Assembly (NCBI GenBank): GCA_019057635.1 | Contig: DXJL01000113.1 | Span: forward strand, 6,737 to 70,736 | Direction of reading: 5' to 3' | DNA length: 64,000 nucleotides | Source of the DNA: Candidatus Heimdallarchaeota archaeon | GTDB lineage: Archaea > Asgardarchaeota > Heimdallarchaeia > Hodarchaeales > Hodarchaeaceae | In this document: positions 1-64,000 of the stretch, in pieces | Numbering within the stretch: the stretch's first letter is position 1 | How the letters are laid out: every line of letters begins with the position of its first letter | Translations under genes and position numbers: made by a program | The notes under the pieces: model-generated | What the model saw: the letters and a program-made list of their open reading frames with translations, nothing else | Databases searched by the model: none | What the model was told of the DNA's origin: nothing

Positions 1-1008
1 AAGAACTATTTTTTGCGATTTGCTGCCTGCTTTGGGCAATTTCTTACACTGTCAGATGCCATCATTAGCTACCGTCAACTTCCGTTAAAAATTTTTGAAA
101 TGGCAAAATCTTTCAGGCGTGAACAACGCGGGGAGCTTGCTGGACTACGTAGACTTAGAGCTTTCACCATGCCTGACTTACATACAGCTATAAGCGATAT
201 TAAGATGGCTAAAAAAGAGTTTGTTGAACAATTCCGTCTTGCATATCAATATATGCAAGATATTGAGGTTAATATTGAAACTGCATTCCGTATGACAACT
301 GAATTCTTTGATGAAAATAAGGAATGGGTAATCTCTCTTATAAAATTATTAAATAAACCAGTTCTACTCGAATTGTTCGAAACAAGATATGCGTATTTCA
401 TTTTAAAGTTTGAATTTAATGTGGTTGATACACAAAAGAAAGCTGCAGCACTTTCCACAGTTCAAATTGATGTAGAAAATTCTGAACGATTTGACATTAA
501 ATATACTAGCTCGAGTGGAAAAGAAATTTATCCATTATTAATGCATTGTTCGCTTTCCGGATCCACTGAGAGAGTCATTTATGGAATTATTGAGGAGCAA
601 ATTAAACGTTCTCAAAAAGGGTCGAAACCGCAATTTCCTTTATGGTTATCTCCTGCACAAGTAAGAATATTACCTGTATCTGAGGATTACCTTGATTTCA
701 CAAATACAATCGCAGAAGAACTGGAACAAAATGATATTAGAGTGGAAATTGATGATCGAGACTTATCTCTTGGTAAGAAAATTAGAGCTGCGGAGAAATT
801 ATGGACTCCCATTATTATTGTAGCTGGAGAAAAGGAACTGAATGAAGGAAAAGTGAGTGTAAGATATCGGTTCAATAATTCGCAAGAATTTCAAGCATTA
901 GAAGAAGTCGTCGAATTTATTCAAAGTCAGACTCAGGATAAACCGACCTATTTTCGAGTTTTTCCAAAGCTGGTTTCCCATCAGCCAATATTCTCCCGAG
1001 TAGTCTAG
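1..1008 (+). CDS. thrS: Threonyl-tRNA synthetase, C-terminal portion (class II catalytic core plus anticodon-binding domain). The gene starts upstream of the window.
   Basis: The class II motif-2-like FRREQRGELAGLRRLRAFTMPDLH is present. The C-terminal PLWLSPAQVRILPVSED...IRVEIDDRDLSLGKKIRAAEKLWTPIIIVAGEKELNEGKVSVRYR matches the ThrRS/ProRS-type anticodon-binding domain. The reading frame is open from base 1. Confidence 0.75.
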   Translation, partial: KNYFLRFAACFGQFLTLSDAIISYRQLPLKIFEMAKSFRREQRGELAGLRRLRAFTMPDLHTAISDIKMAKKEFVEQFRLAYQYMQDIEVNIETAFRMTTEFFDENKEWVISLIKLLNKPVLLELFETRYAYFILKFEFNVVDTQKKAAALSTVQIDVENSERFDIKYTSSSGKEIYPLLMHCSLSGSTERVIYGIIEEQIKRSQKGSKPQFPLWLSPAQVRILPVSEDYLDFTNTIAEELEQNDIRVEIDDRDLSLGKKIRAAEKLWTPIIIVAGEKELNEGKVSVRYRFNNSQEFQALEEVVEFIQSQTQDKPTYFRVFPKLVSHQPIFSRVV

Positions 1009-1204
1009 TAGGAGTACTTCAGAGTAATTTCGAATACAACCAATAAAATAGGTTTATTAATAATGCACAGAACTCTTAAAACAACCGCTATAAGAAAACT
1101 GTTTATGTATTTGAAACCCTCTCTGTCGAAGAGTAGTGAGTTTCTCAATAAATTTTATCTTTAGCACTTACAGCATCTGATTCAATTGATGATTGGTTTA
1201 GAAG

Positions 1205-1753
1205 ATGCCAACTAAATTATTTGGTCGAGAAATCGAAAATCAAATAGCCTTTGTCGGTCTTGCTAATGCAGGAAAAACAACATTAGTAAAACGACTGAAA
1301 GGGCATGATGACTTAGCAACAGTCCCTACTATGGGTATGAATATAGAAACGCTAAAGATTGGTGGTATTGAAGTTATGGCTGTGGATTTAGGTGGACAGC
1401 CTACATATCCTACTAGTCTTTGGGAACCATTTGTTTCAGAAGCATCGGGAGTGGTCTTTGTTTTCGATTCAGCTGACAGAGACAAAGTTGAAACTGCAGC
1501 TAAGTGGCTTAAGAATGTTATTCAATGGGCACCAGAGGATTCTGCATTTTTATTTCTAGCAAATAAACAAGATCTTGATGTTGCAATGTCTTTAGATAAT
1601 ATAATTAAAACCCTTGAACTGGAAACTGAAATGGCAAAACGCCCGCGAACATTTGGGGTTTATCCATGCTCTGCTCTCACTGGAGAAGGCGTTGATGAAC
1701 CTTGGCGATGGATGAGCGAGAGATTTCAAAGTAAACTAGCACAAAGAAAGTAA
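1205..1753 (+). CDS. Arf/Arl-family small GTPase
   Basis: G1 GLANAGKTT, switch I TVPTMGMN, Arf-type G3 VDLGGQ, G4 NKQD and G5 CSAL are all present. Confidence 0.8.
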   Translation: MPTKLFGREIENQIAFVGLANAGKTTLVKRLKGHDDLATVPTMGMNIETLKIGGIEVMAVDLGGQPTYPTSLWEPFVSEASGVVFVFDSADRDKVETAAKWLKNVIQWAPEDSAFLFLANKQDLDVAMSLDNIIKTLELETEMAKRPRTFGVYPCSALTGEGVDEPWRWMSERFQSKLAQRK

Positions 1754-1766
1754 AGAGGTATCTTCA

Positions 1767-2330
1767 ATGAGTTTCCTTACCAAACTACGCTCGAAGTTCG
1801 CAAGAGAACGATTAACGGTGAAAATTGCCTGGTTAGGGCTTGATCATGCAGGAAAGACAACAATCGTCAAAAGAATTACCTCTGGTGAATTCGATGATAG
1901 TACATTTCGTACACTTGGTATGAATGTAGACGAGTTCAGCTCTGGTAATGTTAGATTTATATCTTGGGACATCGGTGGCCAAGAAGCCTTTCGTGAATCC
2001 CTCTGGGAGAGTTATATGGCAGGTTCAATGGGAATTGTTTATGTAATTGATTCAAATGACCGACAACGTTTTGATGAAGCTCAAGCTGAATTATGGAAGT
2101 ATGTCTTAAATAATGATAAGGTAGAAAACATCCCCATTCTGGTACTTGCAAACAAACAAGATCTTGAAAATGCTGCATCAGCTGGAGAAGTTGCTCGCTC
2201 CCTTAATCTTCACAAAGTAACCACTCATTCATATGCAATCGTACCTACTTCAGCTAAAACAGGCTTCAATATTGAAGAAGGATTAGAATGGCTTCGACAG
2301 CGAGTTACTGAAAAAATAGAAACTCTCTGA
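1767..2330 (+). CDS. Arf/Arl-family small GTPase, second tandem copy
   Basis: The N-terminal amphipathic segment MSFLTKLRSKFARE is followed by G1 GLDHAGKTT, G3 WDIGGQ, G4 NKQD and G5 TSAKTG. It lies 13 bp after the previous GTPase. Confidence 0.8.
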   Translation: MSFLTKLRSKFARERLTVKIAWLGLDHAGKTTIVKRITSGEFDDSTFRTLGMNVDEFSSGNVRFISWDIGGQEAFRESLWESYMAGSMGIVYVIDSNDRQRFDEAQAELWKYVLNNDKVENIPILVLANKQDLENAASAGEVARSLNLHKVTTHSYAIVPTSAKTGFNIEEGLEWLRQRVTEKIETL

Positions 2331-2352
2331 AAAATAAGAAAATTCTATTATA

Positions 2353-3147
2353 TTATTTTTTCATAACTTTTTTGTCCGAGACAAGATTTACTCTTTCAGT
2401 TAACGTTATGAATAGTCGATGTAACTTTGTTAGATCTAAATTCTTATTTATTCTGGAATATATACGAATAGAAGGATCTTCTGACGAATCGATAGAAATA
2501 CGTACAACAGAATCACGAATGGCGTATATTTGCTTAAGAAGTGGTTTATCTTTGAGGAAGAAGTCGCCCATACGTTCAGATGTTGCTTTCATTAAAAAGA
2601 ATTGATCTAATAATTCAGAATCAAGTATAACGTCTTTTAACTGAAAAAGTAAGTCTTGATGTTTTTTAATTTGTCCTTCTTCATGATTGGGGATAATTTG
2701 TATTTTTGTTGGTAGTTTCCCTTTTTTTGCATTTCCTTCTAACGCAATGTAGTCATTTGCTCCTGAAAACCATGAGATTATCACAGATAACATTAAATGA
2801 CGCTCTTCCAACGCAAACACGACACGAAAATCTTTGAATGGAATTTTAGATGATTTTTTATATTTAGGAAATAATAGGCCACCATTGGAAGTTATTTGAT
2901 CAGTTACTAAATCATCAAATTCATTAGAAAATATTTCAAGAAGAGCATCCTTTGATACATTGATAATTTTATGATTCTTCCTCCTACCAGACCACAACAG
3001 GTAAAAAGTAAAAAATAGAACTAATCCTGGTCCTAAAAATATTACCATATAATCTAGAAGCCCGTATTGCTCAGATTGAAGAAAGAATTGTCCAATGAAA
3101 AGAAATTTTTCCATAAAAGGGTCGTATATTGCCATTTTGAATCTCAA
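2353..3147 (-). CDS. Hypothetical protein with an N-terminal membrane anchor
   Basis: A hydrophobic helix VIFLGPGLVLFFTFYLLW lies near the N-terminus. No motif was recognised. The ORF is long with a clean frame. Confidence 0.4.
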   Translation of the reverse strand: MRFKMAIYDPFMEKFLFIGQFFLQSEQYGLLDYMVIFLGPGLVLFFTFYLLWSGRRKNHKIINVSKDALLEIFSNEFDDLVTDQITSNGGLLFPKYKKSSKIPFKDFRVVFALEERHLMLSVIISWFSGANDYIALEGNAKKGKLPTKIQIIPNHEEGQIKKHQDLLFQLKDVILDSELLDQFFLMKATSERMGDFFLKDKPLLKQIYAIRDSVVRISIDSSEDPSIRIYSRINKNLDLTKLHRLFITLTERVNLVSDKKVMKK

Positions 3148-3228
3148 AATGACCTTCTGAATCGATGTTTAATATTATTTGCTTCGATCTGATTTCGAAT
3201 TTTTTAATTTCAGATTTATTCTTAGTTC

Positions 3229-3801
3229 TCAAGATATATCTAGGTAGCTGGCTATTTCTCTATATTGAAAAATATCACTTTGAGAATTTCCAACGACTTG
3301 AAAAAACTTATATTTGGCGATTCCATCTTCACCAACGTCATTAGGATCAACTACCAGTGCTACTGAAAGAGGTTGAACTAATTGAAAAGAGTATACATGA
3401 GTAGTAATATCAGTTTGTGATAAAAATAATCCATATCCAGGATGTGAATGCCACCAACCCACACAGAATTCTGGACCCGATAATTGATCAAAAACTTGAA
3501 AATCCTCATCAGAAAAAGATACTGAATATTCATCTCCCTGGGTTACATAAATTCCCTTTGATATCATTATTTCTTTTGAGCGAACTTCAATCCCGCTGAG
3601 CAAGCCAATAGCCTCTTTTGGTTTGGCTTCGATAGAATAATTGGTAATTTCTATAATTGTTTGCTGTGATATGGTAACAGAAATTGTCTCTAAACTCAAT
3701 CGAGACATCTCGTTGTTGGCCTGATCTGAATGTAGGCCGTCAATTGATTGGTCTGTTTCGTCCTCATTATCAGAATTTTCAGGGGGATCTTTATTTGTCA
3801 T
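3229..3801 (-). CDS. JAB1/MPN/Mov34 (JAMM) metalloprotease, a putative deubiquitinase of the Rpn11/CSN5 type
   Basis: The JAMM motif is intact: upstream Glu (EAIGLLSG) then HSHPGYGLFLSQTD, which is H-x-H-x7-S-x2-D. There is an acidic N-terminal extension. Confidence 0.85.
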   Translation of the reverse strand: MTNKDPPENSDNEDETDQSIDGLHSDQANNEMSRLSLETISVTISQQTIIEITNYSIEAKPKEAIGLLSGIEVRSKEIMISKGIYVTQGDEYSVSFSDEDFQVFDQLSGPEFCVGWWHSHPGYGLFLSQTDITTHVYSFQLVQPLSVALVVDPNDVGEDGIAKYKFFQVVGNSQSDIFQYREIASYLDIS

Positions 3802-3896
3802 TAGAATATGATTCCTTAGCTATTCAGTAATTCCAATTCCACCCAGATTCAACTTCATTAGTAATACCCCAGCAGACCTAATTGAAACAATAGGAA

Positions 3897-4448
3897 CTAA
3901 CTCGTTCCATGCTCTTTTGTCCATTTAACAGCTTTCTCCCAGAAATCATTGAAATTGGACTGCATGGATTTTCCAGCCTCTGGATTGAATGGATCGCCAG
4001 GATCAACGAGGTATTCTGGAAATTCAGAATCTCCTGAACTCTGATAGACATCAAGCATCATTTCGATATGCTCAAATACACTAGGTAGAGTTATAGTCTT
4101 TTTCCATCCACCAAGTTCACCTATATTGTTCCAATTGATTAAACTAAGACAAACATTAGAACCCCATTTCCAACGAGTTTCACCTATAGCAATATTGGGA
4201 TGCCAAATTGGTGTAATAAAATTAACAATTGGAGGTTTGAATGGATATTCAGGTGGTAAATCAACGGTGATTTTCCATTCCCCGTTTTCATACGGAGTGC
4301 CTTCTTTCCCTTTTATTGTAGCAGAGTAGTGATGAAGATCATTATCCACTATTAGCCACTTTATGGTAGCACTTTTTGGGGGATAAATCTTTAGCATTCG
4401 CTTAAATTCTTCCCTTAATCGTCTGGAATGTAGATCAGACATAAGCAA
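3897..4448 (-). CDS. Ubiquitin-conjugating enzyme E2 (UBC fold)
   Basis: PPEYPFKPP, the HPN motif (IWHPNI) and the catalytic Cys context NVCLSLIN are present. Confidence 0.85.
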   Translation of the reverse strand: MLMSDLHSRRLREEFKRMLKIYPPKSATIKWLIVDNDLHHYSATIKGKEGTPYENGEWKITVDLPPEYPFKPPIVNFITPIWHPNIAIGETRWKWGSNVCLSLINWNNIGELGGWKKTITLPSVFEHIEMMLDVYQSSGDSEFPEYLVDPGDPFNPEAGKSMQSNFNDFWEKAVKWTKEHGTS

Positions 4449-4763
4449 TCTCTCCTAGTTCATTAATCAGGTGGTATCCATTAACCTATAAACTTACTCC
4501 ATCAATTTTATTTAAAGCTGCTGATTGTCGGGTTAGAAGGAAAGCCATTATGAGCTAGTTTTTTAAGGTCAGTTATCAGAATGAACCTGCAGTAATTCAA
4601 TATTCTGGAAGAAAATAGCGAAATTTCTTGTTATATTGGAACACAAGAGGCTTAGATCATTACTAAATGTGTGATTAAAGACCTCCCTTGTGCGCTAGTG
4701 ATATTTTGGAAACTCGTATGATTTATCTCTTTCAGAAAAAGTAGTTGAAAATGAGGTAGAATT

Positions 4764-5552
4764 ATGACTGATATCGAGACAGAAGTTGCCCAGTGTAATG
4801 GATGTGGTGCTCCTCTATTAGGAAACCCTTCTTCTCTTCGTCCCGTTCATTGTGAATATTGTGATTTGACAAACTATCTCAGGAAATCACAGGGAATAGC
4901 TCCTGATGAAAGTTCAGTAAACGAGGAAGTGGAATCTGAACATTATTATCTTTTATATCAAGAATCCCAGAAAATACTGGAAAATTTTCCTGGGGAATTA
5001 GCGGGAGAGGAAGTAGGAAAAATTCGTATTAAAATGCAAGTTGGACAGTACGCATTTCCATTATTGATAGTGCTTGATGATTTACCAGAAAAACCCTTTA
5101 TCGATGGTCCAAATGTTCTTCGAGAAGTTATCAACTGTGAGATTAATGACTTAAATACTATGAAAGATTGGATACCTGGAACAAGTTCGGTATTAGATGT
5201 CTTAGAAGAAATCTACCAGATATCTGAAAATCAACTTCCTCAAAAAATGGAAGGCCCTTCAACGACAAGTGAGTCAAAAAGTACGATTAAAGAAAAAAAT
5301 CCCCTCATACGACAGATCTTGGAAAGTTATGATGCCACGCCAACAAGAAAAGAAATTAAAATTAACTTTTATGCACAAACAGGAGAAGTTATTCCATTCA
5401 CAATCAAAAGAAAAAAGAACTATCCGATAGGTCTCGAAAGTGAAGTTCTTTCGAGGTATCCACTTATCCGCGGACCTTTAGAGGATTATGCGAAAGGTCG
5501 TATTGATCTTATTACTGTGTTGGCCGAAATTGAACGCTTATTCTATGTGTAG
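4764..5552 (+). CDS. N-terminal zinc ribbon plus an E2-variant (UEV/RWD-like) domain protein; a candidate ESCRT-I Vps23/TSG101-like ubiquitin binder
   Basis: CNGCG...CEYCD forms a zinc ribbon. The central region LPEKPFIDGPNV resembles the E2 YPFKPP...HPN region but lacks the HPN motif and the active-site context. Confidence 0.35.
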   Translation: MTDIETEVAQCNGCGAPLLGNPSSLRPVHCEYCDLTNYLRKSQGIAPDESSVNEEVESEHYYLLYQESQKILENFPGELAGEEVGKIRIKMQVGQYAFPLLIVLDDLPEKPFIDGPNVLREVINCEINDLNTMKDWIPGTSSVLDVLEEIYQISENQLPQKMEGPSTTSESKSTIKEKNPLIRQILESYDATPTRKEIKINFYAQTGEVIPFTIKRKKNYPIGLESEVLSRYPLIRGPLEDYAKGRIDLITVLAEIERLFYV

Positions 5553-5574
5553 AGACAATCAGAGGTAAAAAATT

Positions 5575-5904
5575 ATGAATAATCGAAAAAAAGATGTTGT
5601 CTGGGACTCAAACGTTAATTCCCAAGGAACAACATCGGATGGTATTGAACGTATGATTAAAGTCCGTTTTAAGGACCCACAACTTCCACCAGATCAAAAC
5701 ATCCGTGAAAAATATATTAACATAAATGGTACAGTTTTTCAAGCAATTACAGCAGCACGTGACGCATTTAATATTCCTGAAGTTGTACCAATCGCACTAC
5801 TGTTTAAAGGTCGAAGAATGAATCCATCAAACAACCTTGTTTCGTACAATATTGAAGATAACGCCCTTCTAATGATAGTACCTGATCAGATAAAAGGGGG
5901 GTAA
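5575..5904 (+). CDS. Ubiquitin-like beta-grasp modifier with a C-terminal Gly-Gly
   Basis: The 109-aa protein ends ...PDQIKGG immediately before the stop codon. Its size and hydrophobic pattern fit a beta-grasp fold. A GAGGT RBS lies 8 nt upstream, and the gene sits directly upstream of E1. Confidence 0.7.
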   Translation: MNNRKKDVVWDSNVNSQGTTSDGIERMIKVRFKDPQLPPDQNIREKYININGTVFQAITAARDAFNIPEVVPIALLFKGRRMNPSNNLVSYNIEDNALLMIVPDQIKGG

Positions 5905-5939
5905 TCTCCTCCTATTTCTTCTTATTAAGGGAATTATCA

Positions 5940-7178
5940 ATGAACTCACATCTCCCTTATTCAAAATTTGATCGTCAAGAGCGTCTTTCGATTTGGGACC
6001 AGAGTCTCATTGAAAAAAGTTGTGTGTTAATAATAGGAATAGGAGGAACTGGGGGAGAAGTGGCCAAGAATTTATCTTTACTTGGGGTGGGAAAATTGAT
6101 TTTGGTAGATATGGATACAATCGAATTTTCAAACTTAAACCGCCAACTACTATTTTCAAAAGCAGATATTGGTAAGAATAAAGCAAAGATAGCTAAGAAA
6201 GTAATTAAAAAAAGGTATAATTCCACTTTGAAAATTGAGGCGTATAGTGATCCCATTCAATCACTGCCTTACAGAATTTTTGAGGAAGCTGACATAATTG
6301 CTGGGTGTGTTGATAACTTTCTCGCACGACAATTTATTAATGAAATTGTTATAGAATTATGTTTACCGTTAATCGATTCTGCAACCGATGGTTATTTTGG
6401 CCAGGTACAAAGTGTAAATCCAAGGAAAAACGCTTGTCTGGCTTGCGATTTTCCACCTCCTCCAGAAGAGACTCGCCTTCTATCTGCACCCTGTACTCTT
6501 GTTGGAACTCCAAGAATCAAAGAACATTGTGCATGGAAGGCCCTTTATGAATTTCATACTATGAATGATCGGGAACCTGATGAAAATTCCCCCGATGATG
6601 TTCAGGAGATTACAAACCTAGCAAATAAATTCGCTACCGATCACCAATTCCCACTCTTTGATACCAAAGAGATTATTCAACTTGTATTATACCACGTACC
6701 TAGTCTAATTACTGTTAATGCGGTAACTAGTGGAATTCAATCGCAAGAAATCATAAAAACTCTATTTATCAACAAAATGAAGCTTTTTAAAAAAAAGGAT
6801 CAGAAGGAATTCAAATCTCTTATCCGTGCACAACGATTCAGAATTCCTGATTTAACTATTTATTCTGCACTAACAGGAAATATTAGTTCTTTTAATCTTA
6901 TCAATGATCCAGATTGTTTGGTGTGTGGTAATTCTTCAATTTACCACCAAACTCCAGTAACAATAAATGTAAACCCAAAGTTGAAATGCAAAACGATTTT
7001 TACAATATTAAAGCGTAGATTCAAGAAAAATTATATAGGTTTTAGAGGAAATTTCATTATTCCAGCGGAAGCATTAATAGAAAATATTCTTCAAGACGGG
7101 GATAGAATAACCGTTAGTTCACTAGATGATGATAAAGAAAAAAGAATAAGAATTAAATTTAAAAAGAAGAAGGGTTAA
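5940..7178 (+). CDS. E1-like ubiquitin-activating enzyme (ThiF/MoeB/UBA fold)
   Basis: The nucleotide-binding GIGGTGGEVAKNL and the motif LVDMDTIEFSNLNRQ are present. There are CxxC pairs (CLACDF), a Cys-containing segment APCTLVGTP, and a roughly 150-aa C-terminal extension. Confidence 0.85.
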   Translation: MNSHLPYSKFDRQERLSIWDQSLIEKSCVLIIGIGGTGGEVAKNLSLLGVGKLILVDMDTIEFSNLNRQLLFSKADIGKNKAKIAKKVIKKRYNSTLKIEAYSDPIQSLPYRIFEEADIIAGCVDNFLARQFINEIVIELCLPLIDSATDGYFGQVQSVNPRKNACLACDFPPPPEETRLLSAPCTLVGTPRIKEHCAWKALYEFHTMNDREPDENSPDDVQEITNLANKFATDHQFPLFDTKEIIQLVLYHVPSLITVNAVTSGIQSQEIIKTLFINKMKLFKKKDQKEFKSLIRAQRFRIPDLTIYSALTGNISSFNLINDPDCLVCGNSSIYHQTPVTINVNPKLKCKTIFTILKRRFKKNYIGFRGNFIIPAEALIENILQDGDRITVSSLDDDKEKRIRIKFKKKKG

Positions 7179-7507
7179 TCTTCATCAGTGGAAGGGTAAA
7201 AAATACGTACCTTTCTTCTAAGCTTTGGTTTTATCGGTTGAATGGATGGATTAAGATAAGGGTCTTTCAGTCCAAAATCTTGAATTTTTTCTTTCGTAAA
7301 TTTGCTGTAAATTTGACTAGATATTCGATCACGAGAAGTTTGACGGGATTGGGGTTTTTTGGCACTAAATTTTCTTGGTGAAGGTACAGTTAATCGAATG
7401 GTCGTTCGTTTTCCACATTTAGGGCAATACCACGCACCTGTGACAGGTTGTTCATTTGAACGAGGAACATATCCACAAAATTGACATTTAAATTCAGATT
7501 CTCTCAT
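7175..7507 (-). CDS. Small zinc-ribbon protein with a basic tail
   Basis: CQFCG...CPKCG is followed by a Lys/Arg-rich C-terminus. It overlaps the E1 stop by 4 bp. Confidence 0.35.
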   Translation of the reverse strand: MRESEFKCQFCGYVPRSNEQPVTGAWYCPKCGKRTTIRLTVPSPRKFSAKKPQSRQTSRDRISSQIYSKFTKEKIQDFGLKDPYLNPSIQPIKPKLRRKVRIFYPSTDED

Positions 7508-7657
7508 TTGGTAACATCACACAAGATAATTACGTTGAAATTGGTTAAGATTTCCTTATACATGAAATAATAGTACACGTAATAATATTTGAATTAAATA
7601 TTATTAAGGTGAATAATATAAAAATGTCTCCCCTTTCATCGATTTAGCGTCTCTTGG

Positions 7658-9418
7658 TTGTGCATCATGTTAAGACGAAAGAAGAAGAAATGGCTAGAAG
7701 CAGTTTCTACGGCACAATCACCAATACGGATAGAGGATTTTTCTTCTTCTACTGATAAAATGAATGTTGTCGCCTTTTTATATGAAAAAATCCAACAACA
7801 ACAATTGGATGGGCTTTTAGACTATAATCATATCTATTTCATTCCGAAATCACATATCTACAAAAAAATTCAACAATTTCTAGACGCACAAGGAATGGTT
7901 GATATATGTGAACTAATAGACCTAATGAATTTACCAGGTAATTTGCTTGAGCCTATTATCCATGATTACGTGCAAGAAATAGACGGTTTTTTTGATTTAA
8001 TCAAACGAAAATTCTTTACACGATCAGGAGCTATCTCATTCATTACTAAACTTCTTGGTAACACTCCCACGCATGATCTTGAATATTTACTAAATCAGAT
8101 ATACTGGACAGATCACCAATTAGAAGCTGTATTAGACTTAATGGCGCAAAAAGATCTATTCAGGGGTTATATTGACCCTATCAAACAACGTTTATACAAC
8201 TTCAAATCCCTTCGTTTTTCCCTTACTACTCCGAATGAAGGATCGATGAGAGCCCTATCCCGATTCATAAATGCATCATTCCAAATTTCTTCAGAAGTTT
8301 CTTTAATAGACATTTCTCGCCTTACAACGCTACCACAGGATGATCCATTGAAATTTCTTGAACTCTTTGAGAATCGTTTGAGTTATATTAGTTCTAAGGA
8401 TAGAGATTATATATACTCTACAATCGATATTGTTTCGCAAATTATATGGGATATTTATGTGTATGAAGAGATACCTTTGGATTTCTGGGTAGCCAGGTTT
8501 GATCTTGGGTTTGAAGCCTTATCTGATCTATTATTAGTATTAAATGAAAGTTTTCGTGGTAGCTTATCAAAAAAGTTTCTAAAAGGTATTTCTTTGATTC
8601 ATTGGTTCGAACAAGGAATTGATATTGAAGGATTAGCTACAAAAATAAATATAGACGTCTTGAGATTGTTAAAAGAGATAACAACTATAGCCCTTCGTTT
8701 AGAACTTCGTTTGGTGGCAGGTGATTCAATAAATCCGTTTCTAGTGAAAGGAATCAGAGATTTAGAGATATTTTGTCAAATTGATACTTCCTCATATTCC
8801 AATCCTTCAGTATACTTTGAGTGCCAAAATTGTAGGAGGGTAATGTGCTCAAACTGCAGAAAAATTGATAGCACCCATGAATGTCCGTTTTGTGGAAATA
8901 TTTCTGCGTTTATTATCGATCTACCACGGAATTGTCCTACTTGCCAATTGACCTATGCTTATTCATATAATCTTGAAACAACTGAGGAGTGCTATTTCTG
9001 TGAACAAGGTCCATTGAAATCTGGATGGTTTACTTCAGAGCAAAAACCCTTGAGTCTTACCGCTACTGAAAATCAATTTGTTAATTTCATCCAGAATCAT
9101 CATTCTCCAATAATTCCTTTACAACAAATTATTGATTTTGTTAGTCAATCATCAGAAGAAGTCATAAAAATACTAGAAAAACTCATTACTCACAAAATCA
9201 TTGCGGGAACAATTAGCATTCAAAAATTGCAATTGAAAATTAAAAAAGCTTATGTTTCGTTTGAGTGTGTGGTTTGTAAATGGGTTAAAACCGATAAAAA
9301 GAAGTTTATCTGTAATTTGTGTAACGGAGAAGTCTGTGAAAATTGTTATCAAGGGATGGAGTCGGTTGGAATGGTTGATTGTCCAGAATGTGGATCATCT
9401 CTTGAGTTAGTAGAATAA
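7658..9418 (+). CDS. Large alpha-helical protein with a C-terminal cluster of zinc-ribbon/treble-clef modules; a candidate E3-like or ubiquitin-binding component
   Basis: The C-terminal 200 aa contain at least five CxxC pairs: CQNC-CSNC-CPFC, CPTC-CYFC and CVVC-x10-CNLC-CENC-CPEC. The C-x2-C-x10-C-x2-C spacing matches the RanBP2/NZF type. Confidence 0.4.
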   Translation: MCIMLRRKKKKWLEAVSTAQSPIRIEDFSSSTDKMNVVAFLYEKIQQQQLDGLLDYNHIYFIPKSHIYKKIQQFLDAQGMVDICELIDLMNLPGNLLEPIIHDYVQEIDGFFDLIKRKFFTRSGAISFITKLLGNTPTHDLEYLLNQIYWTDHQLEAVLDLMAQKDLFRGYIDPIKQRLYNFKSLRFSLTTPNEGSMRALSRFINASFQISSEVSLIDISRLTTLPQDDPLKFLELFENRLSYISSKDRDYIYSTIDIVSQIIWDIYVYEEIPLDFWVARFDLGFEALSDLLLVLNESFRGSLSKKFLKGISLIHWFEQGIDIEGLATKINIDVLRLLKEITTIALRLELRLVAGDSINPFLVKGIRDLEIFCQIDTSSYSNPSVYFECQNCRRVMCSNCRKIDSTHECPFCGNISAFIIDLPRNCPTCQLTYAYSYNLETTEECYFCEQGPLKSGWFTSEQKPLSLTATENQFVNFIQNHHSPIIPLQQIIDFVSQSSEEVIKILEKLITHKIIAGTISIQKLQLKIKKAYVSFECVVCKWVKTDKKKFICNLCNGEVCENCYQGMESVGMVDCPECGSSLELVE

Positions 9419-9426
9419 ATTAGTTA

Positions 9427-10320
9427 TTATGACGATTTTTCGGCTTTTATTTTTGCGAGTTTTGATGAATATTTATCGGCTATTTCTTTATATCGTTTTT
9501 CAGAGATTTTACCTCCTAAAAACATCTCATCAGCCTGTTCGAGCATTAATTCGAATTTTTTAATTTTTTCTGAAACCTCATCAAATTTATTTCGCTCTTC
9601 TGCGAGTTCCTGTTGAGTTTCAATAATTTGCTTTTCAATCTCATACGTAAGTAAGGTTTCGTACTCTTCAGGCACTTTAAATCCACCAATATCTAATCCT
9701 ACTAGTTCTAGGCCCCATCGAGAGCTTTCAGGACCTAATTCAGATCTTGTTTGAATTTCTAAGCTTCTTCTGTCTTTTAATAACTCAGGTACAGTGTAAC
9801 GAGTCATAACATGTTTAACAGCTGCTATCACCGTCTGTTTCACCCAATTTTTAAGCTCATTTCCACTATAATACTGTTTATGGGAGACTACGTTCATGAT
9901 AAAATTCCTTGGATTCACAATCCGCATCCGAGAAATTCCCCAACATCCCACCATAACATTGTCTGAGGTGTAAATACCAGGCGTTCCCCATTTAATGATA
10001 AATTCACGTTTTGTAACCCATATAATTTCACTTCCAGGATGCTTCGCTGTTTTTTCCAATTGATAAATTCCACTCCCAGCAACTCCAACTAGCACCCCTG
10101 ACTGTAACAACACGGCATTTTCTGGTTCTTTTACAATAAAGCCGTCAATTTTTCTAAAGTTATCATTTTCTTCTGCTTTCACTCTATGAATTAACGATTC
10201 ACCAAGTGAATCATCAAATTTTGAGCTTAGAATCGCTTTTCCCTTGAATTTCTTGGTACCTATGTGAATTGTATCCCCTATTTTACGGAATAGTCCACCA
10301 AATTTGTCTGTTTCCGCCAT
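9427..10320 (-). CDS. SPFH/band-7 (stomatin/prohibitin-like) domain protein with a C-terminal coiled coil
   Basis: TSDNVMVGCWGISRMRIVNPRNF and NELKNWVKQTVIAAVKHVMTRYTVPELLKDRRSLEI follow the band-7 core pattern. The C-terminus is Lys/Glu-rich and helical. Confidence 0.5.
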   Translation of the reverse strand: MAETDKFGGLFRKIGDTIHIGTKKFKGKAILSSKFDDSLGESLIHRVKAEENDNFRKIDGFIVKEPENAVLLQSGVLVGVAGSGIYQLEKTAKHPGSEIIWVTKREFIIKWGTPGIYTSDNVMVGCWGISRMRIVNPRNFIMNVVSHKQYYSGNELKNWVKQTVIAAVKHVMTRYTVPELLKDRRSLEIQTRSELGPESSRWGLELVGLDIGGFKVPEEYETLLTYEIEKQIIETQQELAEERNKFDEVSEKIKKFELMLEQADEMFLGGKISEKRYKEIADKYSSKLAKIKAEKSS

Positions 10321-10329
10321 CGCTTCTAC

Positions 10330-11331
10330 CTACCAATCTTCATCTCCATATAACCCTGGAAAGTAATACTGATCTCCTGAATCAAGTGATGACACTTTTC
10401 GAGCAACTTTTTGATTGACAAGACTATCTAAGACCCTCATTACTCGTTGTTGATCCCATTTAGTATGAATCATAACTTCCTCAAATGTTACATAGCCTTT
10501 ATCTATTGCTAGATTAAATATGTTCCGGGCATCTTTTCCAAGAGCTACTGGTGTAAACTCGACAATTTTTATGCCAGATTGTTTGGAAACTCCTTCAATT
10601 AACGATTGTTTAGTTAGTTGTTTACAGGCCTTTTCTAAATCTTTCAATGAAAACTTGATATCTGGAACTTGATTTTTCAGAGAAGTATACAAGTTTGCCA
10701 TTGAAATATAACCACCTGAACTTGCTCTAAGAGTTTTTCCTTGTTCAAGGATTAAATCAGCAAGATTGTCAACAAATTTCCCTTTCCCAAATATTTTTGG
10801 CTTTTTTGTTGCATCTAACGCGGTTATTGTTAGTGTACGCCCTTCTTTTCGGAGTAACTCTCTCTCTAATTGCTGAATGCGGGAATCATATTTCTTCTGT
10901 AAATTCTTAATTCCCTCGGTTGATACTGGAGCTCCGTTAGCCAACTTATTTTGAACTTGAACTACCTCTTCTAATCGCGTTATCTGTTCACGAAGATCTA
11001 ACAACTCACTGCGGAGATCTAATTCTTTATTCCCAAATTCAAGATCATCAATTAATAGTTTAGACCGTTCTGTTATTTGGTCACAAAGAATAGTTGCCAG
11101 TAGCTGCGCAACACGGATTTCCCCACTTTCCTTTAAATTGGCCATTTTATTATCAGAGTAGAGTATTATATCAGGCACAGTTTCGCTTAAATACCTAATC
11201 TCTTCAAATTGTGTATAAAATTTAATTACTAGATCTGATATGTGTTTAGCTTTCATTGCAGCAGTATTACTTAATTGATTTAGCGCATTACTTGCAGTTT
11301 GAAATTTTTCTCTCAAAATAAGGGTCACCAC
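10330..11331 (-). CDS. ESCRT-II subunit Vps22/EAP30 homologue (tandem winged helix with an N-terminal coiled coil)
   Basis: SGGYISMANLYTSLKNQ...SLKDLEKACKQL...IKIVEF...GYVTFEEV...WDQQRVMRVLDSLV...YYFPGLY aligns with the EAP30/Vps22 pattern GG-I-L-EL...DL-RA-KKL...GYVT...W...RA-VL-L...YW-P-LF. Confidence 0.75.
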   Translation of the reverse strand: MVTLILREKFQTASNALNQLSNTAAMKAKHISDLVIKFYTQFEEIRYLSETVPDIILYSDNKMANLKESGEIRVAQLLATILCDQITERSKLLIDDLEFGNKELDLRSELLDLREQITRLEEVVQVQNKLANGAPVSTEGIKNLQKKYDSRIQQLERELLRKEGRTLTITALDATKKPKIFGKGKFVDNLADLILEQGKTLRASSGGYISMANLYTSLKNQVPDIKFSLKDLEKACKQLTKQSLIEGVSKQSGIKIVEFTPVALGKDARNIFNLAIDKGYVTFEEVMIHTKWDQQRVMRVLDSLVNQKVARKVSSLDSGDQYYFPGLYGDEDW

Positions 11332-11655
11332 ACTTATTCTTTTCTCAAATAAGAGATTAAATATTAATACATTTGATTTCGATTACTTAAAAGTGTCAAA
11401 ATCCGTTATTCACATTTGTAACGATTTTAATCCTTTTAAAGGTTTATGTTTAGGTGTGTTTAGAAAGATCTAATCGTAATTTAGAGATTACGAAATTTTC
11501 ATACTTAATCTCTGAGCCTGCAAAGTATAGAGAAGGTTATGTGCAGCAAATGAACATTGACATTGCAAAGCTAATCTGTGATTCTGTCCCTCTATCCTAA
11601 CATGTTTTCAATAGAATTTCACCTTGATAAAAAAAAGCAAGTTAAAAAAAACCAA

Positions 11656-12150
11656 TTATTCACTTTTCTTTACTTTCTGAGCCATTAAATATGCCCCTTC
11701 CATATCACGGTAATAATGACGCAATTCTTTAACAATTTTATAATCTAGAGACTCATACAATTTTACGGCAGCAGTGTTTGACATCCTTACTTCGAGAAAA
11801 AGCTCGTCTGCTCCATATTCTCTCATTGCTTCAGATGAAGCATTAATTAGCTTTGTAGCAACTTTGCTTCGTCTATATTCGGGTAGAACAGCAATACTTA
11901 CCGTGTGACCCTTTTTAGCCCGGTGAAAAATTGAAAAGAGACTCAGACCACTTTCAATTCGACCCATGGTGTATCCGACAATGATTCCATTTACTTCAGC
12001 CAGAGCAAATCCTTTGGGGCATTCTGAAAAAATAGTGCGGAAAAAACTTTCAGGGTAATTTTCAGGTAAACATTGACGATTTATATCTATAACTTTGTCT
12101 AGATCTCTTAGTTCGAAATAACGAATGATTATTGATGTCTGTTCGGTCAT
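11656..12150 (-). CDS. GNAT N-acetyltransferase (RimI/NatA-like)
   Basis: Motif A is present: IAVLPEYRRSKVATKLI, within the Q/RxxGxG/A region. The 164-aa size is typical. Confidence 0.8.
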   Translation of the reverse strand: MTEQTSIIIRYFELRDLDKVIDINRQCLPENYPESFFRTIFSECPKGFALAEVNGIIVGYTMGRIESGLSLFSIFHRAKKGHTVSIAVLPEYRRSKVATKLINASSEAMREYGADELFLEVRMSNTAAVKLYESLDYKIVKELRHYYRDMEGAYLMAQKVKKSE

Positions 12151-12323
12151 AAAACACCCCTATCTTTAGCTTCCTGTTTCATGCGGCGACGATATTCCGC
12201 ATATTTGTCGTGAGGTGAAAATTTTGGTGGATAAGTTGTTTTAAACCTGTGATTACATAAATTACATACTTCAAGAGACTGGTCTACTGTATATCTGCAT
12301 TCGCATTTTCTTAGTAAACGCAT
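12147..12323 (-). CDS. nop10: H/ACA ribonucleoprotein component Nop10 (58 aa; below the ORF-track cutoff)
   Basis: The translation MRLLRKCECRYTVDQSLEVCNLCNHRFKTTYPPKFSPHDKYAEYRRRMKQEAKDRGVL has a zinc ribbon plus PP-FSP-D-Y-EYRRR, which is the Nop10 signature. It sits downstream of aIF2-alpha, as in the conserved archaeal L44e-S27e-aIF2a-Nop10 cluster. Confidence 0.6.
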   Translation of the reverse strand: MRLLRKCECRYTVDQSLEVCNLCNHRFKTTYPPKFSPHDKYAEYRRRMKQEAKDRGVL

Positions 12324-12352
12324 TTGGATCCCAGAACAGTGTTACAGACGAT

Positions 12353-13138
12353 TTATTTTCTTTCAAATGAAATTTCTACTTCATTTGCCTTAAGGCTAGC
12401 TTGAACTTCCTTTTGAACATTTTTCCAAACAGTTTCAGCAGTTTTCCAATCCGCACTCTCGATAGTGCATCTATAATCAGGAGGAGAAATTACTTGCAGA
12501 TACAAATCTGAACCTTTATGTTTCTTCTTGAATGATTGCGTGTATTTTTTGAAGAAATTAGAAAGGACAACGGCTCCATCTGAATCATAGCAAGTAACTG
12601 ATATCTTTCCGAGTAATCGAACTGTAGGGGGTTGTAATTCCTTAACAGCTAGATCATAGAGGACAATTGCAACCTTTTCAGGAATATCGATCTTGGTCAA
12701 TATTTTCACAGATTTCTCACGTAGTAGGAGTAAAGCTTCGTAAATTGAGCCATAATTAACCATCAAGATCTTTTCAACACTTTCTGTTTCCGTTTCTGTC
12801 TTCTCACACGCAACGGCTACAATACCTCTCGCACGACTTTCCTGTTTGAGCTCCGTTAGCTTCGTACGTCGTTGAGGCTCAGACACTCTCCGAATAGACA
12901 TATCTATTTCTCCCCGTGCAGAGTCTATCCTCAGTATCTTAGCTACAACTCTCTGTCCTTCACGAACCTGACTTCGGATATTCCTAACCCAAGTACGGCT
13001 AAGCTCTGAAATGTGTACAAATCCTGCTTCAGCTCCAAGGCCCTCATAATCAAAGATCTCAAAATATGCTCCATGAGGAGTAACCTTTGAGCATGATCCA
13101 ACTACCAATTCTCCAACAGTAGGAAATTTAGATTCCAT
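12353..13138 (-). CDS. eif2a: Translation initiation factor 2 alpha subunit (aIF2-alpha)
   Basis: The N-terminal S1 domain reads GELVVGSCSKVTPHGAYFEIFDYEGLGAEAGFVHISELSRTWVRNI. The length of about 260 aa fits. Confidence 0.85.
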   Translation of the reverse strand: MESKFPTVGELVVGSCSKVTPHGAYFEIFDYEGLGAEAGFVHISELSRTWVRNIRSQVREGQRVVAKILRIDSARGEIDMSIRRVSEPQRRTKLTELKQESRARGIVAVACEKTETETESVEKILMVNYGSIYEALLLLREKSVKILTKIDIPEKVAIVLYDLAVKELQPPTVRLLGKISVTCYDSDGAVVLSNFFKKYTQSFKKKHKGSDLYLQVISPPDYRCTIESADWKTAETVWKNVQKEVQASLKANEVEISFERK

Positions 13139-13151
13139 ATATTATCTCCTA

Positions 13152-13346
13152 TTATTTGTTATCTAAGATTTCAATAACTTCTCCGAACAATCGAGTGATT
13201 CCAGAACGAGGTTCAGCAAGAACTTTTCCACAAACACGACAATTAATGTGTGTTGTGGCATGAGAAAAGATTTCCTGAACATTACCACATTCACAGGAGA
13301 TTTTAAGGAAATTAGATCGAGGTTGAGGAATATATTTTTTCTTCAT
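13152..13346 (-). CDS. rps27e: Ribosomal protein S27e
   Basis: The 64-aa protein has the C4 zinc finger CECGNVQEIFSHATTHINCRVCG, matching the S27e pattern PRSRFL-V-C-C. Confidence 0.8.
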   Translation of the reverse strand: MKKKYIPQPRSNFLKISCECGNVQEIFSHATTHINCRVCGKVLAEPRSGITRLFGEVIEILDNK

Positions 13347-13969
13347 TATAATTCACCAAATTTTTTCCCATCAGGAGTTTCTATTAAACGAGCAACTCCA
13401 CGTGCTACCAAAGCAGTTGCATTTTCTAAGGGAAGTTGTACGATGTCATTCTTTTCTAGTGGTCCGTAAGATACATCATCCAAACCTATGAACGCTTCAA
13501 CATTATAGAGCATTCTTACAATTGAATATTCTAACATAGTAGTTTTTTTTTCACTAATCTCCTGAAAGGGGTCTAGGACTACGGTAGAATTTTCAAATTG
13601 GTCTATTTCGGGTGAAACTCTTGGAGTATCTAAAATGTTTGGTTTCTCAACGCCAATCGTTTCAATCGAGAGTCGCAGATTATTCGCTATTTTACGCTCT
13701 CCCCAAGTTAAGCCGTTTTCATCAAAAAGAGTATGATTAATAACCAGATTTACTATCTTGATCAGTCTTAAGTGCACTAAATCTTTCCTGAGAAATATAA
13801 TCCGATCTAAAACGGCATTAGCCAGAGTTATGTTCGCTAATTGTTGAGCATCTTCTGATAATTTTGCCAGTAAACTATCGAGGGAAATATACAAATCCTT
13901 GGGAATGTTACAAAGCGAAGAATTCAACTTCTCATTTTTCCATAACAGAATTAAGTCATTGTAGTCCAA
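13346..13969 (-). CDS. GINS complex subunit, Gins51 (Gins15)-like
   Basis: The alpha-helical A-domain-like N-terminal half (LRLIKIVNLVINH...LTWGERKI) and a small C-terminal domain resemble archaeal Gins51. The position upstream of the S27e-aIF2a-Nop10 cluster is consistent. Confidence 0.4.
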   Translation of the reverse strand: MDYNDLILLWKNEKLNSSLCNIPKDLYISLDSLLAKLSEDAQQLANITLANAVLDRIIFLRKDLVHLRLIKIVNLVINHTLFDENGLTWGERKIANNLRLSIETIGVEKPNILDTPRVSPEIDQFENSTVVLDPFQEISEKKTTMLEYSIVRMLYNVEAFIGLDDVSYGPLEKNDIVQLPLENATALVARGVARLIETPDGKKFGEL

Positions 13970-14254
13970 AAAATCTCCTCTAAGGAATGCCTACCTTTTC
14001 ACGAATGAGTCATGCTTCATAATCCCTTATAAGTAAAAATTATAAAAAGGTAAAAAATCTAGTGTGTGAAATATCTATTTGGTAAATCTCCGATTGACTC
14101 AATAATGCGATTCAAGAGAAAGGAAATTAAATTTTACATATTTCCAGTTTTAGTGCATTTTGGCACAAAAATAGGGAAATATCAATCAAAAGATGAAGCC
14201 ACTGGTGGGAATTTCAAATAATATTCCGAGAAATACTATTTTTTGAACCCACGA

Positions 14255-14322
14255 CATCCTCCTGTTTGTTTCTCATCAGAACAAACCGGGAGTAATACCA
14301 AGGAGGCGCTATAACCGTGCTT
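14255..14322. other. Candidate structured RNA element or hairpin in the 760-bp ORF-free divergent intergenic region
   Basis: CCUCCUG-GUUUGUU-loop-AACAAAC-CGGGAG...CCAAGGAGG can form nested stems. It is a local GC rise in an AT-rich spacer. The strand is undetermined. Confidence 0.2.
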
Positions 14323-14729
14323 TGCCGAGATGATCTAAAGAAAATCTCATAAGCCACAGTGGCAATTTAGTCTTCTGATTACTCTGGATTTAATTTATCC
14401 AGAATTCTATTAAAACTCCCCTGATGAGTATTTTAGAATGTTTTTACATATGTCGTAAGAAACCCAAATGACATTAACTCACTCAAACAATAGAAATTTC
14501 TTTCAATATACTGAACGAAAAGAAAAAACACCTGCTACAATGAAATCGGTTTGGATCAGACTGCGATATTGGAAAATCATTTTGAAATATTCAATTTTCA
14601 GTTGAACATTGGGTGTAAGAACAAAAAGGAAGATTTAAGAGACTGAAATCGCGGTTTCAAGATAGAACAGAGTTCTTGATATAAAGAATGTGTTTTTCTA
14701 GTATGAACTGAATAGCTGGTACACTGACA

Positions 14730-15557
14730 ATGCTGGAATCATCACTGACCCTAATTCTCTTCTCAATCGCATTCTTTCTATTATTTCTGGGAGCCTATCA
14801 AGATTGGAAAACACGAGAAATAGTGGATTGGATTTGGATAGCTATGATTGGTAGTGGATGCATATTACATATTCTACAAATTATTTTATTACTAATGAAC
14901 AACTTAGATATCCAATCTTATCTTTTTACGTGGTTAAGTAACATTTCTATTGCTTTAATTTTAGCTGCCTTTCTTACTTTTTCTGGATTAGGAGGAGAGG
15001 CTGATAGAATTGCTTTTATTGCTATTTCGTTCGTTTCACCTGTTCAGCAACCACTATTCTCCATCACAGATCCAAAATATGATGTCATCTTTTCCATCAC
15101 TCCTAAAATTTTAGGAACATTCTTCAACGCATATTTACTAGCCATATCAGTTCCAATCGCCCTCTTATGCTACAATTTAATACGAAGAAACACAATTAGA
15201 GAATTTTATATAATTTCAAACCAATCTTTCATTGTTAAGATAGTATTATTTTTCATAGGTTACCCTCGAAGTACTCAGCGTATTTCGGAGGTGATAGAAA
15301 AAAAACCGTGGCATTTTGATTTCTTAGAGACTTATGATGACGTATCTGGGTGGAAGTATATTTTCCAAATGCGCCTTGAAACTCCAGAAGCTGATCTTTC
15401 CAGAAAAAAGGAGATTGCCAAAAAAACTCAGATTCATAACAAAGAGTCAATATGGGTTCAACCCTCCTTACCCTTCATTGTATTCTTACTATTAGGCTTC
15501 TTATTAGAGACACTACTAGGTAATGTCATTTTTGTCCTTACAGCATATTTTGCATAA
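14730..15557 (+). CDS. Polytopic membrane protein; archaeal type IV prepilin/preflagellin peptidase (A24, FlaK/PibD-like) candidate
   Basis: At least six hydrophobic helices are present. The first cytoplasmic-loop Asp context AYQDWKTREIVDWIW and a second acidic motif GLGGEADRIAF resemble the two catalytic Asp motifs of A24 peptidases. Confidence 0.45.
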   Translation: MLESSLTLILFSIAFFLLFLGAYQDWKTREIVDWIWIAMIGSGCILHILQIILLLMNNLDIQSYLFTWLSNISIALILAAFLTFSGLGGEADRIAFIAISFVSPVQQPLFSITDPKYDVIFSITPKILGTFFNAYLLAISVPIALLCYNLIRRNTIREFYIISNQSFIVKIVLFFIGYPRSTQRISEVIEKKPWHFDFLETYDDVSGWKYIFQMRLETPEADLSRKKEIAKKTQIHNKESIWVQPSLPFIVFLLLGFLLETLLGNVIFVLTAYFA

Positions 15558-15777
15558 ATAGTAAATGTATCTCTATGTAAATTTCAACGTATAACAATAG
15601 GTATCTTCTTTTTTTCTGTTTCAACCACTATAAACGAAATTGAAGAATTTTGGCTGTTGTTGCTTTCAATATTAACACATAAGTTTTCTTATCTTTCAAA
15701 GATTAATAAGCTAAATTTATTAAGAATTAATCTAGCATTGGTATACGGAGATAAAATTTATTTATTTTTCTCTGAAC

Positions 15778-16302
15778 TTGGAAAAAGACAACCAGGAGAT
15801 TGCTAGCTTGATAGATCCACGAAGGTTTGACAGTGTACTCAGTAAAATCATAAAAAGTGAACCCGGTATCCGAAAAATTATTCTAGTCGACCGGACTGGT
15901 CTTACGATCGCTCATGTTTCCAAGTTTAGTTATGTATCTGTTGATGTTGATGGCATTGGAGCAATTGCTTCAGCTGTATTTATGGCATCAGCAGAACAAG
16001 GATCTAATCTGACAATTGGCGGATTGGATATTGTCACTTCAGAATTCGATACTGGTAAAATATTCGCAAGCGCTTGTGGCCGAGGAATTTTGACAATAAT
16101 CTCAGATGCTGAGGTTAATATCGGAATGATCCGCTTACTCATGAGAAAGGCTAATGAGGAACTTAGCTCAATCCTTGATGAGTTTTTAGCTGGACAACCA
16201 TCTCGAGCCTTCTCAGGAATTGCCTCTGAAGCACCTGAAGTTCGTACTGGGCTCGAAAAAGATGAACTTGAAGCCGCGCTACGAGAGCTTGAAAAATTCT
16301 AA
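15778..16302 (+). CDS. Roadblock/LC7 (MglB-like) domain protein
   Basis: IRKIILVDRTGLTIAHV...DGIGAIASAVFMASAEQGSNLTIGGLDIV follows the Robl/LC7 alpha-beta-alpha pattern. Confidence 0.7.
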   Translation: MEKDNQEIASLIDPRRFDSVLSKIIKSEPGIRKIILVDRTGLTIAHVSKFSYVSVDVDGIGAIASAVFMASAEQGSNLTIGGLDIVTSEFDTGKIFASACGRGILTIISDAEVNIGMIRLLMRKANEELSSILDEFLAGQPSRAFSGIASEAPEVRTGLEKDELEAALRELEKF

Positions 16303-16344
16303 TCTAGTTTCTTATCCTCCTAGTCAGTGAAGGAGCCAAATTGA

Positions 16345-16926
16345 TTGCGAAAAGACGCAGAAGGTCGTCATAGATTTAAAATAGTATTTTATGGTCCCTC
16401 TCTCTGTGGAAAAACAACAACTCTTGGTTGGCTTTATCATAAGGTTGATGGTTTAGAAAAGGGGAAATTTACTCAACTAGCTGATCCACATGGACGCACG
16501 CTTTTTTTTGATTTTGCACCCATGCAAGCTACTACAGGAGTGGTTTTTGACGTTTACACTACAGCAGGACAGGAAAGACATAAACACCAGCGTAAAATAG
16601 TTATTCAGGGGGTAGATGGCATCTTATTTGTTGTTGATTCTTCATCAGATCAGCTTCAAGAAAATATTGCTTCTTTCGAGGAGCTTACAACTCATTTGGG
16701 GGAAGATTTAGGCACCACAATTCCTTTAGTTATTGCTTTGAACAAACGAGATGCTGAGGATGCACTACCAAGATCAGAGCTAATTGAAAAATTAAAATTA
16801 TCCAATTATCCAATTTATGAAACTGTGGCTACTACGGGTATTGGGATAAAGCGTGCTTTCCAATCATTAGCCCGTGAAATATTAATGATACAATTATACG
16901 GAACTAAGACATCTCAGAATAATTAG
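16345..16926 (+). CDS. Ras-superfamily small GTPase (MglA/Rag-like)
   Basis: G1 GPSLCGKTT, G3-like VYTTAGQER (T in place of D, as in MglA) and G4 NKRD are present. Roadblock genes flank it. Confidence 0.75.
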   Translation: MRKDAEGRHRFKIVFYGPSLCGKTTTLGWLYHKVDGLEKGKFTQLADPHGRTLFFDFAPMQATTGVVFDVYTTAGQERHKHQRKIVIQGVDGILFVVDSSSDQLQENIASFEELTTHLGEDLGTTIPLVIALNKRDAEDALPRSELIEKLKLSNYPIYETVATTGIGIKRAFQSLAREILMIQLYGTKTSQNN

Positions 16927-17198
16927 CTTTTTTTCTGAATAATTACAGTCCATCCTCTAGTTTCTATTACCTCAGAGTTATTGTTTAATATAGCTCTCAA
17001 GGCTGAAACTGCTTCTTGACGTGAATTGAAAGGAGAATTTTTTAGAAACTTTATTTTAATGGTTTTATCCTTTTTTAATCGGTTATTAAGTTCATTAAAA
17101 AAGGAATCAGATAAACCATTTTTTCCTACTTGTAAACTTGGCGACTCTGCTCTGATATTCCGTACGTTTGGTTGATGTAACTTGGACATGTATTTCAA
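16923..17198 (-). CDS. YhbY/CRM-domain RNA-binding protein
   Basis: LQVGKNGLSDSFFNELNNRLKKDKTIKIKFLKNSPFNSRQEA matches the YhbY/CRS1 fold signature (IGK-G-...ELIKVK-L). Confidence 0.65.
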   Translation of the reverse strand: MKYMSKLHQPNVRNIRAESPSLQVGKNGLSDSFFNELNNRLKKDKTIKIKFLKNSPFNSRQEAVSALRAILNNNSEVIETRGWTVIIQKKS

Positions 17199-17442
17199 AA
17201 CCTCTTACTTTGGAGCGTTTTGTTAAGTTAATCTTATAGTTTTGCTATCTAAACCTATAGTTCGATCTAATTTGTTATGATACAATAGAAGGAATTTCTC
17301 CTCGTAATATCTACATATTAGGATCTTATATTACTTTGAGTAGAAAGAATGATGTAAGTAGGTTTATTCTCCTTGTACACCTTCTCATTCGGAAAAATCT
17401 CGGAATTAGAAATATATTTATAGGAGATAAGCTTAAATTCAC

Positions 17443-17895
17443 ATGTCTAAGCAAAGATATGTGCGGAAATTTGTTTACAAGGGTGTAAGAATGTACATTC
17501 CCGATACTGATGCAGATCTACAAATGCATAAAGAAATAGTCGAAGTCTTGGAAGCATTTGTTAGTAAATTGCCAGCTATAGACTTTGCTAGCGTTGTTAG
17601 TCTTGAAGGACTTCCCATTTCCTCTTGGCCTCCTAAACTTCCAGGTGATTTGGATGATGTGCGAATAGCCGCAATGACTGCGGCAATTCTTAGTTTAGGC
17701 GAGAGAGCTGTCATGGAAACGGGGAAAGGAGAAATGACACGGATTCTTGTCGAAGGAAACGATGGTTACCTTATTTCAGTTCAATCTGGTAGTAAAGCAG
17801 TATTAACTGCTTCAGCAAACAGATCGGTGAAATTGGGCTTAATTTTTCTTGATATGAAACAGGCTGCAAAGAAAGTCGGTGAAATACTGGGTTAG
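17443..17895 (+). CDS. Roadblock/LC7 domain protein, second copy
   Basis: The pattern FASVVSLEGLPISS...AAMTAAILSLGERA...ILVEGNDGYLIS is Robl/LC7-like. Confidence 0.6.
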   Translation: MSKQRYVRKFVYKGVRMYIPDTDADLQMHKEIVEVLEAFVSKLPAIDFASVVSLEGLPISSWPPKLPGDLDDVRIAAMTAAILSLGERAVMETGKGEMTRILVEGNDGYLISVQSGSKAVLTASANRSVKLGLIFLDMKQAAKKVGEILG

Positions 17896-17971
17896 TTCCA
17901 ATCGAAACTCCAGAATTTTACTCATTTCATTCTGTAAGATAGGAAGAAGAACAATATTTGTTGTCTGTTAC

Positions 17972-19219
17972 CTAATAGAGCTTATTCCTCATTGATTGGG
18001 CCTTTTGATAATAAAAATCGTGCAAAACAGATTCATTTAACTCTTGAACAATTTCCGCTGCTCTTTCATAATAAATCAGAGCAGAGTCATAATTCTCCTT
18101 AGTAGCTTCAAAATCTCCAAATTCCCCATAAGCTATCATTAGATTATATTTGTCCCCCGATTTCTCAAAATATTCAATGGCTTCTGTCAGATAATGGGGT
18201 GCTTGCACATCACTAGAGACATCTCCCAATTTAAGATTTTGGCATAGTACTTTAGCAATGTTAATTTGGGCAATTGCTAAGTTATGCTTATCATTGCGTT
18301 CTTCTGCATGGCCACGCGCAATATCAAAGTTTTTAAGTGAACTATCATAATTAGCTAAACGATAATAGCATTCTCCAATATTCATATACGCATTCACAAC
18401 AGCTTTGTGAAAATTAGCTTTTTGGGCTTTTTCTAATGCGTTCTCAAAGACCGAAACTGCTTCTTGAAAATTATTTTGCTCATATAATATTATTCCCTCG
18501 GTTGACAAGACGTTCTCTTCAAGCATTGGGTCACCTAATTCCTTAGAAATCCGTCTTACGTTTTCTAAGAGTTCCTGTGCCAGAGCAGAATTCTTTGCTT
18601 CAACAGCTTCCTCTAGCTGAGCAAACGCGGCATGAAATTGACCATTCAAATCGGCTAGAATTGTGAAAATTTGTTCTGCCTTTTTAAAATTTGCTTTTGC
18701 CTTTTTTGGATCAGTAGATAAAATTCTTCTGCCTGCGTCAAGCAGTCGCCACGGTTCTTCCCCAATTATATCTGCAATCTTCCTCCACTCTTGCTTAGAG
18801 TTGCCGCAAATCACGCTTTTACTTCGCCATTTTTGTGGAAATTCAAATAATTCATTAACCAAGTCTAAAAGAAGGTTATTATCCCCCCCTGCCTGAGCTG
18901 CTACACTTTTGGGACCAACAGCACGAAGTTTGAGATCTCCCTCTGAAAATTCAAATAATACTCCGAGAGGAACAGATTTCTTCTTGTCTTCTCCCCATTT
19001 TCTGCCAACAATTAATAGAAAATTCTTTGATGGAAAATCAATATCTTCACGACTGACTGTTTTCAGTGCAAGCAACCAGTGATAGTCTGTATCAAAAAAA
19101 CTCGAGATTAACCTACCCTGAAATTCGGGATCCCAATCAACCAGATCCTCAACATCGGCTAATTCGATTACCTCCTCCTGACCAGCCCCTAAAGCAAAAT
19201 GAACTTTCCAAATGACCAT
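17972..19219 (-). CDS. TPR-repeat protein with an uncharacterised N-terminal domain
   Basis: Repeated A-x-x-x-Y/N pattern units fill the C-terminal 250 aa (AYMNIGECYYRLANYDSSLKNF, AIEYFEKSGDKYNLMIAYGEFGDF, ALIYYERAAEI). Confidence 0.6.
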   Translation of the reverse strand: MVIWKVHFALGAGQEEVIELADVEDLVDWDPEFQGRLISSFFDTDYHWLLALKTVSREDIDFPSKNFLLIVGRKWGEDKKKSVPLGVLFEFSEGDLKLRAVGPKSVAAQAGGDNNLLLDLVNELFEFPQKWRSKSVICGNSKQEWRKIADIIGEEPWRLLDAGRRILSTDPKKAKANFKKAEQIFTILADLNGQFHAAFAQLEEAVEAKNSALAQELLENVRRISKELGDPMLEENVLSTEGIILYEQNNFQEAVSVFENALEKAQKANFHKAVVNAYMNIGECYYRLANYDSSLKNFDIARGHAEERNDKHNLAIAQINIAKVLCQNLKLGDVSSDVQAPHYLTEAIEYFEKSGDKYNLMIAYGEFGDFEATKENYDSALIYYERAAEIVQELNESVLHDFYYQKAQSMRNKLY

Positions 19220-19443
19220 TCGTTCTTCACCCTACTTTCTTAGTCACGAGACACAACATCATTATAATTCTTACATTGATCAACTTAAATACAATTCTCA
19301 ATTAATTTGAGGTGCTTTATCAGAATACATTGTGACTACTTGATTATTTTAACCGTTGGATGTATATCTATTGAGCTCTAGTCGGTTTAAAAATTTACGA
19401 AAAATTGATTTCACAGTTTTTTTTCAGGAATACTTCTTCACTT

Positions 19444-20874
19444 TTAGAGCTCAGGATCATCTATAGCTAGCTTGCTGGTTCGATACTTAGGATGATATTT
19501 CTGTAATAGCTTTGGAGGAATTCGTTTTAATTCCTCTTCTGGAAGATCCGATAATAAATCCCAAGCCAGTTCCAGTGTATCAAAAATTTCTCGTGATTCA
19601 TAATACCCTTGACGTAGAAATTCTCTTTCAAAACGATCTGCAAATCGTAAATACTTCTTGTCGGTAGCACTTAAGCTTTCCTCACCAACAACGGCTACTA
19701 AATCCCTTAAGTTTCTTCCAAGGGAATATCCCGCAAACATTTGATCTGCAACTGGCTTATGACACACATGAGTCCGTCCTCTTCCGATTCCTTCACGCAT
19801 CAATCGACTCAGACTGGGCATTGGATCAATAGGAGGATATATTCCTCTTCGATTTAAATCTCGATCCACAATTAGTTGGCCTTCTGTAATATACCCAGAA
19901 AGATCAGGAATTGGATGTGTTATATCATCAGAGGGCATAGAAAGGATAGGGAGCTGTGTAATCGTTCCTGAATGACCTTTTATTCTTCCTGCTCGCTCGT
20001 AAATTGTAGCAAGATCGGTGTACAGATACCCTGGATATCCACGACGGCCAGGAACTTCTTCACGTGCAGCTGAGATCTCACGTAAAGCCTCAGCATAGTT
20101 TGTCATGTCAGTTAGTATAACTAAACAATGGTAATCGTATTCAAAAGCTAGATACTCAGCTACTGAGAGTGCAATCCGCGGAGTGATCAACCTTTCTGCT
20201 GCTGGGGAATCGGCTAGATTTAGGAAAAGTATTACTCGTTCAAGAGCACCAGTTTTCTCAAAGTCGTCTCTAAAAAATCGTGCTTCTTCAGTAGTGATAC
20301 CCATTGCTGCAAAAATGACCGCAAACTCTTCATCCTTCCCTAAAACAGTTGACTGACGTGCAATTTGTGCAGCGATATTATTATGAGGTAATCCACTACC
20401 GGAGAAAATTGGCAACTTCTGACCTCTAATTAATGTGTTTAAACCATCAATGGAAGATATTCCTGTCTGAATAAATTCTCTAGGATACTCACGAGAGTAA
20501 GGATTGATGGGGGCGCCTGTAATATCTAATCGTTCTTCCGCGAAAATCTGTGGTCCAGCATCGATAGCTTTTCCACTCCCAGAAAAAATTCGACCAAGCA
20601 TGTCTTGCGATACTGCAATTTTAATCGTTTCACCCAGAAACCTAACGGAAGTTTTTCGAGTATCGAGACCTTGGGTCCCTTCAAAAACTTGCACAACTGC
20701 AATGTCTTCTGCGGCTTCTAGAACTTGACCAGTTCTTTTTTCTCCATCTGGAGTGAGAACATGCACTATTTCACCATAGGCAACTCCTTTAATGTTCTTA
20801 ACGAATAATAAAGGACCAGCTATTGAAGATACTGTGGAATATGTGATGACCGAGGAGGGAGATTCTTCAATCAT
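19444..20874 (-). CDS. atpB: A/V-type ATPase subunit B (non-catalytic regulatory subunit) homologue, not adjacent to other atp genes
   Basis: [20 protein letters not shown], the B-subunit signature in place of a P-loop, is present along with extensive V/A-ATPase B-like sequence. The gene is flanked by a TPR gene and glyS rather than atpA and atpD. Confidence 0.75.
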
Positions 20875-20921
20875 AATCTATACACTTCGTTTCTGTTCTT
20901 ATCGTCTGAAATAGTAGTTGA

Positions 20922-22493
20922 TTAAATCATTTTTGCTGCTAAATAATTATTACGTAAATTCTTTAGCTCCTCAACTAGCTTCTCAATCGGAATTCTTGTT
21001 TGTTGCATACTATCCCTGTCCCTGATAGTAATATTTTCATCCTCAAGAGTATCAAAATCGACGGTAACGCAAAAAGGAGTCCCAATTTCATCATGTCTAC
21101 GATACCTTTTACCAATTGATCCACCATCATCAAAATTAACCGTAAATCCTTGTGTCCTTAAGAATTTAAATATATCTTGTGCTTTTGCAAGAATTTGGGG
21201 CTTTCTCTGTAATGGAAAAACTGCTACATCGTAGGGGGCCAGGCTTGGGTGAATTTTCAATACCACCCGTTTTCTGTCATTAACGGTTTCCTCTTGATAT
21301 CCATCAGCAAGAATCGTTAATAAAATACGCCCAAGACCAACAGAGGGTTCTGCAACGACATATGGTACATAACGTTTTACACCTGTCTCATCAGTCTCAC
21401 TAAAATGAAGTTTTGTTTTAGAATGTATTTGATGTTGCTCTAAATCATATTGAGTTCTATTTGCACAACCCATTAATTCTTTCCAGCCAAATTTATATTG
21501 ATACTCAATATCCCAAGTATCTAAAGCGTAATGACTCAATTCTGATTCTAGATGTTGTCTGAATCGTAATTTATTACCGTTTATACCCATTTTATCCGTA
21601 AACCAGTTATTAAAAGTCGCTAACCAGTATGCTTGCCATTTATTTTTGAAAATTTGATCATCCCAAGCTTTTTGAATGCTCATTGGTACAAAATCGTCTG
21701 AGATTTTGTCCGTCTGTTCTTTTCTTGAATAAATATTCACTTGTGTTTCATTCACATCCTCAAAAACGGGACAATCGTTGGTCTTCTGGGGATCTGTAAA
21801 ATATTCAAACTCCATTAATTCATATTCACGTACTCGGAATAAAAAATTACGGGGAGAAATTTCATTTCTAAAAACTATGCCAGATTGGGCAATACCAAAA
21901 GGTATTTTTACACGTGTAGAATCAATTACATTTCTGAATCCAGAAAAGATTAACTGAGCATTCTCAGGTCGAAGATAAACAGTTGATGCTGAATCCTGAA
22001 TTGGACCCACCTGTGTCTTGAACATTAAATTGAAAGTTATTGGTTTTCCCAACTTACCTCCACATTCTGGACAGATTAATCCCTCTTTTAGAACGAGTTC
22101 CCTCATTCCTTCGAGATCTAGATGCTCAGACTGTATGTGTAATTGATCTTCAACTAAATGATCAAGTCTATGTTTTTTCTTACATTTACCTTCGCAAAAA
22201 ATTAAGGGGTCCGTGAAACTTGACAGGTGTCCAGAAGCTTCCCAAACTTTTGGATGAGTAATGATGGCACCCTCATATCCGACAATGTCATCACGGTTTC
22301 TAACGAACTCAGTCCACCATGCATCCTTAATCCGATTTTTGATCTCCACACCTATAGGCCCAAAATCCCAGAATCCGGCCAGACCCCCGTAAATGTCACC
22401 TGTACGATAAGCGATACCAGTTTTATTCGCAAACGCCATTATTTTTTCTAGAAACTGTTTTAAATCCTCATCTAGTTCCATTTTCTTTACCAA
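20922..22493 (-). CDS. glyS: Glycyl-tRNA synthetase, archaeal/eukaryotic alpha2 type
   Basis: YGGLAGFWDFGPIGVEIKNRIKDAWW and the class II motifs are present. The 523-aa length fits. Confidence 0.9.
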   Translation of the reverse strand: MVKKMELDEDLKQFLEKIMAFANKTGIAYRTGDIYGGLAGFWDFGPIGVEIKNRIKDAWWTEFVRNRDDIVGYEGAIITHPKVWEASGHLSSFTDPLIFCEGKCKKKHRLDHLVEDQLHIQSEHLDLEGMRELVLKEGLICPECGGKLGKPITFNLMFKTQVGPIQDSASTVYLRPENAQLIFSGFRNVIDSTRVKIPFGIAQSGIVFRNEISPRNFLFRVREYELMEFEYFTDPQKTNDCPVFEDVNETQVNIYSRKEQTDKISDDFVPMSIQKAWDDQIFKNKWQAYWLATFNNWFTDKMGINGNKLRFRQHLESELSHYALDTWDIEYQYKFGWKELMGCANRTQYDLEQHQIHSKTKLHFSETDETGVKRYVPYVVAEPSVGLGRILLTILADGYQEETVNDRKRVVLKIHPSLAPYDVAVFPLQRKPQILAKAQDIFKFLRTQGFTVNFDDGGSIGKRYRRHDEIGTPFCVTVDFDTLEDENITIRDRDSMQQTRIPIEKLVEELKNLRNNYLAAKMI

Positions 22494-22720
22494 ACTTAAT
22501 TCATTTACAGATTACTTATTTTAAGGGAAATTAATACAGATTTTCTCATTGAATATTTACGATACCTGTTTAAACATTTGTTAAAGCGATAATAGCCCAT
22601 TACACCACTTAGGAAGCAATTTCCTTTAGTAATTTAAAAATATCTTCTGCAAGATCAAGAATCGAGACAAAACTGCTTAGAAGTTTCAAATTGATTACTA
22701 CAAAAATATCCAGGATATAC

Positions 22721-23575
22721 TTAGTTGGTGACTTTTTCCCAGTAAGGGACCTTACCTGCGACAAATTCTCGCATTATAACCTTAGCAGCTTCAATATAAT
22801 TCAATTTTCCACCCTTAAGTATTAATCCCCTTCTTTTAGCAATATGATCTAGTATCTCTTGATTACTTTCTTCTCGTGAAGGGATATCATACTTCTCTAT
22901 AAATCCCTTAAAGTAATGCAGTCTTATTCGATCAAGAAAAAAATTAACAGTATCAATCGGATCTGGTAATTTCCCAATTTCATAAGCTCCCAGAAAAGCT
23001 TGCAGATTGATATCAGGAATATCGAATGGTACCACTCCTGGAGAGTCATAAATCAAGATTCTGTTCGAAATTCGGACTATTTGCTTATGACGTGTCACAC
23101 CTGGTTTTTGACCTGTTGGTGCAACATGTTTTCCTCGCAAAATGTTTAATAAACTACTTTTCCCCGTATTTGGAATACCTACCAAAGAAATAACGGTTTC
23201 TCTTTTCGGAGATAACCGTGAAATTTGTTGTCTTAACTTTTTGGTCCCTAACCTATTTTGAGCTGAGATGTATACTGTAGGAAATTCTTTATTCAGAATT
23301 TGTTTGTTATTTTCACAGATATTTCTTGGAACAAGATCACACTTATTGAGTACAATTATCAAGGAGCATCCTAAAGTTGATATATGTTTTTCAATAGAGG
23401 AAACTCTAGTTAGATGGGGGAATCTTCCATCTACAACTTCTAAAATAACATCACTTGTCCTTATAAGCTCGAATACCCAGCGATTTTCTTTTCTACGTCT
23501 CATGAATCTAAGACTCATTTCTTTTGTGTCATTTAGATAAGTAACGAAGAAATATGTTTGACTTTTTATGTTCAC
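22721..23575 (-). CDS. Circularly permuted ribosome-biogenesis GTPase (YlqF/RbgA/Nug-family)
   Basis: The order is G4 NKCDL, then G1 GIPNTGKSSL, then G3 DSPG, which is the cpGTPase arrangement. Confidence 0.75.
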   Translation of the reverse strand: MNIKSQTYFFVTYLNDTKEMSLRFMRRRKENRWVFELIRTSDVILEVVDGRFPHLTRVSSIEKHISTLGCSLIIVLNKCDLVPRNICENNKQILNKEFPTVYISAQNRLGTKKLRQQISRLSPKRETVISLVGIPNTGKSSLLNILRGKHVAPTGQKPGVTRHKQIVRISNRILIYDSPGVVPFDIPDINLQAFLGAYEIGKLPDPIDTVNFFLDRIRLHYFKGFIEKYDIPSREESNQEILDHIAKRRGLILKGGKLNYIEAAKVIMREFVAGKVPYWEKVTN

Positions 23576-23850
23576 GTCAGACTTGTAAGGAGATGATTAC
23601 CTTTAAATTCGACGTTATTACCTGTAATCCTAGACACACTTAAGCAAAGCATATAATTTATCAAATAAATCCATTACCTATTTCAATTCAGTATTCCAAT
23701 TTCAAAATTTTCACCATTCCAAAAAAAAAATAATTCATATAATAACAAAAAAATACTCATGTCAAAAGCAATATCATCAGAAGGAATAGGGCAAAAAACA
23801 TTACTAGAATCATCTTTTGTTCGAAAGATCCTTTTTCTAGTAACTAAATC

Positions 23851-24312
23851 TTGATACAAAACATAAATCTCCCTATTTCGAGGAAAGTATTGATCTTGAC
23901 AGCTGAAAAAGACTACCTTGCTAGCTTAAAACGTGCACGGGAGAACCTGCCCGCTCACGTGTTTGAAAAGTCTCGTTTTGAAATTCCACAGGGTGATATC
24001 TTTCAAGAAGGAAATAGAACGTGGATCACTGATTGGAATCGAATCCTCAAAATTTTAAATCGTGAAAATGATGCTGATCACCTATCAAAACATTTAGCAG
24101 GAGAATTCGCAACCTCTGCGACCGAGGAACGAGGCCGTTTATTTCTGCAAGGCAAATTTTCAAGAACAATGGTCAATCGCGAGTTAGCAGCGTACGTCAA
24201 AGAATTCGTCCTGTGTGAAGAATGTGGAAAACCAGATACAAAACTCGTCCGAGAAGGAAGAATTCTGATAAAAGTTTGTGAAGCTTGTGGTGCCCGTGGA
24301 GCGGTCAAGTAA
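23851..24312 (+). CDS. eif2b: Translation initiation factor 2 beta subunit (aIF2-beta)
   Basis: The C-terminal zinc ribbon VLCEECGKPDTKL...CEACGA is typical of the eIF2-beta/eIF5 family. Confidence 0.8.
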   Translation: MIQNINLPISRKVLILTAEKDYLASLKRARENLPAHVFEKSRFEIPQGDIFQEGNRTWITDWNRILKILNRENDADHLSKHLAGEFATSATEERGRLFLQGKFSRTMVNRELAAYVKEFVLCEECGKPDTKLVREGRILIKVCEACGARGAVK

Positions 24313-24328
24313 ACACAGTTCTGAACGA

Positions 24329-24640
24329 GTGTTTTTTAAAATTCACCGTAGGGATAGAACTGAAATTCTTGCTATCTGTGATGAAGCCCTCCTGGGAAAA
24401 GAGCTGACCAATAACACTACTAGAATGAAAGTTCCAATTGGCTTTTATAAGGGTAGAGATATCTCTCAATCAGATGCCTTAGACTTAATGCGAAGATATG
24501 CAAATATTAATGCTTTAGGATCTGTTCTTGATTTAGGTATAAAAAACGAAATCATAAACGAAGAAGCAGTGATATGGTTTAACTCCGATGATGGTAGAAG
24601 AATTCCACATTTACTTATTTTCTCATTTCCTCCTATTTAA
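24329..24640 (+). CDS. DUF424-family archaeal protein. The track ORF 24278-24640 overlaps eif2b, so a GTG start near 24329 is more likely.
   Basis: ILAICDEALLGKELT...FYKGRDISQSDALDLMRRYANINALGSV matches the DUF424 pattern (NICDE-LLGK...EA-EL...NAVG). No ATG lies downstream of the eif2b stop. Confidence 0.45.
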   Translation: MFFKIHRRDRTEILAICDEALLGKELTNNTTRMKVPIGFYKGRDISQSDALDLMRRYANINALGSVLDLGIKNEIINEEAVIWFNSDDGRRIPHLLIFSFPPI

Positions 24641-24648
24641 TTGTTTCA

Positions 24649-25752
24649 GTGATGTTTATGTCTCCACAATGCATTGCGTGTGGGGAGAATGAAGAATTCT
24701 TCCAGCATTTGTGTCAATCATGTTATTTGGAATCCAATCCAATCTTGAAAAAAAAGAAGGATTTGGAATTTGTAGTATGTATGACTTGTGGTTTGCTTGC
24801 GTCCAAAGGCCATTGGACCAAATTTTTCATGAATGACTTGAATTCATCAAAAATCTATCCGAAACTAGCGAATTTCGTGAATCAAGAATGGAAATTCCAT
24901 TATCGTCCAAGTAAAATTGAAGTAAACCATACTGAGCGGATATATAATGAAGATGATGAATTAATTTCTGTTCACGGGATGGTTGTTATTTCTGCTAGCC
25001 CTGATCCTTTTGTTCCTTTAACAACTATTCAAGAAGATTTTGTTATTAATATTAATTGGGGGGATTGTTCTGATTGCCAAACACGCTCAAGTGGTTTATA
25101 TATTTCTAAGATACAAGTAAGGTCTCAGAATGAAACTACATCAGAAGAATTAGATAATTGGGGTAGTGAAATAGATAAAATAAGTAAAGAATTCCCCCTT
25201 TCGGATGGTAAAAATCCCCTTTTCAGATTAATTCAAATTAAAAATGGTCTTGATGCTCTTTTCCGTTCTAAATCAGCGGCTCATTCTGTGGGGAGAATTT
25301 TCGCTAGAGATAAAGGTGGCCTTATTCAAGTAACGACTGAATTTGCTGGTTTTGATAAATCTAAATCTAAGGAATACCCGAGGAAACAGGTTGTATCGGT
25401 TGCATTACCCAAGTATCGAGAAGGAGATTACATTCTAATCGATAAACATGTATTCAAAATAGATGGATATTCAAATTTCAAAATAGCTTGCTTAGATGTC
25501 ATGAATAAAACTCTAAGAAGAATGTCTATAAAATTATTCGATGAACTAAATCCAAAATCGCTAGATATGGATTTTGAGGAATATCAGATAATTCACTTTG
25601 AAACAGCAGAAAATTTAGCTGAAATAATGAATTTATCGAGCTATGACACTCAATTTGTCGATTCGACTGAACTACAGACCTTCTCAGAAGGAGATACCTT
25701 TTGGGGAATAGTTTATGAAGGAAGAATTATACTGAAAAATCATTCCGATTAG
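24649..25752 (+). CDS. NMD3-family protein (homologue of the 60S subunit export/biogenesis factor)
   Basis: N-terminal CxxC pairs (CIACG...CQSCY...CMTCG) are followed by an OB-like region. The 367-aa size is typical of archaeal Nmd3. Confidence 0.6.
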   Translation: MMFMSPQCIACGENEEFFQHLCQSCYLESNPILKKKKDLEFVVCMTCGLLASKGHWTKFFMNDLNSSKIYPKLANFVNQEWKFHYRPSKIEVNHTERIYNEDDELISVHGMVVISASPDPFVPLTTIQEDFVININWGDCSDCQTRSSGLYISKIQVRSQNETTSEELDNWGSEIDKISKEFPLSDGKNPLFRLIQIKNGLDALFRSKSAAHSVGRIFARDKGGLIQVTTEFAGFDKSKSKEYPRKQVVSVALPKYREGDYILIDKHVFKIDGYSNFKIACLDVMNKTLRRMSIKLFDELNPKSLDMDFEEYQIIHFETAENLAEIMNLSSYDTQFVDSTELQTFSEGDTFWGIVYEGRIILKNHSD

Positions 25753-25773
25753 AAAAGTGGTGGGATTCAGGCA

Positions 25774-27156
25774 TTGAAATTTGATGAGAATCTGAAACAA
25801 TACATCAATAGTATTCAGGTTGCTTCAAAGATTATCTCGTTTTATGAGAAGAAGCAAGTATCGTTAAGAAATGCAATGAAGATGTATCCAAAATTCTCGA
25901 GTGATGAGGACCGCTACTCGTATTCCCAAGTACATGCATTAGTCTTTGAAACTGTTCGTTTTCAAAATATTGCGAATCGGATAATTCACCAGCAGATACA
26001 AAATCAATTCGCACAGAAGATCCCAGTAAAAGTGAGAAATATTCTGAGAATTGTCATCTACCTTGTTGTCTTAGCACCAGAAAGTCCACAAAATCAATAC
26101 TGGGATCTTTCTTGTCAAGATTTATTAAAATCACTTGATTTACAATTTTCAAAACACATTTTCTCTGATTTAAGTAATTATTTAAACAAGTGGAAGTTGG
26201 AAATCCTTCTTGACACAATCAATGATAAAGAGGAGAAACTTGGTGTACAGTTCGCCCATCCGACTTGGTTAGTTCGTGATCTACTTAACTTCTATGGATT
26301 AGAACTGACTAAAAAAATTTTGGTGGCAAATAATAAGACATTACCAGTGTATTTGAGATTGAATCTGTTGAAATTTGAGAGAAGTACGATTATTACTCAA
26401 TTATCAAATGAAGGAGTTTCTATCGAACCAGATCCTATTCTGAATGATGTTGTGAAGGTTAAATCAACAGAAATCCCCCTACCTCGCCTACCATCCTTTA
26501 AAAACGACTTATATTATATGCAAACAAAAGGTTCTTCTTTAATATCTCATATTCTAGACCCGAAAAAAGGAGAAAAGATACTTGATGCATGTGCCGCTCC
26601 AGGAGGAAAAACTACACACTTAGCCACTCTTCAAGGTGATTTAGGATTCATAGTTGCGACGGACAATCATCACCGAAGAATGCAAGAGTTAGTAAGAAAA
26701 ATTAATGTTTACAATCTGAAAAGCATTCATCCAGTGCTATTTGATATGAGAATAGACCGAGTCTTTCGAAACACTTTCGATAAAATTCTTCTCGATGCAC
26801 CATGTTCAGGTTCTGGCACATTTTCTTCTCGCCCAGATGCAAAATGGAGAATAGATAGGCATCAAGTCAAATGGCTAAGTAATCTACAGTATTCTCTTTT
26901 GAATAATGTTTCAAAAATGTTAACCAAAAATCAATCTTCATACTTAATTTATTCCACATGTTCCCTCCTTCCGATGGAAAATGAAGATGTGATTGAGCAG
27001 TTCTTAACGACATGTCCTCAATTTGAATTAAAAACACAAAATTTGACCATTGGAACCCCAAGTCCGAAATTCCCACTTGCACAACGGTTATTCCCACATA
27101 TTAATGAAACTGAAGGATTTTCAATCTTTAAAATTGGTTATAAAGAATTTAACTGA
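25774..27156 (+). CDS. NOL1/NOP2/Sun-family RNA (cytosine-C5) methyltransferase
   Basis: The SAM motif LDACAAPGGKTTHLA, the catalytic DAPCSGSG, a second Cys in TCSLLPMENE, and an N-terminal NusB-like region are present. Confidence 0.85.
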   Translation: MKFDENLKQYINSIQVASKIISFYEKKQVSLRNAMKMYPKFSSDEDRYSYSQVHALVFETVRFQNIANRIIHQQIQNQFAQKIPVKVRNILRIVIYLVVLAPESPQNQYWDLSCQDLLKSLDLQFSKHIFSDLSNYLNKWKLEILLDTINDKEEKLGVQFAHPTWLVRDLLNFYGLELTKKILVANNKTLPVYLRLNLLKFERSTIITQLSNEGVSIEPDPILNDVVKVKSTEIPLPRLPSFKNDLYYMQTKGSSLISHILDPKKGEKILDACAAPGGKTTHLATLQGDLGFIVATDNHHRRMQELVRKINVYNLKSIHPVLFDMRIDRVFRNTFDKILLDAPCSGSGTFSSRPDAKWRIDRHQVKWLSNLQYSLLNNVSKMLTKNQSSYLIYSTCSLLPMENEDVIEQFLTTCPQFELKTQNLTIGTPSPKFPLAQRLFPHINETEGFSIFKIGYKEFN

Positions 27157-29707
27157 AAAATTCCATTAGGTTGACCTGGCCTGTAGATAATTCCTCGAGG
27201 TCGATATCTAATGCTCCTATTAATTGTTCAAAAATAGTATCAATCATTGATCTATAAGCTTTTATATCAATCTTGGATTTTTGGGACATAAGTTCTAAAG
27301 CGGTGACTCTATCGGAATTTTTAGTCTTTACAAATCTAATAAAGCGTCCAGATTTTATGAACTCAGCTGGTACAGATTTATTTAGAGGTTTATTATGACG
27401 CTGTTTTTGAAACATCTCCTCCAGCTGCCAGGCTGCTTTTACATGTTGTGCATTTACTGCGTACTTATGTAAAGGTTGTGTCATTTGCATAGAAATAGCA
27501 AGATCGTCATTTGAATATTTCCCTTTTTCTAATTTTCGATACACGCCACCAATATACTCTTTAACACGAGCTTCTGCAGCATAAAACTCAGGTTCCGATT
27601 TGACCTCTGATAACCTCTTTAATACATTTTTAAATGCTTTTTGAAGAAATTGTGGTGTATTCCGTTTTTTTCCCATTAATCCCTTTACATCAATCTCTGA
27701 ATTTGGATAAACACCAAAATAATTTTTCTTGCGTTGAGAAAGAACTACATAACGATAGGTCTTTTCTACTTCAAGACCTACTCCCAGTGACTCTTGACTC
27801 CAATTTATTATCTCTTGAATTTGCTCTTGTGTTGGGGATAGAAGAAAAACGGAGTCTGTATCTCCATAAAGAACTTTAATGTTTAAACTTTGAGCTTTGG
27901 AAATTGTCCGCTCAATAGAATCTCTTCCATAGGCAGTAGTAGCATCAGCAACAGGAAGACAGTATAAGAGAAAACGATCACTTCCTAAAACACCGTAAGA
28001 TGCATTAATTAAGACTTTAAGGCTTCTTTCCAGTATTTTATAATAATCCTGCTGAATTGACTTCTTTTTTGATTCTGGTTTCAACCATTGAACTCGAACA
28101 TCTTTTATGAAACCGATAGTATCAGCGATAATTCCACGTTCTTTTTGACACACCCAATAGTTAGTTTGTGGAACTTTATTTTGTTTACATTCAGAATGAT
28201 TACATAAAATTGTTTCATAGCTTAAATTAAAGGCACTTATGATGGAAGGGTAAAGAGAAGCAAAATCTAAAACAGTAACATCAAAATGAAGCCCTGGAAC
28301 TGGATCAATCACTGTTGCTCCTTTGTATTTTTTTCCTTTGATAATTGCTTCAGAACTTCTAAATATATTTTTTTCTTTTTGAATATCCGCTGCATTGGGG
28401 ATCAAGTATTGTCTACGACGATGTTCAGAATAAAAAAGGCTCTGTACCCAATTCGATACTGCTGTTCTTGTTAAATCGTCAATGGGAGTACGTGTTATAC
28501 GAGAGAGTACAAATATCAATTTCAGAGGAGTTTTATTATCAAATAAGAGAAGTTCAAGTGTTATTTTCGCATCTCTTACACAATAGTGTATTAACTCCCA
28601 TTCTGTAAGTTGAGCAATCTCTTTTTGAAGTTTAATCTTTCCTACACCCAACAATGCTGATGCAATTGCATTTAGATTGGTTTCCTGATATTTATTTCCA
28701 AAAGCATAAGTACGAATGGCCACATTCTGATAAAACCGATAAAGATCAAGATGAATCCCATTTCTTAGGGTACATTCTCTATTACGCCTATTCCAAATAA
28801 TAGGGCTAAACTTATTGACCTTTAATTCTCTAGCACGCTCATTTAAGTAAGGAAAATCAAAGTTATCCCCATTAAACGTTACACAAATTGGATAATTATC
28901 TAGGATCTCAAATGCTCTTTTCAATAAATCTGCTTCATCCTTAAATCGAACTATGTCGATTGATTGAGAATCATTGTCAATTTCTTGACCTTTTTCTACC
29001 TCTTCTCTCTCTAAAACGAGAGCAAAAGCACCATTTGAATTATCAGAGAAACAGATGCAGGTGATCCTATGTTTTGGATCAGACGCTTGTGGAATCTGGT
29101 TTTCAGTATATTCGGTTTCAATATCACAAGACAGAATTGGAAAATCTGGTATTTCTTGCGTGAAATCGATGATAAAATTATTCAAGAGGCCTTCATACTT
29201 TTCTAGGTGAGTCATTACCGCTGTTGGAAGCGTTAAATCAGAGTTTTGAGTACCTGGATTGAAGAATTCCTTTTTTTCTACATTCCATCTGTATTTCCTA
29301 CCTGGGACGAGTTGTTGGTCATAAAGCCAGTTACGATGATATTTTATTCTTGATTCCCAAGTTTCTCCTAATATCTCTCTTACCTTCGGAACTTCACTGG
29401 GAGTAGGCGTGAATATTTGTGTAAACGTAGAATCTACATTGTGTAGTAAATCACGTTTTTCAATAGTAGCAAGTCGCTTAATGGTTCGTGAAGATATATT
29501 CCTTGCCTTAATATCTTGAATGGATTCACTACTTAAACAATACGGTTCATGGTCAAATGGATCTGTAATATACACTATTTTACCTTTCTTGATATCAAGA
29601 AACTTTATTCCTGCTCCGTTGCTCTTCGCATCATAGACAGTGCTTAACAATAAATAATCTTTATTCGCTTCCAGATTAAAATTATTTCCAGGTTTAATTT
29701 TACTCAT
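27149..29707 (-). CDS. polB: Family B DNA polymerase
   Basis: Exo I LSCDIETEY, motif C KVLYGDTDS and motif A DFASLYPSII are present. The protein is 852 aa with no intein-sized insertion. Confidence 0.9.
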   Translation of the reverse strand: MSKIKPGNNFNLEANKDYLLLSTVYDAKSNGAGIKFLDIKKGKIVYITDPFDHEPYCLSSESIQDIKARNISSRTIKRLATIEKRDLLHNVDSTFTQIFTPTPSEVPKVREILGETWESRIKYHRNWLYDQQLVPGRKYRWNVEKKEFFNPGTQNSDLTLPTAVMTHLEKYEGLLNNFIIDFTQEIPDFPILSCDIETEYTENQIPQASDPKHRITCICFSDNSNGAFALVLEREEVEKGQEIDNDSQSIDIVRFKDEADLLKRAFEILDNYPICVTFNGDNFDFPYLNERARELKVNKFSPIIWNRRNRECTLRNGIHLDLYRFYQNVAIRTYAFGNKYQETNLNAIASALLGVGKIKLQKEIAQLTEWELIHYCVRDAKITLELLLFDNKTPLKLIFVLSRITRTPIDDLTRTAVSNWVQSLFYSEHRRRQYLIPNAADIQKEKNIFRSSEAIIKGKKYKGATVIDPVPGLHFDVTVLDFASLYPSIISAFNLSYETILCNHSECKQNKVPQTNYWVCQKERGIIADTIGFIKDVRVQWLKPESKKKSIQQDYYKILERSLKVLINASYGVLGSDRFLLYCLPVADATTAYGRDSIERTISKAQSLNIKVLYGDTDSVFLLSPTQEQIQEIINWSQESLGVGLEVEKTYRYVVLSQRKKNYFGVYPNSEIDVKGLMGKKRNTPQFLQKAFKNVLKRLSEVKSEPEFYAAEARVKEYIGGVYRKLEKGKYSNDDLAISMQMTQPLHKYAVNAQHVKAAWQLEEMFQKQRHNKPLNKSVPAEFIKSGRFIRFVKTKNSDRVTALELMSQKSKIDIKAYRSMIDTIFEQLIGALDIDLEELSTGQVNLMEFFS

Positions 29708-29928
29708 CTAGGAAACTCCTAGGTCTCTAAGACGCCATTGAATGATTGATAACCTAATAGCTTATACTGAGATTACATAACTTTTATGTTTTTATCCTAA
29801 AAAATCATTTTTTTTCACCTAAAAAATTATTAAAAGGAAATTTTTTAATTCCTTCATATATATTCCAATCTAACACTCATAAATCAGTTTGCAGAAGCAA
29901 TCATTGGTCAAGATGGAAGTGAACACAT

Positions 29929-30273
29929 TTGTCTCAAGGAGAATTAAATGCTAAAAAAATTGAAACTTTGACCAAAGTAGCTAGACTTCTAGGTGATCAG
30001 ATTCAGGCTCAGAGTAGAGCAATAAATAAGATTCAAAATGAAATTGATTGGATAAAAGAATCTCTTAAAAGAATCACTAATGAAGAATTACCTGTAAAAG
30101 CTGAAGTGTTCCAAACAGAGGATGATATAACGCCTGAAATCATACAAGCTCAGGAACCTAGCGTTATTTCTTCTTCAGAAGAAGAAATAGATAAGACTAC
30201 ATCAAAAACTAAAAAGCGACCTTCTGAAAAAGAAGAACTTCTACAGGCATTAAAGATCATTGATAATCTTTAA
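29929..30273 (+). CDS. Hypothetical acidic coiled-coil protein
   Basis: The ORF is clean with a heptad-like N-terminal half and a Ser/Glu-rich tail. No motif was recognised. Confidence 0.3.
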   Translation: MSQGELNAKKIETLTKVARLLGDQIQAQSRAINKIQNEIDWIKESLKRITNEELPVKAEVFQTEDDITPEIIQAQEPSVISSSEEEIDKTTSKTKKRPSEKEELLQALKIIDNL

Positions 30274-30313
30274 AAATAACTCAGTGGACTCGTGAAGAGT
30301 CTCGAAATAAAAT

Positions 30314-31987
30314 CTAGCGTAGAATATAGCGTACAAGTTGCTTAATATCTAAGGGAATCCCTTCTTTATTCCCTAATATGGTATTAGTGTAAGATCCGAT
30401 TAGATCTGACCATTCCCATCTATCCAATTGGTATAGTTCTTCTTCTGGGGATTCTATCACTTTGATGATCCGTCTATCAACATAATCATTCAATCGTCTT
30501 TGTAAATCCAATCTCTTTTCTGCAGGAATCCCTAGGATTTGGCTAATCTTTTCCTTTGATAGTGGTTGGTTGGTTCCCAGAAGAAAGAGGATCCAATTAT
30601 CAGGAGACGCTAACAACGCTTTTACCACAGGACGGAGGTCTATATCCATCCCAACTGAAACACCACCTGCTTTCATCGTGATTTCTTTGGTAACTTTGTA
30701 GCTTAGCTCTTTACCCCCATCACCTTGCTCTTTTAAATTCACAAGGCGTTCTTTTAACAGATTAACTTCCTCACGAAGATTTGCAATGTCAGATGTTATT
30801 ACCATACTGTCAGAGCTTTCTTCTAAAATTTCAGGTGAAACTGTTCCCCCTTCTCTCAACAGATTCTTTAATTTTTCATTTTCTTGTCTTGTATCGATTA
30901 AAATTCTTTCAAATTCTAATAATTTCTCAGATAAGTCTTCAGCGAGTCGTTCATCAATTGCCCTGGACCAAGAAAGTTTTTCGTGAGTACTTTGTGTTGT
31001 ACCTACAAGCTCTACTTCCAAATCCTCTTTGATTGCTTCTAATTCCTTTATACGAGCTTCTTGGCTCAATATTTTGTCTTTCAGCCTGTTTACTATCGAT
31101 GCAGTATTTAAAATGACCTTGTTATCATCCACATTTGGAATTCGATAAACGGGTACTACACTTCCCCTATCCCAAATAGATGCGGTTTCATACCTAACCC
31201 CCAACTTCTCAATCAACTTAGCAATTTCACGAGTTTCATCATTATATCTGAACATGAAAAGATTTTCCTCATCACCCTCAAACCTGTACAATCGAGAAAA
31301 TTTCAACCAGATTGTGACAAAATCCAAAACATCTTGTTCATCTTTACATTTGGAGACAGAAAGGATTATTTGGGGAAAACTAGCTTGGAATTCTCCAGTA
31401 AACGCTTTAACAACCGCAGAGCAAAGCTGCACGGGAATTTTAACATAAAAACCTCGTTGATTCTGTGCAAGTTCGCCATCAGGACACAAGTTCACATCAA
31501 AAACAGAATCAAATGTTTCGATAAAACTCTCAATTTTTCCTCTTTGATCAGTTTGGTAGGTACCGGTCTGAAATACATTCTTGGATAGTGTAAATAATCC
31601 GAGAAGCTTAGCTAAAGAATTGCTCTTAGTTTTTACGGGAAGTTTTATTGGAAGCTGGCTCTTTTTATTCCCTATACTAGTGACTGTGAAAGAGGTCATA
31701 AAAAGTTCGCGTTCATTTTCAACTAATATGCGAAGTGTTGACAGAGGAATGGTCATTTTTGGATTTGAACGGTATCGTGACCATTGTGTTCGACTAACAA
31801 CTGGACCCAACGCTTTTTGCATTCTACTATGTTGGAATACGAATCGACGCCCAGCTAATGAAAGATTTACTCTGGCCTCGTCTGGAAAGTTCTTTAATGA
31901 CAACCATTCCTCGATTTCATGATCCATATCAAGTCTTGATCGTCTCTTAAAGACTTCTTCATGTAATTCTAATTTTTCGGACTCCAA
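30314..31987 (-). CDS. Hypothetical 557-aa protein with a central coiled coil and a C-terminal winged-helix-like domain
   Basis: The ORF is long. The C-terminal segment is wH-like (ISQILGIPAEKRLDLQRRLNDYVDRRIIKV). No catalytic motif was recognised. Confidence 0.3.
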   Translation of the reverse strand: MESEKLELHEEVFKRRSRLDMDHEIEEWLSLKNFPDEARVNLSLAGRRFVFQHSRMQKALGPVVSRTQWSRYRSNPKMTIPLSTLRILVENERELFMTSFTVTSIGNKKSQLPIKLPVKTKSNSLAKLLGLFTLSKNVFQTGTYQTDQRGKIESFIETFDSVFDVNLCPDGELAQNQRGFYVKIPVQLCSAVVKAFTGEFQASFPQIILSVSKCKDEQDVLDFVTIWLKFSRLYRFEGDEENLFMFRYNDETREIAKLIEKLGVRYETASIWDRGSVVPVYRIPNVDDNKVILNTASIVNRLKDKILSQEARIKELEAIKEDLEVELVGTTQSTHEKLSWSRAIDERLAEDLSEKLLEFERILIDTRQENEKLKNLLREGGTVSPEILEESSDSMVITSDIANLREEVNLLKERLVNLKEQGDGGKELSYKVTKEITMKAGGVSVGMDIDLRPVVKALLASPDNWILFLLGTNQPLSKEKISQILGIPAEKRLDLQRRLNDYVDRRIIKVIESPEEELYQLDRWEWSDLIGSYTNTILGNKEGIPLDIKQLVRYILR

Positions 31988-32172
31988 ATTATTACCTCAC
32001 CCTGAAGTGATCACGATATTATAATGATCTTCTAATCTTATTTATTAAGCTAACAAATTCTTTCTTGAATGATAAATGTTTCTTTTCTGAAGTGTTTATA
32101 TTAACTAACTAAGACTGCACCAGTGGCACAGTCATGATTTTTATGGTTAACGAAATTTATTTGAGCTAGTTT

Positions 32173-32949
32173 ATGATGATTGATTTTTACTTGGCACTAT
32201 TAGATCCCATTTTTGACTTATTCTTGCTCATCTGGATATCATTAAATGATATCCTTATCGATCTTGTTGAGACTTTTGGAGTTTGGGGGCTTATATTCGC
32301 CATGGTTTTTCAATCCGTTGTTGCTCCAATTATATCTGAAGCAGTACTGACTGCAGCAGGATTTGGGTTTTATAATGCCTATGGGAACGAAGGTTTATTT
32401 TTAGCTTTTATTGGAGGGTTTATTGGTTCTCTCCTTGGAGCAGTAATCGCATTTTATATTGCACGGGGAGTACAATCATTATTGAGAAAGAAGATAGTTG
32501 ATGTTTACGGAACTAGAAAAGAGGACTCAGATTCTGAACTTAATCAAAGGAATCCACGATTAACACGATTAGCCAATTTCCTTGCTCGGTTTATTGATGA
32601 AGATTCCGAATACTTTTTTGATTTAATTGAAAATCATGGTTTTCTATTTGTATTAATTGGACGCCTAGCTCCATTTATCCCCTTTGATGCTGTTTCTTAT
32701 GGGGCTGGCTTTACTCGGATAAGTTTCTGGAATTATTTTATCCCAACAATTATTGGAACGATTCCCAGGGTCTTATTTTATATTTATTTGGGTGCAGAGT
32801 TAGTTTCATGGGCTGAAGAAGATTTAAATATTTTCTTTCTAATCCTTTTAGCCTTTGCCCTAATAATATTCAGTTTATATATGATGAGTATGCGTTTCCT
32901 AAAAAATAGGATCGGAAGAAAACGGGATATTGATAAATCTCATAACTAA
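32173..32949 (+). CDS. DedA/VTT-domain (Tvp38/TMEM41/VMP1-like) membrane protein
   Basis: It is a multi-TM protein. GRLAPFIPFDAVSYGAGFTRISFWNYF matches the VTT/DedA re-entrant loop signature. Confidence 0.5.
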   Translation: MMIDFYLALLDPIFDLFLLIWISLNDILIDLVETFGVWGLIFAMVFQSVVAPIISEAVLTAAGFGFYNAYGNEGLFLAFIGGFIGSLLGAVIAFYIARGVQSLLRKKIVDVYGTRKEDSDSELNQRNPRLTRLANFLARFIDEDSEYFFDLIENHGFLFVLIGRLAPFIPFDAVSYGAGFTRISFWNYFIPTIIGTIPRVLFYIYLGAELVSWAEEDLNIFFLILLAFALIIFSLYMMSMRFLKNRIGRKRDIDKSHN

Positions 32950-33056
32950 TTAAATTAGTGGAAAATACGTCTCAAAAATAAAACATCAGGGAGTTTATGA
33001 ACCCCCTCCCTTGCTTGAAAATCATATCGGCTATAAGTGAATATTTATAGACCTTT

Positions 33057-33434
33057 TCACATTAGAATAGCGTCTACGGTTCCACTTTGTCCAGGACGAG
33101 AAGTTACACGAGCTTTTCCTTTATCAGTTTGAATAATAGCTCCCTTAGTAATGATTTTTCGTCGAGCAAAGTCTCTATTTGCGGGATTAGCTTCAACATC
33201 TAGTATTTCTACTTTTTCAGATGTTTTTTTATCTGGATGAGAGAGATTTGTGTATTTATGAGCTAATAGACGAATTTTTCGATTTCCTCCACGTGTTCTT
33301 ATCATCTTACTTCTTTGATCGCTAAGAACTGTGAGCGCGGGTGGGCGGGATAGATCCCGTTTTTTCTTTTTAATCGCTGTGTGATAACGTCCACCGCTGG
33401 GTTTACGAACGGACCGTTTTTGTGATCGTGCCAT
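33057..33434 (-). CDS. rps8e: Ribosomal protein S8e
   Basis: The N-terminus MARSQKRSVRKPSGGRY is S8e-like. The protein is basic and 125 aa long. Confidence 0.8.
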   Translation of the reverse strand: MARSQKRSVRKPSGGRYHTAIKKKKRDLSRPPALTVLSDQRSKMIRTRGGNRKIRLLAHKYTNLSHPDKKTSEKVEILDVEANPANRDFARRKIITKGAIIQTDKGKARVTSRPGQSGTVDAILM

Positions 33435-33512
33435 TAATATCTCCTCTGATTGTTATACGCAAGAGTATATTAGAAAGCCATTTATGTGGGCTTCTTCAAT
33501 ATTTGGGCAATC

Positions 33513-33839
33513 TTAACTTCGCTTATATCTTTCCTCTCTTTGCCTCTTCTTCCTGTCAAGATATTTTTTCGACTTCTTACGCTTTATTTTCTCATGGGTG
33601 ACTATTTCATCATTTATCTGAACACGTTCGTAAGCCGCTTTGCTTGCAGATATAACAATCCATGGACTTTGAGTTGAGCCAATCGCTTCGACTACGTCTC
33701 CAAGGGATTTTGATTTCCCTTCTATATCAACATATGCTTTAGATCCTATTTTAGGTAAATTTATTCCTTTCAATTGAACAAGTACTTTTCCTTGTGTCTT
33801 AACGGTGCATTTACCGATTCGCATGGATGAGGGTGTCAT
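33513..33839 (-). CDS. gar1: H/ACA ribonucleoprotein component Gar1
   Basis: A small beta-barrel core (IGKCTVKTQGKVLVQL...LGDVVEAIGSTQSPWIVI) carries a Lys/Arg-rich tail. Confidence 0.6.
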   Translation of the reverse strand: MTPSSMRIGKCTVKTQGKVLVQLKGINLPKIGSKAYVDIEGKSKSLGDVVEAIGSTQSPWIVISASKAAYERVQINDEIVTHEKIKRKKSKKYLDRKKRQREERYKRS

Positions 33840-33976
33840 AAGATTTCCCAGTTAACGTGAAATTGTGAATCATCTTTCAATATTTGCCTTGCATTTGTTA
33901 ATAATCTCTTATTGGTTTTTTTGTGACAAGGAAGAAAGAAGAAAAACTAAATTTATCAGTTTGTACTTCCTAAGTA

Positions 33977-35221
33977 ATGTGGAGAAAACAAAGTATGAAT
34001 TCCTATGATGTCATTATAGTTGGGGGAGGGCCAACAGGTCTTTCTACTGCCATTACAATAGCAAAAAAAAGTGATCTCAAAGTCTTAGTTTTAGAAGAGC
34101 ATTCTGAAATTGGAAATCCCCTAGCTTGTGGTGAGGGAATTTCCACAGAGAAGTTATTAACATTAAAAAATATGCCTCGGGTTTCCCAAGAAACTAACGG
34201 TTCGATATTAAAATTTCAGAAAGAAGAATCCTTTATCGAACGTGAAATTATTTCACAGCGTTTTTTTTTTGGTACAACAGGTGTAGCTACCTCAAATGTG
34301 AATACAGTAACAATTAATCGTCCTTTATTTGATAAGCTCCTCGCAAAAGAAGCTGAAGAGCACGCAGCAACAATTCAATTAAAATCCCAAGTCCTAGGAA
34401 TCACAAAGAAAAATCAAAATTTGGAAGTAAAAACTCAAAAAAAAACTTTTTCGGCTCCACTGGTAATTGGATGTGATGGCCCATCAGCCCACAGTGTACA
34501 GATGATGAATTTGTCACCACCAACTGAGTATGTACAAGGGATAGAATATAAGATTGAGGGTGTATATACTGATGCATTAGATTTCTATTTTAATTTTAGA
34601 GAGTTCCCTAAAATGCATTATGGGTGGGTTTTTCCTAAAAAATCACATACAAACGTTGGGATTGTCACTGATACAGCTTCTAAACCGAAAGAAATGCTAG
34701 TAAAATTCGTAGATTATTTAAATAATTCAAATATGAAAAAAAGTGCAGTTCTAAAAGAAATTGCTGGAATTATACCTGCTAGTGGCCCTATTCCTAAAAA
34801 ATATTGCGATAATTACATGGTAGCGGGAGATGCAGCAGGAATGACAAATTCTATTTTTTATGGGGGAATTGCTATTGGTATTCACGCAGGAATGCTTGCA
34901 GGAGAAACTGCAATCAAGGCGCATGAATCTCAAAGATTTGACGATGAGTTCCTCTCGAAATATCAAATACGATTGGATTCTTTTCCATATTCGGATCCAG
35001 TGATTCAAAAAGCTCATGAAATATTATATAACAAATTGTCACCTGAAGATATTGAAACATTTGGGACTCTTTTAGATGGCTGGGATATAACAACGATTTC
35101 TAGCTTTCAAAAAATAATTTTACTGTTAAAAGCGTTGAAAAAACCTTCCACGCTTAGGCACATCAATGAGGTTCGTACAGTTGCATATGGCTTTAGTAAA
35201 AGCCGAGATTGGGGATTCTAA
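33977..35221 (+). CDS. Geranylgeranyl reductase-family FAD-dependent oxidoreductase
   Basis: The FAD fingerprint is YDVIIVGGGPTGLSTA. LACGEGIS is a GGR-type Cys motif. The roughly 410-aa length fits. Confidence 0.6.
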   Translation: MWRKQSMNSYDVIIVGGGPTGLSTAITIAKKSDLKVLVLEEHSEIGNPLACGEGISTEKLLTLKNMPRVSQETNGSILKFQKEESFIEREIISQRFFFGTTGVATSNVNTVTINRPLFDKLLAKEAEEHAATIQLKSQVLGITKKNQNLEVKTQKKTFSAPLVIGCDGPSAHSVQMMNLSPPTEYVQGIEYKIEGVYTDALDFYFNFREFPKMHYGWVFPKKSHTNVGIVTDTASKPKEMLVKFVDYLNNSNMKKSAVLKEIAGIIPASGPIPKKYCDNYMVAGDAAGMTNSIFYGGIAIGIHAGMLAGETAIKAHESQRFDDEFLSKYQIRLDSFPYSDPVIQKAHEILYNKLSPEDIETFGTLLDGWDITTISSFQKIILLLKALKKPSTLRHINEVRTVAYGFSKSRDWGF

Positions 35222-35359
35222 CTAGAATTACGACCAGAATAGCACCTTTACATTGTTAAGTCAAGACTTAATAATCCCATGTCGGTCAGTGGAAAAATGT
35301 CAGAACTCGTCAGAAAAAGCCAGTAATAACTCTAATAATACATACGAGGAATCTTAGAA

Positions 35360-35506
35360 ATGAAAAGTAATGCAAAAGCCTTCATTGCCTTTAGTATGGG
35401 AATAATTCTCCTTGCTACTGCAATATCAGAGGGTCAATTTGGAGACATTGCTGATTTGATAGTAGAAATCACTTCAAGTGCAATTGCAGGTATTCCAACA
35501 CCATAG
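35360..35506 (+). CDS. Possible 48-aa small membrane protein, not in the ORF track
   Basis: The translation MKSNAKAFIAFSMGIILLATAISEGQFGDIADLIVEITSSAIAGIPTP has a hydrophobic helix and sits directly upstream of the 4Fe-4S membrane protein. Confidence 0.2.
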   Translation: MKSNAKAFIAFSMGIILLATAISEGQFGDIADLIVEITSSAIAGIPTP

Positions 35507-35515
35507 GCGATCAAA

Positions 35516-36427
35516 ATGACATGGCACAAGAAAGGCAAGGCAAATTTGACAAAACTCCGTCTTCTGAGGACTTTTGTTCAATTTATTATGTTTTTATTAA
35601 TGAATTTATCCTTTTTTCTAATTGGTGCAACTTGGCTAGTTTTACCAGTAGTAATGCCCAAATCAATATTCACCACTTCAGAAGGGGCATTTGATCTCCT
35701 TCAGCGTATGCTTACTACCGCTATTATTCCATTAATTCCACTGGCGTCTTTTTTCTTGATTGGAGCCGTTTTTGGAAGGATGTTTTGCTCCTGGGGATGC
35801 CCATTCGGTTTATTTCAGGACATAATTGGTTTCTTAACCTCTAGATTCAACAAATATGAACCTACAAAAGATACAAATGATAGTTATAGACAGATAGGGG
35901 AATTCATTGTTGGAGGAACTGTTTTGGTATCAGTTGTGATCGGTATTGGGATAGGATTGGGTGATGCAGAACAGGTAAAAGCATCTTTTGGGGTTTTTTC
36001 TGAGCAACCTTGGACAGCTTTAAGCCCCGCGACTTTCTTGTTTACGGTGATTCCTTTACTCTTCTACTGGGGAACTATTGATACCTTTTTTAGTTGGGAG
36101 ACGTTTGTTCAAATAGATATATTTTTCTGGATTCGCTTTTTAATCTTCGCAGGAGGGTTAATACTTATCATTTACGTTCCCCGAGGTTGGTGTCGATGGT
36201 TTTGTCCTGTAGGAATTATCATGGGCCAATTAGGTAAGAATTCTATGATAGGCGTTGGTAGAAACATCTCAAAATGTACCCATTGTGGTATATGTGAAGA
36301 TGTTTGTCCAATGGGTGTTCGAGTATTATCTCATCCTCCAGAGAAAGTTCGAAGTGAGCATTGTACAAATTGTCTAGATTGTGTTGCAGCGTGCCCTGAA
36401 GATGCTATGGAAATTAAATTCCTCTAA
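35516..36427 (+). CDS. Membrane-bound 4Fe-4S polyferredoxin-like protein (NapH/MauN-like)
   Basis: TM helices are present. The motif FCSWGCPFGLFQD and a second CRWFCPVG are followed by C-terminal ferredoxin motifs CTHCGICEDVCP and CTNCLDCVAACP. Confidence 0.6.
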   Translation: MTWHKKGKANLTKLRLLRTFVQFIMFLLMNLSFFLIGATWLVLPVVMPKSIFTTSEGAFDLLQRMLTTAIIPLIPLASFFLIGAVFGRMFCSWGCPFGLFQDIIGFLTSRFNKYEPTKDTNDSYRQIGEFIVGGTVLVSVVIGIGIGLGDAEQVKASFGVFSEQPWTALSPATFLFTVIPLLFYWGTIDTFFSWETFVQIDIFFWIRFLIFAGGLILIIYVPRGWCRWFCPVGIIMGQLGKNSMIGVGRNISKCTHCGICEDVCPMGVRVLSHPPEKVRSEHCTNCLDCVAACPEDAMEIKFL

Positions 36428-36468
36428 ATTAGTACACAAATGCTTTCTTTGAACGGAAAAGATTCTTC

Positions 36469-36717
36469 TTAACCCCAACGAAGGCGATCTATTTCACGAT
36501 CTTTCTTCAACTTCTTCTTTATCTTTCTGTAGTGATCGCTGCATAAATGTGCTTTAGTTACTTTATCTTTAACTGATAAATTCAGTCCAGCTTCTTTAAT
36601 TGCAGCACCAGCTTTTTCTTTCGAAACAGTTTTCTTGCTCTCATTCGAGCAACCTTCTACATCGCAATTTTTCTTTCCTGGAATTTCTCTCACATCGCTC
36701 TCAAAATTCTTTTTCAT
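36469..36717 (-). CDS. Small Lys-rich protein with a putative zinc site
   Basis: CDVEGC...CSDH may bind zinc. It overlaps the upstream KaiC-like gene by 4 bp. Confidence 0.3.
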   Translation of the reverse strand: MKKNFESDVREIPGKKNCDVEGCSNESKKTVSKEKAGAAIKEAGLNLSVKDKVTKAHLCSDHYRKIKKKLKKDREIDRLRWG

Positions 36718-37469
36718 AAATAAGGGGCAAGTTCAATATGACCAGGACTAGGTTGAAAAGAGAATTTGGCATTTTCTAACTCTGATAGTGACATTCCAGG
36801 AACCTTTATTATCTGAAGAATGTCTGTTGGAGAAGGTTCTTTGCCATCAGAAGTCTCTTTTGTTAACCTGAGCACTCCATCACAATAATGTTCCACAGCT
36901 TGTATTATACGAGGAGAATGAACATCTCTGTGAAGTGTTAGAATACTTACAATTCCCATTTCCTTATCAGTGGCTATCTTATGTTGTAAAAACGCCATTG
37001 GCGCTTTGAGACTTTCTGATACAAGTAGGATTGTTGTTAATGAATCAAGAACACCACGAACAGGTTGGGAACGAACGTGCAGTAATGCTCTTCTAATTTG
37101 ATCAGTTACTTCCCTAGGTTGTGTAATATCACGAATAACATTTTCTCCTGCAGTACTCGGTCTTCCTTCAGAATAACCAAAAGGATTTGAAAAAGCGTCC
37201 AAGAAAACAAGTCGTTTTGTTTCAAATGTAACTTCAGAAATATTATAGGGAACAAATAGAGGGGAATAATGCGAGAATAGATGCTCTGTTGATAAAATAT
37301 ATCCATATTCACCTGTTCTTAATCCTTCAGACAAAAACTGTACAAGAATATGTTCTGTATTTATACCTACTTCATCTTCCACCAATATTATGGATCCACG
37401 AGGAACCCCTCCACCTAAAGCGTCATCTAAGAGCGGAATTCCAAATTTAGCGCGATCTTCCATTGACAT
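36714..37469 (-). CDS. KaiC/RadB-like RecA-superfamily domain protein with a degenerate Walker A, a probable pseudo-ATPase
   Basis: FGIPLLDDALGGGVPRGSIILVEDEVGINT aligns with the KaiC/RadA GIPGLDELLGGGLPRGS...GPPGTGKT, but the P-loop is replaced by EDEVGINT. Confidence 0.55.
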   Translation of the reverse strand: MSMEDRAKFGIPLLDDALGGGVPRGSIILVEDEVGINTEHILVQFLSEGLRTGEYGYILSTEHLFSHYSPLFVPYNISEVTFETKRLVFLDAFSNPFGYSEGRPSTAGENVIRDITQPREVTDQIRRALLHVRSQPVRGVLDSLTTILLVSESLKAPMAFLQHKIATDKEMGIVSILTLHRDVHSPRIIQAVEHYCDGVLRLTKETSDGKEPSPTDILQIIKVPGMSLSELENAKFSFQPSPGHIELAPYL

Positions 37470-37798
37470 CTTCTAATCTCCACACTATTCTTTCCTGATC
37501 AAGTAATTTAAAAATCTGTAAATATCTGATAATATGTACTTTTTCTCTTTTTTCTTTGTTTGATGCTCAGTCTTGTTCATTTTCGATGATTTAAGAACTA
37601 CCTATATCGTGACCTTAAAAGACTGTCTGTTTTACTTACCAGAAAGTTGAATATATTTGGCTTAATAAGAGGTAGATTAATTATCTGGCAATTTATAAAT
37701 AAATTTAAACAATTGCTTACTTATGGTTTGTAGTAGACTCTCTGAAACACTAAAATAAGGAATGATGCGAACTTAACAATTGTCGGAGTCAAATACGA

Positions 37799-38587
37799 AT
37801 GAAGATTGAATTTATTGGAATACAAACGAAAATCATTACTACAAATGATAGAGATATTGTCCAGTTTGTTAAAAACGCCCTGAGGGAAAATGAATGTGAA
37901 CTTCAGGATAATGATTTTGTAATTATAGCTAGTAAAATAATTTCAACAGTAGAAGGGTGTCAACACAAAATTTCTGATATTAAGGACATTAGACAAGAAT
38001 CTTATGAACTAGCACAAAAATCTCGACTCGACCCCCGATTTGTGGAATTAGTTTTTCGTGAATCTGATGAAATAGTTGGTGCAGTACCAGGTGCAGTGCT
38101 TGCATTAAAAAATGGTATTCTTCAAGCAAATGCAGGGGTAGATCAGAGTAATTCGGGTGGTAAGGAATATTACATAACTTTACCTAGAGATCCTGTTGAA
38201 ACTGCTAATAAAATTCATTTACAACTTGAAAACGAGTTGTCTGTCTTAATTGGAGTTATAATCGCTGATTCGAAGACCCATCCTTTACGTAGAGGTACAT
38301 CAGGTTTTGCACTGGGTGTTGCAGGATTCTCACCTATAATTGATGACCGAGGAACTATGGACCTTTTCAATCGAAAAATGAACATAACTACAAGAGCTTT
38401 GGCTGATAACCTTGTATGTGGAGCAGAAATATTAATGGGGGAATCAAATGAGCAGATCCCAATAGTTATCGCAAGAGGATATGAAAAGATACCAGCACAA
38501 GCAATAATAGATGTTTATGAAAATAATGAACTGATGAAAATGAATCCTGTTCAATGTATCTATATAGGTCCGCTCTGGAAGAAATAA
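37799..38587 (+). CDS. CofE-like gamma-glutamyl ligase family protein (F420-0:gamma-glutamyl ligase homologue)
   Basis: ANAGVDQSN and GVIIADSKTHPLRRGTSGFALG match CofE-family motifs. Confidence 0.55.
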   Translation: MKIEFIGIQTKIITTNDRDIVQFVKNALRENECELQDNDFVIIASKIISTVEGCQHKISDIKDIRQESYELAQKSRLDPRFVELVFRESDEIVGAVPGAVLALKNGILQANAGVDQSNSGGKEYYITLPRDPVETANKIHLQLENELSVLIGVIIADSKTHPLRRGTSGFALGVAGFSPIIDDRGTMDLFNRKMNITTRALADNLVCGAEILMGESNEQIPIVIARGYEKIPAQAIIDVYENNELMKMNPVQCIYIGPLWKK

Positions 38588-38606
38588 TTATTGAAAGGGA
38601 TTAGAA

Positions 38607-39476
38607 ATGCAAATAGTTGGTGAAATTGGAGGTATCTCTTTTGGAGATGGATATAAGACTATAATTATGGGGGTCATGAATCTTTCACCGTCTTCTTTTT
38701 ACAAAGGAAGTATTAAAAAAACTCCAAGCGACATTCAGGAGAATATCCTTGAGTTTGTAAACGAAGGGGTTGATATAATTGATGTGGGAGCAATTTCTAG
38801 TGCACCCTCATTTATCTATAATTCTGTTGAGGATGAATCGGAATCTGTGGAATTAGAAAGATTAAAGATGTTTTTTGATGTAATAAATGAAATAGGTTGC
38901 AATATTCCCATTTCTGTTGATACTCAATCCCATAAAACAGCCAATTTTGTGTTAAAATCCGGTGCATCCATGATTAATGATATTTCAGGTTTAAAATCCG
39001 ATCCAATGATGGCAGACACAGTTTCTGGTTATGACGCTTCGGTTTCTGTAATGGCTTGTCAATTTCAACCAGGAGATGTATTTAAAATCCCTGATATAAT
39101 AAATGAGTTGGAAAAAAGCAAAGAATTAGCAGTAAACGCTGGTATTTCACGAAAAAAGATAATAATAGATCCTGGATTAGGAGCTTGGGTACCAAAAAGA
39201 AATACAAAAAATGATTATATGATAATTAAACAATTAGAGAAAATGAGAGTTATAGACCAGCCTATATTGGTTGGTATTTCACGAAAATCGTTTATTGGGG
39301 CAGTAATAGAGAAAACTTCCGAAGAACGATTGTGGGGATCCTTAAGTGCTACCTCCATTGCTATTTCAAATGGAGCTCATATTGTTCGAACACATGACGT
39401 TAGAGAAACCAAAGATGCATGTTTAGTAGCTGATTACATAAAATTCCTAGATGAAAAAGAAACTTCTTATAAATGA
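38607..39476 (+). CDS. folP: Dihydropteroate synthase-like pterin-binding protein
   Basis: The pterin-binding TIM-barrel motifs are IMGVMNLSPSSF and IIDVGAISSAPS (compare IIDVGGESTRPG), with the C-terminal region GISRKSFIG. Confidence 0.7.
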   Translation: MQIVGEIGGISFGDGYKTIIMGVMNLSPSSFYKGSIKKTPSDIQENILEFVNEGVDIIDVGAISSAPSFIYNSVEDESESVELERLKMFFDVINEIGCNIPISVDTQSHKTANFVLKSGASMINDISGLKSDPMMADTVSGYDASVSVMACQFQPGDVFKIPDIINELEKSKELAVNAGISRKKIIIDPGLGAWVPKRNTKNDYMIIKQLEKMRVIDQPILVGISRKSFIGAVIEKTSEERLWGSLSATSIAISNGAHIVRTHDVRETKDACLVADYIKFLDEKETSYK

Positions 39477-39531
39477 TTCAGAGATTGAATATATGATACA
39501 TAATCTTAAAACTTCAACGTAGGTTTACACT

Positions 39532-40137
39532 TTGACCAATCTAGATGAATTCTTTGGGGATAATCAATCCCAAAATGTTGATGCACTAATCGCAGTAACC
39601 AAAAAATTCTTTGTGTTTGTTTCACAATTAGCAGAAATTGTCGATGATCTGGAAAGAAAGTATGCTGAACTGAGTAGTAGAATTAGTCAGATTTCCCAAC
39701 AACCTTCGGCTCCACCTCAGCTCTCTGCTCCAGGATTAACCTCTTCACCCCCTGATTCTCAACCAATTGCTCCATCAGTTGGTCCTTCCCCACCAACCGC
39801 GCCTCCACCAAGCTTACCCACTCCACCAGCATTTCCAACTCCTCCATCGCCAGTACAAGCTCAACCATCAGCAGTACCTACACCCGTTTCCGCGAACGCT
39901 CCCCCACAGCCTGCTGGATCCATGCCATCACCATCTAGTCTTCCACCCTTACCTGGACAATCACCTGCCCCTCCATCACCAGGTTTAGCGCCACCTACCG
40001 TAGGTGGACAAATGGGAGGTGCACGGCCACCTACGCCTCAGGCTCATCCATCCCCAATGAGTTTGAAAGCTCAAATGAATATGGAATTAAAGGAAGCTTT
40101 TTCTCGAATACGTAAGGGATGGGATGAAGAGAAATAG
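39532..40137 (+). CDS. Proline-rich low-complexity protein with conserved-looking N- and C-terminal helical segments
   Basis: The central roughly 120 aa are about 35% Pro (PSAPPQLSAPGLTSSPPDSQPIAPSVGPSPPTAPPPSLPTPPAFPTPPSPV...). The DNA is locally GC-rich. Both ends are structured. Confidence 0.5.
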   Translation: MTNLDEFFGDNQSQNVDALIAVTKKFFVFVSQLAEIVDDLERKYAELSSRISQISQQPSAPPQLSAPGLTSSPPDSQPIAPSVGPSPPTAPPPSLPTPPAFPTPPSPVQAQPSAVPTPVSANAPPQPAGSMPSPSSLPPLPGQSPAPPSPGLAPPTVGGQMGGARPPTPQAHPSPMSLKAQMNMELKEAFSRIRKGWDEEK

Positions 40138-40153
40138 ACAATAATGTTTGTTA

Positions 40154-41104
40154 TTACGTTCGTACACCATACAGCAAATTTGCCAACTCTCTTAGGTGTA
40201 CAATCCCTCTTATTTCATATTCAAAAGAGGGAATTTCTTGTAAATCGAATTCATCATATAAATCTTTAATTTTGCCTAAATTCTTGAGTTGATCATTATA
40301 TCTATTCTTGCAGTATGTACACTCAGGATTATCAGGTTGAAGTTGGTTAATGTATATTCGTTTAATAGGAAAAGCAACCTCAAATAATGTACGAATTAAT
40401 CGCTCAGTTTCCCAGATTGCCATGACTGTAGGAATTGTAACTGCGACAAATTCAGTCTCTTCATGATTGCTAAGATGAGTTCTCGCAATCTCAACCTGAT
40501 CTCTCAATTCCTCTAGTTTATCAAAAGCATCTTGTTCATCAAGATCTGTTCCACCACCAATAAGAGATTTAAAACCACTCATCAATCCTCCAATACGACG
40601 GCGCATTTTTATCAACCGAAATAACCAATTTTGGGTCAATTCAGGTAATTGCAAAAGTTTTAATGTGTGTCCAGTTGGAGCAGTATCGAAAACAACGATA
40701 TCGTACTCGGGGTTCTGAATGAATTCTAACAACTGGATAAACGCGACTGTTTCGTCAGTACCTGGAGGGGAGAGAGAATTAGCATCTCCATCTCCTAATA
40801 ATTCACTGAAAGCACCTGTTGGATCTTGTTGGCTTATCATTTCTGAATATGTACTCATTGCCTTATCAGTACTCAGTTCAATTGCCCATAAATTATCAAC
40901 ATTATTTACCTTTATATAATCGTCTCCACCTATCTGTTGATCTAAACTATCAGATACAGAATGAGCTGGGTCAGTTGAAACTAATAATGTATTGTGACCT
41001 AAATCTGCAGCTCGGATAGCTGTTGCTGCGGCCATTGTGGTCTTTCCAACACCCCCCTTCCCTCCAAAAAATAAAAAATGTTTGTTAAATATTGAATTTG
41101 ACAT
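40154..41104 (-). CDS. ArsA/Get3-family ATPase with a CxxC motif (Get3/TRC40-like)
   Basis: The deviant Walker A GGKGGVGKTT, the motif STDPAHS and a downstream ECTYCKNRY (CxxC) are present. Confidence 0.8.
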   Translation of the reverse strand: MSNSIFNKHFLFFGGKGGVGKTTMAAATAIRAADLGHNTLLVSTDPAHSVSDSLDQQIGGDDYIKVNNVDNLWAIELSTDKAMSTYSEMISQQDPTGAFSELLGDGDANSLSPPGTDETVAFIQLLEFIQNPEYDIVVFDTAPTGHTLKLLQLPELTQNWLFRLIKMRRRIGGLMSGFKSLIGGGTDLDEQDAFDKLEELRDQVEIARTHLSNHEETEFVAVTIPTVMAIWETERLIRTLFEVAFPIKRIYINQLQPDNPECTYCKNRYNDQLKNLGKIKDLYDEFDLQEIPSFEYEIRGIVHLRELANLLYGVRT

Positions 41105-41439
41105 AAAAGGGGAGGGTAGGGAACTAAAACAAGAATCTTTTGTTGAGAACTAATTTCGAATGAGTCCTCTAGAGCTTGATCTCAGACAGGATTTTGCATC
41201 TGAGGGTGTTTCTTTTGTCTTTCAAAAGGAATTTATCTTTTCTGATCGGTCAAATATTGTGGACTTCTTTCTTGCACACCATACCTTCTAATAATTGTTG
41301 TACTACATATTCTCATGACTGAATTTATCGGATATACGCAAAAAGATAACTTTGTTGCATCACGATGGAGACTAGCTACAGCAATGAGCTAGTTGATGAC
41401 CTCAGGTGAATACAAATGACAACATTTGATAGCATTTGT

Positions 41440-41700
41440 AATAACCGTTCTGAAAGACTTACCCAAAGAGGACAGCTAGGAATAATTGGGAAAAAATGTT
41501 CTTAACTATCTTTGGAGCTGTTCTTCCTGATTCAGCGACGCGAGCCGGCATTAATGCCGGTCTTACCGCCTCTCCACAGGCGTTTAAGGTCTCCGCAGAA
41601 CTCTCGGCGACGGGAAGTACACATGACTTTCCAGATTGATTCGCAGCTTTTCTTCTTATAAACCTATTAAGCCCTGTAATCAAAACAAATTCGCTTGTTT
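41440..41700 (-). ncRNA. Candidate structured ncRNA in a GC-rich island, with weak RNase P RNA-like motifs
   Basis: About 56 kb of 33% GC background is interrupted by a roughly 150-nt island of over 55% GC. The minus strand reads CUGGAAAGUC (compare CR-I GGAAAGUCC), GGCGGUAAGACCGGCAUUAAUGCCGGC (compare GGUAAGAGCGC plus hairpin) and UUUCAGAACGGUUAUUAC (compare ACAGAACCCGGCUUA). Confidence 0.25.
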
Positions 41701-41972
41701 CCCGCTATTCTAATAGCAAGACGTTACCTAGCGCGTCATTTTAGGTATAATCCCATGAGATCGGTTGAACACTCTGTTAATCATGGATTGTAATCTCTAC
41801 CCCCTTCTCCTAAGATATCCTGCCTTCTATTTCTCTTCTTTCCTAAAAATCATCTTGTCCTATTTGTCCATAAATGTCCATATCTGTCACTCTATCCGAC
41901 AACAGTATTTAACCCTAAGATTTAACAAGACATTCAAATTGGGAATAATTATACCTATATTAGGCGATATTT

Positions 41973-42578
41973 ATGTGGGCTGTATCTAAAAGGTCTCAAC
42001 TTGCTAGAAAGATAATTATCAGCTTTGTTTTTGCTATCCTCTGCTTTAATTATTTATCAGTGCAGGTTAAGGCATCTCCATCAAAAACAACAAATGTTTC
42101 TAACACATATCCTAGCTTATTTGTTACTAAAGTTGTTGATCTTACAGAAGTTACATTAAATGATTCATTTGTTGTAACGATTACGATTAGGAATATAGGT
42201 AATAGCACGGCATATAATGTTACCTTTATTGATACTTTAAATGCTCCTTGGGTTTTTGACGTGGCTGGTTTGACAAAAATATCTTACAGCTGGATTGAAC
42301 CTAATCAAACACGTATATTTAGTTATATAGTTACTGCCCTATCCTTAGGAGAGTTTCAACTTCATTCTGCACGAGTTTACTACCATATATCAGATCAAAC
42401 CGATACCGAGTTCCTAGCTTTTAGTAATTCACTGGATATTGCTGTAACTAAGGCAGAGGAAGATCTTTCGTTGGCAGACCTCAATTCTGCTATAACCTTC
42501 TTACTTATTCTATTTATTCTCAACACAATTCTTACATTACGATTTGTAGCACCTAAGTTAAATCGAAAGAAACCTTAA
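41973..42578 (+). CDS. Secreted or surface protein with a signal peptide, a CARDB/DUF11-like beta-sandwich and a C-terminal TM anchor
   Basis: There are N-terminal and C-terminal hydrophobic segments. VVTITIRNIGNSTAYNVTFID resembles the CARDB pattern, and N-x-T/S sequons are present. Confidence 0.4.
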   Translation: MWAVSKRSQLARKIIISFVFAILCFNYLSVQVKASPSKTTNVSNTYPSLFVTKVVDLTEVTLNDSFVVTITIRNIGNSTAYNVTFIDTLNAPWVFDVAGLTKISYSWIEPNQTRIFSYIVTALSLGEFQLHSARVYYHISDQTDTEFLAFSNSLDIAVTKAEEDLSLADLNSAITFLLILFILNTILTLRFVAPKLNRKKP

Positions 42579-42592
42579 TTTTACTTTTAAAG

Positions 42593-43162
42593 TTGTTAAA
42601 TCGAGAAAGGAAAATGGATACTCCCGTCCCAGCTCTATTAGTGGATAAACATGTTATTGTTTGGAATCATGACCTTGGAAGTAAAATCTATCAATTAGGA
42701 TATTTTGGATCACCAGTTGGGATAAGAAAACCAAAATCTCCGAGATTTGAACGGCCTCTTGAACTAACTTTATTGGAAGCTGCGTTTCTATTAAAAAAAA
42801 ATATAATTCGAATCTCCGAGAATAATCAAGAGATCTCTCATGATAAGTTCCTAACCATCTGTAAAGAACGTTTTGCTAAATTTGAGGATTTGTACGCGGT
42901 TTATAAGAATCTGCGGGATAAAAGATACATCGTACGCCCTGGACTTAAATTTGGAACTGATTTTTCCGTATACCGCAGGGGTCCAGGAATTGATCATGCG
43001 CCATTTCTCGTCTCTATCTTTCCAAAAGAATCGACTATCGAACCTATTGACTTAGTCAGAGCTGGAAGATTAGCCACGTCAGTTCGTAAACGCTATGTTA
43101 TAGCGACCGTCTTATCAGATCAACAAATTAGATATTATGTATTTCAGTGGAATAGACCATAA
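42593..43162 (+). CDS. endA: tRNA-splicing endonuclease
   Basis: The N-domain LELTLLEAAFLLKKN is followed by the catalytic region YIVRPGLKFGTDFSVYRRGPGIDHAPFLV (compare R-G-KFG-DF-VY...HA-F). Confidence 0.75.
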   Translation: MLNRERKMDTPVPALLVDKHVIVWNHDLGSKIYQLGYFGSPVGIRKPKSPRFERPLELTLLEAAFLLKKNIIRISENNQEISHDKFLTICKERFAKFEDLYAVYKNLRDKRYIVRPGLKFGTDFSVYRRGPGIDHAPFLVSIFPKESTIEPIDLVRAGRLATSVRKRYVIATVLSDQQIRYYVFQWNRP

Positions 43163-43171
43163 ACCAGCAAA

Positions 43172-43861
43172 TTACTCAAACGCGTTTGAATAAATGCCGA
43201 CTTGAGGTTCAAAGAATTCACCAGACTCCAATAATTCTGTAATTGCATCATAAATTTGCGCCTCATCAATATTTGGTAATTTTACGACAATGTTGTCCAT
43301 TGTAACACCATTTCCTTGATCCAATTGTTTGACAAGCGTTTTTAATTTATTTTTTAAATCTTCTAGTGATGCAACACCAAGATCAATTCCTTCAACGACT
43401 GCAGATTTTACTTTGATCTCTGTATCAATGTGTTGGCGCTGTTGAACAGTTTTTAATTTGTGATAAATAAACCAATTATCATCCTTGATATTTTCTACAA
43501 TATCAGGAGTAATAAACACATCTACTGTATCGCCTTGTTCAGAAATTTGAATTTGCCCAAGTATTTCGACTTTATCCCACTGAGAAATAGATTCGATACT
43601 ACCATCCCAAGCTTTTACCATTGTAGCTCCACTCCCATCTTCAATTTTTAATCCAACATAATTATTTTCTCCTCCGTATTTCTCAGTTACAACACCAACT
43701 ATCCATATCCGGAACAGAGTTGATCCATCAGCAGTGATTAGACGCCAACGTTCTTCACTATCCTTTGTAACTTCTGCACTATTTATGTTCTGAATTTTGA
43801 CTCGTTTATAGGGAGATCGTCTTTTCATCTGTATTCTCTCATATATTTTGAGTTTATTCAA
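43172..43861 (-). CDS. OB-fold plus C-terminal winged-helix protein, RPA32 (RPA2)-like candidate
   Basis: An OB-like core (RIWIVGVVTEKYGGENNYVGLKIEDGSGATMVKAWDG...VEILGQI) carries a C-terminal helical domain. Confidence 0.35.
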   Translation of the reverse strand: MNKLKIYERIQMKRRSPYKRVKIQNINSAEVTKDSEERWRLITADGSTLFRIWIVGVVTEKYGGENNYVGLKIEDGSGATMVKAWDGSIESISQWDKVEILGQIQISEQGDTVDVFITPDIVENIKDDNWFIYHKLKTVQQRQHIDTEIKVKSAVVEGIDLGVASLEDLKNKLKTLVKQLDQGNGVTMDNIVVKLPNIDEAQIYDAITELLESGEFFEPQVGIYSNAFE

Positions 43862-44339
43862 CCCAAGACTTGTTAATTAGATCAAATGATACGTAGTCTT
43901 CACTTTCAAATAGTACGCCTAACTCATATAGTGCCCTTTCAGGTTTATCTGACGAATGAACAATATTTTTTGTTAAATCAATACCAAAATCACCACGGAT
44001 AGTTCCAGGTTCAGCTTCAGGTGAGTTAGTCGCTCCCGCTAATTTTCTTACGATCTTAACGCAATTTTTTCCTTGGATTGAAATAGCAACTAAAGGACCT
44101 GAAAGAATAAAAGATTTCAGTAGTGGATAAAAACCTTTTTCAACATGAATGTCATATAATTTATCTACATCATCCTCTGTCAATTTAATCATTTTTAAAG
44201 CATTTAACTTTAAACCCTTTCTTTCAATGCGGGAAATAATTTCTCCTATTAAGCCTCTCTGCACTGCGTCTGGTTTAATTACCAATAATGTTTTTTCTGT
44301 CATTTTTTCACACGATTCCTCTGTCACTTCGAGATTCAT
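43854..44339 (-). CDS. ndk: Nucleoside diphosphate kinase; the true start is probably the internal Met (MTEKTLLVIKPD, near 44303)
   Basis: LLVIKPDAVQRGLIGEIISRIERKG and NIVHSSD (an NxxHGSD variant) are present. Confidence 0.8.
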   Translation of the reverse strand: MNLEVTEESCEKMTEKTLLVIKPDAVQRGLIGEIISRIERKGLKLNALKMIKLTEDDVDKLYDIHVEKGFYPLLKSFILSGPLVAISIQGKNCVKIVRKLAGATNSPEAEPGTIRGDFGIDLTKNIVHSSDKPERALYELGVLFESEDYVSFDLINKSWVE

Positions 44340-44544
44340 TTGAAATCTTATTGAATGGGAAGAAATGATACTGGTCTTATGAAGCTACTGTAAAGGAGAA
44401 GATGTTACCTTTTTACTGGTTATCGTTTTAAATCAAATTAAAGGTCGAACTAATTAAATAAGGTACTTGTTTTCAACTATAATAACAAATTGGCATTTTT
44501 TGATAAATTAAATCACATATTACTTCTCGATTAAAAATCTACAA

Positions 44545-44607
44545 TAATAATAATTTCACGTAAAAAATGGAAATCAATAATAATATCACGTAAAAAATGG
44601 AAATCAC
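44545..44607. repeat. Tandem direct repeat of about 32 bp, 2 copies, upstream of hppA
   Basis: aataataatTTCACGTAAAAAATGGAAATCA is immediately followed by aataataaTATCACGTAAAAAATGGAAATCA, which is 29 of 31 bp identical. Confidence 0.7.
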
Positions 44608-44681
44608 TTCGATAAGACCTTATTCTCAATACAGGTCAAAGGAATTTCTAATATTTGGATTTTTGTTATTTAAAATGAAAG

Positions 44682-47129
44682 GTGGAAATAATGTTCACAA
44701 CTTTTTTGGATTTAGAGCTCATTGAACAGCTAACCCTTCTTATCGTAATTGGTGTTGCCATTATTGCGTTTATCTACTCATGGTGGCTACGCAAAGATGT
44801 TCTCAGCCATGACAAAGGGTCTGAAGAAATGCAACAGGTATGGGAAGCTATCAATGAAGGAGCAAATGCTTATCTGAAACGACAACTCAAAACAATTCTT
44901 CCTATAGTGCTAATTCTTACGATAGCGCTGTTTTTCAGTGTGTACTTAGTTGAACCCACTGAAGCAGCGAGAGATGAATTTGTTGGACTCGATCCAGTAC
45001 TAATGGTTGCAATAGGACGTACTATAGCATTCATAATGGGAGCATCGTTCTCAATGATGGTAGGTCAATTTGGTATGCGTATTGCAGTTCAAGGAAATTT
45101 AAGAGTAGCTGCTACAGCATCACAGACTACTGATGAATATGGTAACCCAATAGATGTAGGACAGAGATATAGTAAAGCTCTTTCTGTTGCTTATCATGCT
45201 GGAACTGTCACAGGTATGTTAACCGATGGTTTTGGACTATTGGGTGGTACTCTCATATTTATTATCTTTGGACAGGCAGCACCTGATGCGTTACTTGGTT
45301 TTGGGTTTGGTGGAACCATTCTAGCTCTATTCATGAGAGTTGGAGGAGGCATTTACACTAAAGCTGCTGATGTAGGAGCAGATCTCGTTGGCAAGGTCGA
45401 AAAAGATATTCCAGAGGATGATCCTCGAAATGCTGGGGTCATTGCTGATCTAGTTGGAGATAATGTAGGCGACTGCGCTGGTATGGCTGCAGATATTTTT
45501 GAGTCGTACGAAGTAACCATTGTTTCTTCCTTAATATTAGGACTAGTGCTTTATCAAATAGATGAACGAATCGTTTGGATTATGTTTCCATTAATAGTCC
45601 GAGCTGTGGGCGTAATCAGTTCGATTGTAGGTACTTATGCAGTCGCATTATGGAAAACACCTGATGCAGAAAAAGCTATGTTCCAATCCTATGAGATTTC
45701 TAGCGCTATCACTATTATTACGTCGCTGTTCTTGGCTACATTTTATGCTGGCGATTGGAGACTCGGTTTTCTAATTGCGGTCGGTGTTTTACTTGCAGTA
45801 TCTTTCAACCCAATTACAGCACGTTTCACTGCAAAAGCTGGAGGACCAGTCGTAGAGGTATTTGAATCTACTGAAGGGGGCCCAGCGACCACAATTCTAA
45901 GTGGAATAGCATTGGGATACGAAAGCAGTGTTTGGGCTGTTGTTGCAATCTCTGTATCATTCATTTTTGCAATCGTAACTTATGCAATTTTCCCCGATAA
46001 TAATGGATTGCCTTTGATTGGCGGATTGACTAATAACATTTCTGTCGCTCCAGAAGATATACAACATGCCATTCTATACGGAATTGCATTAATAGGTATT
46101 GGTATGCTTTCTCACACGGGAAATAATGTTGCTATGGATTCTTTTGGACCAATTAGTGACAATGCTCAAGGTATCGCTGAAATGACTGGTATGGACAAAG
46201 AATCAAGACATGTCCTCGAAGAATTAGATGCTGTAGGAAATACAACAAAAGCGATTACCAAAGGAATTGCGATTGCATCTGCCGTAATTGCATCGGTAAG
46301 TCTATTTGCATCATTTGTAACAGATGTCGGAATTGTCGCTGAAAACTTGGGAATTGAGAGTCCACTAGCATATGGATTACGTATTGATATACCTGCAGTC
46401 TTTGTAGGTCTTCTCCTTGGTGCTGCACTTCCATGGATATTTTCAGCATTCAATATTAGAGCTGTAAATCGAGCAGCTGGCCAAACTATTCAAGAAGTTC
46501 GTCGACAATTTAGAATACCAGGGATTATGGAAGGCACAAAGAAACCTGATTATGGTAACGTTGTTGAAATAGTAACTGCTGCAGCTCAAAGAGAACTGAT
46601 TAGCTTGACAATAATAGCAGTCAGTGTACCAATTTTTATGGCAATATTCTTTACAATTGCCCTTGGTGCTGTTAACATTCCTGGTTTGAATACAGCAGAA
46701 TTGATCGGGTCTGGTGTTGAAGTACTAGGTGGTTTTCAGGCAGGAATAATTGTTAGTGGACAATTACTAGCAGTTTACATGTCTAATGCTGGTGGAGCAT
46801 GGGATAATGCCAAGAAAGCTATTGAAGATGAAGTAAGAGATCTAGAGAAGAATACAGGGAAAGGATCGGAACGTCATAAAGCAAGTGTTGTTGGAGACAC
46901 TGTTGGTGATCCATTGAAAGATACAGCTGGTCCAGCGTTAAATCCTATGATAAAAGTAATTAACCTGATTAGTCTTATTATCGCTCCACTGTTAGTTCAA
47001 TCTTCTCAGGATTCTACACTAACGCTTATATTAGCAGTTGTTGGTGCATTACTTTTCGTCGCTTTCATCTGGGCTTATTTGAAAAGCTCCCGAAAATCAG
47101 CAATATCTTTTAACATTGAAGATGATTAA
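44682..47129 (+). CDS. hppA: Membrane-bound H+-translocating pyrophosphatase, K+-independent type
   Basis: GGIYTKAADVGADLVGKVE and DNVGDCAGMAADIFESYEV are present. The GNTTKA signature has Lys rather than Ala, indicating K+-independence. There are about 16 TM helices. Confidence 0.9.
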   Translation: MEIMFTTFLDLELIEQLTLLIVIGVAIIAFIYSWWLRKDVLSHDKGSEEMQQVWEAINEGANAYLKRQLKTILPIVLILTIALFFSVYLVEPTEAARDEFVGLDPVLMVAIGRTIAFIMGASFSMMVGQFGMRIAVQGNLRVAATASQTTDEYGNPIDVGQRYSKALSVAYHAGTVTGMLTDGFGLLGGTLIFIIFGQAAPDALLGFGFGGTILALFMRVGGGIYTKAADVGADLVGKVEKDIPEDDPRNAGVIADLVGDNVGDCAGMAADIFESYEVTIVSSLILGLVLYQIDERIVWIMFPLIVRAVGVISSIVGTYAVALWKTPDAEKAMFQSYEISSAITIITSLFLATFYAGDWRLGFLIAVGVLLAVSFNPITARFTAKAGGPVVEVFESTEGGPATTILSGIALGYESSVWAVVAISVSFIFAIVTYAIFPDNNGLPLIGGLTNNISVAPEDIQHAILYGIALIGIGMLSHTGNNVAMDSFGPISDNAQGIAEMTGMDKESRHVLEELDAVGNTTKAITKGIAIASAVIASVSLFASFVTDVGIVAENLGIESPLAYGLRIDIPAVFVGLLLGAALPWIFSAFNIRAVNRAAGQTIQEVRRQFRIPGIMEGTKKPDYGNVVEIVTAAAQRELISLTIIAVSVPIFMAIFFTIALGAVNIPGLNTAELIGSGVEVLGGFQAGIIVSGQLLAVYMSNAGGAWDNAKKAIEDEVRDLEKNTGKGSERHKASVVGDTVGDPLKDTAGPALNPMIKVINLISLIIAPLLVQSSQDSTLTLILAVVGALLFVAFIWAYLKSSRKSAISFNIEDD

Positions 47130-47305
47130 ACTTCAAATTCCCCTGAAGTATTCATCCTCCCCTTTTTTTCCTTTTTTTCTTACTTTAGTCAATTCTCGAA
47201 ACGAACACTTACTTGGAAAGACTCAATAGTCTAATAAATAAAGCCTTTAATGATTCTATTTTCGGTATAGCTGAAGCAAGGTCAGCGGAAAGAGGTACTG
47301 GATAA

Positions 47306-47851
47306 ATGTATTATTTGACTCAAATCCGTGAAACTATTCGAATTCCCCCCAATAGATTTGGACAACCTCTAGAGGAGGTAATTCTTGATATCTCAAGAAC
47401 GAAGAATGAAACTACAATTGGAGGAGATGTGGGAATGATTGTCGCGATTTTGTCTGTAAATGAGATTTCACCTGGTAGGATTGTACCTGGTGACGGAGCA
47501 ACTTTTCACGATGTAGAATATCAGGCGATTTCTTTTCGTCCTTTAGACGATGAAGTAACTGAAGGTGAAGTAGTTGAAACAACCAAATTTGGATTCTTCA
47601 TGCGAATAGGGTGTACTGATGCTTTAGCACATATCAGTCAAATCGCTGATGAATATTTTCAAATGTCATCCCGTTCTTCAGGTGTTTTAGTAGGAAGAGA
47701 ATCAGGTAGAACTATCAGGCCTGGAGATTTGGTCCGAGGAAAAATCATTACTGCTACTGTAGATCATGTAAGTATGAAGATCGCAGTAACCATGAAAGGC
47801 GAGGGTTTAGGTTTAAAAACTTGGATTGACGAAAAAAAAGAGGCGGTTTAA
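47306..47851 (+). CDS. rpoE: DNA-directed RNA polymerase subunit E' (Rpo7)
   Basis: An Rpb7-like N-domain plus an S1 domain are present. It begins the conserved archaeal cluster rpoE-spt4-DUF359-S24e-S27ae. Confidence 0.8.
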   Translation: MYYLTQIRETIRIPPNRFGQPLEEVILDISRTKNETTIGGDVGMIVAILSVNEISPGRIVPGDGATFHDVEYQAISFRPLDDEVTEGEVVETTKFGFFMRIGCTDALAHISQIADEYFQMSSRSSGVLVGRESGRTIRPGDLVRGKIITATVDHVSMKIAVTMKGEGLGLKTWIDEKKEAV

Positions 47852-48046
47852 TTGGTAAAAATCAAAGCTTGTAAGAAATGTAACAGTATAGTTCAAGGAG
47901 AGGAAGTTTGTCCTATTTGTAAAACGCATAATCATTTATCAAAAAGCTTCGTAGGTATGGTCATTATCCGATCACCCCAAGGTAGTAAGATCGCGCGAAG
48001 ATTGAATATAAATCGTCCTGGAAAATATGCAATTAAAGTTCGTTGA
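47852..48046 (+). CDS. spt4: Transcription elongation factor Spt4 (RpoE'')
   Basis: The 64-aa protein has the C4 zinc finger CKKCNSIVQGEEVCPICK and sits immediately downstream of rpoE. Confidence 0.7.
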   Translation: MVKIKACKKCNSIVQGEEVCPICKTHNHLSKSFVGMVIIRSPQGSKIARRLNINRPGKYAIKVR

Positions 48047-48639
48047 GGGAACTTATTGTGGGATATAAACTCCCAGTTACACTTCGAAATTCATTTCGAG
48101 CCCCCATTGGAGAATTATTCATTGGAGATCATTCTATATCTGCTAAAAATGCAATAGAATATATAAAAAAGATCAATAGGGGACTTACTATTGCTATTGG
48201 GGATGTCTGTGCAAAATCTCTTCTTAACCAAGGGTTCCATCCCAATATCATTGTTTTTGATGAAAAAACACAACGTACTAAGAAAATTTCACTTGATCTT
48301 AAACAATATTCACTAAAAGATGTATACAATCCAAAAGAATGGATCCTGGAAAGCACAATTCATGAAATAAAAAATGCAATAGCTTTTTGTACTTCCAACA
48401 AATGTCGCATAGCAGTTAGGATTGACGGTGAAGAGGACCTATTAATCATCCCAGCGATAATTTCCCTACCTCTTGGAAGTGTAGTGATTTATGGACAACC
48501 TCCTGTTACCACTGAAGAAGGCATTGTGGTAGCGTTAATAACTTCTTCCCTGAAGAACATAATCCAAGATATATTGAAAAAATTCGAATTTCATGAGGAA
48601 TACATAGATGGAAATCACCATTACAGAAGAAAAACATAA
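48043..48639 (+). CDS. DUF359-family protein (GTP-dependent dephospho-CoA kinase family)
   Basis: GDVCAKSLLNQGFHPNIIVFDEKTQR fits the DUF359 motif. Its position in the conserved rpoE-spt4-DUF359-rps24e-rps27ae block is consistent. Confidence 0.6.
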   Translation: MRELIVGYKLPVTLRNSFRAPIGELFIGDHSISAKNAIEYIKKINRGLTIAIGDVCAKSLLNQGFHPNIIVFDEKTQRTKKISLDLKQYSLKDVYNPKEWILESTIHEIKNAIAFCTSNKCRIAVRIDGEEDLLIIPAIISLPLGSVVIYGQPPVTTEEGIVVALITSSLKNIIQDILKKFEFHEEYIDGNHHYRRKT

Positions 48640-48910
48640 TCCCCTCATTGGCCGAAATGAAATTAAGGCACTAATTACTCATCTTGGTGAGATCACACCA
48701 ACCAGAGAGGCAGTACGTTCCAAAATTGCAGCACAATTAAACTTTGATCTCGATCGTGTGGTAATTCAGAATATAATTGGTCATTTTGGTGAACCAAAAT
48801 CTCAACTAATTGCTCATTGTTATGATAATTCTGAGGATGTTTATGTATTCGAACCTAAATTCCGTCTTAAGAGAAATAAAATCATCCTAAATGATCAAAA
48901 AGAGGGTTAA
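48608..48910 (+). CDS. rps24e: Ribosomal protein S24e
   Basis: The 100-aa sequence NPLIGRNEIKALITHLGEITPTREAVRSKIAAQLN...FGEPKSQLIAHCYD is S24e-like. Confidence 0.75.
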   Translation: MEITITEEKHNPLIGRNEIKALITHLGEITPTREAVRSKIAAQLNFDLDRVVIQNIIGHFGEPKSQLIAHCYDNSEDVYVFEPKFRLKRNKIILNDQKEG

Positions 48911-48914
48911 CTAA

Positions 48915-49076
48915 ATGCCAGTTCGTAGAAATCCAGTCCAATCATATTATAAAGTTGATTATAAGAAAGGTACAATTAAGAGAACCAACAAGTTTTGCCC
49001 AAGATGCAAGGGATCTTTTTTGGCTAAACATAAGAATAGAGCAGCATGTGGACTGTGTGGTTATACGGAATTTTAA
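48915..49076 (+). CDS. rps27ae: Ribosomal protein S27ae (53 aa; below the track cutoff), with no ubiquitin fusion
   Basis: The translation [53 protein letters not shown] has a C4 ribbon CPRC...CGLCGY. It lies downstream of S24e. Confidence 0.7.
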
Positions 49077-49097
49077 TCTTTAGATCATGAAGCTAGT

Positions 49098-50090
49098 ATG
49101 GCATCTACTGAACCTATCATTTTAGGGCTTGAAGGGACAGCTCATACAGCTGGGGTAGCTGTGATTCAAGGACCTCAAATCCATGCAAATGAATCCGCAA
49201 CATATTTTCCACCTCAAGGTGGAATTCATCCACGAGAAGCTGCTACCTACCTTACTAAGCAATTTCCCATCCTTCTTAAAAAAATATTTCAAAAATTACA
49301 ATTCAAACCTGATAAAATTGATGGAATTGCATTTTCTCAGGGTCCTGGCTTAGGTCCATGTCTTAGAACTACAGCTACTGTTGCTAGAGCAATTTCCTTA
49401 AAACTCAATAAACCACTTTTAGGAGTAAATCATTGTATTGCTCATGTGGAATTAGGAAGAACCATTACTCCAGCAAACGATCCGCTTGTTCTCTATGTAA
49501 GTGGAGGAAACACACAACTAATTACTTTCTTAAATGGGAGATATCGTGTCTTAGGAGAAACTCTAGACATTGCTATTGGAAATGCATTAGATTCATTGGG
49601 AAGAGAAATGAATTTACCCCATCCTGGGGGTCCCCACATTGAGAAACGAGCTCAACAAGGGAAGAATCTTCTATTACTCCCTTATACGATAAAGGGAATG
49701 TCTTTCTCCTTCTCAGGTATGGTAACTGCAGCAAAGAAATTGATTGCCAATCACTCAACTTCTGACATCTGTTACTCCTTTCAGGAGTATACATTTGCTA
49801 TACTGGCCGAAGCAACGGAAAGAGCCCTTTCTTGTACAAAGAAAGGTTCAGTATTATTGACAGGAGGAGTTGCTGCTAATGTCCATTTGCAAAACATCAT
49901 AAAACTAGTTGCGAAAGAGCAAGAATCCTTATTTTATGTCGTTCCAAGAAATTTAGCAGGAGACAATGGGGTTATGATTGCATTCGCAGGTACTCATCTA
50001 TTAAAGACAGGAGAAATTATCCCTATTCAGAAAAGTCAAGTTAAGCCTCGTTGGAGAACTGATCAAGTTCAAGTAGGATGGATCTCATGA
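49098..50090 (+). CDS. kae1: KEOPS subunit Kae1 (tRNA t6A threonylcarbamoyltransferase)
   Basis: ILGLEGTAHTAGVAV, HCIAHVELG and the ASKHD-fold motifs are present. The length is 330 aa. Confidence 0.9.
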   Translation: MASTEPIILGLEGTAHTAGVAVIQGPQIHANESATYFPPQGGIHPREAATYLTKQFPILLKKIFQKLQFKPDKIDGIAFSQGPGLGPCLRTTATVARAISLKLNKPLLGVNHCIAHVELGRTITPANDPLVLYVSGGNTQLITFLNGRYRVLGETLDIAIGNALDSLGREMNLPHPGGPHIEKRAQQGKNLLLLPYTIKGMSFSFSGMVTAAKKLIANHSTSDICYSFQEYTFAILAEATERALSCTKKGSVLLTGGVAANVHLQNIIKLVAKEQESLFYVVPRNLAGDNGVMIAFAGTHLLKTGEIIPIQKSQVKPRWRTDQVQVGWIS

Positions 50091-50740
50091 AATTAATACA
50101 AGCAGAAAAGATTGCAAAAGGTGCAGAAGCAGTTATATTTAAGGGAACATTTCTTCAAAGTCCTATTGCAATCAAACATCGCTTACCAAAATCTTATCGC
50201 CATCCAGATATTGATAATCGTATAAGACTTCACAGGTTAAGATCAGAAGCGAAAGTTATGACTAACGCGCGAAAAATTGGAGTTAGTGTACCTAGTTTAT
50301 TCGGGGTCGATATTGAGGATCATATTCTAATTATTGAATCGCTAGAAGGTAAATTGCTATTCGAGGAGATGAATTCATTACCGATAGACAAACTAGACCC
50401 AATTTTCGTCAATCTTGGGCATCAAATTGGCCTTTTACATAGTAACGATATAATTCATGGTGACTTGACTGTATTTAATGTTCTTATTCAATTAGAAGAT
50501 AAACTATCAATAATAGACTTTGGGTTAGGCAAAATTTCTAATGAATTAGAAGCAAAAGCGGATGATCTGCTTACTTTTTATTCAACTTTAAAAGCAATTC
50601 AACCAGCGTCAAATATTCTCTTCAATACATTTTTAGAAGGGTATCTAAGTGTGTATCCCGAGGGGAAGAACACTTATGAACAAATGAAAAAAATTCAAAG
50701 TCGTGCACGATATATCGCAAGGGAAGATCGCCTTGAATAA
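50078..50740 (+). CDS. bud32: KEOPS subunit Bud32 (atypical RIO-like kinase)
   Basis: GAEAVIFKG, the catalytic IIHGDLTVFNVL and IDFGLGKIS are present. It overlaps kae1 by 13 bp and the two are not fused. Confidence 0.8.
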   Translation: MDLMKLIQAEKIAKGAEAVIFKGTFLQSPIAIKHRLPKSYRHPDIDNRIRLHRLRSEAKVMTNARKIGVSVPSLFGVDIEDHILIIESLEGKLLFEEMNSLPIDKLDPIFVNLGHQIGLLHSNDIIHGDLTVFNVLIQLEDKLSIIDFGLGKISNELEAKADDLLTFYSTLKAIQPASNILFNTFLEGYLSVYPEGKNTYEQMKKIQSRARYIAREDRLE

Positions 50741-50764
50741 TCATATAAATTAGGTGGAAAACGG

Positions 50765-51520
50765 ATGAAATTCAAGATTTTTCATGAAGATCAAAAAATA
50801 TTAAATCAATGTAAGAGATTTATAGCGGGATGGCATGGATTAGGGGAAATTGGATATATTACTGTTTCTCATATAATTGAAAATCTCAAGTTAAAACGAA
50901 TAGCCACTATCATGTCAAGTGGAGCTCCTCCATTTATTTCTGTTCAAAACAATCAATTGAGACTTCCTTTCGAAATATATGGAAAAGAAGAATACGATTT
51001 TGCGATTTTCATTCCTCATCTACAGCCCTATCGTCATGTACAAATTGAATTTTCTGAAAAAATGTCTGAATGGATCCTAAAACAAAAAAATTTGTCTGAA
51101 GCATATTTCATAGGAGGGGTTGATGCTCGTTTAAAATCATCAGAGAACGAAATTCAATATATTCCGACAAGAGCTTTTTTAAATTCATCAAAGCTCAATT
51201 CAAATTTCATTGAAGAAATACAGACGAATTTACTTGATCCAGGGCTATTTGTTGCAGGACCTCTAGCTATTATGCTCGGATATCTTGACATGAGTATGTT
51301 TCCCGCTGTAGGACTTTTGGCCTATGCACAGAGAGAGCGCCCCGATCCATTAGGTGCTGTTGCTACCATTAAGAAACTTAATTATATTTTAAACATTGAT
51401 ATTGATACAAATGAATTAGTGCAAAATGCTCAAACAATAGAAGAGGAAATTAAACGACAATTAGCCCCTATCGAAGCAAATGATCCTGACAAACTTGCTA
51501 CAAAACGGATGTATACCTAG
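50765..51520 (+). CDS. PAC2-family (archaeal PbaA/PbaB-like) proteasome assembly chaperone candidate
   Basis: The N-terminal FIAGWHGLGEIGYITVSHIIENL resembles the PAC2 G-PG-G-VG motif. The length is about 250 aa. Confidence 0.45.
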   Translation: MKFKIFHEDQKILNQCKRFIAGWHGLGEIGYITVSHIIENLKLKRIATIMSSGAPPFISVQNNQLRLPFEIYGKEEYDFAIFIPHLQPYRHVQIEFSEKMSEWILKQKNLSEAYFIGGVDARLKSSENEIQYIPTRAFLNSSKLNSNFIEEIQTNLLDPGLFVAGPLAIMLGYLDMSMFPAVGLLAYAQRERPDPLGAVATIKKLNYILNIDIDTNELVQNAQTIEEEIKRQLAPIEANDPDKLATKRMYT

Positions 51521-51539
51521 AATGTCTCAATTTGAGCAA

Positions 51540-52331
51540 TTAACGCCCGTGACGTCGTTTTCGAGATTGATAGGTACGAATAGCTCGCCATAAGTCGATT
51601 TTTCTAAACCCTGGAAAATATACATCTGCAAAATAAAGCTCACTATATACAGATTGCCAAGTTAGAAAACCTGACAAACGTTCTTCGCCTGATGTTCGAA
51701 TAATAAGGTCAGGGTCAGGTATCCCATTGGTGTATAGATGTCGTTCAACTACTAATTCATTAATATCTTCTATGGCCATTTCATTGTTAGCTATTTTTTT
51801 TGCTATGGATTTCATTGCATCGATCATCTCTGCTCGACCCCCATAACCAATAGCAATGATAAGTGTTGGACCAGGTTTATCGGTTTGAGAACTTTTTTCT
51901 GCCCTATCTATTGCTTGTTGAACATTCGTCGGTAATGAATGAGTTCGTCCAATAACTTTAATTCTCACATTCCTTTTCTTGAACTCAGGATGATCAATAA
52001 GTTCCTTAAAGGTGGATTCAAATATATCCATTAACTCATTAATTTCACCCTCTGACCTCTCGAAATTTTCTGTCGAAAAGGCATAGAGAGTTACATATTC
52101 AATTTCCAGATCCCAAAACCACTCTAAAATATTTTTGAGCTTGTCACGTCCAAGGCGGTGACCAAAAGTACTCGGGAGCCGTTTCGCACGCGCATAACGC
52201 CGATTCCCATCCATGATTAAAGCAACATGTGTAGGGTGAATGCCTTCTTCAATGCCGCCTTTAATTTGATTCCACAATCTACGTTCATAGAGCTTATATA
52301 AAAGTGAATCAATTCGTAAATTAAATTTCAA
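51540..52331 (-). CDS. uppS: cis-Prenyltransferase (undecaprenyl-diphosphate synthase family)
   Basis: PTHVALIMDGNRRYA, YVTLYAFSTENFERS and the C-terminal RxG motif region ERLSGFLTWQ are present. Confidence 0.85.
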   Translation of the reverse strand: MKFNLRIDSLLYKLYERRLWNQIKGGIEEGIHPTHVALIMDGNRRYARAKRLPSTFGHRLGRDKLKNILEWFWDLEIEYVTLYAFSTENFERSEGEINELMDIFESTFKELIDHPEFKKRNVRIKVIGRTHSLPTNVQQAIDRAEKSSQTDKPGPTLIIAIGYGGRAEMIDAMKSIAKKIANNEMAIEDINELVVERHLYTNGIPDPDLIIRTSGEERLSGFLTWQSVYSELYFADVYFPGFRKIDLWRAIRTYQSRKRRHGR

Positions 52332-52494
52332 AATTAAAATCCAGCTATTTAATGTATGAGGATTTCATTTCTTAAAACATTCATTCAATAATATATATTT
52401 CTTGGATCCAAAGTTCCGCAAGTTTATCAAAGGATCCAGTTTTTTTCATTTTTAATATTTGAAAAATTAAGTAATCAAAAGAGAACATCATAAA

Positions 52495-52582
52495 TGGTGC
52501 GGGGGGTGAGATTTGAACTCACGAACGCCTACACGACTAGGACCTCAACCTAGCTCCTTTGACCTGGCTGGGAAACCCCCGC
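52495..52582 (-). tRNA. tRNA-Leu (anticodon GAG) with a long variable arm and an encoded CCA
   Basis: The reverse complement reads GCGGGGGUU...CUAGG-UUGAGGU-CCUAG...GUGAG-UUCAAAU-CUCAC-CCCCCGC-ACCA. The acceptor has 7 bp, U33 and G37 are present, the anticodon is GAG, the T-loop is UUCAAAU, and the length is 88 nt. Confidence 0.8.
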
Positions 52583-52594
52583 GTGTTTGCTCTA

Positions 52595-52960
52595 TTACCG
52601 TACAATGATCATATACTCTTTAAAGGGGGATTTGAATTCTGGCAGAACTTTTCCTGAAAATAAACGAAATGTTAGCCCACCAGAGGAAAAGGAATAAATC
52701 TTTTCTTTTCCAACTGGCTTTGTCCTATAGCTAGTGGCATTTAAAGCTACTTTAGCATCTTTAAATGATAGTTTCTTTTTCTTAGCCGCGGAAATAACTT
52801 CGATCTGGAGATTCTTTACATCGTGCAAATCGGCTATTTTTGAAGGAATTTCAATTTTTCCTCTGAGACCCAACTTCTCATCTCTAAAATCTATTAGCCA
52901 CAGATTATTATCTAAATCTTCCTCTAGCTGAAATACTTCCGCATTTATTATCATGTTCAT
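52595..52960 (-). CDS. Small OB-fold protein, possibly an RNA polymerase subunit Rpo8/RpoG-like
   Basis: Weak resemblance to crenarchaeal RpoG (..SFSSGGLTFRLFSG.. versus ..ISGLLYKISS..). It is otherwise unassigned. Confidence 0.2.
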   Translation of the reverse strand: MNMIINAEVFQLEEDLDNNLWLIDFRDEKLGLRGKIEIPSKIADLHDVKNLQIEVISAAKKKKLSFKDAKVALNATSYRTKPVGKEKIYSFSSGGLTFRLFSGKVLPEFKSPFKEYMIIVR

Positions 52961-52962
52961 TC

Positions 52963-53406
52963 CTACTCTTCTGAAGCTTGATCGCTTGCATATCGGTTAA
53001 AAATTGCCCGAACTCGATCTGCAACTGGTCCTGTTCCTTCAACACCCGTTTCAGAAACTTTCACTCTTTCAAGAACTACTATTAATCCGGCTTCATCATA
53101 GACTTTCACGTCCCCAGGACGACGAAAGATTTGTTCCAGTTCATCTTTCAACCCCGAAAGATCAAATGGGGCTTCTTCTAAATAAATCTCTGCTATTTGG
53201 TCACCATTTAAGCAAATACGATGAATTTCGTTACTATCATCATCACGCTTGGCTTTTATTAGTACACAGGTTAGAGTCTCTGGTGATAATCCCTTAAGTT
53301 CTCCAACGAATTTTTTCCCATTCTTGAGAATTACTGCTACTCTTTTATTGTTAAATGCAGTGATTTCTTTTTGAAAAGTTCTTTTGGCTTGACCGACCAT
53401 GGACAT
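52963..53406 (-). CDS. Sm-like (LSm) protein with a C-terminal extension
   Basis: The Sm1/Sm2-like KRVAVILKNGKKFVGELKGLSPETLTCVL...ICLNGDQIAEIYL is followed by a roughly 70-aa acidic tail. Confidence 0.45.
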   Translation of the reverse strand: MSMVGQAKRTFQKEITAFNNKRVAVILKNGKKFVGELKGLSPETLTCVLIKAKRDDDSNEIHRICLNGDQIAEIYLEEAPFDLSGLKDELEQIFRRPGDVKVYDEAGLIVVLERVKVSETGVEGTGPVADRVRAIFNRYASDQASEE

Positions 53407-53660
53407 GTAAAAGCCTCCTTACAAAACAAGCAGACATCGTTATTAGTAAATCCTTTAGATATTCATCCAAAATTTGCTTCGTAACGGTAATCTGGCTGGT
53501 TAAATGTGCAATTATCTTGTATATATATTTTTTCTGAAGTCCTGTTGAGAATATATGGAATATAAGAATTCATTTTAAGGAAAACCAACATTTTTAATTG
53601 ATAAACGCCTTTCTGAGTCTAAAAAGTAAGTATCAAGATCTTTGCCAACGAACAAGCTAC

Positions 53661-53969
53661 TTACATCTGTTCAACAGTTCTAGCCTCTATAAGAAGGGAC
53701 CAATCAAGATTTAGTTTGATAAGTTTTTCTAATTTCAGATCTAGTTCATCTTTTTGTCCAAAAGCTAAGGCTATATCTCCCGTCTTTATATCTACAAAAG
53801 TATCCTCACTGAAAGTAAACTTATATTCAGAATTATCGTCAGATAGGATTACATAAGCATCTACTTTCTCTTTTACCTTGCAAAAGAATTGAAATTTTGT
53901 TGTAGCAGCAATATTGGCAAGAGACAAAATAGTTATCTCCTCATAGGGTCTAATTGAAGTTCTTTTCAT
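53661..53969 (-). CDS. Hypothetical small protein, possibly an OB-fold
   Basis: It is a clean 102-aa ORF with alternating beta-strand-like segments. No motif was recognised. Confidence 0.2.
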   Translation of the reverse strand: MKRTSIRPYEEITILSLANIAATTKFQFFCKVKEKVDAYVILSDDNSEYKFTFSEDTFVDIKTGDIALAFGQKDELDLKLEKLIKLNLDWSLLIEARTVEQM

Positions 53970-54145
53970 CGTAATCCTCTCTTGTTAGCTAATTCCAGTT
54001 TTATGATTGAAATAATTAATATTCCTCATTCCTAACAAATCAATCTTTTTGGGGTCATCCTTTCTTAATAGAAAAAACTCAGCTTCTTTAAAACTTTAGG
54101 AGATTTCTGCTTACACTGAGCCCAAAATGACTGGAGTTAATTTTA

Positions 54146-54490
54146 ATGGAATTTTGTGAATGTGGAGCCCTTCTTGTCCCTGATAAGGAGACGGATGGAA
54201 CCATTGTAATGAAATGCAATTCATGTGGGAAAACGATACCTGCTGACTCTAAGTCTAATTCAAAAGCTTTCGAGATTAAACAAACCATAAGACACTCAGA
54301 TTTAGAAAAAACAGTCATTATTGATGATGAAAATGAAGTGCAAACTATGCCCACAGCAACTGCAAGCTGTGAAAAATGTGGACATCATGAAGCTGTATAC
54401 TGGCAGCTTCAAACTCGGAGTGCGGATGAAGCTTCCACTACATTTTATCGGTGTACGAAATGCAAATTTACATGGCGTGATTATGGCTAA
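54146..54490 (+). CDS. tfs: Transcription factor S (TFS; TFIIS/Rpb9-like)
   Basis: An N-terminal zinc ribbon CECG...CNSCG and a C-terminal TFIIS-type ribbon CEKCGHHEAVYWQLQTRSADEASTTFYRCTKC are present. The latter carries the RSADE acidic hairpin. Confidence 0.8.
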   Translation: MEFCECGALLVPDKETDGTIVMKCNSCGKTIPADSKSNSKAFEIKQTIRHSDLEKTVIIDDENEVQTMPTATASCEKCGHHEAVYWQLQTRSADEASTTFYRCTKCKFTWRDYG

Positions 54491-54505
54491 AAATAATAAA
54501 TGAGG

Positions 54506-55186
54506 TCATGCTTTTTTTATGATCATAATTGCATGCTTCTTCTCAAAAGCGTCAATAGTTGAATTTTCGAGTACTTGTAATCCAAAATCGTCTTCTAATA
54601 CTTTCATCTGATTGGAAAACACCTCTTCTGGTTCAAGAGAAACATCAATACTTTGAGATTTTATGGCTATGACACCTACTCCCCCTGGCTTCAGGTACTC
54701 TTGTGCATTTCTACCAAAAATTGTTGCTTGCTCAGGCTGGGAAACATCTTGATATATAAGATCGAGATTGAAAACATAGGAGGAATACTCTTCTGGCCTT
54801 CTAGCATCAGCAAGAATTGGAATCAGATTTGGACGTTGTTCTGCAAGGCGATAAAACTTTCTCATGACTTTTGGAGAGAATTCGACTCCATATATGAACC
54901 CATCATCTAAAATATCAGAGAAATGAGAAGGAGTTGTGCCTGTAGAGACCCCCAAGTAAAGGATATTTTTTCCTTTCAGTTGTGGAAGAAGTTTCATTCC
55001 CGATAAGTAAGCTGCAGCAAATTTTGATCGAAACGGATCCCAAAGTCTATACTCCTCGTTGTCAACCTTGATTAATCTCTCGCCGTACACAGAAGTCCCA
55101 GGAACTTTGTTTTTAGTGGCGAGACGATTTTTTTGATCAATTTTTAACTGATACATTCCCTGAATCATTGTTTCTTTTACTTGCAT
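54506..55186 (-). CDS. flpA: Fibrillarin (C/D box sRNP 2'-O-methyltransferase)
   Basis: YLGVSTGTTPSHFSDI, YGVEFSPKVMRK, IPILADARRPEEY and IYQDVSQPEQA match the fibrillarin signature. Confidence 0.9.
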   Translation of the reverse strand: MQVKETMIQGMYQLKIDQKNRLATKNKVPGTSVYGERLIKVDNEEYRLWDPFRSKFAAAYLSGMKLLPQLKGKNILYLGVSTGTTPSHFSDILDDGFIYGVEFSPKVMRKFYRLAEQRPNLIPILADARRPEEYSSYVFNLDLIYQDVSQPEQATIFGRNAQEYLKPGGVGVIAIKSQSIDVSLEPEEVFSNQMKVLEDDFGLQVLENSTIDAFEKKHAIMIIKKA

Positions 55187-55213
55187 TTTTTCACCTTGAG
55201 ATTACTATAATTA

Positions 55214-56527
55214 TCAATCTTTTTTCGTATACCGTCGTTTTTTATGTTTTGAGTCTTTTCTTGGCCCAGATTTCTTTGATCCTTTTTGATACAGTTTTCC
55301 GCGCTTTCCTCTAGGTTTATAGTCTTTTTTCTTCTGCTTTCTTGTTCTCTGCTTCTCTGAAGGCTCGGGGAAGGATTCCTTTATCTCGTCTATTCTTTTC
55401 TCAAGATCTTTTAATAACGTTGGAGCAATAAACTCGCCACTGAAAAAGTCAACTCGTGCAGCAATACTCAATTTTCCCGCTAATGCCCTAGCAATCTTCC
55501 CTCTCTGATGCATTTTTGCAGAATGAATGAATTGAGATTGAAAGATGACACCATGTTTCGGAGGATCTTCTCCTGATCTTAAATGCCTGAATAATGCTTT
55601 TTCTGCACCTAGGACTTGAATTGTTCCTGAAGATTTTTTTGCTAGATTCTCCAAACTCCCTACAAGGGAGATGAGACGAGCTCCAAGCAAACTTCCTACA
55701 AGTAATTGTAAGTTAGGAGCTACTTCCTTCATGCTTTCTTCAATGTATTTTTCTAAGGTTTCTTTAGTGTTAAGGATTTCCACCCCAAAGGATGCCAAAT
55801 TGGATATCGGATTCATATCATATGTTGAAATTTCAGCACCAAGAGATTTTTCTGCAGCTTCGTGAATTAGTTCTTGTCTTCGTTCAGATAGTGAAACAAT
55901 TTCATCGGTTGCTATTTCTGACCGAAGCTTTCCCTGCATTTTTGATACAAGTCTTATGTATTGATTATTATCTCTCACCAATTCTTGTAATTCTGGAAAA
56001 TGAATCCCATACCATTCTGATAAGCGAGCAAAAATCAAGTTTATAATTGAATTAATATCATCAATACTATTAATTGCTTGAGCAAGATATTTATCCCTAG
56101 CTTCTACGTTCTCCCGTAAGAGAGTCTGAGTATGAACAAGAGATTTCTTGCGCATTAAAGAGATAAGATCTGTTGGACTTGCTAGATTTAATTTTTCGAC
56201 AAGATATTCATTTATATTGGTTCTAAATGTGGAAAATTCTCCTGTACTTGCAAAACGAACCTGATCATATCCAATCTCCCGTAAATGGTCAACTACCATT
56301 GCATTATCAGAAACAATTTCTTCTGTTATGTCTGGTAAGGCCTTTCGTATTTCTTCCTCATGCTCGTGAAGAAAAACTTGGAACTCATCAGTTAAAATTG
56401 TTTCAGTGTTTGTAAACATAACGGAATCAAATATCTTTGTCGATTCAGAAGTCATCTCTCCAAAGATAACCCCTGCTGCTGATACTAGTACGCCTTTCAA
56501 TTTTACACACCCGATTATATAATTCAT
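55214..56527 (-). CDS. nop5: Nop5 (Nop56/58) C/D box sRNP core protein with a lysine-rich C-terminal tail
   Basis: The NOP domain GAEKALFRHLRSGEDPPKHGVIFQSQFIH...KGKIARALAGKLSIAARVDFFSG is present. The tail reads KQRTRKQKKKDYKPRGKRGKLYQKGSKKSGPRKDSKHKKRRYTKKD. The gene forms an operon with flpA. Confidence 0.85.
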   Translation of the reverse strand: MNYIIGCVKLKGVLVSAAGVIFGEMTSESTKIFDSVMFTNTETILTDEFQVFLHEHEEEIRKALPDITEEIVSDNAMVVDHLREIGYDQVRFASTGEFSTFRTNINEYLVEKLNLASPTDLISLMRKKSLVHTQTLLRENVEARDKYLAQAINSIDDINSIINLIFARLSEWYGIHFPELQELVRDNNQYIRLVSKMQGKLRSEIATDEIVSLSERRQELIHEAAEKSLGAEISTYDMNPISNLASFGVEILNTKETLEKYIEESMKEVAPNLQLLVGSLLGARLISLVGSLENLAKKSSGTIQVLGAEKALFRHLRSGEDPPKHGVIFQSQFIHSAKMHQRGKIARALAGKLSIAARVDFFSGEFIAPTLLKDLEKRIDEIKESFPEPSEKQRTRKQKKKDYKPRGKRGKLYQKGSKKSGPRKDSKHKKRRYTKKD

Positions 56528-56702
56528 GCAAACCTATTCCCAGATATAATTCTTTCTTTCAAAATCATTAGTTGCTATAAATCAATCTGAGGAGGAAGAA
56601 CGATCTCTACTCTGTTCTAATGTAAACTTTGGTTAGAAGATACTTTTTTTATAATGGGTAAAACCTATATTGAAATGCTTAAAGCGAAAACTGGAATAGA
56701 AA

Positions 56703-56888
56703 ATGATGCGACAAAAACCCATAAGTATCAAAATTCCTGATCAAATACTCATTCTCATCGATAACTTCGTACGCCTTGGCCAATATGAATCAAGATCCCA
56801 TTTTTTGCGTATGGCTATTGAGGAGTTGCTTAAACAGGAAAGGGAAACTTGGGATAAATTAGTGGATCAGATTTCACAGAAAGAATAA
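56703..56888 (+). CDS. Ribbon-helix-helix (CopG/Arc/MetJ-like) DNA-binding protein
   Basis: ISIKIPDQILILIDNFV (beta-strand) is followed by SRSHFLRMAIEELL (helices). The length is 61 aa. Confidence 0.5.
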   Translation: MMRQKPISIKIPDQILILIDNFVRLGQYESRSHFLRMAIEELLKQERETWDKLVDQISQKE

Positions 56889-56900
56889 CTTGGATGAATT

Positions 56901-57482
56901 ATGTATTCATTTTCTCAGGAGGAAAAGCAGCAACTTCTTTTTGCATGTATTATTTTTGTAATAGTCGAACTCTCAATACTTATAAATTTTTTAAACCTTC
57001 TAGAGCTATTAATCACTGGCGTTTTAATTCTCCCACTATTCGCATTACACGAATTAGCCCATAAATATACAGCTGTGAGATATGGATTTCCTGCAAAATT
57101 TCATTTAGATCAAAGTATGGCTGTACTTTCACTAATGACGGTATTATTTCCTTTTAAAATAATCGCGCCTGGTGCAATTATTTGGTATGGTAATCCTTCT
57201 AGCAGAATTAGAGCCAATGTCTCAATAATGGGACCTTTAGTCAATATCTTTTTAGGAGGATTTTTATTAATCACTTCGACTTTTCTCCCCCCTTTGTGGG
57301 GTTTTATCATAGTTTTCATCAGTAAAGCTTCATTTGATATCGCCCTCTTCAATCTTCTACCATTCTCTATCTTAGATGGAGCAAAGGTCTATAGATGGAA
57401 TCAAGAGGTTTATTTCATAATATTTGGTTTTACAGCCTTAATTTGGCTTTTTCATCCTCTAGGCATATTGAGTGGAATTTAA
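56901..57482 (+). CDS. Minimal site-2 protease (peptidase M50) family membrane metalloprotease
   Basis: The intramembrane HExxH is LHELAHKY. A second motif, NLLPFSILDGAKV, matches N-x2-P-x3-LDG. There are four or more TM helices. Confidence 0.6.
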   Translation: MYSFSQEEKQQLLFACIIFVIVELSILINFLNLLELLITGVLILPLFALHELAHKYTAVRYGFPAKFHLDQSMAVLSLMTVLFPFKIIAPGAIIWYGNPSSRIRANVSIMGPLVNIFLGGFLLITSTFLPPLWGFIIVFISKASFDIALFNLLPFSILDGAKVYRWNQEVYFIIFGFTALIWLFHPLGILSGI

Positions 57483-57484
57483 CA

Positions 57485-57874
57485 ATGAATTATTTAACTT
57501 CAAAAGAAAAACGTTCACTAGGGATAGCAATCGGACTCATTCTATCCTTACTACTCACTTTTCTTTTATATTCGGGAAATAATGAACCATTATTACTTCT
57601 GTCTTGGGGAATAATATCAATTTTATTCTCATTAATTATTGCCTATACGTTTGTTTTTCAATCAACACCCTCCCATTCTGAGATAAGGGATTCATTTAGT
57701 CCGAGAATAATTCCACCTTCCAAAATAAGGAAAAAAACACAAATTCAGGGGCAATGCAGTCAGTGTGGATCACCTACTTTGCTTGGATTTACTTGTTCAT
57801 ATTGTGGAAGATATTTTTGTACAAATCATCGTCTTCCAGAAAAACATGAATGCACTGGGCTATACCACAAATAA
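57485..57874 (+). CDS. Membrane-anchored AN1-type zinc-finger protein. The track ORF starts at 57395, but the Met at 57485 after the preceding gene's stop is preferred.
   Basis: Two N-terminal TM helices are followed by the C-terminal CSQCG-x10-CSYCGRYFCTNHRLPEKHEC. This matches the AN1 consensus C-x2-C-x10-C-x2-C-x4-C-x2-H-x5-H-x-C exactly. Confidence 0.55.
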   Translation: MNYLTSKEKRSLGIAIGLILSLLLTFLLYSGNNEPLLLLSWGIISILFSLIIAYTFVFQSTPSHSEIRDSFSPRIIPPSKIRKKTQIQGQCSQCGSPTLLGFTCSYCGRYFCTNHRLPEKHECTGLYHK

Positions 57875-57882
57875 AAACAGAT

Positions 57883-59349
57883 TTAAGAAGAAATCGCATG
57901 TACAAATTCTGATATAAGAAGATTGAGTATACCTAAACAAAGAAACAAGAAGTAAAAGGCATTGAACAGATAAAAACCTCCAAGGGTACAATACTTGACG
58001 AAACCAAGAACAAGAATGAGCATATAAATCAATTCCACAATTGTAAGTCTATCTAAAGGAATATGATTGTGGATTTTTTGGCGAGACGAATCACCTATTC
58101 CTGATACGTTATATTTTGGTGTTCTTACAAATTCTCCTCCTTTCATTACAAACCCTGTGAGCGTTCCCACTGCCATTCGTACAACCAAACCTCCTCCCCA
58201 AAAGAGGAAAAGAGGGATAAGGATTAAAACCCACCTTGCTCTTTCTGCGCGAATAATTGCTGATGCATAAGCAACAATTCCGCAGAATGTAGCAACTGCA
58301 AAAAGGAGTCCAAAAATAAAAAAAGGCTCTGTGTCTAACGAGGGGCTAAATATCAACAATGTGCTTGTGATTGTATTAATTACTATCATAAAAGGAAAGA
58401 GATACTGAGTCAGATGAACTGTACCTTGTATTTTACATACAAATGAACAGTTAGGAGATAGAAACAAAAATGAGAGAAAATTTTTTCTGATATTTTGTGA
58501 AAACCCCTTAGACCATCTACTCTGTTGGATGATCCATGAACGAAGAGTTGGGGGGATTTCTTGATTATTAACTACACCAGTTAAATAAACAAGTTCATAA
58601 CCCTTCATTTGAGCTCTATAGGCAAGATCTAAATCTTCAGCCAAGGTATCTGAGGACCAATCTCCGCTTGCATCTATCGCTGCTCGCCTCCAAATACCAC
58701 CCGTTCCATTAAAGGATATATAGGCACTTAAACTCTTCCGTCCGATTTTTTCAACCCAAAAATGACCATCTAATCCAATGGACATAGCACGTGTGAATAA
58801 TGAATAATTTAGATTGGAGTACCCCCACCTAGCCTGTACGGCTCCAATATCATTTCTATCCTTGAAATAATGGATACAATTAAGTAAAAAATTCGGATTA
58901 ATTACAAAATCTGAATCAAATATTGCAACAAATTCAGAATTATCTTTATTCAATCCATTTCTTAAAGCACCTGCTTTGAATCCATCTCGTGTAGATCTTC
59001 GAATGATATTTACATTAAATCCTTTTTCTTTTAAACGCTTGATATTTAATTCAATCAATCTTGAAGTATCATCTGTGGAATCATCAAGAATTTGAAATTT
59101 TAAACGATCTAATGGATAAATAATATTCTCCAAATTTACTAGCGTTTTCTCTATTATTTTTGATTCATTATAAATAGGTAACTGAATAGTAACAGTAGGA
59201 AGCTCCAATTCACTATATTTCTCTTTAGGGATGGGATCCTTCCAATTAACAGACGTAATTGTAAGGAAGAACAAATTAACAGGATATGGGATAATGATAA
59301 GAGCAGAAATTAAATTTAAACTTAATATTATTAAGAGAATTAAATCCAT
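57883..59349 (-). CDS. Family 2 glycosyltransferase, processive synthase-like (CESA/chitin synthase-like), multi-TM
   Basis: The GT2 D...DxD region (ILDDSTDD, FDSDF) and QQSRWSKG (QxxRW) are present. TM helices lie at the N-terminus and in the C-terminal half. Confidence 0.75.
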   Translation of the reverse strand: MDLILLIILSLNLISALIIIPYPVNLFFLTITSVNWKDPIPKEKYSELELPTVTIQLPIYNESKIIEKTLVNLENIIYPLDRLKFQILDDSTDDTSRLIELNIKRLKEKGFNVNIIRRSTRDGFKAGALRNGLNKDNSEFVAIFDSDFVINPNFLLNCIHYFKDRNDIGAVQARWGYSNLNYSLFTRAMSIGLDGHFWVEKIGRKSLSAYISFNGTGGIWRRAAIDASGDWSSDTLAEDLDLAYRAQMKGYELVYLTGVVNNQEIPPTLRSWIIQQSRWSKGFSQNIRKNFLSFLFLSPNCSFVCKIQGTVHLTQYLFPFMIVINTITSTLLIFSPSLDTEPFFIFGLLFAVATFCGIVAYASAIIRAERARWVLILIPLFLFWGGGLVVRMAVGTLTGFVMKGGEFVRTPKYNVSGIGDSSRQKIHNHIPLDRLTIVELIYMLILVLGFVKYCTLGGFYLFNAFYFLFLCLGILNLLISEFVHAISS

Positions 59350-59519
59350 CTTTCAATTATCCTATATGATAAGTTGATTGAGAAAAAGAAATATTTAATT
59401 TATGCCTATATTTCATATATCAAGTAAATTCCATTCTCATCTTTAGATAAATTGTGCAGAACGAGTAAATAGTAATTAAAAAGGCTATTGATCCTCAACT
59501 ATTCTCCAGGTGCTATGAT

Positions 59520-61031
59520 TTGGTAAATGACTTAATTTCAACTCTTGAAATGTCTATCGCTGATGTAAATGCAGATTATCTTGGAGTAAAAAGAATAATT
59601 CTGATGGAAAACGCTGGAAGGGGGTTAGCTGAATTTATATGGGACATTTGTAAGGAATCTCATTGTTCATCTATCGTTATTATTGCAGGTAAAGGCGGGA
59701 ATGGAGGCGATGGGATGGTTGCAGCACGTCATCTCGCCAATAAAACTAAAGTTTCTCTTTATTTAGTAGGGGCAAAAGAGGATATCAAGAAACATTCAAC
59801 CCGAAAAAATTGGGAGATTCTAGAGAATCTACCACATTCTATTAGCGTAAATGAAGTAAGCGATCCTGTAGATTTAAATAAAATAAATATCAGTAAAAAG
59901 ACAATAATTGTTGATGCACTATTTGGAACTGGAGTTCGTGGAGAAATTACTGGTCATTATTCCAAAGTTATTTCCTATATTAACTCATGCGAAAAGAAAG
60001 GGGCTATTATAATATGTGTTGATACCCCCTCAGGAATCGATCCGAATACCGGTCAAAAAGCCAATATTTTCGTCAAAGGTCATTATACGGTAGTTTTTCA
60101 TAAACAGAAACAAGGATTAACAGTAGAGAATTCAGGCAAAATCACAGTTATTTCAATAGGAATTCCCCCAGAAGCAGAATTTATTGTTGGTCCTGGAGAT
60201 CTATTGGCGCTTTCTAATAAAAATAAATGGGTAAAAAAAGGAGATCAAGGAAAAATACTCGTGATAGGGGGAAATGAAAAATATTCTGGGGCCCCAGCTC
60301 TAGCAGCTATGGGGGCCTTACAAGCAGGTTCAGATTTAGTGACAATTATTGCTCCTAAACACGTTTCACATGCTATTCGTTCCTACACTCCAGAGTTTAT
60401 AGTCGATAGCTATCCATCCTCCCACCTAACATCTGAATCACTACCTTTTCAACAAATGAAAGAAACTGATTCAATAGTATTAGGGCCCGGATTAGGACGT
60501 CATTCTGATACTCAAAAAGCGGTGGAAAAAATTCTTAAATTCACAAAAACACATGATATTCCATTAGTTATAGATGCAGATGCATTACATCTTATTAACC
60601 GATCTCAATTGTACTCAAAGGTTATTCTTACACCTCATGCGGGCGAGTTTGCAGTTCTAACTGGAATTATATTACCTTCTGGTTTTTCTTCATTTTCAGA
60701 GAGACTAAATGCAGTATTAAAAGCAACTAAAGATTCTCCCGCAGTATGGTTAGTTAAGGGCCCATGGGATATCATATCTTGTTCTGAGAAGTATAAGATT
60801 AATAAATCTGGTGTCCCTGAAATGTCACGTGGGGGTACTGGAGATATTCTAGCAGGTTTAACCGCAGGTTTTGTAAACAAAACAAAAAATCTTTTCTACG
60901 CAGCCACGATTTCGGCATTTATTAACGGGAAAGCTGGAGAGCTGTCTCGTAGGGATTTTTCCACATCAAATTTGCTAACAAAAATACCCGAAGCACTGCG
61001 ATCTAGTTGGAATTTTATCTCTGAAGATTAG
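59520..61031 (+). CDS. nnr: Bifunctional NAD(P)H-hydrate repair enzyme (YjeF-N epimerase plus YjeF-C ADP-dependent dehydratase)
   Basis: The YjeF-N motif IIAGKGGNGGDGMVAARHL is present. The YjeF-C motifs are KILVIGGNEKYSGAPALAAMGAL and SRGGTGDILAGLTAGF. Confidence 0.85.
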   Translation: MVNDLISTLEMSIADVNADYLGVKRIILMENAGRGLAEFIWDICKESHCSSIVIIAGKGGNGGDGMVAARHLANKTKVSLYLVGAKEDIKKHSTRKNWEILENLPHSISVNEVSDPVDLNKINISKKTIIVDALFGTGVRGEITGHYSKVISYINSCEKKGAIIICVDTPSGIDPNTGQKANIFVKGHYTVVFHKQKQGLTVENSGKITVISIGIPPEAEFIVGPGDLLALSNKNKWVKKGDQGKILVIGGNEKYSGAPALAAMGALQAGSDLVTIIAPKHVSHAIRSYTPEFIVDSYPSSHLTSESLPFQQMKETDSIVLGPGLGRHSDTQKAVEKILKFTKTHDIPLVIDADALHLINRSQLYSKVILTPHAGEFAVLTGIILPSGFSSFSERLNAVLKATKDSPAVWLVKGPWDIISCSEKYKINKSGVPEMSRGGTGDILAGLTAGFVNKTKNLFYAATISAFINGKAGELSRRDFSTSNLLTKIPEALRSSWNFISED

Positions 61032-61639
61032 TTCGAGAGCTGCAATCTATCTGCTTCGAAAGCATCAATTTCCTCAAGAATTCCAAATATTTTATGGATC
61101 GATTGGTAAACATATTCTTCCTTTTTTGCACCCGTGCATACCAATTTTCCTGATTGAAAGAGAAGAAGTACTACTTTTGGTTCTTGCATTCGGTAAATTA
61201 GTCCTGGAAATTGCTCTGGTTCATACATGGAATGCTCTAATAAGAGGGCAGCCAATTCAAGATTTATTCTCTTTCCTAAGGTTCCAGAAGCAACAATATT
61301 TTGAACTGTTATTGTGGCTTCATGCTTCACATTGTGACCTGCTTGCCGTAATAATTCAGAAATGACCTCAACAGCTTCCTGGATCATTTCTACTGATTTG
61401 GCACCAGTTACAACAAGTTTTCCAGAGGAAAAAACCAGTATTGAGACTTTTGGTTTTTTGATCTTGACTACGACACCTGGAAACTGCTCAGGTATGTAAG
61501 AAACTTGCACATCTCCGGGAAGACGGCTTGCGGCTCTTTCAAGCTTAATTTTACAGCGTAAATCTACTGAAGCAACTACATTTTGAACTTCAGCAAATAT
61601 TTCATCTTTAATTGACTCATTTGACATGATAATCACCAT
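61028..61639 (-). CDS. tbp: TATA-box binding protein
   Basis: The two direct repeats VQNVVASVDL...FPGVVVKIKKPKVSILVFSSGKLVVTGAK and VQNIVASGTL...FPGLIYRMQEPKVVLLLFQSGKLVCTGAK are present. Confidence 0.9.
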   Translation of the reverse strand: MVIIMSNESIKDEIFAEVQNVVASVDLRCKIKLERAASRLPGDVQVSYIPEQFPGVVVKIKKPKVSILVFSSGKLVVTGAKSVEMIQEAVEVISELLRQAGHNVKHEATITVQNIVASGTLGKRINLELAALLLEHSMYEPEQFPGLIYRMQEPKVVLLLFQSGKLVCTGAKKEEYVYQSIHKIFGILEEIDAFEADRLQLSN

Positions 61640-61741
61640 CGTAACAAAATTAAGAGCGAGTATACAATGTGAAGAAAAATTAAGGGAAAATCTATTCTTC
61701 TAGAATAGATACAGACCCTTCTACTTATTAAAAAACCAAAC

Positions 61742-61767
61742 TTATAAGCATTTATAAGGTTTATAAG
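61742..61767. promoter_or_regulatory. Three closely spaced TTATAAG motifs (TATA-box-like) in the tbp-tfb divergent intergenic region
   Basis: cTTATAAGcatTTATAAGgtTTATAAGctg is about 100 bp from the tbp start and about 340 bp upstream of tfb. The region is AT-rich and ORF-free. Confidence 0.3.
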
Positions 61768-62108
61768 CTGAGTTCAGTTTTTTTCTGAAATGTTTTCGAA
61801 TGAATGTTTGGTAAACTGACTTTCCTATATTGAAACTAGGATTTTTGTTTTTATATGCGATGAATTATTATTTTAAATATTTTCTGTTGGTGAAATTATA
61901 GAAGTAATTGGATTTTCTAAAGAACAGCTTATTTATAGAAAAAGACTTAGGAGATCAGTATATCCTTACTCTAGGTTCAATATTCAGAAATATTTTCTTT
62001 CGATTTTTAGCTAAAATATCGAAGAAATTGATTTCTTTTCCAATACTTATTTAAAAGCCTATCCATTATATAAAACCCATTCGAGGTTTCAACTGGAGGG
62101 CAAGTTGT

Positions 62109-63047
62109 TTGACGCCACCTGAACAAAAATGTCCCGAATGCGGTAGTAACGATATTGTAATGGACATGACAAAAGGCACTTCAATTTGTGCATCATGTGG
62201 ACTTGTTATTGATTTACAAATCGATTTAGGCCCAGAGTGGCGAGCTTATAATTCAACTGAACTTCAAGAACGCGCTCGAGCAGGAGGCCCCATCACTCCA
62301 CTTAAAGCGGAAATGGGTTTACGAACTCAAATCGGAAATATTAGAAAAGATATTTCGGGAAGGACTCTTCCATTTTCTTCACAAACTAAGTATAGGCGGC
62401 TTTCACGAATTGATAACCGAACAAGAAAATCGGAAATCAGAAATTTACGCTTTGCCTTAAAGGAATTAAAACGAATTAAAAGTCAACTTGAACTACCAGA
62501 AGATGTGGCCGAAATGGGAGCCATGATATATCGTAAAGCACTGAAAAAAAACCTCATTCGCGGGCGTTCGATTGATGGGATGATCGCAGCTAGTTTGTAC
62601 CTTGCCTGTCGAAAAAAGAAACTCCCCCAAACATTAAAAGATATCGCTTCAGTATCTAATATCTCTTCCAAAGAATTAGGCAGATGTATAAGAATTATTC
62701 TTCAAAAATTAGATTTGAAAGTTAGTCCAAGCGATTATTCCGCGTTAGTTCATCGTCTTGGAATTAACCTTCGTGTTACCATGAGAGCTCGTCGACAAGC
62801 CGTAAAAATATTAAATATTGCCCGATTACGAGGAGCTACGGTTGGTAAAAATCCAATGAGCCTAGCAGCTGCATCACTATATATCGCAACAATACAAACT
62901 GGTGAGCGCCGTACACAACAAGAAATCGCTACGGCCGCCAAAATTACTCCTGTCACAATCAGAAATCGATTCAAAGAATTAGTAAAAATTATTGATGCGG
63001 AGTCTTCGAAGGATGGTCATGATCCTCTTCAATCTTTACTTGTTTAG
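62109..63047 (+). CDS. tfb: Transcription initiation factor IIB (TFB)
   Basis: The N-terminal zinc ribbon CPECGS...CASCG and the B-reader region are followed by two cyclin-fold repeats. The length is 312 aa. Confidence 0.9.
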   Translation: MTPPEQKCPECGSNDIVMDMTKGTSICASCGLVIDLQIDLGPEWRAYNSTELQERARAGGPITPLKAEMGLRTQIGNIRKDISGRTLPFSSQTKYRRLSRIDNRTRKSEIRNLRFALKELKRIKSQLELPEDVAEMGAMIYRKALKKNLIRGRSIDGMIAASLYLACRKKKLPQTLKDIASVSNISSKELGRCIRIILQKLDLKVSPSDYSALVHRLGINLRVTMRARRQAVKILNIARLRGATVGKNPMSLAAASLYIATIQTGERRTQQEIATAAKITPVTIRNRFKELVKIIDAESSKDGHDPLQSLLV

Positions 63048-63069
63048 AAGGATAAATTAGAATACGATT

Positions 63070-63771
63070 TTATGATACATCTTCAACCGAAGATACTATT
63101 CCATCCTTAATGTGGAAGATTCTATTTGCCTCTTTGGCAATATTGGAATCGTGAGTGACAAGAATCAAGGTTTGATTTTCAGTTTTATTTACTTCTCTCA
63201 ACAAACTCAATACTGCTTGTCCCGATTCCGTATCCAAATCTCCAGTAGGCTCATCAGCTAATAATATAGTTGGTTTGTTGGCAAGGGAACGCGCTATTGC
63301 GACTCTTTGACGTTCTCCTCCACTTAATTCATCTGGTTTATGATCTTTGCGCCTCAACAGATCCACTTTCTCGAGTAATTCTGTTGCTCTTTTCACGCGT
63401 CTATCCTTTGGTATTCCTGCTATCAACATTGGTAATTCGACGTTTTCTAATGCAGTCAGGACGGGAAGTAAATTATAAAATTGAAATATAAATCCTACAC
63501 TTTTTCGTCTAATTTCTGTAAGTTGTTGTTCGCTTGCTCGAGATATATCGCTTCCTTCAAGTAAAACTTGTCCAGAGGACGGATTATCTAATGAACCAAT
63601 AATATTGAGAAGGGTTGTCTTCCCACAGCCGCTAGGACCCATTATAGAAATCATTTCTCCCCTGTTTATTTTCATATTAATCCCTCTCAAAGCATCGACC
63701 CTCACTTCTCCTAAGATGTAAGATTTCCTTAGATTTCTACATTCAACAACTATATCTTGACCTGATGCCAT
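63070..63771 (-). CDS. ABC transporter ATP-binding protein (LolD/MacB-type)
   Basis: Walker A GPSGCGKTT, the signature LSGGERQR, Walker B ILLADEPTGDLD and the H-loop VTHD are present. Confidence 0.85.
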   Translation of the reverse strand: MASGQDIVVECRNLRKSYILGEVRVDALRGINMKINRGEMISIMGPSGCGKTTLLNIIGSLDNPSSGQVLLEGSDISRASEQQLTEIRRKSVGFIFQFYNLLPVLTALENVELPMLIAGIPKDRRVKRATELLEKVDLLRRKDHKPDELSGGERQRVAIARSLANKPTILLADEPTGDLDTESGQAVLSLLREVNKTENQTLILVTHDSNIAKEANRIFHIKDGIVSSVEDVS

Positions 63772-64000
63772 TTAAACCGCCTTCAACTACTTTTTTAATT
63801 CAAATAATATTGTACAGTAGATTAATTGGTCAAGGCAGCGATTCAATTACGAGTTATTAACATTTTTATGAAGGAAAGAAATTTATTATCTCGTTACAAC
63901 CAAATTCCAACGATCTGACAATTCAAGTCATTATATAATAAGTATTGAAAACTTGTCGTTAGAATAAGGGCTTATCGGGGTAAAAACTTTATAAAAAAAC

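Follow-up and report, generated by a model that had tools for sequence, protein, structure and literature searches.

Two adjacent genes in the 64,000-nucleotide stretch of Candidatus Heimdallarchaeota DNA analysed here (the window) encode small GTPases of the Arf family, designated G1 and G2, which fall into separate subfamilies, are conserved as a pair in related genomes and evolve under purifying selection. The explanation that we favor, with good confidence, is that G1 and G2 are anciently diverged members of the ArfR group, encoded in a conserved operon, with G2 resembling the structurally characterized protein HodArfR1 and both probably serving one shared process. The presence of Arf relatives in Asgard archaea is itself settled biology: such proteins (ArfR or AArf) were published with crystal structures in 2024–25 (bioRxiv 10.1101/2024.02.28.582541; PMC11914678), and according to the literature Arf relatives are restricted to Asgard archaea among prokaryotes. 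What is added here is modest, namely that an Arf relative predicted to bear an N-terminal helix and one predicted to be helix-less are kept as a pair across the order; a pairing of G1-type with G2-type genes goes unmentioned in the text of both papers.

Family membership of G1 and G2

Both genes lie on the + strand, G1 (182 aa) at positions 1205–1753 and G2 (187 aa) at 1767–2330, and exactly 13 nt separate the two ORFs. The G3 and G4 motifs on which the initial annotation relied, DxGGQ and NKQD, were located in each. In G1, the P-loop GLANAGKT spans residues 18–25 (nt 1256–1279), DLGGQ residues 61–65 (nt 1385–1399) and NKQD residues 120–123 (nt 1562–1573), with SAL as G5. The corresponding elements of G2 are GLDHAGKT at residues 24–31 (nt 1836–1859), DIGGQ at residues 68–72 (nt 1968–1982, within WDIGGQ), NKQD at residues 129–132 (nt 2151–2162) and SAK.

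Both proteins match the Pfam Arf profile (PF00025, cut-off 22.3 bits) over nearly its full length of 174 positions, G1 with 128.7 bits (E 2e-37, positions 7–172) and G2 with 164.9 bits (E 2e-48, positions 6–173), compared to 41 and 64.5 bits on the Ras profile. The Arf scores are also well above those on the Roc and SRPRB profiles. To gauge what an unspecialized small GTPase reaches on these profiles, the third small GTPase of the window, an MglA-like ORF (16345–16926), was taken as a control; its scores are 45.7 bits (Arf) and 44.5 bits (Ras). Among PDB sequences, the matches of G1 and G2 are exclusively Arf-family proteins and are headed by Asgard ArfR structures: for G1, GerdArfR1 (8OUN, 104 bits), with yeast Arl1 and Arf1/6 next, and for G2, the HodArfR1 entries 8OUL and 8OUK (272 and 260 bits, E 1e-80). 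An AlphaFold2 model of G1 (pLDDT 87, pTM 0.86) superimposes on GTP-bound GerdArfR1 with a TM score of 0.87, and its top-50 Foldseek matches in the PDB are all Arf-family chains, among them Arl13B and Arl3. Alignment of both proteins with Arf1 and HodArfR1 is free of gaps from the switch-1 Thr to DxGGQ.

A neighbor-joining tree (68 sequences, 168 columns, 200 bootstraps) was computed with the annotated ArfL, RasL, RagGtr and MglA references of Vargova Table S3. G1 and G2 group with ArfR and eukaryotic Arf/Arl sequences, excluding ArfL, RasL and MglA, in 70% of the bootstraps of a tree in which RagGtr is nested in the ArfR region, an evident artefact, and deep branching is unreliable; the G1 family forms a clade of its own in 96.5%. 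The ArfL references (NVM27612.1, NVM28297.1 and KKK45962.1) occupy a branch of their own outside the G1/G2 clade, and published trees also place ArfL outside the Arf clade. The MglA-like control groups with MglA1 references. The initial annotation had proposed a phylogeny as the check on its Arf assignment and named a grouping with Ras-like or MglA GTPases as the outcome against it. Both proteins stand apart from these and from ArfL, and their assignment to the Arf family (ArfR/AArf) is confirmed by the profile scores and PDB matches together with the tree.

The features that could have cast doubt on this assignment are confined to G1. The Leu and Asp of the P-loop pattern GLDxxGK[ST] have been called Arf-specific (Zhu et al., PMC11914678). 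G2 fits the pattern, whereas in G1 the Leu is retained and the Asp replaced (GLAxxGKT type), and this position varies throughout the alignment of the G1 family. At the position of the interswitch Trp (Arf1 W66), G2 carries Trp67, as do 53 of 54 G2-family sequences, and G1 carries Ala59; Ala (51/86) and Val (22/86) together account for 73 of the 86 G1-family sequences. It is nonetheless extremely improbable that G1 and G2 are generic Ras-like or MglA GTPases, ArfL proteins (Klinger et al. 2016), which are likewise small Asgard GTPases with DxGGQ and NKQD, or eukaryotic contaminants: the absence from G1 of two residues often called Arf-specific is opposed by the profile scores, the PDB matches, the tree and the Foldseek matches of G1, the N-terminal extension and the 8-residue segment before G5 found in both proteins are missing from the ArfL references, and contamination is rejected by a uniform GC content of ~36% along the contig, archaeal neighbours and synteny in >20 Asgard MAGs.

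Two further candidates were rejected. An identity as SR-beta is opposed by the absence of a hydrophobic N-terminal segment from both proteins and by a G3 motif of the DxGGQ rather than the DxPGH type; on the SRPRB profile G1 scores 49 bits and G2 42 bits. A recent tandem duplication does not fit proteins that are ~35% identical, belong to separate subfamilies and appear as exclusive sisters in just 7.5% of bootstraps.

The N-termini and closest relatives of the two proteins

The N-terminal sequence of G2 is MSFLTKLRSKFAR. Residues 2–13 (SFLTKLRSKFAR; positions 1770–1805, + strand), which have a hydrophobic moment of 0.53 and a net charge of +4, align without gaps to residues 2–13 of HodArfR1, such that F3, L4, L7 and F11 correspond to F3, F4, L7 and I11, buried in the GDP-bound crystal structure (8OUL). 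This pattern supports the prediction that G2 keeps an amphipathic N-terminal helix, as the initial annotation had proposed for the second protein. Gly2, named there as the alternative to a helix, is found in neither protein, and the helix pattern is seen in G2 and not in G1.

In G1, only 13 residues precede strand 1, ~7 fewer than in Arf1. They include Pro2 and Gly7 and have a net charge of 0, and the segment LFGRE aligns with the Arf1 linker (residues 12–17). The AlphaFold2 model contains no N-terminal helix, with low confidence in this region (pLDDT about 60). The hydrophobic moment of residues 2–13 alone fails to separate the two N-termini (0.475 in G1 versus 0.525 in G2), and because the values differ so little, the prediction that G1 lacks an amphipathic helix draws on the length, composition and alignment of its N-terminus and on the model. 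An incomplete distribution of the helix is a known property of the clade, surveys having reported it for 45 of the roughly 100 ArfRs screened and for 19 of 210 AArfs (bioRxiv 10.1101/2024.02.28.582541; PMC11914678).

By sequence, G2 is assigned to the HodArfR1 type. HodArfR1 (OLS23013.1; PDB 8OUK with GTP, 8OUL with GDP; Vargova et al.) comes from another species, the Heimdallarchaeota genome LC_3, and matches G2 over residues 1–184 with ~64% identity (blastp). The two proteins agree in length, N-terminal helix pattern, WDIGGQ and NKQD, and differ in the P-loop, where Ser31 of HodArfR1 stands against Thr31 of G2. Homologues of G2 with 60–97% identity are present in Hodarchaeales MAGs. LC_3 also encodes a solo paralogue (P0018) that is distinct from HodArfR1 and 66% identical to G2; because this paralogue is about equally similar, the orthology of G2 to HodArfR1 rests on synteny and not on identity alone.

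G1, in contrast, is placed by sequence in a separate, helix-less ArfR subfamily. Its best match of known structure, GerdArfR1 (NHJ47629.1; PDB 8OUM/8OUN), is ~35% identical and also lacks the interswitch Trp, with Phe in its place. In GerdArfR1, residues 2–11 form a functional amphipathic helix and the protein binds membranes, whereas G1 starts ~4 residues before the LFG motif and has Ala instead of Phe or Trp. Eukaryotic Arf1, Arf6, Arl1, Arl2 and Arl3 share the fold, DxGGQ, NKQD and interswitch length with G1 and G2 at 33–44% identity; the archaeal pair differs from them in having no Gly2, no myristoylation and a prokaryotic operon arrangement. The ancient split between the two subfamilies, the missing helix of G1 and the prior publication of the class were absent from the initial annotation.

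Conservation of the G1–G2 pair

A G1-family gene is located directly upstream of the G2-family gene, on the same strand, in 24 of 29 testable loci. In LC_3, OLS23014.1 is followed after 3 nt by OLS23013.1, the exact HodArfR1 sequence (L085:10586–11140), so that HodArfR1, like G2, is the second gene after a G1-type ArfR. The spacer measures 0–33 nt elsewhere, according to automated start calls. In the window it contains a Shine-Dalgarno-like GAGGT (1755–1759, + strand), 7 nt away from the start codon of G2, and AGGT(G/A) is kept 7–9 nt before the G2 start in 9/9 orthologous loci examined while the other spacer bases vary. This element implies that G1 and G2 would be expressed from a single bicistronic mRNA. 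A comparative promoter search upstream of G1 yielded no conserved motif outside the closest relatives. Among about 300 fetched relatives there was no fused protein with two P-loops; those of ~300 aa consist of a single GTPase domain and a C-terminal extension.

Purifying selection on G1 and G2 is strong: dN/dS against orthologues lies far under 1 (0.005–0.09 for G1 and G2 together, 0.03–0.09 for G1 alone). The Hodarchaeales MAG B3_Heim, whose copies of the pair are PWI49548.1 and the neighbouring gene, shares 98% identity with the window.

Conservation of this kind could also arise if G1 and G2 were functionally unrelated and the tandem persisted merely by shared ancestry within one order. Every paired locus stems from a Hodarchaeales-type MAG, solo G2-type genes occur (loci L022, L023, L081, L088 and L089), and some flanking genes are partly conserved as well, which points to a general retention of synteny: the gene for ThrRS lies directly upstream of the pair in both the window and L087, and CGI-121 and THUMP genes lie upstream of it in LC_3. 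However, the pair outlasts its reshuffled surroundings, being found in at least four different downstream contexts, and the short spacer with its Shine-Dalgarno-like motif is maintained while identity falls to about 51% in G1 and 61% in G2. We therefore regard functional independence as rather unlikely. G1 and G2 probably act in the same process, since they are kept together and apparently co-translated from one mRNA.

Gene neighbourhood and possible functions

The initial annotation had read the position of the two genes, next to ubiquitin and ESCRT genes, as the sign of a trafficking-related neighbourhood. The adjacent ubiquitin genes are indeed present, encoding JAMM (3229–3801), E2 (3897–4448), a ubiquitin-like protein with a GG end (5575–5904) and E1 (5940–7178); of the ESCRT genes, one EAP30/Vps36-like ORF (10330–11331) was verified and no other. 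The adjacency stands, but the inference drawn from it is weakly supported, because a single clade, of 19 species-level genomes (L001–L019; G2 at least 86% identical), has the ubiquitin genes beside the pair.

A functional tie, with the Arf switches recruiting or controlling membrane remodelling that depends on ubiquitin, is very unlikely in our assessment. In its favor, the order ThrRS–G1–G2–TM264–JAMM–E2–orf262–Ub–E1–...–SPFH–EAP30 is held throughout L001–L019, with the EAP30/Vps36-like gene 8 kb from the pair. Yet these 19 genomes are closely related and the shared order may be simple inheritance, the pair is convergent to the TM264–JAMM–E2 genes rather than in a direction that would allow co-transcription, and five more distant loci (L083–L087; G2 61–70% identical) keep the pair with no ubiquitin gene within 8–10 kb. 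In other Hodarchaeales, the pair is followed by an ORF of unknown function and then SBDS/exosome genes, by a GNAT acetyltransferase gene, or by AAA/VWA genes.

The gene nearest to G2 on its downstream side encodes TM264 (2353–3135, – strand), convergent to G2 across a 22-nt gap. It had been annotated as a membrane-anchored unknown protein at 2353–3147; a membrane protein it is, with a single pass, of 260 aa when read from the ATG, and an identical (100%) 260-aa protein beginning at that ATG is present in NCBI. Several observations suggest that it is CCDC47-like. Its AlphaFold2 model (pLDDT 75.9) has only three Foldseek matches with E <1e-3 (9i78_4, 7tm3_4 and 6w6l_7; TM 0.51–0.58), and these are all three CCDC47 sequences in the PDB. 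The predicted topology also corresponds, with one transmembrane helix, a basic juxtamembrane G-x-x-K-N motif (GRRKNHK in TM264, GKNKNSR in human CCDC47) and a cytosolic alpha/beta domain. Pfam CCDC47 (PF07946) is the sole family matched consistently by TM264 homologues, by 12 of 21 close relatives and 7 of 24 from a diverse set, collinearly over profile positions 11–252 of 326; the best member reaches 25.5 bits, below the gathering cut-off of 27.7, and TM264 of the window has no match to this profile. Searches by sequence, with a family profile against PDB sequences and with hhalign against human CCDC47, were negative. The predicted relation to CCDC47 is thus remote and below the Pfam threshold.

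TM264-family genes lie beside G2-type genes in three lineages (L001–L019, L090 and L085/L086) and in three arrangements. The TM264-family and G2-type genes are convergent in the clade of the window and at L090, where the G2-type protein is 71% and the TM264 homologue 34% identical; in LC_3 and L086, the TM264 gene has the same orientation and lies two genes downstream. TM264 is a recurrent neighbour of the pair and may be part of one functional unit with it. In eukaryotes, SR-beta, an Arf-family GTPase, and CCDC47 both act at the ER translocon. By analogy, the pair and TM264 might function in membrane-protein biogenesis or targeting, with TM264 as receptor, exchange factor or effector of a GTPase, but we give this proposal a slim chance. 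Three loci with the pair (L083, L084 and L087) have no TM264 homologue within 8–10 kb, more distant TM264 relatives (L091, L093 and L095) occur without an Arf gene nearby, and the link to CCDC47 has the limits described above. Moreover, LC_3 and the window differ by an inversion and by the insertion of the ubiquitin block, which separates TM264 from a GNAT gene present in both, so that the adjacency of TM264 and the pair may be residual synteny.

Based on these comparisons, a simple model can be proposed in which G1 and G2 cooperate, each in a distinct role. G2 most likely works like HodArfR1, by analogy with its relatives. GTP- and helix-dependent membrane binding was observed for HodArfR1 and GerdArfR1 (bioRxiv 10.1101/2024.02.28.582541) and for five AArfs (PMC11914678), in assays using expression in yeast or HeLa cells or liposomes; deletion of the N-terminal helix of HodArfR1 abolished membrane binding in yeast (bioRxiv 10.1101/2024.02.28.582541), and the interswitch toggle has been shown by others on ArfR relatives of G2. 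In the GDP state, a pocket of the GTPase core would hold the amphipathic helix of G2. When GTP binds, the interswitch hairpin would move by two residues and force the helix out, after which the protein would bind the membrane without myristoylation. For G1, whose nucleotide-binding and catalytic motifs are all kept but whose helix appears to be missing and whose switch/interswitch surface is altered, the probable role is that of a soluble GTP switch that recognizes other partners. The two proteins probably cooperate, either in a cascade or in a complex in which G2 would serve as the membrane anchor.

Two-GTPase systems are established in the Arf family. In the Arl13B–Arl3 exchange pair (PDB 5DI3), the cascade from Arfrp1 to Arl1 and the SR-alpha/SR-beta receptor, an Arf-type GTPase governs a second one or serves as its anchor. 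As analogies, they come closest, among known systems, to a co-expressed pair of a helix-bearing and a helix-less protein, although G1 has neither the extra domains of Arl13B nor the membrane anchor of SR-beta. A more specific version, in which G1 would regulate G2 or be recruited by it at the membrane, possibly with TM264, and in which this module would be a prokaryotic precursor of the Arf cascades of eukaryotes or of SR-beta and translocon-associated GTPase systems, is speculative, and we judge it quite unlikely as a whole. If it were true, the published work on HodArfR1 would have covered one half of a functional pair.

No Arf exchange factor or GAP was identified in the window, and a Pfam scan of the neighbouring ORFs revealed no Sec7 or ArfGAP-domain regulator, so that the partner GTPase and the adjacent membrane protein become candidates for this role. 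The conserved pairing is a testable lead on how ArfR proteins are regulated, HodArfR1 itself being half of such a pair. If TM264 is confirmed as CCDC47-like, a component of the eukaryotic multipass translocon would join the eukaryotic signature proteins of Hodarchaeales. More generally, all Arf-family switches of eukaryotes have been proposed to descend from Asgard ArfR proteins, and the way these proteins work in archaeal cells is therefore relevant to how the endomembrane system arose.

Arf-family membership of G1 and G2

The initial annotation described two adjacent Arf-family genes, 13 nt apart and carrying DxGGQ and NKQD motifs, and this description was correct as written. G1 (1205–1753, forward strand; 182 aa) and G2 (1767–2330, forward strand; 187 aa), separated by a 13-nt spacer, match the Pfam Arf model PF00025 over the whole profile with 128.7 and 164.9 bits, respectively; the Ras profile gives 41 and 64.5 bits, and the SRPRB profile 49 and 42 bits. 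Their motifs read GLANAGKT, DLGGQ, NKQD, and SAL in G1 and GLDHAGKT, WDIGGQ, NKQD, and SAK in G2. The sole other small GTPase of the window, an MglA-like protein (16345–16926, forward strand), scores nearly equally on the Arf and Ras profiles (45.7 and 44.5 bits) and thus provides a yardstick for a generic small GTPase on these models. It is flanked by two Roadblock/LC7 genes (15778–16302 and 17443–17895, both forward), and the region 15778–17895 on that strand looks like a classic MglA/MglB-type module; the next gene, on the reverse strand, encodes a TPR protein (17972–19219).

Structural comparisons agree with this assignment. The closest solved structure to G2 is HodArfR1 (272 bits, E 1e-80, ~64% identity), and the closest to G1 is GerdArfR1 (104 bits), with yeast Arl1 and Arf1/6 narrowly behind. 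The top 50 PDB matches of an AlphaFold2 model of G1 (pLDDT 87, pTM 0.86) are all Arf-family chains, and the model superimposes on GTP-bound GerdArfR1 with a TM score of 0.87. An alignment was assembled from G1, G2, their relatives, eukaryotic Arf/Arl matches, PDB chains, and the references of Vargova et al. (Table S3) as annotated there (ArfL, ArfR, RasL, RagGtr, MglA1, and MglA2–5). In the resulting neighbour-joining tree, which is crude and in which the nesting of RagGtr within the ArfR area is an artefact, G1 and G2 fall with ArfR and eukaryotic Arf/Arl proteins. ArfL, RasL, and MglA lie outside that group in 70% of 200 bootstraps; neither protein groups with Ras-like or MglA sequences, in keeping with the annotated Arf assignment.

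ArfR has been defined as the Asgard clade ancestral to eukaryotic Arf-family proteins and distinguished from the previously named ArfL group; in yeast, HodArfR1 and GerdArfR1 require GTP and the N-terminal helix to bind membranes, and their GDP and GTP structures (8OUK, 8OUL, 8OUM, and 8OUN) reveal an Arf-type interswitch toggle (Vargova et al., bioRxiv 10.1101/2024.02.28.582541). Independently, 210 "AArfs" were described, with membrane binding confined to a small branch (Zhu et al., PMC11914678). Because the best matches of both G1 and G2 are published proteins, the central Arf claim is right but represents already published biology.

Arf-like genes 38–41% identical to G2 were also encountered on short contigs assigned to bacteria and labelled Microbacterium (L027), Clostridiales (L029), and Rickettsiales (L061), the last with two such genes in tandem (600–1088 and 1131–1661). 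These could reflect eukaryotic contamination or horizontal transfer.

Two subfamilies in a conserved gene pair

A recent tandem duplication as the origin of the pair is ruled out by the identity of only ~35% between G1 and G2, which are exclusive sisters in only 7.5% of neighbour-joining bootstraps. G2 is of the HodArfR1 type. The Arf-like amphipathic N-terminal helix proposed for it is borne out at the sequence level, as F3, L4, L7, and F11 within residues 2–13 (SFLTKLRSKFAR) align with the buried F3, F4, L7, and I11 of HodArfR1. A tryptophan directly precedes DxGGQ in 53 of 54 G2-family members.

G1 falls in a distinct subfamily that occurs mainly in Hodarchaeales-type MAGs and is monophyletic in 96.5% of 200 neighbour-joining bootstraps. 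Its N-terminus is ~7 residues shorter than that of Arf1; the part that is left, LFG(K/R)E, hardly varies and corresponds in the alignment to the linker after the Arf1 helix. In 73 of 86 family members, Ala or Val occupies the position of Arf1 Trp66, and the P-loop Asp is lost. G1 is predicted to be a functional GTPase, because it retains every nucleotide-binding motif as well as the catalytic Gln and its dN/dS is 0.03–0.09, but one that lacks the usual anchor to the membrane and presents an altered effector surface. Hydrophobic moment alone failed to separate the N-termini of G1 and G2; the prediction that G1 has no helix is based on short length, Pro2 and Gly7, zero net charge, and the alignment.

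Over its first 12.3 kb, the window shares 98.1% DNA identity with contig NJBF01000001.1 of Candidatus Heimdallarchaeota archaeon B3_Heim (Hodarchaeales), one of 62 genomes surveyed previously (Vargova et al., bioRxiv 10.1101/2024.02.28.582541). GC content is even, at ~36%. The B3_Heim copies of G1 (PWI49548.1) and of the downstream membrane protein (PWI49550.1) are labelled "hypothetical protein". A 115.7-kb NCBI contig encodes proteins identical to G1 and G2.

The pair was surveyed in one genome per GTDB species, which yielded 80 loci, with further loci from contig look-ups. The upstream flank was long enough for assessment at 29 distinct G2-family loci; at 24 of these, the gene immediately before G2 is a co-oriented G1-family member, with gaps of 0–33 nt by automated start calls. 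Identity to the window falls to 51% for G1-type proteins and ranges from 61% to 99% for G2-type proteins. LC_3 is the most telling case: only 3 nt separate the gene for the G1-type OLS23014.1 from a downstream ORF that translates exactly to the 8OUL sequence, HodArfR1 (OLS23013.1). An AGGT(G/A) motif lies 7–9 nt before the G2 start in nine of nine loci inspected (GAGGT at 1755–1759, forward strand, in the window), which points to a shared, putatively bicistronic mRNA for G1 and G2.

Five loci carry G2-type genes without a G1 partner (L022, L023, L081, L088, and L089). For three of them the same genome has a further G2-type locus, which in LC_3 and Dive96_bin3.136 is a pair; Hodarchaeales therefore hold both paired and solo lineages of this subfamily. 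The solo LC_3 protein P0018 (MDVS01000111.1; L081, 10001–10564), annotated as "GTPase HflX", is 66% identical to G2, as similar as HodArfR1.

The adjoining membrane protein TM264

Convergent to G2 lies TM264 (2353–3135, reverse strand; 260 aa from ATG), a neighbour originally described as a membrane-anchored unknown protein. It is a single-TM protein; weak Pfam matches of its relatives and a structural model indicate that it is probably CCDC47-like. TM264 itself has no Pfam match; weak matches to PF07946 (CCDC47), collinear over profile positions 11–252 of 326, come from 12 of its 21 close relatives and 7 of the 24 diverse ones (best 25.5 bits; cut-off 27.7). Only three Foldseek matches of its AlphaFold2 model (pLDDT 75.9) have E <1e-3, and these (9i78_4, 7tm3_4, and 6w6l_7; E 3e-6 to 4e-5) make up the complete set of CCDC47 sequences in the PDB. 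TM264 shares the CCDC47 topology of one TM helix followed by a cytosolic alpha/beta domain, with juxtamembrane GRRKNHK compared to GKNKNSR in human CCDC47. Direct profile-to-sequence comparisons of TM264 with CCDC47 were negative. The family is small (26 clusters among 1.84 billion representatives), and none of the papers searched mentions CCDC47 together with Asgard archaea.

Three lineages have a relative of TM264 beside a G2-type gene: the window clade, L090 (convergent; G2 71% and TM264 34% identical), and LC_3 with L086, where the order is G1-type gene, HodArfR1, GNAT, and TM252. In LC_3 (MDVS01000046.1; L085, 10001–12734), OLS23014.1, HodArfR1, a GNAT acetyltransferase, and the TM264 homologue follow in that order. 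An inversion, together with a ubiquitin block inserted between the membrane protein and the shared GNAT gene (11656–12150 in the window, 54% identical), separates the LC_3 and window arrangements. At L083, L084, and L087, no relative of TM264 lies within 8–10 kb of the pair, and the most divergent members of the family have no Arf gene beside them. TM264 and the pair may be linked in function, or their proximity may be a remnant of older synteny. Arl8 and Arfrp1 need N-terminal acetylation, which a GNAT gene beside an Arf with a membrane-binding N-terminus recalls.

The ubiquitin and ESCRT neighbourhood

Nineteen species-level genomes, in each of which G2 is at least 86% identical, preserve the order ThrRS–G1–G2–TM264–JAMM–E2–orf262–Ub–E1–Zn-ribbon–orf586–SPFH–EAP30. 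The adjacency from which a trafficking-related neighbourhood had been proposed is real, but it is absent from five more distant pairs, and G1–G2 are transcribed convergently to TM264–JAMM–E2. Downstream of these pairs lie a 345-aa ORF of no assigned family and then SBDS/exosome genes (L083 and L087), AAA/VWA genes (L084), or a GNAT acetyltransferase (L085 and L086). Because distant pairs have other neighbours, the ubiquitin adjacency is lineage-specific and does not speak for a functional link, and the neighbourhood argument is weak. Upstream, ThrRS recurs in L087 and CGI-121/THUMP in L085–L087, so the older context of the pair looks like housekeeping genes.

Within the cluster, the gene between E2 and Ub (4764–5552, forward strand) encodes a conserved protein of 262 aa that has a zinc ribbon at its N-terminus and no convincing Pfam match. 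The conserved, cysteine-rich 586-aa protein (7658–9418, forward strand) likewise lacks a convincing Pfam match, with only a faint UFM1-E3-ligase match; in L090, a homologue of its C-terminus immediately precedes the TM264-like gene. An SPFH/Band-7 gene (9427–10320, reverse strand) directly adjoins a gene for an EAP30/Vps36-like, ESCRT-II-type protein (10330–11331, reverse strand), an order conserved in all L001–L019 loci that reach far enough.

The G1–G2 pairing or synteny is unmentioned in the searched parts of the main texts of Vargova et al. and Zhu et al. A predicted helix-less ArfR subfamily paired with a HodArfR1-type membrane switch in a conserved, putative operon, together with a probable CCDC47-like protein beside it, is a modest addition to what has been published.

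Follow-up and report, generated by a model that had tools for sequence, protein, structure and literature searches.

We aim at establishing whether five adjacent genes, annotated in a first pass as a complete ubiquitin toolkit, encode a eukaryote-style protein-tagging system, and how far such a system extends along the chromosome. The window, i.e., the whole stretch of 64,000 nucleotides analyzed here, belongs to a Hodarchaeales archaeon: 90%-identity clusters join its proteins to those of 'Heimdallarchaeota archaeon B3_Heim', which fits the earlier remark, made from the letters alone, that this gene organization is a hallmark of Asgard and some TACK archaea. We find that the locus is a eukaryote-style ubiquitin-like tagging kit composed of a tag, an E1, an E2, a de-tagging protease and helper proteins.

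A conserved block of twelve genes

The ORF listing contains all five open reading frames where the first-pass annotation had placed them. Limiting the toolkit to these five genes proved too narrow, since the conserved block (1205-11331) comprises 12 genes and adds an E3 candidate and membrane-trafficking genes; in full, it brings in two Arf-like GTPases and a membrane protein together with one Zn-ribbon, one UFL1-like, one SPFH and one Vps22-like protein. The features of the block are as follows.

1205-1753 and 1767-2330, + strand: two tandem Arf-family small GTPases (Arf 2.2e-37 and 1.6e-48), position conserved, at the block edge
2353-3147, - strand: conserved membrane-anchored candidate of about 264 aa, hydrophobic N-terminal segment, downstream of the JAMM gene
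3229-3801, - strand: JAMM/MPN+ metalloprotease of Rpn11 type, 190 aa, JAB Pfam match
3897-4448, - strand: E2 conjugating enzyme, UBC fold, 183 aa, UQ_con Pfam match
4764-5552, + strand: gene 5, Zn ribbon plus two tandem UBC/RWD-fold domains, 262 aa
5575-5904, + strand: ubiquitin-like modifier (Ubl), 109 aa, ending ...IKGG-stop
5940-7178, + strand: E1 activating enzyme, 412 aa, ThiF Pfam match
7175-7507, - strand: small Zn-ribbon protein, 110 aa, weak Zn-ribbon matches, conserved beside E1 in L001-L004
7658-9418, + strand: E3 candidate, UFL1-like winged-helix protein, 586 aa (583 aa from ATG)
9427-10320, - strand: SPFH/Band-7 protein (Band_7 1.6e-16), conserved block member
10330-11331, - strand: EAP30 (Vps22/Vps36-like, ESCRT-II type) protein (EAP30 1.4e-10, 41.7 bits, cutoff 26.8)

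Gene order is the same in three Hodarchaeales genomes (loci L001, L002 and L004), and a fourth Hodarchaeales locus on a truncated contig (L003) retains the E1-to-EAP30 part of the block; E1 identity between the window and these four syntenic loci is 58-60%. Housekeeping genes surround the block, and the synteny spans Hodarchaeales genera. The JAMM and E2 genes are divergent from gene 5, Ubl and E1, which are separated by intergenic gaps of 22 nt (gene 5 to Ubl) and 35 nt (Ubl to E1) with Shine-Dalgarno-like sites present.

Beyond Hodarchaeales, E1, E2 and JAMM are adjacent in L005, L006 and L008-L011 (Loki, Thor and Borr lineages), E1 and E2 lie at a contig end in L007, and in the Aigarchaeota and Jordarchaeia loci L012-L017 E2 stands next to E1; of these, L012 also has a JAMM gene close by. 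Related genomes keep the E2 and JAMM partners, a conservation on which the earlier reading had staked itself. In L005 the order Ubl-E1-E2-JAMM continues into a gene for a transmembrane RING protein, and neither the gene 5 type nor the UFL1-like finger type of protein occurs within 10 kb in the non-Hodarchaeales lineages. The cassette is very likely the form that the widespread Asgard 'Ubl-E1-E2-JAMM' operon takes in Hodarchaeales, with conjugation and deconjugation of a working type.

The modifier and its activating enzyme

Sequence comparison supports a beta-grasp Ubl as the predicted identity of the 109-aa protein, in which Gly-Gly immediately precedes the stop codon. In the Pfam search suggested by the first-pass annotation, Rad60-SLD (SUMO-type Ubl family) scored above its cutoff (1.6e-5, 25.1 bits, cutoff 23.8) but PF00240 stayed below its own (1e-3). 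Residues 73-108 align to ubiquitin 41-76 (hhalign P 1.6e-5), with Arg80 at the position of ubiquitin K48, and ubiquitin similarity was undetectable in the N-terminal half by Pfam search and profile alignment. The conserved core spans residues 27-109 (5653-5901). It is preceded by an N-terminal extension (5575-5652) bearing the conserved motif KKDV[IV]WDS...[GS]IE[KR]M, which is retained in L001, L002 and L004 despite the modest E1 identity to these loci. The 83-aa database versions of the protein begin at M27; a GAGGT Shine-Dalgarno-like site lies upstream of the first ATG.

The E1 matches the ThiF family at 7.7e-50 (Pfam), with an adenylation domain at about residues 8-160 and the motifs G33xGGxG, NRQ67, D125, CxxC166 and CxxC326, the two CxxC pairs forming a Zn site. 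A motif check located both the ATP motif and the catalytic cysteine, Cys185 (6492-6494), which lies in a flexible loop and aligns with the catalytic Cys173 of SAE2. A helical insert follows (residues 194-296). The 'extension' of about 150 aa first described at the C-terminus still belongs to the adenylation domain in its first part (strands 305-318, second CxxC), and a beta-grasp domain, the ubiquitin-fold domain (UFD), follows at residues 338-408 (6951-7163; about 70 aa). The ubiquitin fold guessed there earlier fits the AF2 model (pLDDT 85.4), which has b-a-b-b-a-b-b topology at 340-407; it also agrees with the precomputed PF00240+PF00899 annotations that occur on relatives and with the 2017 literature.

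The E1 is far closer to eukaryotic SAE2, UBA1 and UBA3 (phmmer 115, 112 and 100 bits; 3.8e-32, 2.4e-31 and 1.5e-27) than to ThiF (79 bits, 3e-21) or MoeB (63 bits, 2e-16), and Foldseek aligns the full model best to UBA3 (2e-27 over about 435 columns) and then to SAE2, so that it does not group with the sulfur-transfer enzymes. The NEDD8 and SUMO E1 catalytic subunits of eukaryotes, UBA3 and SAE2/UBA2, are its best sequence and fold matches and share its order of parts, i.e., adenylation domain, catalytic-Cys region, Zn site and C-terminal UFD. Unlike them, the window E1 is a single 412-aa chain in which only a helical insert of about 100 aa remains of the Cys domain. No gene for an NAE1- or SAE1-type partner subunit lies in the window; because of this, and because the chain has a single ThiF domain, the E1 is probably a homodimer.

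Conjugation, removal and accessory proteins

The E2 matches UQ_con at 2.3e-24 (86 bits, cutoff 27) and UBE2K/Ubc1 at 1e-16. Besides YPFKPP68 it has an intact HPN83-85 (4194-4202) and catalytic Cys100 (4149-4151), as first read from the sequence. Two 7-aa insertions flank the active-site cysteine; they are common to the E2s of the Loki/Thor/Borr E1-E2-JAMM operons and absent from the eukaryotic, Aigarchaeota and ESCRT-cluster E2s compared, and therefore tie the window E2 to the pan-Asgard operon. Translation probably starts at an ATG 2-3 codons downstream of the listed TTG, and the same holds for the 586-aa E3 candidate, the database copy of which has 583 aa.

The JAMM protease matches JAB (8.4e-10, 38.9 bits, cutoff 22.5) and Prok-JAB (4.5e-6), and the full catalytic site claimed for it is confirmed by alignment to Rpn11: E63 (3613-3615) and H118, H120, S128 and D131 (3409-3450). 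Its relatives are Rpn11 (1.1e-11) and the Caldiarchaeum Rpn11-like protein 6fjv (7.7e-10), then CSN5 and AMSH. An acidic tail of about 40 aa forms the N-terminus.

Gene 5 had been described as a zinc ribbon with an E2-like region, consistent with a UEV-type protein. The Zn ribbon (residues 9-37, CxxC11 and CxxC30) and the UBC-like fold stand, but there are two tandem domains, not one region: domain A at 54-161 (4923-5246) and domain B at 180-261 (5301-5546), both of UBC/RWD fold without catalytic residues. An E2-like fold lacking HPN was rightly recognized, and a conserved catalytic Cys is missing as well, but the protein falls outside the UEV/Vps23 and Mms2 families: it matches no Pfam family, including the UEV, UQ_con and RWD models, and lacks HPN (or an equivalent motif), a Vps23 stalk and a steadiness box. 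Compared with UEV proteins (Tsg101/Vps23 UEV, Mms2/Uev1) it has the additional N-terminal Zn ribbon. Tandem RWD/UEV scaffolds used for comparison are FANCL DRWD, BRE/BRCC45 and Knl1; the gene 5 family, within about 48% identity, is annotated almost only as Hodarchaeales/Heimdall-group, and distant multi-UBC relatives occur in other Asgard lineages. Gene 5 is a lineage-specific Zn-ribbon and tandem UBC/RWD protein, UEV-like only in a broad sense.

It is improbable that gene 5 is instead an active, non-canonical second E2 without HPN, like UFC1 or Atg10, using Cys125. That residue is conserved in 62/66 aligned positions and follows strand 4 in a context, 'C-x-I-x-x-L...W-x-P', recalling the E2 motif 'C-L-D-I-L...W-S-P'; however, four full-length orthologues replace it by N, S, F or R, more distant members miss it, and hhalign sets the E2 cysteine opposite Leu119 with Cys125 in an insert, besides the lack of HPN or an equivalent.

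The E3 candidate is syntenic in all four Hodarchaeales loci and only there. Its UFL1-like winged-helix repeats occupy about residues 24-172, the central 10-Cys Zn cluster residues 389-448 and a PCI-like winged helix about 467-527; at the C-terminus the protein has an 8-Cys cross-brace finger (537-578; 9266-9391). Its profile matches UFL1 structures at 3.7e-6 to 1.8e-5, and family matches include PCI (23/32 members), E3_UFM1_ligase (16/32) and C1_2 (16/32); in the window protein itself the UFL1 similarity is 19 bits, below the Pfam cutoff of 23.2. The finger best matches the RINGs of MAT1 (4e-4) and TRIM32 (1.3e-3). E2 binding is uncertain because the finger has CxxC at ligands 3-4, which is PHD/DC1-like and not the Cx(H/C) spacing of a RING.

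Among the remaining neighbors, the small Zn-ribbon protein has a basic, probably disordered tail, and its gene is convergent with that of E1 with a 4 bp overlap. The 264-aa protein matches no Pfam family and is conserved at about 1e-110 in the same position in L001, L002 and L004. The EAP30 protein, syntenic in L001-L004, has an N-terminal extension of about 110 aa and matches Vps22 of the canonical Ub-ESCRT cluster (L026) at just 1e-17; it is a paralogue of that protein. Domain identities, catalytic residues and gene order are thereby established from sequence, model and synteny.

The proposed pathway and its relation to known systems

We infer every biochemical step of the following scheme, together with the E3 role, gene 5 binding and the cellular target. 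The Ubl would be made with a free Gly-Gly end and would therefore need no C-terminal processing. The E1, probably as a homodimer, would adenylate this end and accept the Ubl as a thioester on Cys185; its UFD would recruit the E2, and the Ubl would pass to Cys100 and then to target lysines, probably aided by the UFL1-like protein with its RING/PHD-like finger. The Rpn11-type JAMM protease would undo the modification. The gene 5 protein, co-transcribed with Ubl and E1, most likely binds Ubl or E2 non-covalently as a reader or cofactor, in the manner of UEV proteins. Tentatively, the gene neighborhood points to membrane- or trafficking-associated targets, because the block always has Arf-like GTPases, a membrane-anchored protein, an SPFH protein and a Vps22 paralogue.

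With the same enzymology, the Ubl could be a proteasomal degradation tag and the JAMM act at the proteasome, not in membrane/ESCRT-type sorting. We regard this as unlikely: the nearest solved relatives of the JAMM are indeed proteasomal Rpn11 and the Caldiarchaeum Rpn11-like enzyme, and a PAC2 proteasome-assembly-chaperone homologue lies in the window (50765-51520), but the conserved 12-gene block contains no proteasome or AAA-unfoldase gene, its invariant neighbors are the trafficking-type proteins just named, and the Ubl has Arg80 opposite ubiquitin K48. A sulfur-carrier system of the SAMP/Urm1/MoaD/ThiS type, in which a MoeB/ThiF-type enzyme thiocarboxylates the GG protein for cofactor or tRNA thiolation, is very improbable. 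ThiF/MoeB NCBIfam models match the adenylation domain at 1e-35 to 1e-22, and E1 relatives are publicly annotated as 'ThiF family adenylyltransferase'; yet no NCBIfam match reaches its cutoff (e.g., ThiF 120 bits vs 275), eukaryotic E1s outscore ThiF and MoeB by 35-50 bits, the locus has the catalytic-Cys loop, UFD, neighboring canonical E2 and JAMM, and the block lacks rhodanese domains as well as Moa and Thi biosynthesis genes. An anti-virus defense operon is hardly to be expected either: bacterial Bil or CBASS-Cap2/Cap3 operons have the same four-gene content (Ubl, E1, E2, JAB protease), PADLOC JAB and E1-E2 models match weakly and the bacterial fused E2-E1 enzyme BubCD is matched at 3e-10 (PDB search), but the PADLOC matches (3.5e-16 and 1.2e-6) are limited to generic adenylation and JAB cores and far weaker than those to eukaryotic E1 and Rpn11; E2, Ubl and gene 5 match nothing in PADLOC, and the housekeeping surroundings and cross-genus synteny are unlike a mobile defense island.

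A ubiquitin-like tagging system of this kind has already been published (since 2011-2017), and the locus is a good example, not a discovery. The pan-Asgard Ubl-E1-E2-JAMM operon was reportedly first described for Lokiarchaeota in 2015 and for other Asgard lineages in 2017. In the loci compared here (L005-L011), its E1, likewise of about 410 aa, shares the helical insert and the C-terminal domain with that of the window and is 36-39% identical to it over 320-350 residues; its E2 carries both 7-aa insertions beside the catalytic cysteine, an Rpn11-like JAMM is adjacent, and the L005 Ubl likewise has an N-terminal extension. The gene order differs, the window JAMM and E2 being divergent from gene 5, Ubl and E1; the window Ubl ends in mature GG whereas that of L005 ends ...AGI; and Hodarchaeales add the Zn-ribbon/tandem-UBC and UFL1-like finger proteins where L005 has its transmembrane RING protein.

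Earlier work has described operons of this type and reconstituted them in vitro (PMC5654768; PMC9192718; bioRxiv 10.1101/2023.07.25.550441), with cascades from Caldiarchaeum (PMC5654768) and Helarchaeia (bioRxiv 10.1101/2023.07.25.550441). In the operon of Caldiarchaeum subterraneum (Aigarchaeota), for which both cascade and deubiquitylation were demonstrated in vitro, Ub, an E2-like protein and an E1-like protein ending in a UBL domain are juxtaposed to a divergent Rpn11/JAMM (PMC5654768); E1s of the Aigarchaeota loci L012-L016 match the window E1 at 30-32%. Caldiarchaeum makes its Ub as a pro-form, from which Rpn11 removes a 9-aa tail, whereas the window Ubl gene stops at GG. A small RING finger protein is the Caldiarchaeum E3, the E2 there is without the two insertions, and there is no tandem-UBC protein.

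The canonical Heimdall/Hodarchaeia Ub-ESCRT cluster has also been described (PMC9192718; bioRxiv 10.1101/2023.07.25.550441), and we compared the window with L026, from the related Hodarchaeales genome that also holds L004. Here, too, a Ub ending in GG lies beside E1, with E2, Arf/Rab-like GTPases and Vps22 (EAP30) nearby. However, this Ub has 77 aa and no extension, the window Ubl aligning to it only at residues 73-101 (40% identity); the E1 (334 aa) is without the helical insert, and its scores against ThiF and UBA1 are equal; and the E2 (151 aa) has no insertions and HVN. L026 further contains a RING-H2 protein, UEV-Vps23, Vps28, a Zn-ribbon/PH/coiled-coil/steadiness-box protein and ESCRT-III, and no JAMM was found in the stretch of it that was read. 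Since a related Hodarchaeales genome thus carries the canonical cluster in addition, the window locus is a paralogous system and not the Ub-ESCRT cluster itself.

Conjugation and deconjugation enzymes of the locus

An ORF listing recovered, with exactly the coordinates proposed in the first-pass annotation, the five core genes of the locus:

3229-3801 (-): JAMM protease; Pfam JAB/MPN (PF01398), 8.4e-10, 38.9 bits against a cutoff of 22.5
3897-4448 (-): E2; Pfam UQ_con (PF00179), 2.3e-24, 86 bits against a cutoff of 27
4764-5552 (+): gene 5; no Pfam match
5575-5904 (+): ubiquitin-like protein (Ubl); Pfam Rad60-SLD (SUMO-type Ubl family), 25.1 bits against a cutoff of 23.8
5940-7178 (+): E1; Pfam ThiF (PF00899), 7.7e-50

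The Pfam E-values for E1, E2, JAMM and Ubl are far beyond chance. The families anticipated for E1, E2 and JAMM were those found (PF00899, PF00179 and PF01398), whereas the ubiquitin family anticipated for the Ubl was not, its score against PF00240 being 19.3 bits, under the cutoff of 25.4.

In an alignment of 43 homologues, the nucleotide- and Mg-binding residues of the E1 (G33xGGxG, D57, N65, R68, Q69, K81 and D125) are invariant, as are Cys185 and both CxxC pairs. The E1 segment PCTLVGTP pairs with the catalytic-cysteine segment GCTIRNTP of SAE2, and Cys185 lies downstream of the first CxxC; its counterpart is the SAE2 catalytic cysteine, which we take to be Cys173. The closest PDB sequences by phmmer were SAE2 (3.8e-32, 115 bits), UBA1 (112 bits) and UBA3 (100 bits), with ThiF (79 bits), UBA5 (64) and MoeB (63) behind them, which sets the enzyme apart from the MoeB/ThiF group as had been supposed. 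An AlphaFold2 (AF2) model built on the homologue alignment (pLDDT 85.4) consists, in order, of an adenylation domain, a disordered Cys loop (172-188, flexible, with low pLDDT and containing Cys185), a helical insert (194-296), closing strands that carry the second CxxC, and a C-terminal b-a-b-b-a-b-b domain (340-407, pLDDT about 90). Searched against the PDB with Foldseek, the model matched UBA3 (2e-27, about 435 aligned columns for chains of 429-432 residues) and also SAE2, so that the predicted fold match to UBA3 is full-length, including the ubiquitin-fold domain (UFD). Two E1 relatives, P0203 and P0204, carry a precomputed PF00240+PF00899 annotation, and C-terminal UBL domains of archaeal E1-like proteins had already been catalogued (Hennell James et al., 2017; PMC5654768). 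On these four grounds, the earlier guess that the C-terminal extension might be a UFD was right; a UFD on an archaeal E1 is a known feature. Canonical UBA1/UBA2/UBA3-type E1s have two adenylation domains, an active and an inactive one, either on the same chain or split over a heterodimer, whereas the ThiF domain of this E1 is its only one, and a search of the 64-kb window gave no further E1-like ORF; we therefore presume that the enzyme is a homodimer like ThiF, MoeB or UBA5.

The E2 had been described as having an intact HPN and catalytic cysteine, and both were located (HPN83-85 and Cys100, matching those of Ubc1 and UBE2D2 in alignment), together with a YPFKPP motif. The E...HxH...S..D site attributed to the JAMM protease is likewise complete, with E63, H118xH120 and S128xxD131 matching Rpn11 residue for residue.

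The Ubl ends in ...IKGG with the stop codon immediately after (5899-5904), in line with the original reading, and the GG is invariant in the orthologues from three homologous loci (L001, L002 and L004). Its core of 83 aa, counted from Met27, is nearly invariant inside its own cluster. A comparison with Ub/NEDD8/SUMO (hhalign, 79% probability, P 1.6e-5) pairs only residues 73-108 with ubiquitin 41-76, placing Leu76 at ubiquitin Ile44 and Arg80 at Lys48. A beta-grasp fold is predicted for the Ubl from its sequence. Several database copies begin at Met27. The motif KKDV[IV]WDS...[GS]IE[KR]M is kept in the 26 upstream codons in genomes with E1 identity of only 58-60%, and a GAGGT site lies 5' of the first ATG; the N-terminal extension noted in the first-pass annotation is therefore probably real.

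The 3' end of the Ubl gene (5893-5904) contains seven consecutive G (aaa ggg ggg taa). Some database relatives (P0016, P0018 and P0021) run on beyond GG or GA with tails of about 10 aa (KGGKSPPFSSH, KGANDSRSLYKQI); such tails could reflect pro-forms, differences between strains or homopolymer errors in sequencing.

Gene 5 and a candidate ligase

Gene 5 has 66 homologues, down to 48% identity and all without a Pfam domain; the named ones are nearly all Hodarchaeales/Hodarchaeota or Heimdallarchaeota, with a few Hermod- or Promethearchaeota labels. In an AF2 model (pLDDT 77), a disordered linker joins a four-Cys Zn ribbon to two a-bbbb-aaa domains (A, residues 54-161; B, 180-261). Pfam UEV, UQ_con and RWD models gave zero matches among 36 family members at E up to 1, a direct hhalign comparison of the family profile with an E2 alignment reached 0.2% probability, and the same profile found nothing significant among PDB sequences. 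The link to the UBC fold emerged only after distant relatives were added from 1.84 billion representative proteins. This exhaustive HMM search returned 25 relatives, some of them multi-domain and labelled Freyrarchaeum, Helarchaeota, Lokiarchaeia or Promethearchaeota; in the multi-domain relatives, one stretch matches the domain-A profile and Pfam UQ_con alike. Domain A together with its distant relatives aligns with an E2 profile at 90% probability (P 1.7e-6, 98 columns), and the HPN-to-Cys segment is deleted in this alignment. Cys125 is nearly invariant: four orthologues have N, S, F or R in its place, and distant members lack it. Given this deletion and the incomplete retention of Cys125, gene 5 is predicted to encode a non-catalytic UBC variant that is UEV-like in the broad sense of a UBC fold without a catalytic Cys. 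A UFC1-like catalytic role for Cys125 was rejected, as the residue is absent from the four orthologues and distant relatives and is misaligned with the E2 cysteine.

In the AF2 model, the C-terminal half of gene 5 is a second UBC/RWD-like domain rather than a coiled-coil stalk, and it has no steadiness box; a duplication giving domains A and B scores weakly (P 0.019). Gene 5 belongs to neither the Vps23/Tsg101 nor the Mms2 family, and lacks the stalk and steadiness box of Vps23. Of the original UEV-type assignment, the HPN-less UBC fold and the broad likeness stand. Gene 5 shares an operon with Ubl and E1 (intergenic gaps of 22 and 35 nt), and its product is most plausibly a binder of Ubl or E2.

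The distant relatives P0281, P0288 and P0291-P0298, from Asgard MAGs, are 340-630 aa long with two to three tandem UBC/RWD-like domains, and some add a UQ_con-scoring domain or a Prok-RING finger. These multi-UBC-fold proteins look like an undescribed Asgard family.

Downstream of E1, the block contains a further gene of interest:

7658-9418 (+): 586-aa protein (583 aa from ATG), E3 candidate with UFL1-like winged helices and a C-terminal finger

The family profile of this protein matches UFL1 winged-helix repeat structures (3.7e-6 to 1.8e-5). Against PF09743 (UFL1), the window protein scores 19 bits, under the cutoff of 23.2, and the best of 32 members reaches 3e-6; Pfam matches across the family are to PCI (23/32), E3_UFM1_ligase (16/32) and C1_2 (16/32), with few to RING models. 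Eight Cys are invariant in the finger, whose best PDB matches are RINGs (MAT1, 4e-4; TRIM32, 1.3e-3; NOT4, 0.03). Because ligands 3-4 have a CxxC spacing that is PHD/DC1-like rather than the RING C-x-H/C, we infer rather than assign an E3 role. The protein is the likely missing E3 of the cascade. The same UFL1 signature (InterPro IPR018611) served as the Asgard 'E3' marker in Hatano et al. (2022).

Conservation and genomic setting

We scanned 185,579 species genomes with the E1 alignment and then compared the window proteins with all ORFs of 80 loci (phmmer). L001, L002 and L004, from MAGs labelled Hermod-, Hod- and Heimdallarchaeota, share one gene order, a Hodarchaeales-type block of Arf, Arf, membrane protein, JAMM, E2, gene 5, Ubl, E1, Zn-ribbon, 586-aa protein, SPFH and EAP30. 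The L003 contig starts within E1, and its E1-to-EAP30 part is in identical order. E1, E2 and JAMM are neighbours in L005, L006 and L008-L011 (Loki/Promethearchaeia, Borrarchaeum, Thorarchaeota and unclassified labels), and L007 has E1-E2 followed by the contig end. In the Aigarchaeota and Jordarchaeia loci (L012-L017), E2 and E1 are adjacent, with a JAMM nearby in L012 and an upstream Ub of 77-82 aa ending in GG in L013-L017. This pattern clearly counters the possibility, raised at the outset, that the E2 and JAMM partners might lack conservation in related genomes.

The Zn-ribbon gene of the block (110 aa, convergent with E1) keeps its position in all four Hodarchaeales loci, and in the window its stop codon overlaps that of E1 by 4 bp (7175-7178). 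In the orthologous operon of a Loki lineage (L005:9538-13888, Promethearchaeum MAG), the order is Ubl, E1, E2, JAMM and a 417-aa multi-pass membrane protein with a C-terminal RING-like finger. Its Ubl (117 aa) has an acidic N-terminal extension, being N-extended like that of the window, and ends in ...STAGI, not GG. This terminus and the finger suggest that the Ubl there may be processed by JAMM and that the E3 may be membrane-bound.

At 90% identity, proteins of the window cluster with PWI49551-PWI49556 of 'Candidatus Heimdallarchaeota archaeon B3_Heim' (hereafter B3_Heim) and many 'Hodarchaeales archaeon' MAG proteins; the cluster members listed are all named hypothetical, and 'ThiF family' is the name given to E1 relatives elsewhere. 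Otherwise the window reads as ordinary chromosome (aIF2 subunits, GINS, PolB, fibrillarin/Nop, TBP, TFB, Kae1, H+-PPase and others), and it includes eukaryote-like genes typical of Asgard archaea (Arf GTPases, roadblock proteins, TRAP-beta, Get3 and PAC2). Neither an Rfam nor a tRNA scan of the window returned anything relevant to the locus, and no further E1, E2 or Ub copy was found in it. A small Ras/Arf-like GTPase gene between two Roadblock/LC7 (MglB/Ragulator-like) genes at 15778-17895 is an Asgard-typical GTPase-plus-regulator module unrelated to the Ubl locus. Eukaryote-like membrane-biogenesis genes encode a Get3/ArsA ATPase (40154-41104), a TRAP-beta homologue (41973-42578) and a VTT/Tvp38-domain protein (32173-32949). 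The one proteasome-related gene seen in the window encodes the PAC2-family (proteasome assembly chaperone 2-like) protein (50765-51520, 9.3e-31) and lies at a distance of about 40 kb from the Ubl locus. Two ORFs, at 30314-31987 (-, 557 aa) and 43172-43861 (-, 229 aa), have zero Pfam matches at E <= 0.001.

Proposed function and relation to known systems

The best-supported reading of the locus is a standard E1-E2-JAMM cascade. E1 would adenylate the GG terminus of the Ubl and carry it as a thioester on Cys185; the UFD would mediate its hand-over to Cys100 of E2; the Ubl would then be placed onto lysines, possibly guided by the UFL1-like finger protein, and the Rpn11-type JAMM would undo the modification. 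Homologous cascades have been reconstituted in vitro from Caldiarchaeum (PMC5654768) and Helarchaeia (bioRxiv 10.1101/2023.07.25.550441). The invariant neighbourhood of Arf GTPases, a membrane-anchored protein, an SPFH protein and a Vps22 paralogue suggests membrane or trafficking targets; that the Ubl pathway serves the proteasome instead seems unlikely. A SAMP/Urm1/MoaD sulfur-carrier role is rejected, given the canonical, adjacent and conserved E2 and JAMM and the lack of a rhodanese domain; together with the score of the SAMP-activating E1 model on E1 (86.7 bits against a cutoff of 450), this bears out the distinction drawn in the first-pass annotation from E2-less SAMP/Urm1-type systems. 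A Bil/CBASS Cap2-Cap3 defence role is also rejected, the setting being conserved and housekeeping and the PADLOC matches generic (JAB and adenylation-domain, with zero for E2, Ubl and gene 5).

The Hodarchaeales genome CP070760, which holds L004, also carries a second locus, L026 (4161-17872, CP070760.1), and Hodarchaeales therefore have two paralogous Ub/Ubl systems. L026 is the cluster reported for Hodarchaeia by Lu et al., in the order E2 (151 aa, HVN for HPN), RING-H2, Arf, KaiC-like, Ub (77 aa with GG), E1 (334 aa), Yip1-like, Rab-like, UEV-Vps23, Vps28, Znr-PH-CC-SB, Vps22 and ESCRT-III; no copy of this canonical Ub-ESCRT cluster was found in the window. Unlike the window E1, the L026 E1 is without the helical insert and scores equally with ThiF and UBA1; the two are 39% identical over the first 184 residues only. 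The L026 E2 lacks two insertions, whereas the window E2 has both, in common with Loki, Thor and Borr operon E2s. Based on the E1 insert and the shared E2 insertions, the window locus belongs to the pan-Asgard Ubl-E1-E2-JAMM operon as its Hodarchaeales form, and the ESCRT-linked ubiquitin cluster is its paralogue.

A more far-reaching and tentative idea, which we find somewhat doubtful, is that Hodarchaeales run two separate Ubl pathways, one ESCRT-linked and the other built on this 12-gene block. The block would then combine a divergent N-extended Ubl, a more eukaryote-like UFD-bearing E1 and an insertion-bearing E2 with a Zn-ribbon/tandem-UEV reader specific to the lineage and a ligase scaffold of UFL1-like winged helices to which a cross-brace finger is fused. 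If true, diversification into parallel Ubl pathways and a UFL1-type ligase scaffold would be older than eukaryogenesis, and the block would be a membrane-associated Ubl pathway of which no equivalent has been described in eukaryotes or archaea.

For the origin of eukaryotic protein tagging, Asgard ubiquitin systems offer the best model available, and Hodarchaeales are the proposed closest archaeal relatives of eukaryotes (PMC10307638). The locus, compact and apparently intact, is a clean example from this order, and a convenient set for in-vitro reconstitution because a single conserved block brings together a mature GG Ubl, a UFD-bearing E1 and candidates for an E3 and a reader. Possibly worth following up are the Hodarchaeales-specific Zn-ribbon/tandem-UBC protein and the UFL1-like finger protein, the presence of both paralogous systems in a single genome, and the invariant association with Arf GTPases, SPFH protein and Vps22 paralogue.

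In the literature searched, we found no description of the Hodarchaeales-specific accessory proteins, the exact 12-gene block or an explicit two-system picture. B3_Heim, whose proteins share 90%-identity clusters with those of the window, is plotted in Figure 1C of Hatano et al., and no B3_Heim accessions were found in the supplements of Hatano 2022. The Ubl-E1-E2-JAMM kind of system is already published (PMC5654768; PMC9192718; PMC10936438; bioRxiv 10.1101/2023.07.25.550441), and Nunoura 2011, as cited by Hatano et al., describes the same kind. The locus adds no new principle to these systems: the operon type, the C-terminal UBL domain of E1, the protease of Rpn11-like type and the connection with ESCRT and trafficking genes have all been published.

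Follow-up and report, generated by a model that had tools for sequence, protein, structure and literature searches.

Close to the start of the window, by which we mean the whole stretch of 64,000 nucleotides of DNA that was analysed, a gene for a zinc-ribbon protein (the target) is located in a ubiquitin-tagging gene set with E1, E2, E3-like protein and deubiquitinase. The genes of this neighbourhood are:

3229–3801, minus strand: JAB/MPN deubiquitinase-like protein (Pfam JAB, E 8.4e-10)
3897–4448, minus strand: canonical E2 with HPN motif and active-site cysteine (Pfam UQ_con, E 2.3e-24)
4764–5552, plus strand: target gene, encoding a zinc ribbon, a UEV/UBC-like domain and an RWD-like domain (open reading frame, homologues, AF2 model)
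5575–5904, plus strand: ubiquitin-like modifier of 109 amino acids, ending in IKGG before the stop codon (Pfam Rad60-SLD and ubiquitin)
5940–7178, plus strand: E1 of the ThiF family, 412 amino acids (Pfam ThiF, E 7.7e-50)
7175–7507, minus strand: small zinc-ribbon protein of 110 amino acids (generic zinc-ribbon matches only, in Pfam and NCBIfam)
7658–9418, plus strand: winged-helix-repeat protein of 586 amino acids with a cysteine-rich, RING-like carboxy-terminus (weak E3_UFM1_ligase, PCI and DDRGK matches)
10330–11331, minus strand: EAP30/Vps22-family open reading frame (Pfam, E 1.4e-10)

The target open reading frame starts with ATG and encodes 262 residues, with an amino-terminal pair of CxxC motifs forming the zinc ribbon that an earlier note on this DNA had named. 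As also described there, the ubiquitin-like and E1 genes are co-oriented with it: the first, the product of which matches ubiquitin entries in the PDB, follows directly after a gap of 22 nucleotides, and the second after a further 35. The E2 gene is transcribed divergently from the target, with a common intergenic region of 315 nucleotides. The 586-residue protein contains UFL1/DDRGK-like winged helices, and its residues 537–582 resemble the RING of MAT1 at a marginal E-value (0.012), with no RING match in a Pfam scan of the protein. The 110-residue zinc-ribbon protein is possibly a further member of the cassette. The Vps22 homologue reported nearby is indeed present, as the EAP30 open reading frame, 4.8 kb from the end of the target. 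Further along, the window's open reading frames at 16–27 kb encode Roadblock/LC7 proteins, small GTPases, an A/V-type ATPase subunit, a tRNA synthetase and translation factors.

Full-length homologues of the target number 66 (E 1e-171 to 1e-42, 48–93% identity, nearly all of about 260 residues), so it is a real gene and not a chance open reading frame. All those with a taxon name are from Hodarchaeales or the Heimdall group, and none of the 66 is annotated. Pfam and NCBIfam scans of the protein give no family at E≤1; this includes UEV (PF05743) and RWD (PF05773), the two entries that had been proposed as a check, and FANCL_d1, d2, d3 and FANCL_C likewise give no match. Literature on Asgard archaea together with RWD, FANCL or UFM1 does not describe the family. 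The full-length AF2 model (mean pLDDT 77) contains two alpha-beta4-alpha modules, with uncertain inter-domain geometry (pTM 0.47). Two alignments were used, one of 37 Hodarchaeales homologues (A1) and one a broadened family profile that includes distant orthologues (A2). The target is a conserved Asgard-archaeal gene, the product of which combines a zinc ribbon with two E2-like domains that are catalytically dead, divided as follows:

4794–4862, plus strand: amino-terminal four-cysteine zinc ribbon, C11-x2-C14 ... C30-x2-C33
4923–5246, plus strand: domain 1, non-catalytic UBC/UEV-like, residues 54–161 (AF2, Foldseek, profiles)
5136–5138, plus strand: Cys125, clade-specific, in the counterpart of the E2 active-site loop
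5247–5300, plus strand: variable linker, residues 162–179 (low model confidence, length-variable columns in A1)
5301–5546, plus strand: domain 2, atypical RWD-like, residues 180–261 (domain-only AF2 model, Foldseek)

The zinc ribbon has the family consensus CxGCGAPL...P..CxYCxLxNY, with Cys11, Cys14, Cys30 and Cys33 invariant in all 37 sequences of A1. Its profile also matches the amino-termini of the Freyr- and Loki-type relatives P0069, P0073, P0075 and P0077. The AF2 model is of low confidence in this region.

Domain 1 is predicted to be an alpha-beta4-alpha structure, with E2s, Mms2 and the Vps23 UEV among its Foldseek matches. The segment DDLPEKPFIDGPNVLREVINCEIN, which the earlier note had quoted from a dead, E2-like region lacking HPN, consists of residues 105–128, and structure prediction and profile searches bear that description out; a UBC-like fold, expected at residues 70–170, is found at about 54–161 by AF2, Foldseek and profiles alike. 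The domain contains the motif L107-P108-x-x-P111 and a crossover-helix motif W136-x-P. In A2 only Pro108 is invariant and Trp136 nearly so, with no conserved cysteine, histidine or asparagine; in A1 the HPN tripeptide is replaced by GP(N/S/A/G/T). With a UBC-like fold in the model, and with neither HPN nor a family-conserved cysteine in the alignments, domain 1 is predicted to be a UEV in the broad sense. The RWD topology (alpha-beta-beta-beta-beta-alpha-alpha, with a YPxxxP-type turn after beta3) is present in both domains of the target. When domains 1 and 2 were compared by hhalign to a five-sequence alignment of the cassette E2, and to each other, there was no signal, the alignments being too shallow (Neff about 1.9).

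At the sequence level, the best PDB matches of the A2 profile are UBE2V2 (Mms2) and UBE2V1, plus Rad6, all marginal (E about 0.002); those to UBE2V2 and UBE2V1 score about 21 bits, cover about 70 of the 113 profile positions and span the YPxxP motif, beta4, the loop, the conserved tryptophan and the crossover helix. Against a database of 5.8 billion proteins, the same profile gives four matches only, all of them Asgard fragments, which is uninformative on eukaryotic relatives. The UBE2V matches would suit an Mms2/Uev1-type cofactor, in which domain 1 would pair with the canonical E2, position the acceptor ubiquitin and direct chain formation or the specificity of mono-ubiquitylation. Mms2 and Ubc13 structures in the Foldseek list of the full model and the intergenic region held in common with the E2 gene agree with such a role; the marginal E-values, the zinc ribbon and an RWD-like domain more conserved than domain 1 do not, and we consider it rather unlikely.

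The earlier note also had the environment of the canonical cysteine missing. This holds for the family, and has to be qualified for Hodarchaeales, where Cys125 is near-invariant (36 of the 37 sequences of A1, the remaining one having arginine). The residue would have to be the thioester acceptor if the target were a cryptic, non-canonical E2 or an E2/E3 hybrid, comparable to UFC1 and ATG3, which lack HPN. Its location in the active-site-loop equivalent is compatible with this, as are the UFL1/DDRGK-like winged helices of the neighbouring 586-residue protein and weak UFC1 matches among the target's relatives. The distance from Asn117 to Cys125 is eight residues, which we take to be that between HPN and cysteine in UbcH5B (a hand count, and a lead only). 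However, Cys125 is missing from all the more distant orthologues that share the gene context (it is absent in P0067, P0069, P0070, P0073, P0074, P0075 and P0077), the A2 profile alignment puts the catalytic cysteine of E2s at Asp129, and the cassette already has a canonical E2, all of which makes a cryptic E2 highly improbable. DGPN-x7-C125 as a degenerate HPN...Cys active site was rejected as a family feature, Cys125 being clade-specific and the catalytic position being that of Asp129.

Between the two domains, residues 164–174 of the linker have pLDDT values below 50. Conservation is highest in domain 2, with the A1 pattern RKKNxPIG ... G.LEDY..GR.D ... EIE and a turn motif N219-Y/F/L-P221-I-G. 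Modelled alone, it reaches a pLDDT of 93.9 with alpha-beta4-alpha3 topology, and can be superposed best on FANCL (7kzp_M, TMq 0.56, r.m.s.d. 3.6 over 88 columns), followed by Ctf19-Mcm21, CENP-O and the FANCL DRWD (3zqs). The sole match of a Hodarchaeales-only profile to PDB sequences is a SUMO2 beta-hairpin in domain 2 (E 0.016), which is spurious; a ubiquitin-like fold for this domain was rejected in view of the confident alpha-beta4-alpha3 model and its matches to FANCL and to kinetochore RWD proteins.

For the full model, the best PDB matches in Foldseek are again FANCL chains (7kzp_L, 7kzp_M and 9a0j_L, E 9e-5 to 9e-4), with the FANCL DRWD 3zqs also among the best. Tandem-RWD kinetochore proteins come next, then E2s, Mms2 and the Vps23 UEV. 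Single-domain matches are weak (E 0.07–0.8) and, given the pTM of 0.47, part of the resemblance to FANCL comes from the tandem arrangement of two UBC-like domains and not from specific homology. Overall, the target resembles the adaptor portion of FANCL more than it does TSG101/Vps23.

The earlier note had assigned the target to ESCRT-I, as a TSG101/Vps23-like ubiquitin receptor, and had linked it to ESCRT sorting through the nearby Vps22 gene; of this the UEV-like fold stands, the ESCRT-I assignment is not supported, and the second UBC-superfamily domain (residues 180–261) had gone unremarked. In such a scheme the UEV would hand ubiquitylated cargo to EAP30, the gene for which keeps its place across Hodarchaeales, and ubiquitin binding by the target is plausible. 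Asgard UEVs do bind ubiquitin (Hatano 2022, PMC9192718; bioRxiv 10.1101/2023.07.25.550441). A distant relative's homologous domain also has a sub-threshold Pfam UEV match (E 0.006; 16.9 bits, cut-off 27). However, the Vps23 UEV (1uzx) is only at rank 12 in Foldseek with an E-value of 0.1, and where TSG101/Vps23 has a coiled-coil stalk and a steadiness box, the target ends in an RWD-like domain. The open reading frames scanned, at about 1–27 kb of the window, include no Vps4, ESCRT-III, Vps25 or Vps28, and a genuine Hodarchaeial UEV-Vps23 is reported in a different cluster, with ubiquitin, Yip1 and a Rab-like GTPase (Lu et al., bioRxiv 10.1101/2023.07.25.550441). With the gene linkage described below, a receptor of the ESCRT-I type is improbable.

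The Hodarchaeales-only profile also finds multi-domain Asgard proteins (whole-library E 6e-11 to 1e-4), in which the domains homologous to the target exceed the Pfam UQ_con and RWD cut-offs. Other domains of the relatives also pass for RWD, where the cut-off is 22.8 bits and P0083, for instance, scores 41.5 bits and P0082 36.7 bits. The domain-1 profile matches relatives' domains above the UQ_con cut-off and, after one iteration, others above the RWD cut-off. Relatives P0079–P0090 contain three to five homologous UBC-like domains followed by a carboxy-terminal C4HC3 finger that matches both PHD and RING domains. Their fusion of the same domains to this finger is counted as Rosetta-stone support for an adaptor role in an E3; against that role, the RING-fused relative in L008 has no ubiquitin genes nearby. 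Sub-threshold matches in the relatives include FANCL_d1 (21.7 bits against 23.8, in a domain homologous to domain 1), FANCL_d2 (E 0.048) and BRE (E 6e-5, 22.5 bits against 25.8).

In core Hodarchaeales, synteny spans the whole region, including the arrangement with EAP30, and therefore says little about the function of the target. More divergent Asgard lineages are more informative. In L010 (Loki-type) a tight, co-directional operon runs winged-helix/RING-like protein, E1, E2, JAB, ZnR-3xRWD protein and ubiquitin; its E2 is a 49%-identical orthologue of the E2 in the window, and the JAB gene ends 2 nucleotides before the target's orthologue. In L009 the order is DRWD, ubiquitin, E1 and winged-helix/RING-like protein. 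In L005 the order ZnR-DRWD, ubiquitin, E1 is kept, and EAP30 is located elsewhere, grouped with SPFH and the winged-helix/RING gene, with which a homologue of the 110-residue zinc-ribbon protein is co-directional. The ubiquitin gene thus adjoins the target's orthologue in L005, L009 and L010, and linkage to E1 is also kept there. In L007 (Freyr) the target's relative lies divergently next to a gene for a 660-residue winged-helix, cysteine-rich homologue. In L009, L010 and L007, homologues of the 586-residue protein adjoin relatives of the target, and in L005 the distance is 7.5 kb. No EAP30 gene is present within 10 kb in L009 or L007, nor on the 6.4-kb contig of L010. Outside core Hodarchaeales, the target is linked to ubiquitin, E1, E2, JAB and the winged-helix/RING-like protein, and not to EAP30; the vicinity to Vps22 is not retained there.

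The same comparison bears on two further possibilities. The L010 operon, where E2 and the target's orthologue occur together, fits an E2 cofactor, but no recognisable E2 lies beside the orthologues in L009, L005 and L007. The adjacent JAB gene in L010 would also suit a scaffold like BRCC45/BRE, a tandem-UEV protein; the target would then organise or regulate the JAB/MPN enzyme in the way that BRCC45 acts on BRCC36 within BRISC and BRCA1-A. The BRE matches of the relatives agree with this, and a BRCA1-A chain (6gvw_C) aligns to the target model over 196 columns, albeit with a Foldseek probability of just 0.35. Near the orthologues in L005, L009 and L007, however, no JAB gene is found, and the one in the window is on the opposite strand, beyond the E2 gene; such a scaffold is as improbable as the ESCRT-I receptor.

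The role we favour, at a probability of roughly 0.4, is that of a non-catalytic adaptor subunit of the E3 of the Asgard ubiquitin-conjugation cassette, and not of ESCRT-I. The target's mode of action would be that of the ELF/DRWD part of FANCL, with non-covalent docking of ubiquitin or charged E2 by the UEV-like domain 1 and binding of a partner or substrate by the conserved RWD-like domain 2. Ligase activity would be provided in trans by the neighbouring winged-helix/RING-like protein of about 590 residues together with the canonical E2 of the cassette. A wider proposal, possible but doubtful, is that the ZnR-UEV-RWD protein and its multi-UBC-like/RING relatives are Asgard-specific, FANCL-like E3 modules, split in this case with the neighbouring winged-helix/RING-like protein. 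If this were true, the atypical-RWD lineage (the FANCL, kinetochore and Mediator RWDs) would predate eukaryotes, archaea ancestral to eukaryotes would already have had tandem pseudo-E2 arrays connected to a ubiquitin cascade, and the minimal Asgard ubiquitin cassette would gain a sixth obligatory component, so far omitted from reconstitution studies.

The usual description of the Asgard ubiquitin cassette comprises ubiquitin, E1, E2, a RING or UFL1-like E3 and a JAB deubiquitinase. The target is a further, unannotated component, which no fewer than four divergent Asgard lineages keep beside ubiquitin and E1, and its fold ties the archaeal system to the pseudo-E2 (RWD) class of FANCL and the kinetochore. 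Should it prove to be an E3 subunit or adaptor, a specificity factor may be absent from the Asgard ubiquitylation systems reconstituted in vitro. That a dead E2 near Vps22 should be ESCRT-I is a tempting but wrong shortcut, and its correction bears on how pre-eukaryotic coupling of ubiquitin to ESCRT is inferred.

Among known systems, FANCL, from the Fanconi anaemia core complex, is an E3 ligase built of ELF, double-RWD and RING domains. Like the target, it contains tandem non-catalytic UBC-superfamily domains (ELF and DRWD), and it is the best structural match of domain 2 as well as of the full model; its layout is also that of the distant relatives, in which UBC-like domains precede the RING/PHD-like finger. 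The target differs from it in having two instead of three UBC-like domains, no RING, an amino-terminal zinc ribbon, a sequence identity of only 14–18%, and an operon of ubiquitin, E1, E2 and JAB instead of a Fanconi-pathway context. Mms2/Uev1 (UBE2V2/UBE2V1) share with domain 1 a UBC fold without catalytic cysteine or HPN, but are single-domain proteins of about 145 amino acids, to which the target adds the zinc ribbon and the RWD-like domain while lacking the two carboxy-terminal E2 helices. The TSG101/Vps23 UEV has the same catalytically dead E2-like fold as domain 1; neither the stalk and steadiness box nor the Vps28 domain of TSG101/Vps23 and the Asgard UEV-Vps23 and UEV-Vps28 proteins is present in the target, and its gene neighbourhood is different. 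With BRCC45/BRE, the target has in common tandem UEV-type domains and an association with a JAMM/MPN deubiquitinase, but the similarity is sub-threshold, the JAB linkage is lost in some lineages and BRE has no zinc ribbon. Active E2s (UQ_con, PF00179) differ in their HPN motif and conserved catalytic cysteine. RWD (PF05773) and atypical RWD domains resemble the target in their alpha-beta4-alpha fold, their [YFL]PxxP turn and the absence of a catalytic cysteine, whereas the target has no Pfam RWD match and keeps the E2-type W-x-P crossover-helix motif in domain 1; the atypical class of the kinetochore and Mediator was described by Tromer et al. 2019 (PMC6601020), who noted a single 'RWD-like' Asgard sequence.

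The open reading frame at 4764–5552 (+) is a genuine gene encoding a product of 262 amino acids. It has 66 homologues (48–93% identity, nearly all of around 260 residues); the named ones are all from Hodarchaeales or Heimdall-group Asgard archaea, each labelled 'hypothetical', and Pfam and NCBIfam scans assign the protein to no family. In an alignment of 37 Hodarchaeales sequences, the four cysteines of the amino-terminal zinc ribbon (C11, C14, C30 and C33) are invariant, as is L107-P108-x-x-P111-x-x-D114-G115-P116, which the earlier note had likened to the YPFKPP segment of E2 enzymes. A carboxy-terminal block (R216-K217-x-N219-x-P221-I222, G237-x-L239-E240-D241-Y242-x-x-G245-R246-x-D248 and E255-I256-E257) is conserved still more strongly. 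The AlphaFold2 model calculated from this alignment has a mean pLDDT of 77 and contains four regions:

Amino-terminal: zinc ribbon, poorly resolved
Residues 54–161: domain 1; a helix, four strands, two short helices and a long helix
Between domains 1 and 2: disordered linker
Residues 180–261: domain 2; a helix, four strands and three helices

Because domains 1 and 2 are both obtained, the protein is predicted to consist of two UBC-superfamily modules, not one, with a pTM of 0.47 leaving their relative placement uncertain. The UBC-like fold that the earlier note had expected in residues 70–170 is indeed predicted. When the full model is compared to the PDB with Foldseek, FANCL chains rank first (7kzp_L/M and 9a0j_L; E-values of 9e-5 to 9e-4), followed by the central double-RWD domain of FANCL (3zqs) and the tandem-RWD kinetochore proteins CENP-P and Knl1. 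Tromer et al. (2019, PMC6601020) assigned FANCL, along with RWDs of the kinetochore and of Mediator, to a class that they termed 'atypical RWD'. Lower matches include many single-domain E2 and UEV structures (Ubc13, Mms2, Uev1, FTS and, at rank 12 with an E-value of 0.1, the Vps23 UEV 1uzx); these cover 110–127 columns, more than the 87 residues of domain 2, and therefore come from domain 1. Domain 2 modelled alone (pLDDT 93.9) again matches FANCL best (7kzp_M, TMq 0.56, r.m.s.d. 3.6 Å over 88 columns), then Ctf19-Mcm21, CENP-O and 3zqs, with no E2 among the best 50 matches; structural E-values for single domains are marginal.

A Hodarchaeales profile run against 1.84 billion representative proteins found only 25 proteins. 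The relatives form three groups:

P0067, P0070, P0074: divergent orthologues
P0069, P0073, P0075, P0077: zinc ribbon plus three domains, from Freyrarchaeia and Loki-type Asgards
P0076, P0079–P0090: 400–630 residues, three to five tandem domain copies

Domain copies in these relatives pass the Pfam cut-offs for UQ_con and RWD, with sub-threshold matches to FANCL_d1, BRE, UEV and UFC1, and the domain-1 profile falls directly on the Pfam-positive copies. In the broadened domain alignment P108 is the sole invariant residue and W136 is nearly so, both belonging to E2-type motifs ([YFL]PxxP and W-x-P), and no Cys, His or Asn is conserved. Compared to all PDB sequences, its top 13 matches are UBE2V2/Mms2, UBE2V1 and E2s, at a marginal E-value of about 0.002. 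Cys125 (5136–5138) lies within the loop matching the E2 active-site loop, with G115-P116 occupying the HPN position. It is conserved in 36 of the 37 Hodarchaeales sequences, missing from every more distant orthologue and four residues upstream of D129, with which the catalytic cysteine of Rad6 aligns. Cys125 could be a clade-specific functional residue; that it makes the protein a cryptic E2 in Hodarchaeales is very improbable. Given the lack of conserved Cys, His or Asn, the clade restriction of Cys125 and these matches, domain 1 qualifies as a UEV, broadly defined. Its sequence suggests a weak affinity to the Mms2/Uev1/E2 core, not to TSG101, and an Mms2-like E2 cofactor is an unlikely alternative.

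In the window, the gene lies among the following:

1205–1753 and 1767–2330 (+): tandem Arf-family small GTPases, just upstream of the ubiquitin cassette
2353–3147 (−): 264-residue protein downstream of the JAB gene and on its strand
Upstream, divergently transcribed: canonical E2 (HPN and Cys) and JAB/MPN gene
5575–5904 (+): ubiquitin-like protein, 22 nucleotides after the target
Another 35 nucleotides on: ThiF-type E1
7175–7507 (−): 110-residue four-Cys zinc-ribbon protein, convergent, its 3' end overlapping the E1 stop codon by 4 nucleotides
7658–9418 (+): 586-residue winged-helix/RING-like protein
9427–10320 (−): SPFH/Band-7 protein
10330–11331 (−): EAP30/Vps22-family protein, 4.8 kb downstream of the target
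15778–16302, 16345–16926 and 17443–17895 (+): Roadblock/LC7, Ras/Arf-like GTPase, Roadblock/LC7

Such GTPases and Roadblock/LC7 proteins are typical Asgard eukaryotic-signature genes, here flanking a ubiquitin cassette. The beta-grasp core of the ubiquitin-like protein is preceded by an amino-terminal extension of about 35 residues, and because Gly-Gly stands directly before the stop codon the protein needs no carboxy-terminal processing; it matches ubiquitin in the PDB and, over its whole length and insignificantly, UFM1 (1j0g, E-value 0.85). The 264-residue protein belongs to no Pfam or NCBIfam family and is kept in Hodarchaeales loci (253–286 residues); by eye, its amino-terminus contains one hydrophobic segment, MVIFLGPGLVLFFTFYLLW, and it may therefore serve to anchor the cassette at a membrane. 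The 110-residue protein, whose homologue in locus L005 is directly downstream of the winged-helix/RING-like gene and co-directional, may be another component.

The four core Hodarchaeales loci (L001–L004) are collinear with the window for more than 20 kb and thus carry little functional information. Four other loci differ in arrangement, each containing a homologue of the 586-residue protein:

L010 (Loki-type, 6.4-kb contig): tight co-directional operon of a 579-residue winged-helix/DDRGK-like protein (30–1769), E1, E2, JAB, zinc ribbon with three RWDs, ubiquitin
L009: double RWD, ubiquitin, E1, 600-residue winged-helix/RING-like protein (12486–14288)
L005: zinc ribbon-double RWD, ubiquitin and E1 together; EAP30, SPFH, 588-residue winged-helix/RING-like (680–2446) and small zinc-ribbon genes as a separate block 5.7–9.6 kb off
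L007 (Freyrarchaeia): relative divergent from an adjoining 660-residue winged-helix/Cys-rich protein (7668–9650)

The E1, E2, JAB and ubiquitin of L010 are 37–49% identical to those of the window, and its short contig contains no ESCRT-family gene. Near the target's relative, L009 has no E2, JAB or EAP30 and L007 no ubiquitin gene or EAP30. From these arrangements, the lasting linkage is to ubiquitin/E1 and the winged-helix protein of about 590 residues, not to EAP30. A role as scaffold of the JAB deubiquitinase, like that of BRCC45, to which the BRE matches and the neighbouring JAB gene could point, is improbable.

The earlier note had proposed an ESCRT-I-like receptor of the TSG101/Vps23 type. 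The neighbours it named are as described (co-oriented ubiquitin and E1, EAP30 nearby). This reading, also improbable, fails because a PF05743 match, a stalk or steadiness box and a conserved linkage to ESCRT genes are all lacking, and because Lu et al. (bioRxiv 10.1101/2023.07.25.550441) report the clade's genuine UEV-Vps23 as a separate gene in another cluster, where its neighbours are ubiquitin, Yip1 and a Rab-like GTPase. Published Asgard ESCRT-I UEVs (Hatano et al. 2022, PMC9192718; Makarova et al. 2024, PMC10936438) join a stalk and a steadiness box to the UEV, and some are also fused to Vps28. The SPFH/Band-7 and EAP30 genes, 9 nucleotides apart and hence probably co-transcribed, remain with the winged-helix/RING-like gene in L005; no further ESCRT genes were seen near the pair. 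The EAP30 protein has an amino-terminal extension of about 110 residues, and steadiness-box fusions have been reported in Asgard Vps22 (Makarova et al. 2024, PMC10936438).

The 586-residue protein, the most consistent neighbour of the family across Asgard classes, is built of winged-helix repeats and gives weak matches to E3_UFM1_ligase, PCI and DDRGK; of its two Cys-rich regions, the last (residues 537–582) is similar to the C4C4 RING of MAT1 (E-value 0.012). It is likely a scaffold-type or RING-type E3. As the model with the best support, we tentatively propose, with a probability of about 0.4 and by analogy, that the target serves the ubiquitin cassette as a non-catalytic adaptor, working like the ELF/double-RWD part of FANCL: domain 1 would dock ubiquitin or E2~Ub, domain 2 would bind a partner or substrate, and RING-like activity would come in trans from the 586-residue protein. 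The analysis shows the fold, the missing catalytic residues, the linkage of the genes and the fusions to RING-like fingers; every binding event in the model is inferred. The target is a conserved part of the ubiquitin machinery of Asgard archaea that has gone without annotation.

In the multi-domain Promethearchaeota (Loki-type) relatives (P0076, P0079 at 10001–11905 of locus L008, and P0080–P0090), the tandem UBC-like/RWD domains are followed by a carboxy-terminal C4HC3 finger, for which both PHD and RING domains are matches; no ubiquitin genes are near P0079. UBC-like domains followed by such a finger make the layout FANCL-like. No description of the zinc ribbon plus tandem UBC-like family was found in the literature on Asgard archaea with RWD, FANCL or UFM1. 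The three-module architecture is new; the kind of protein, a non-catalytic UBC-superfamily adaptor, is known.
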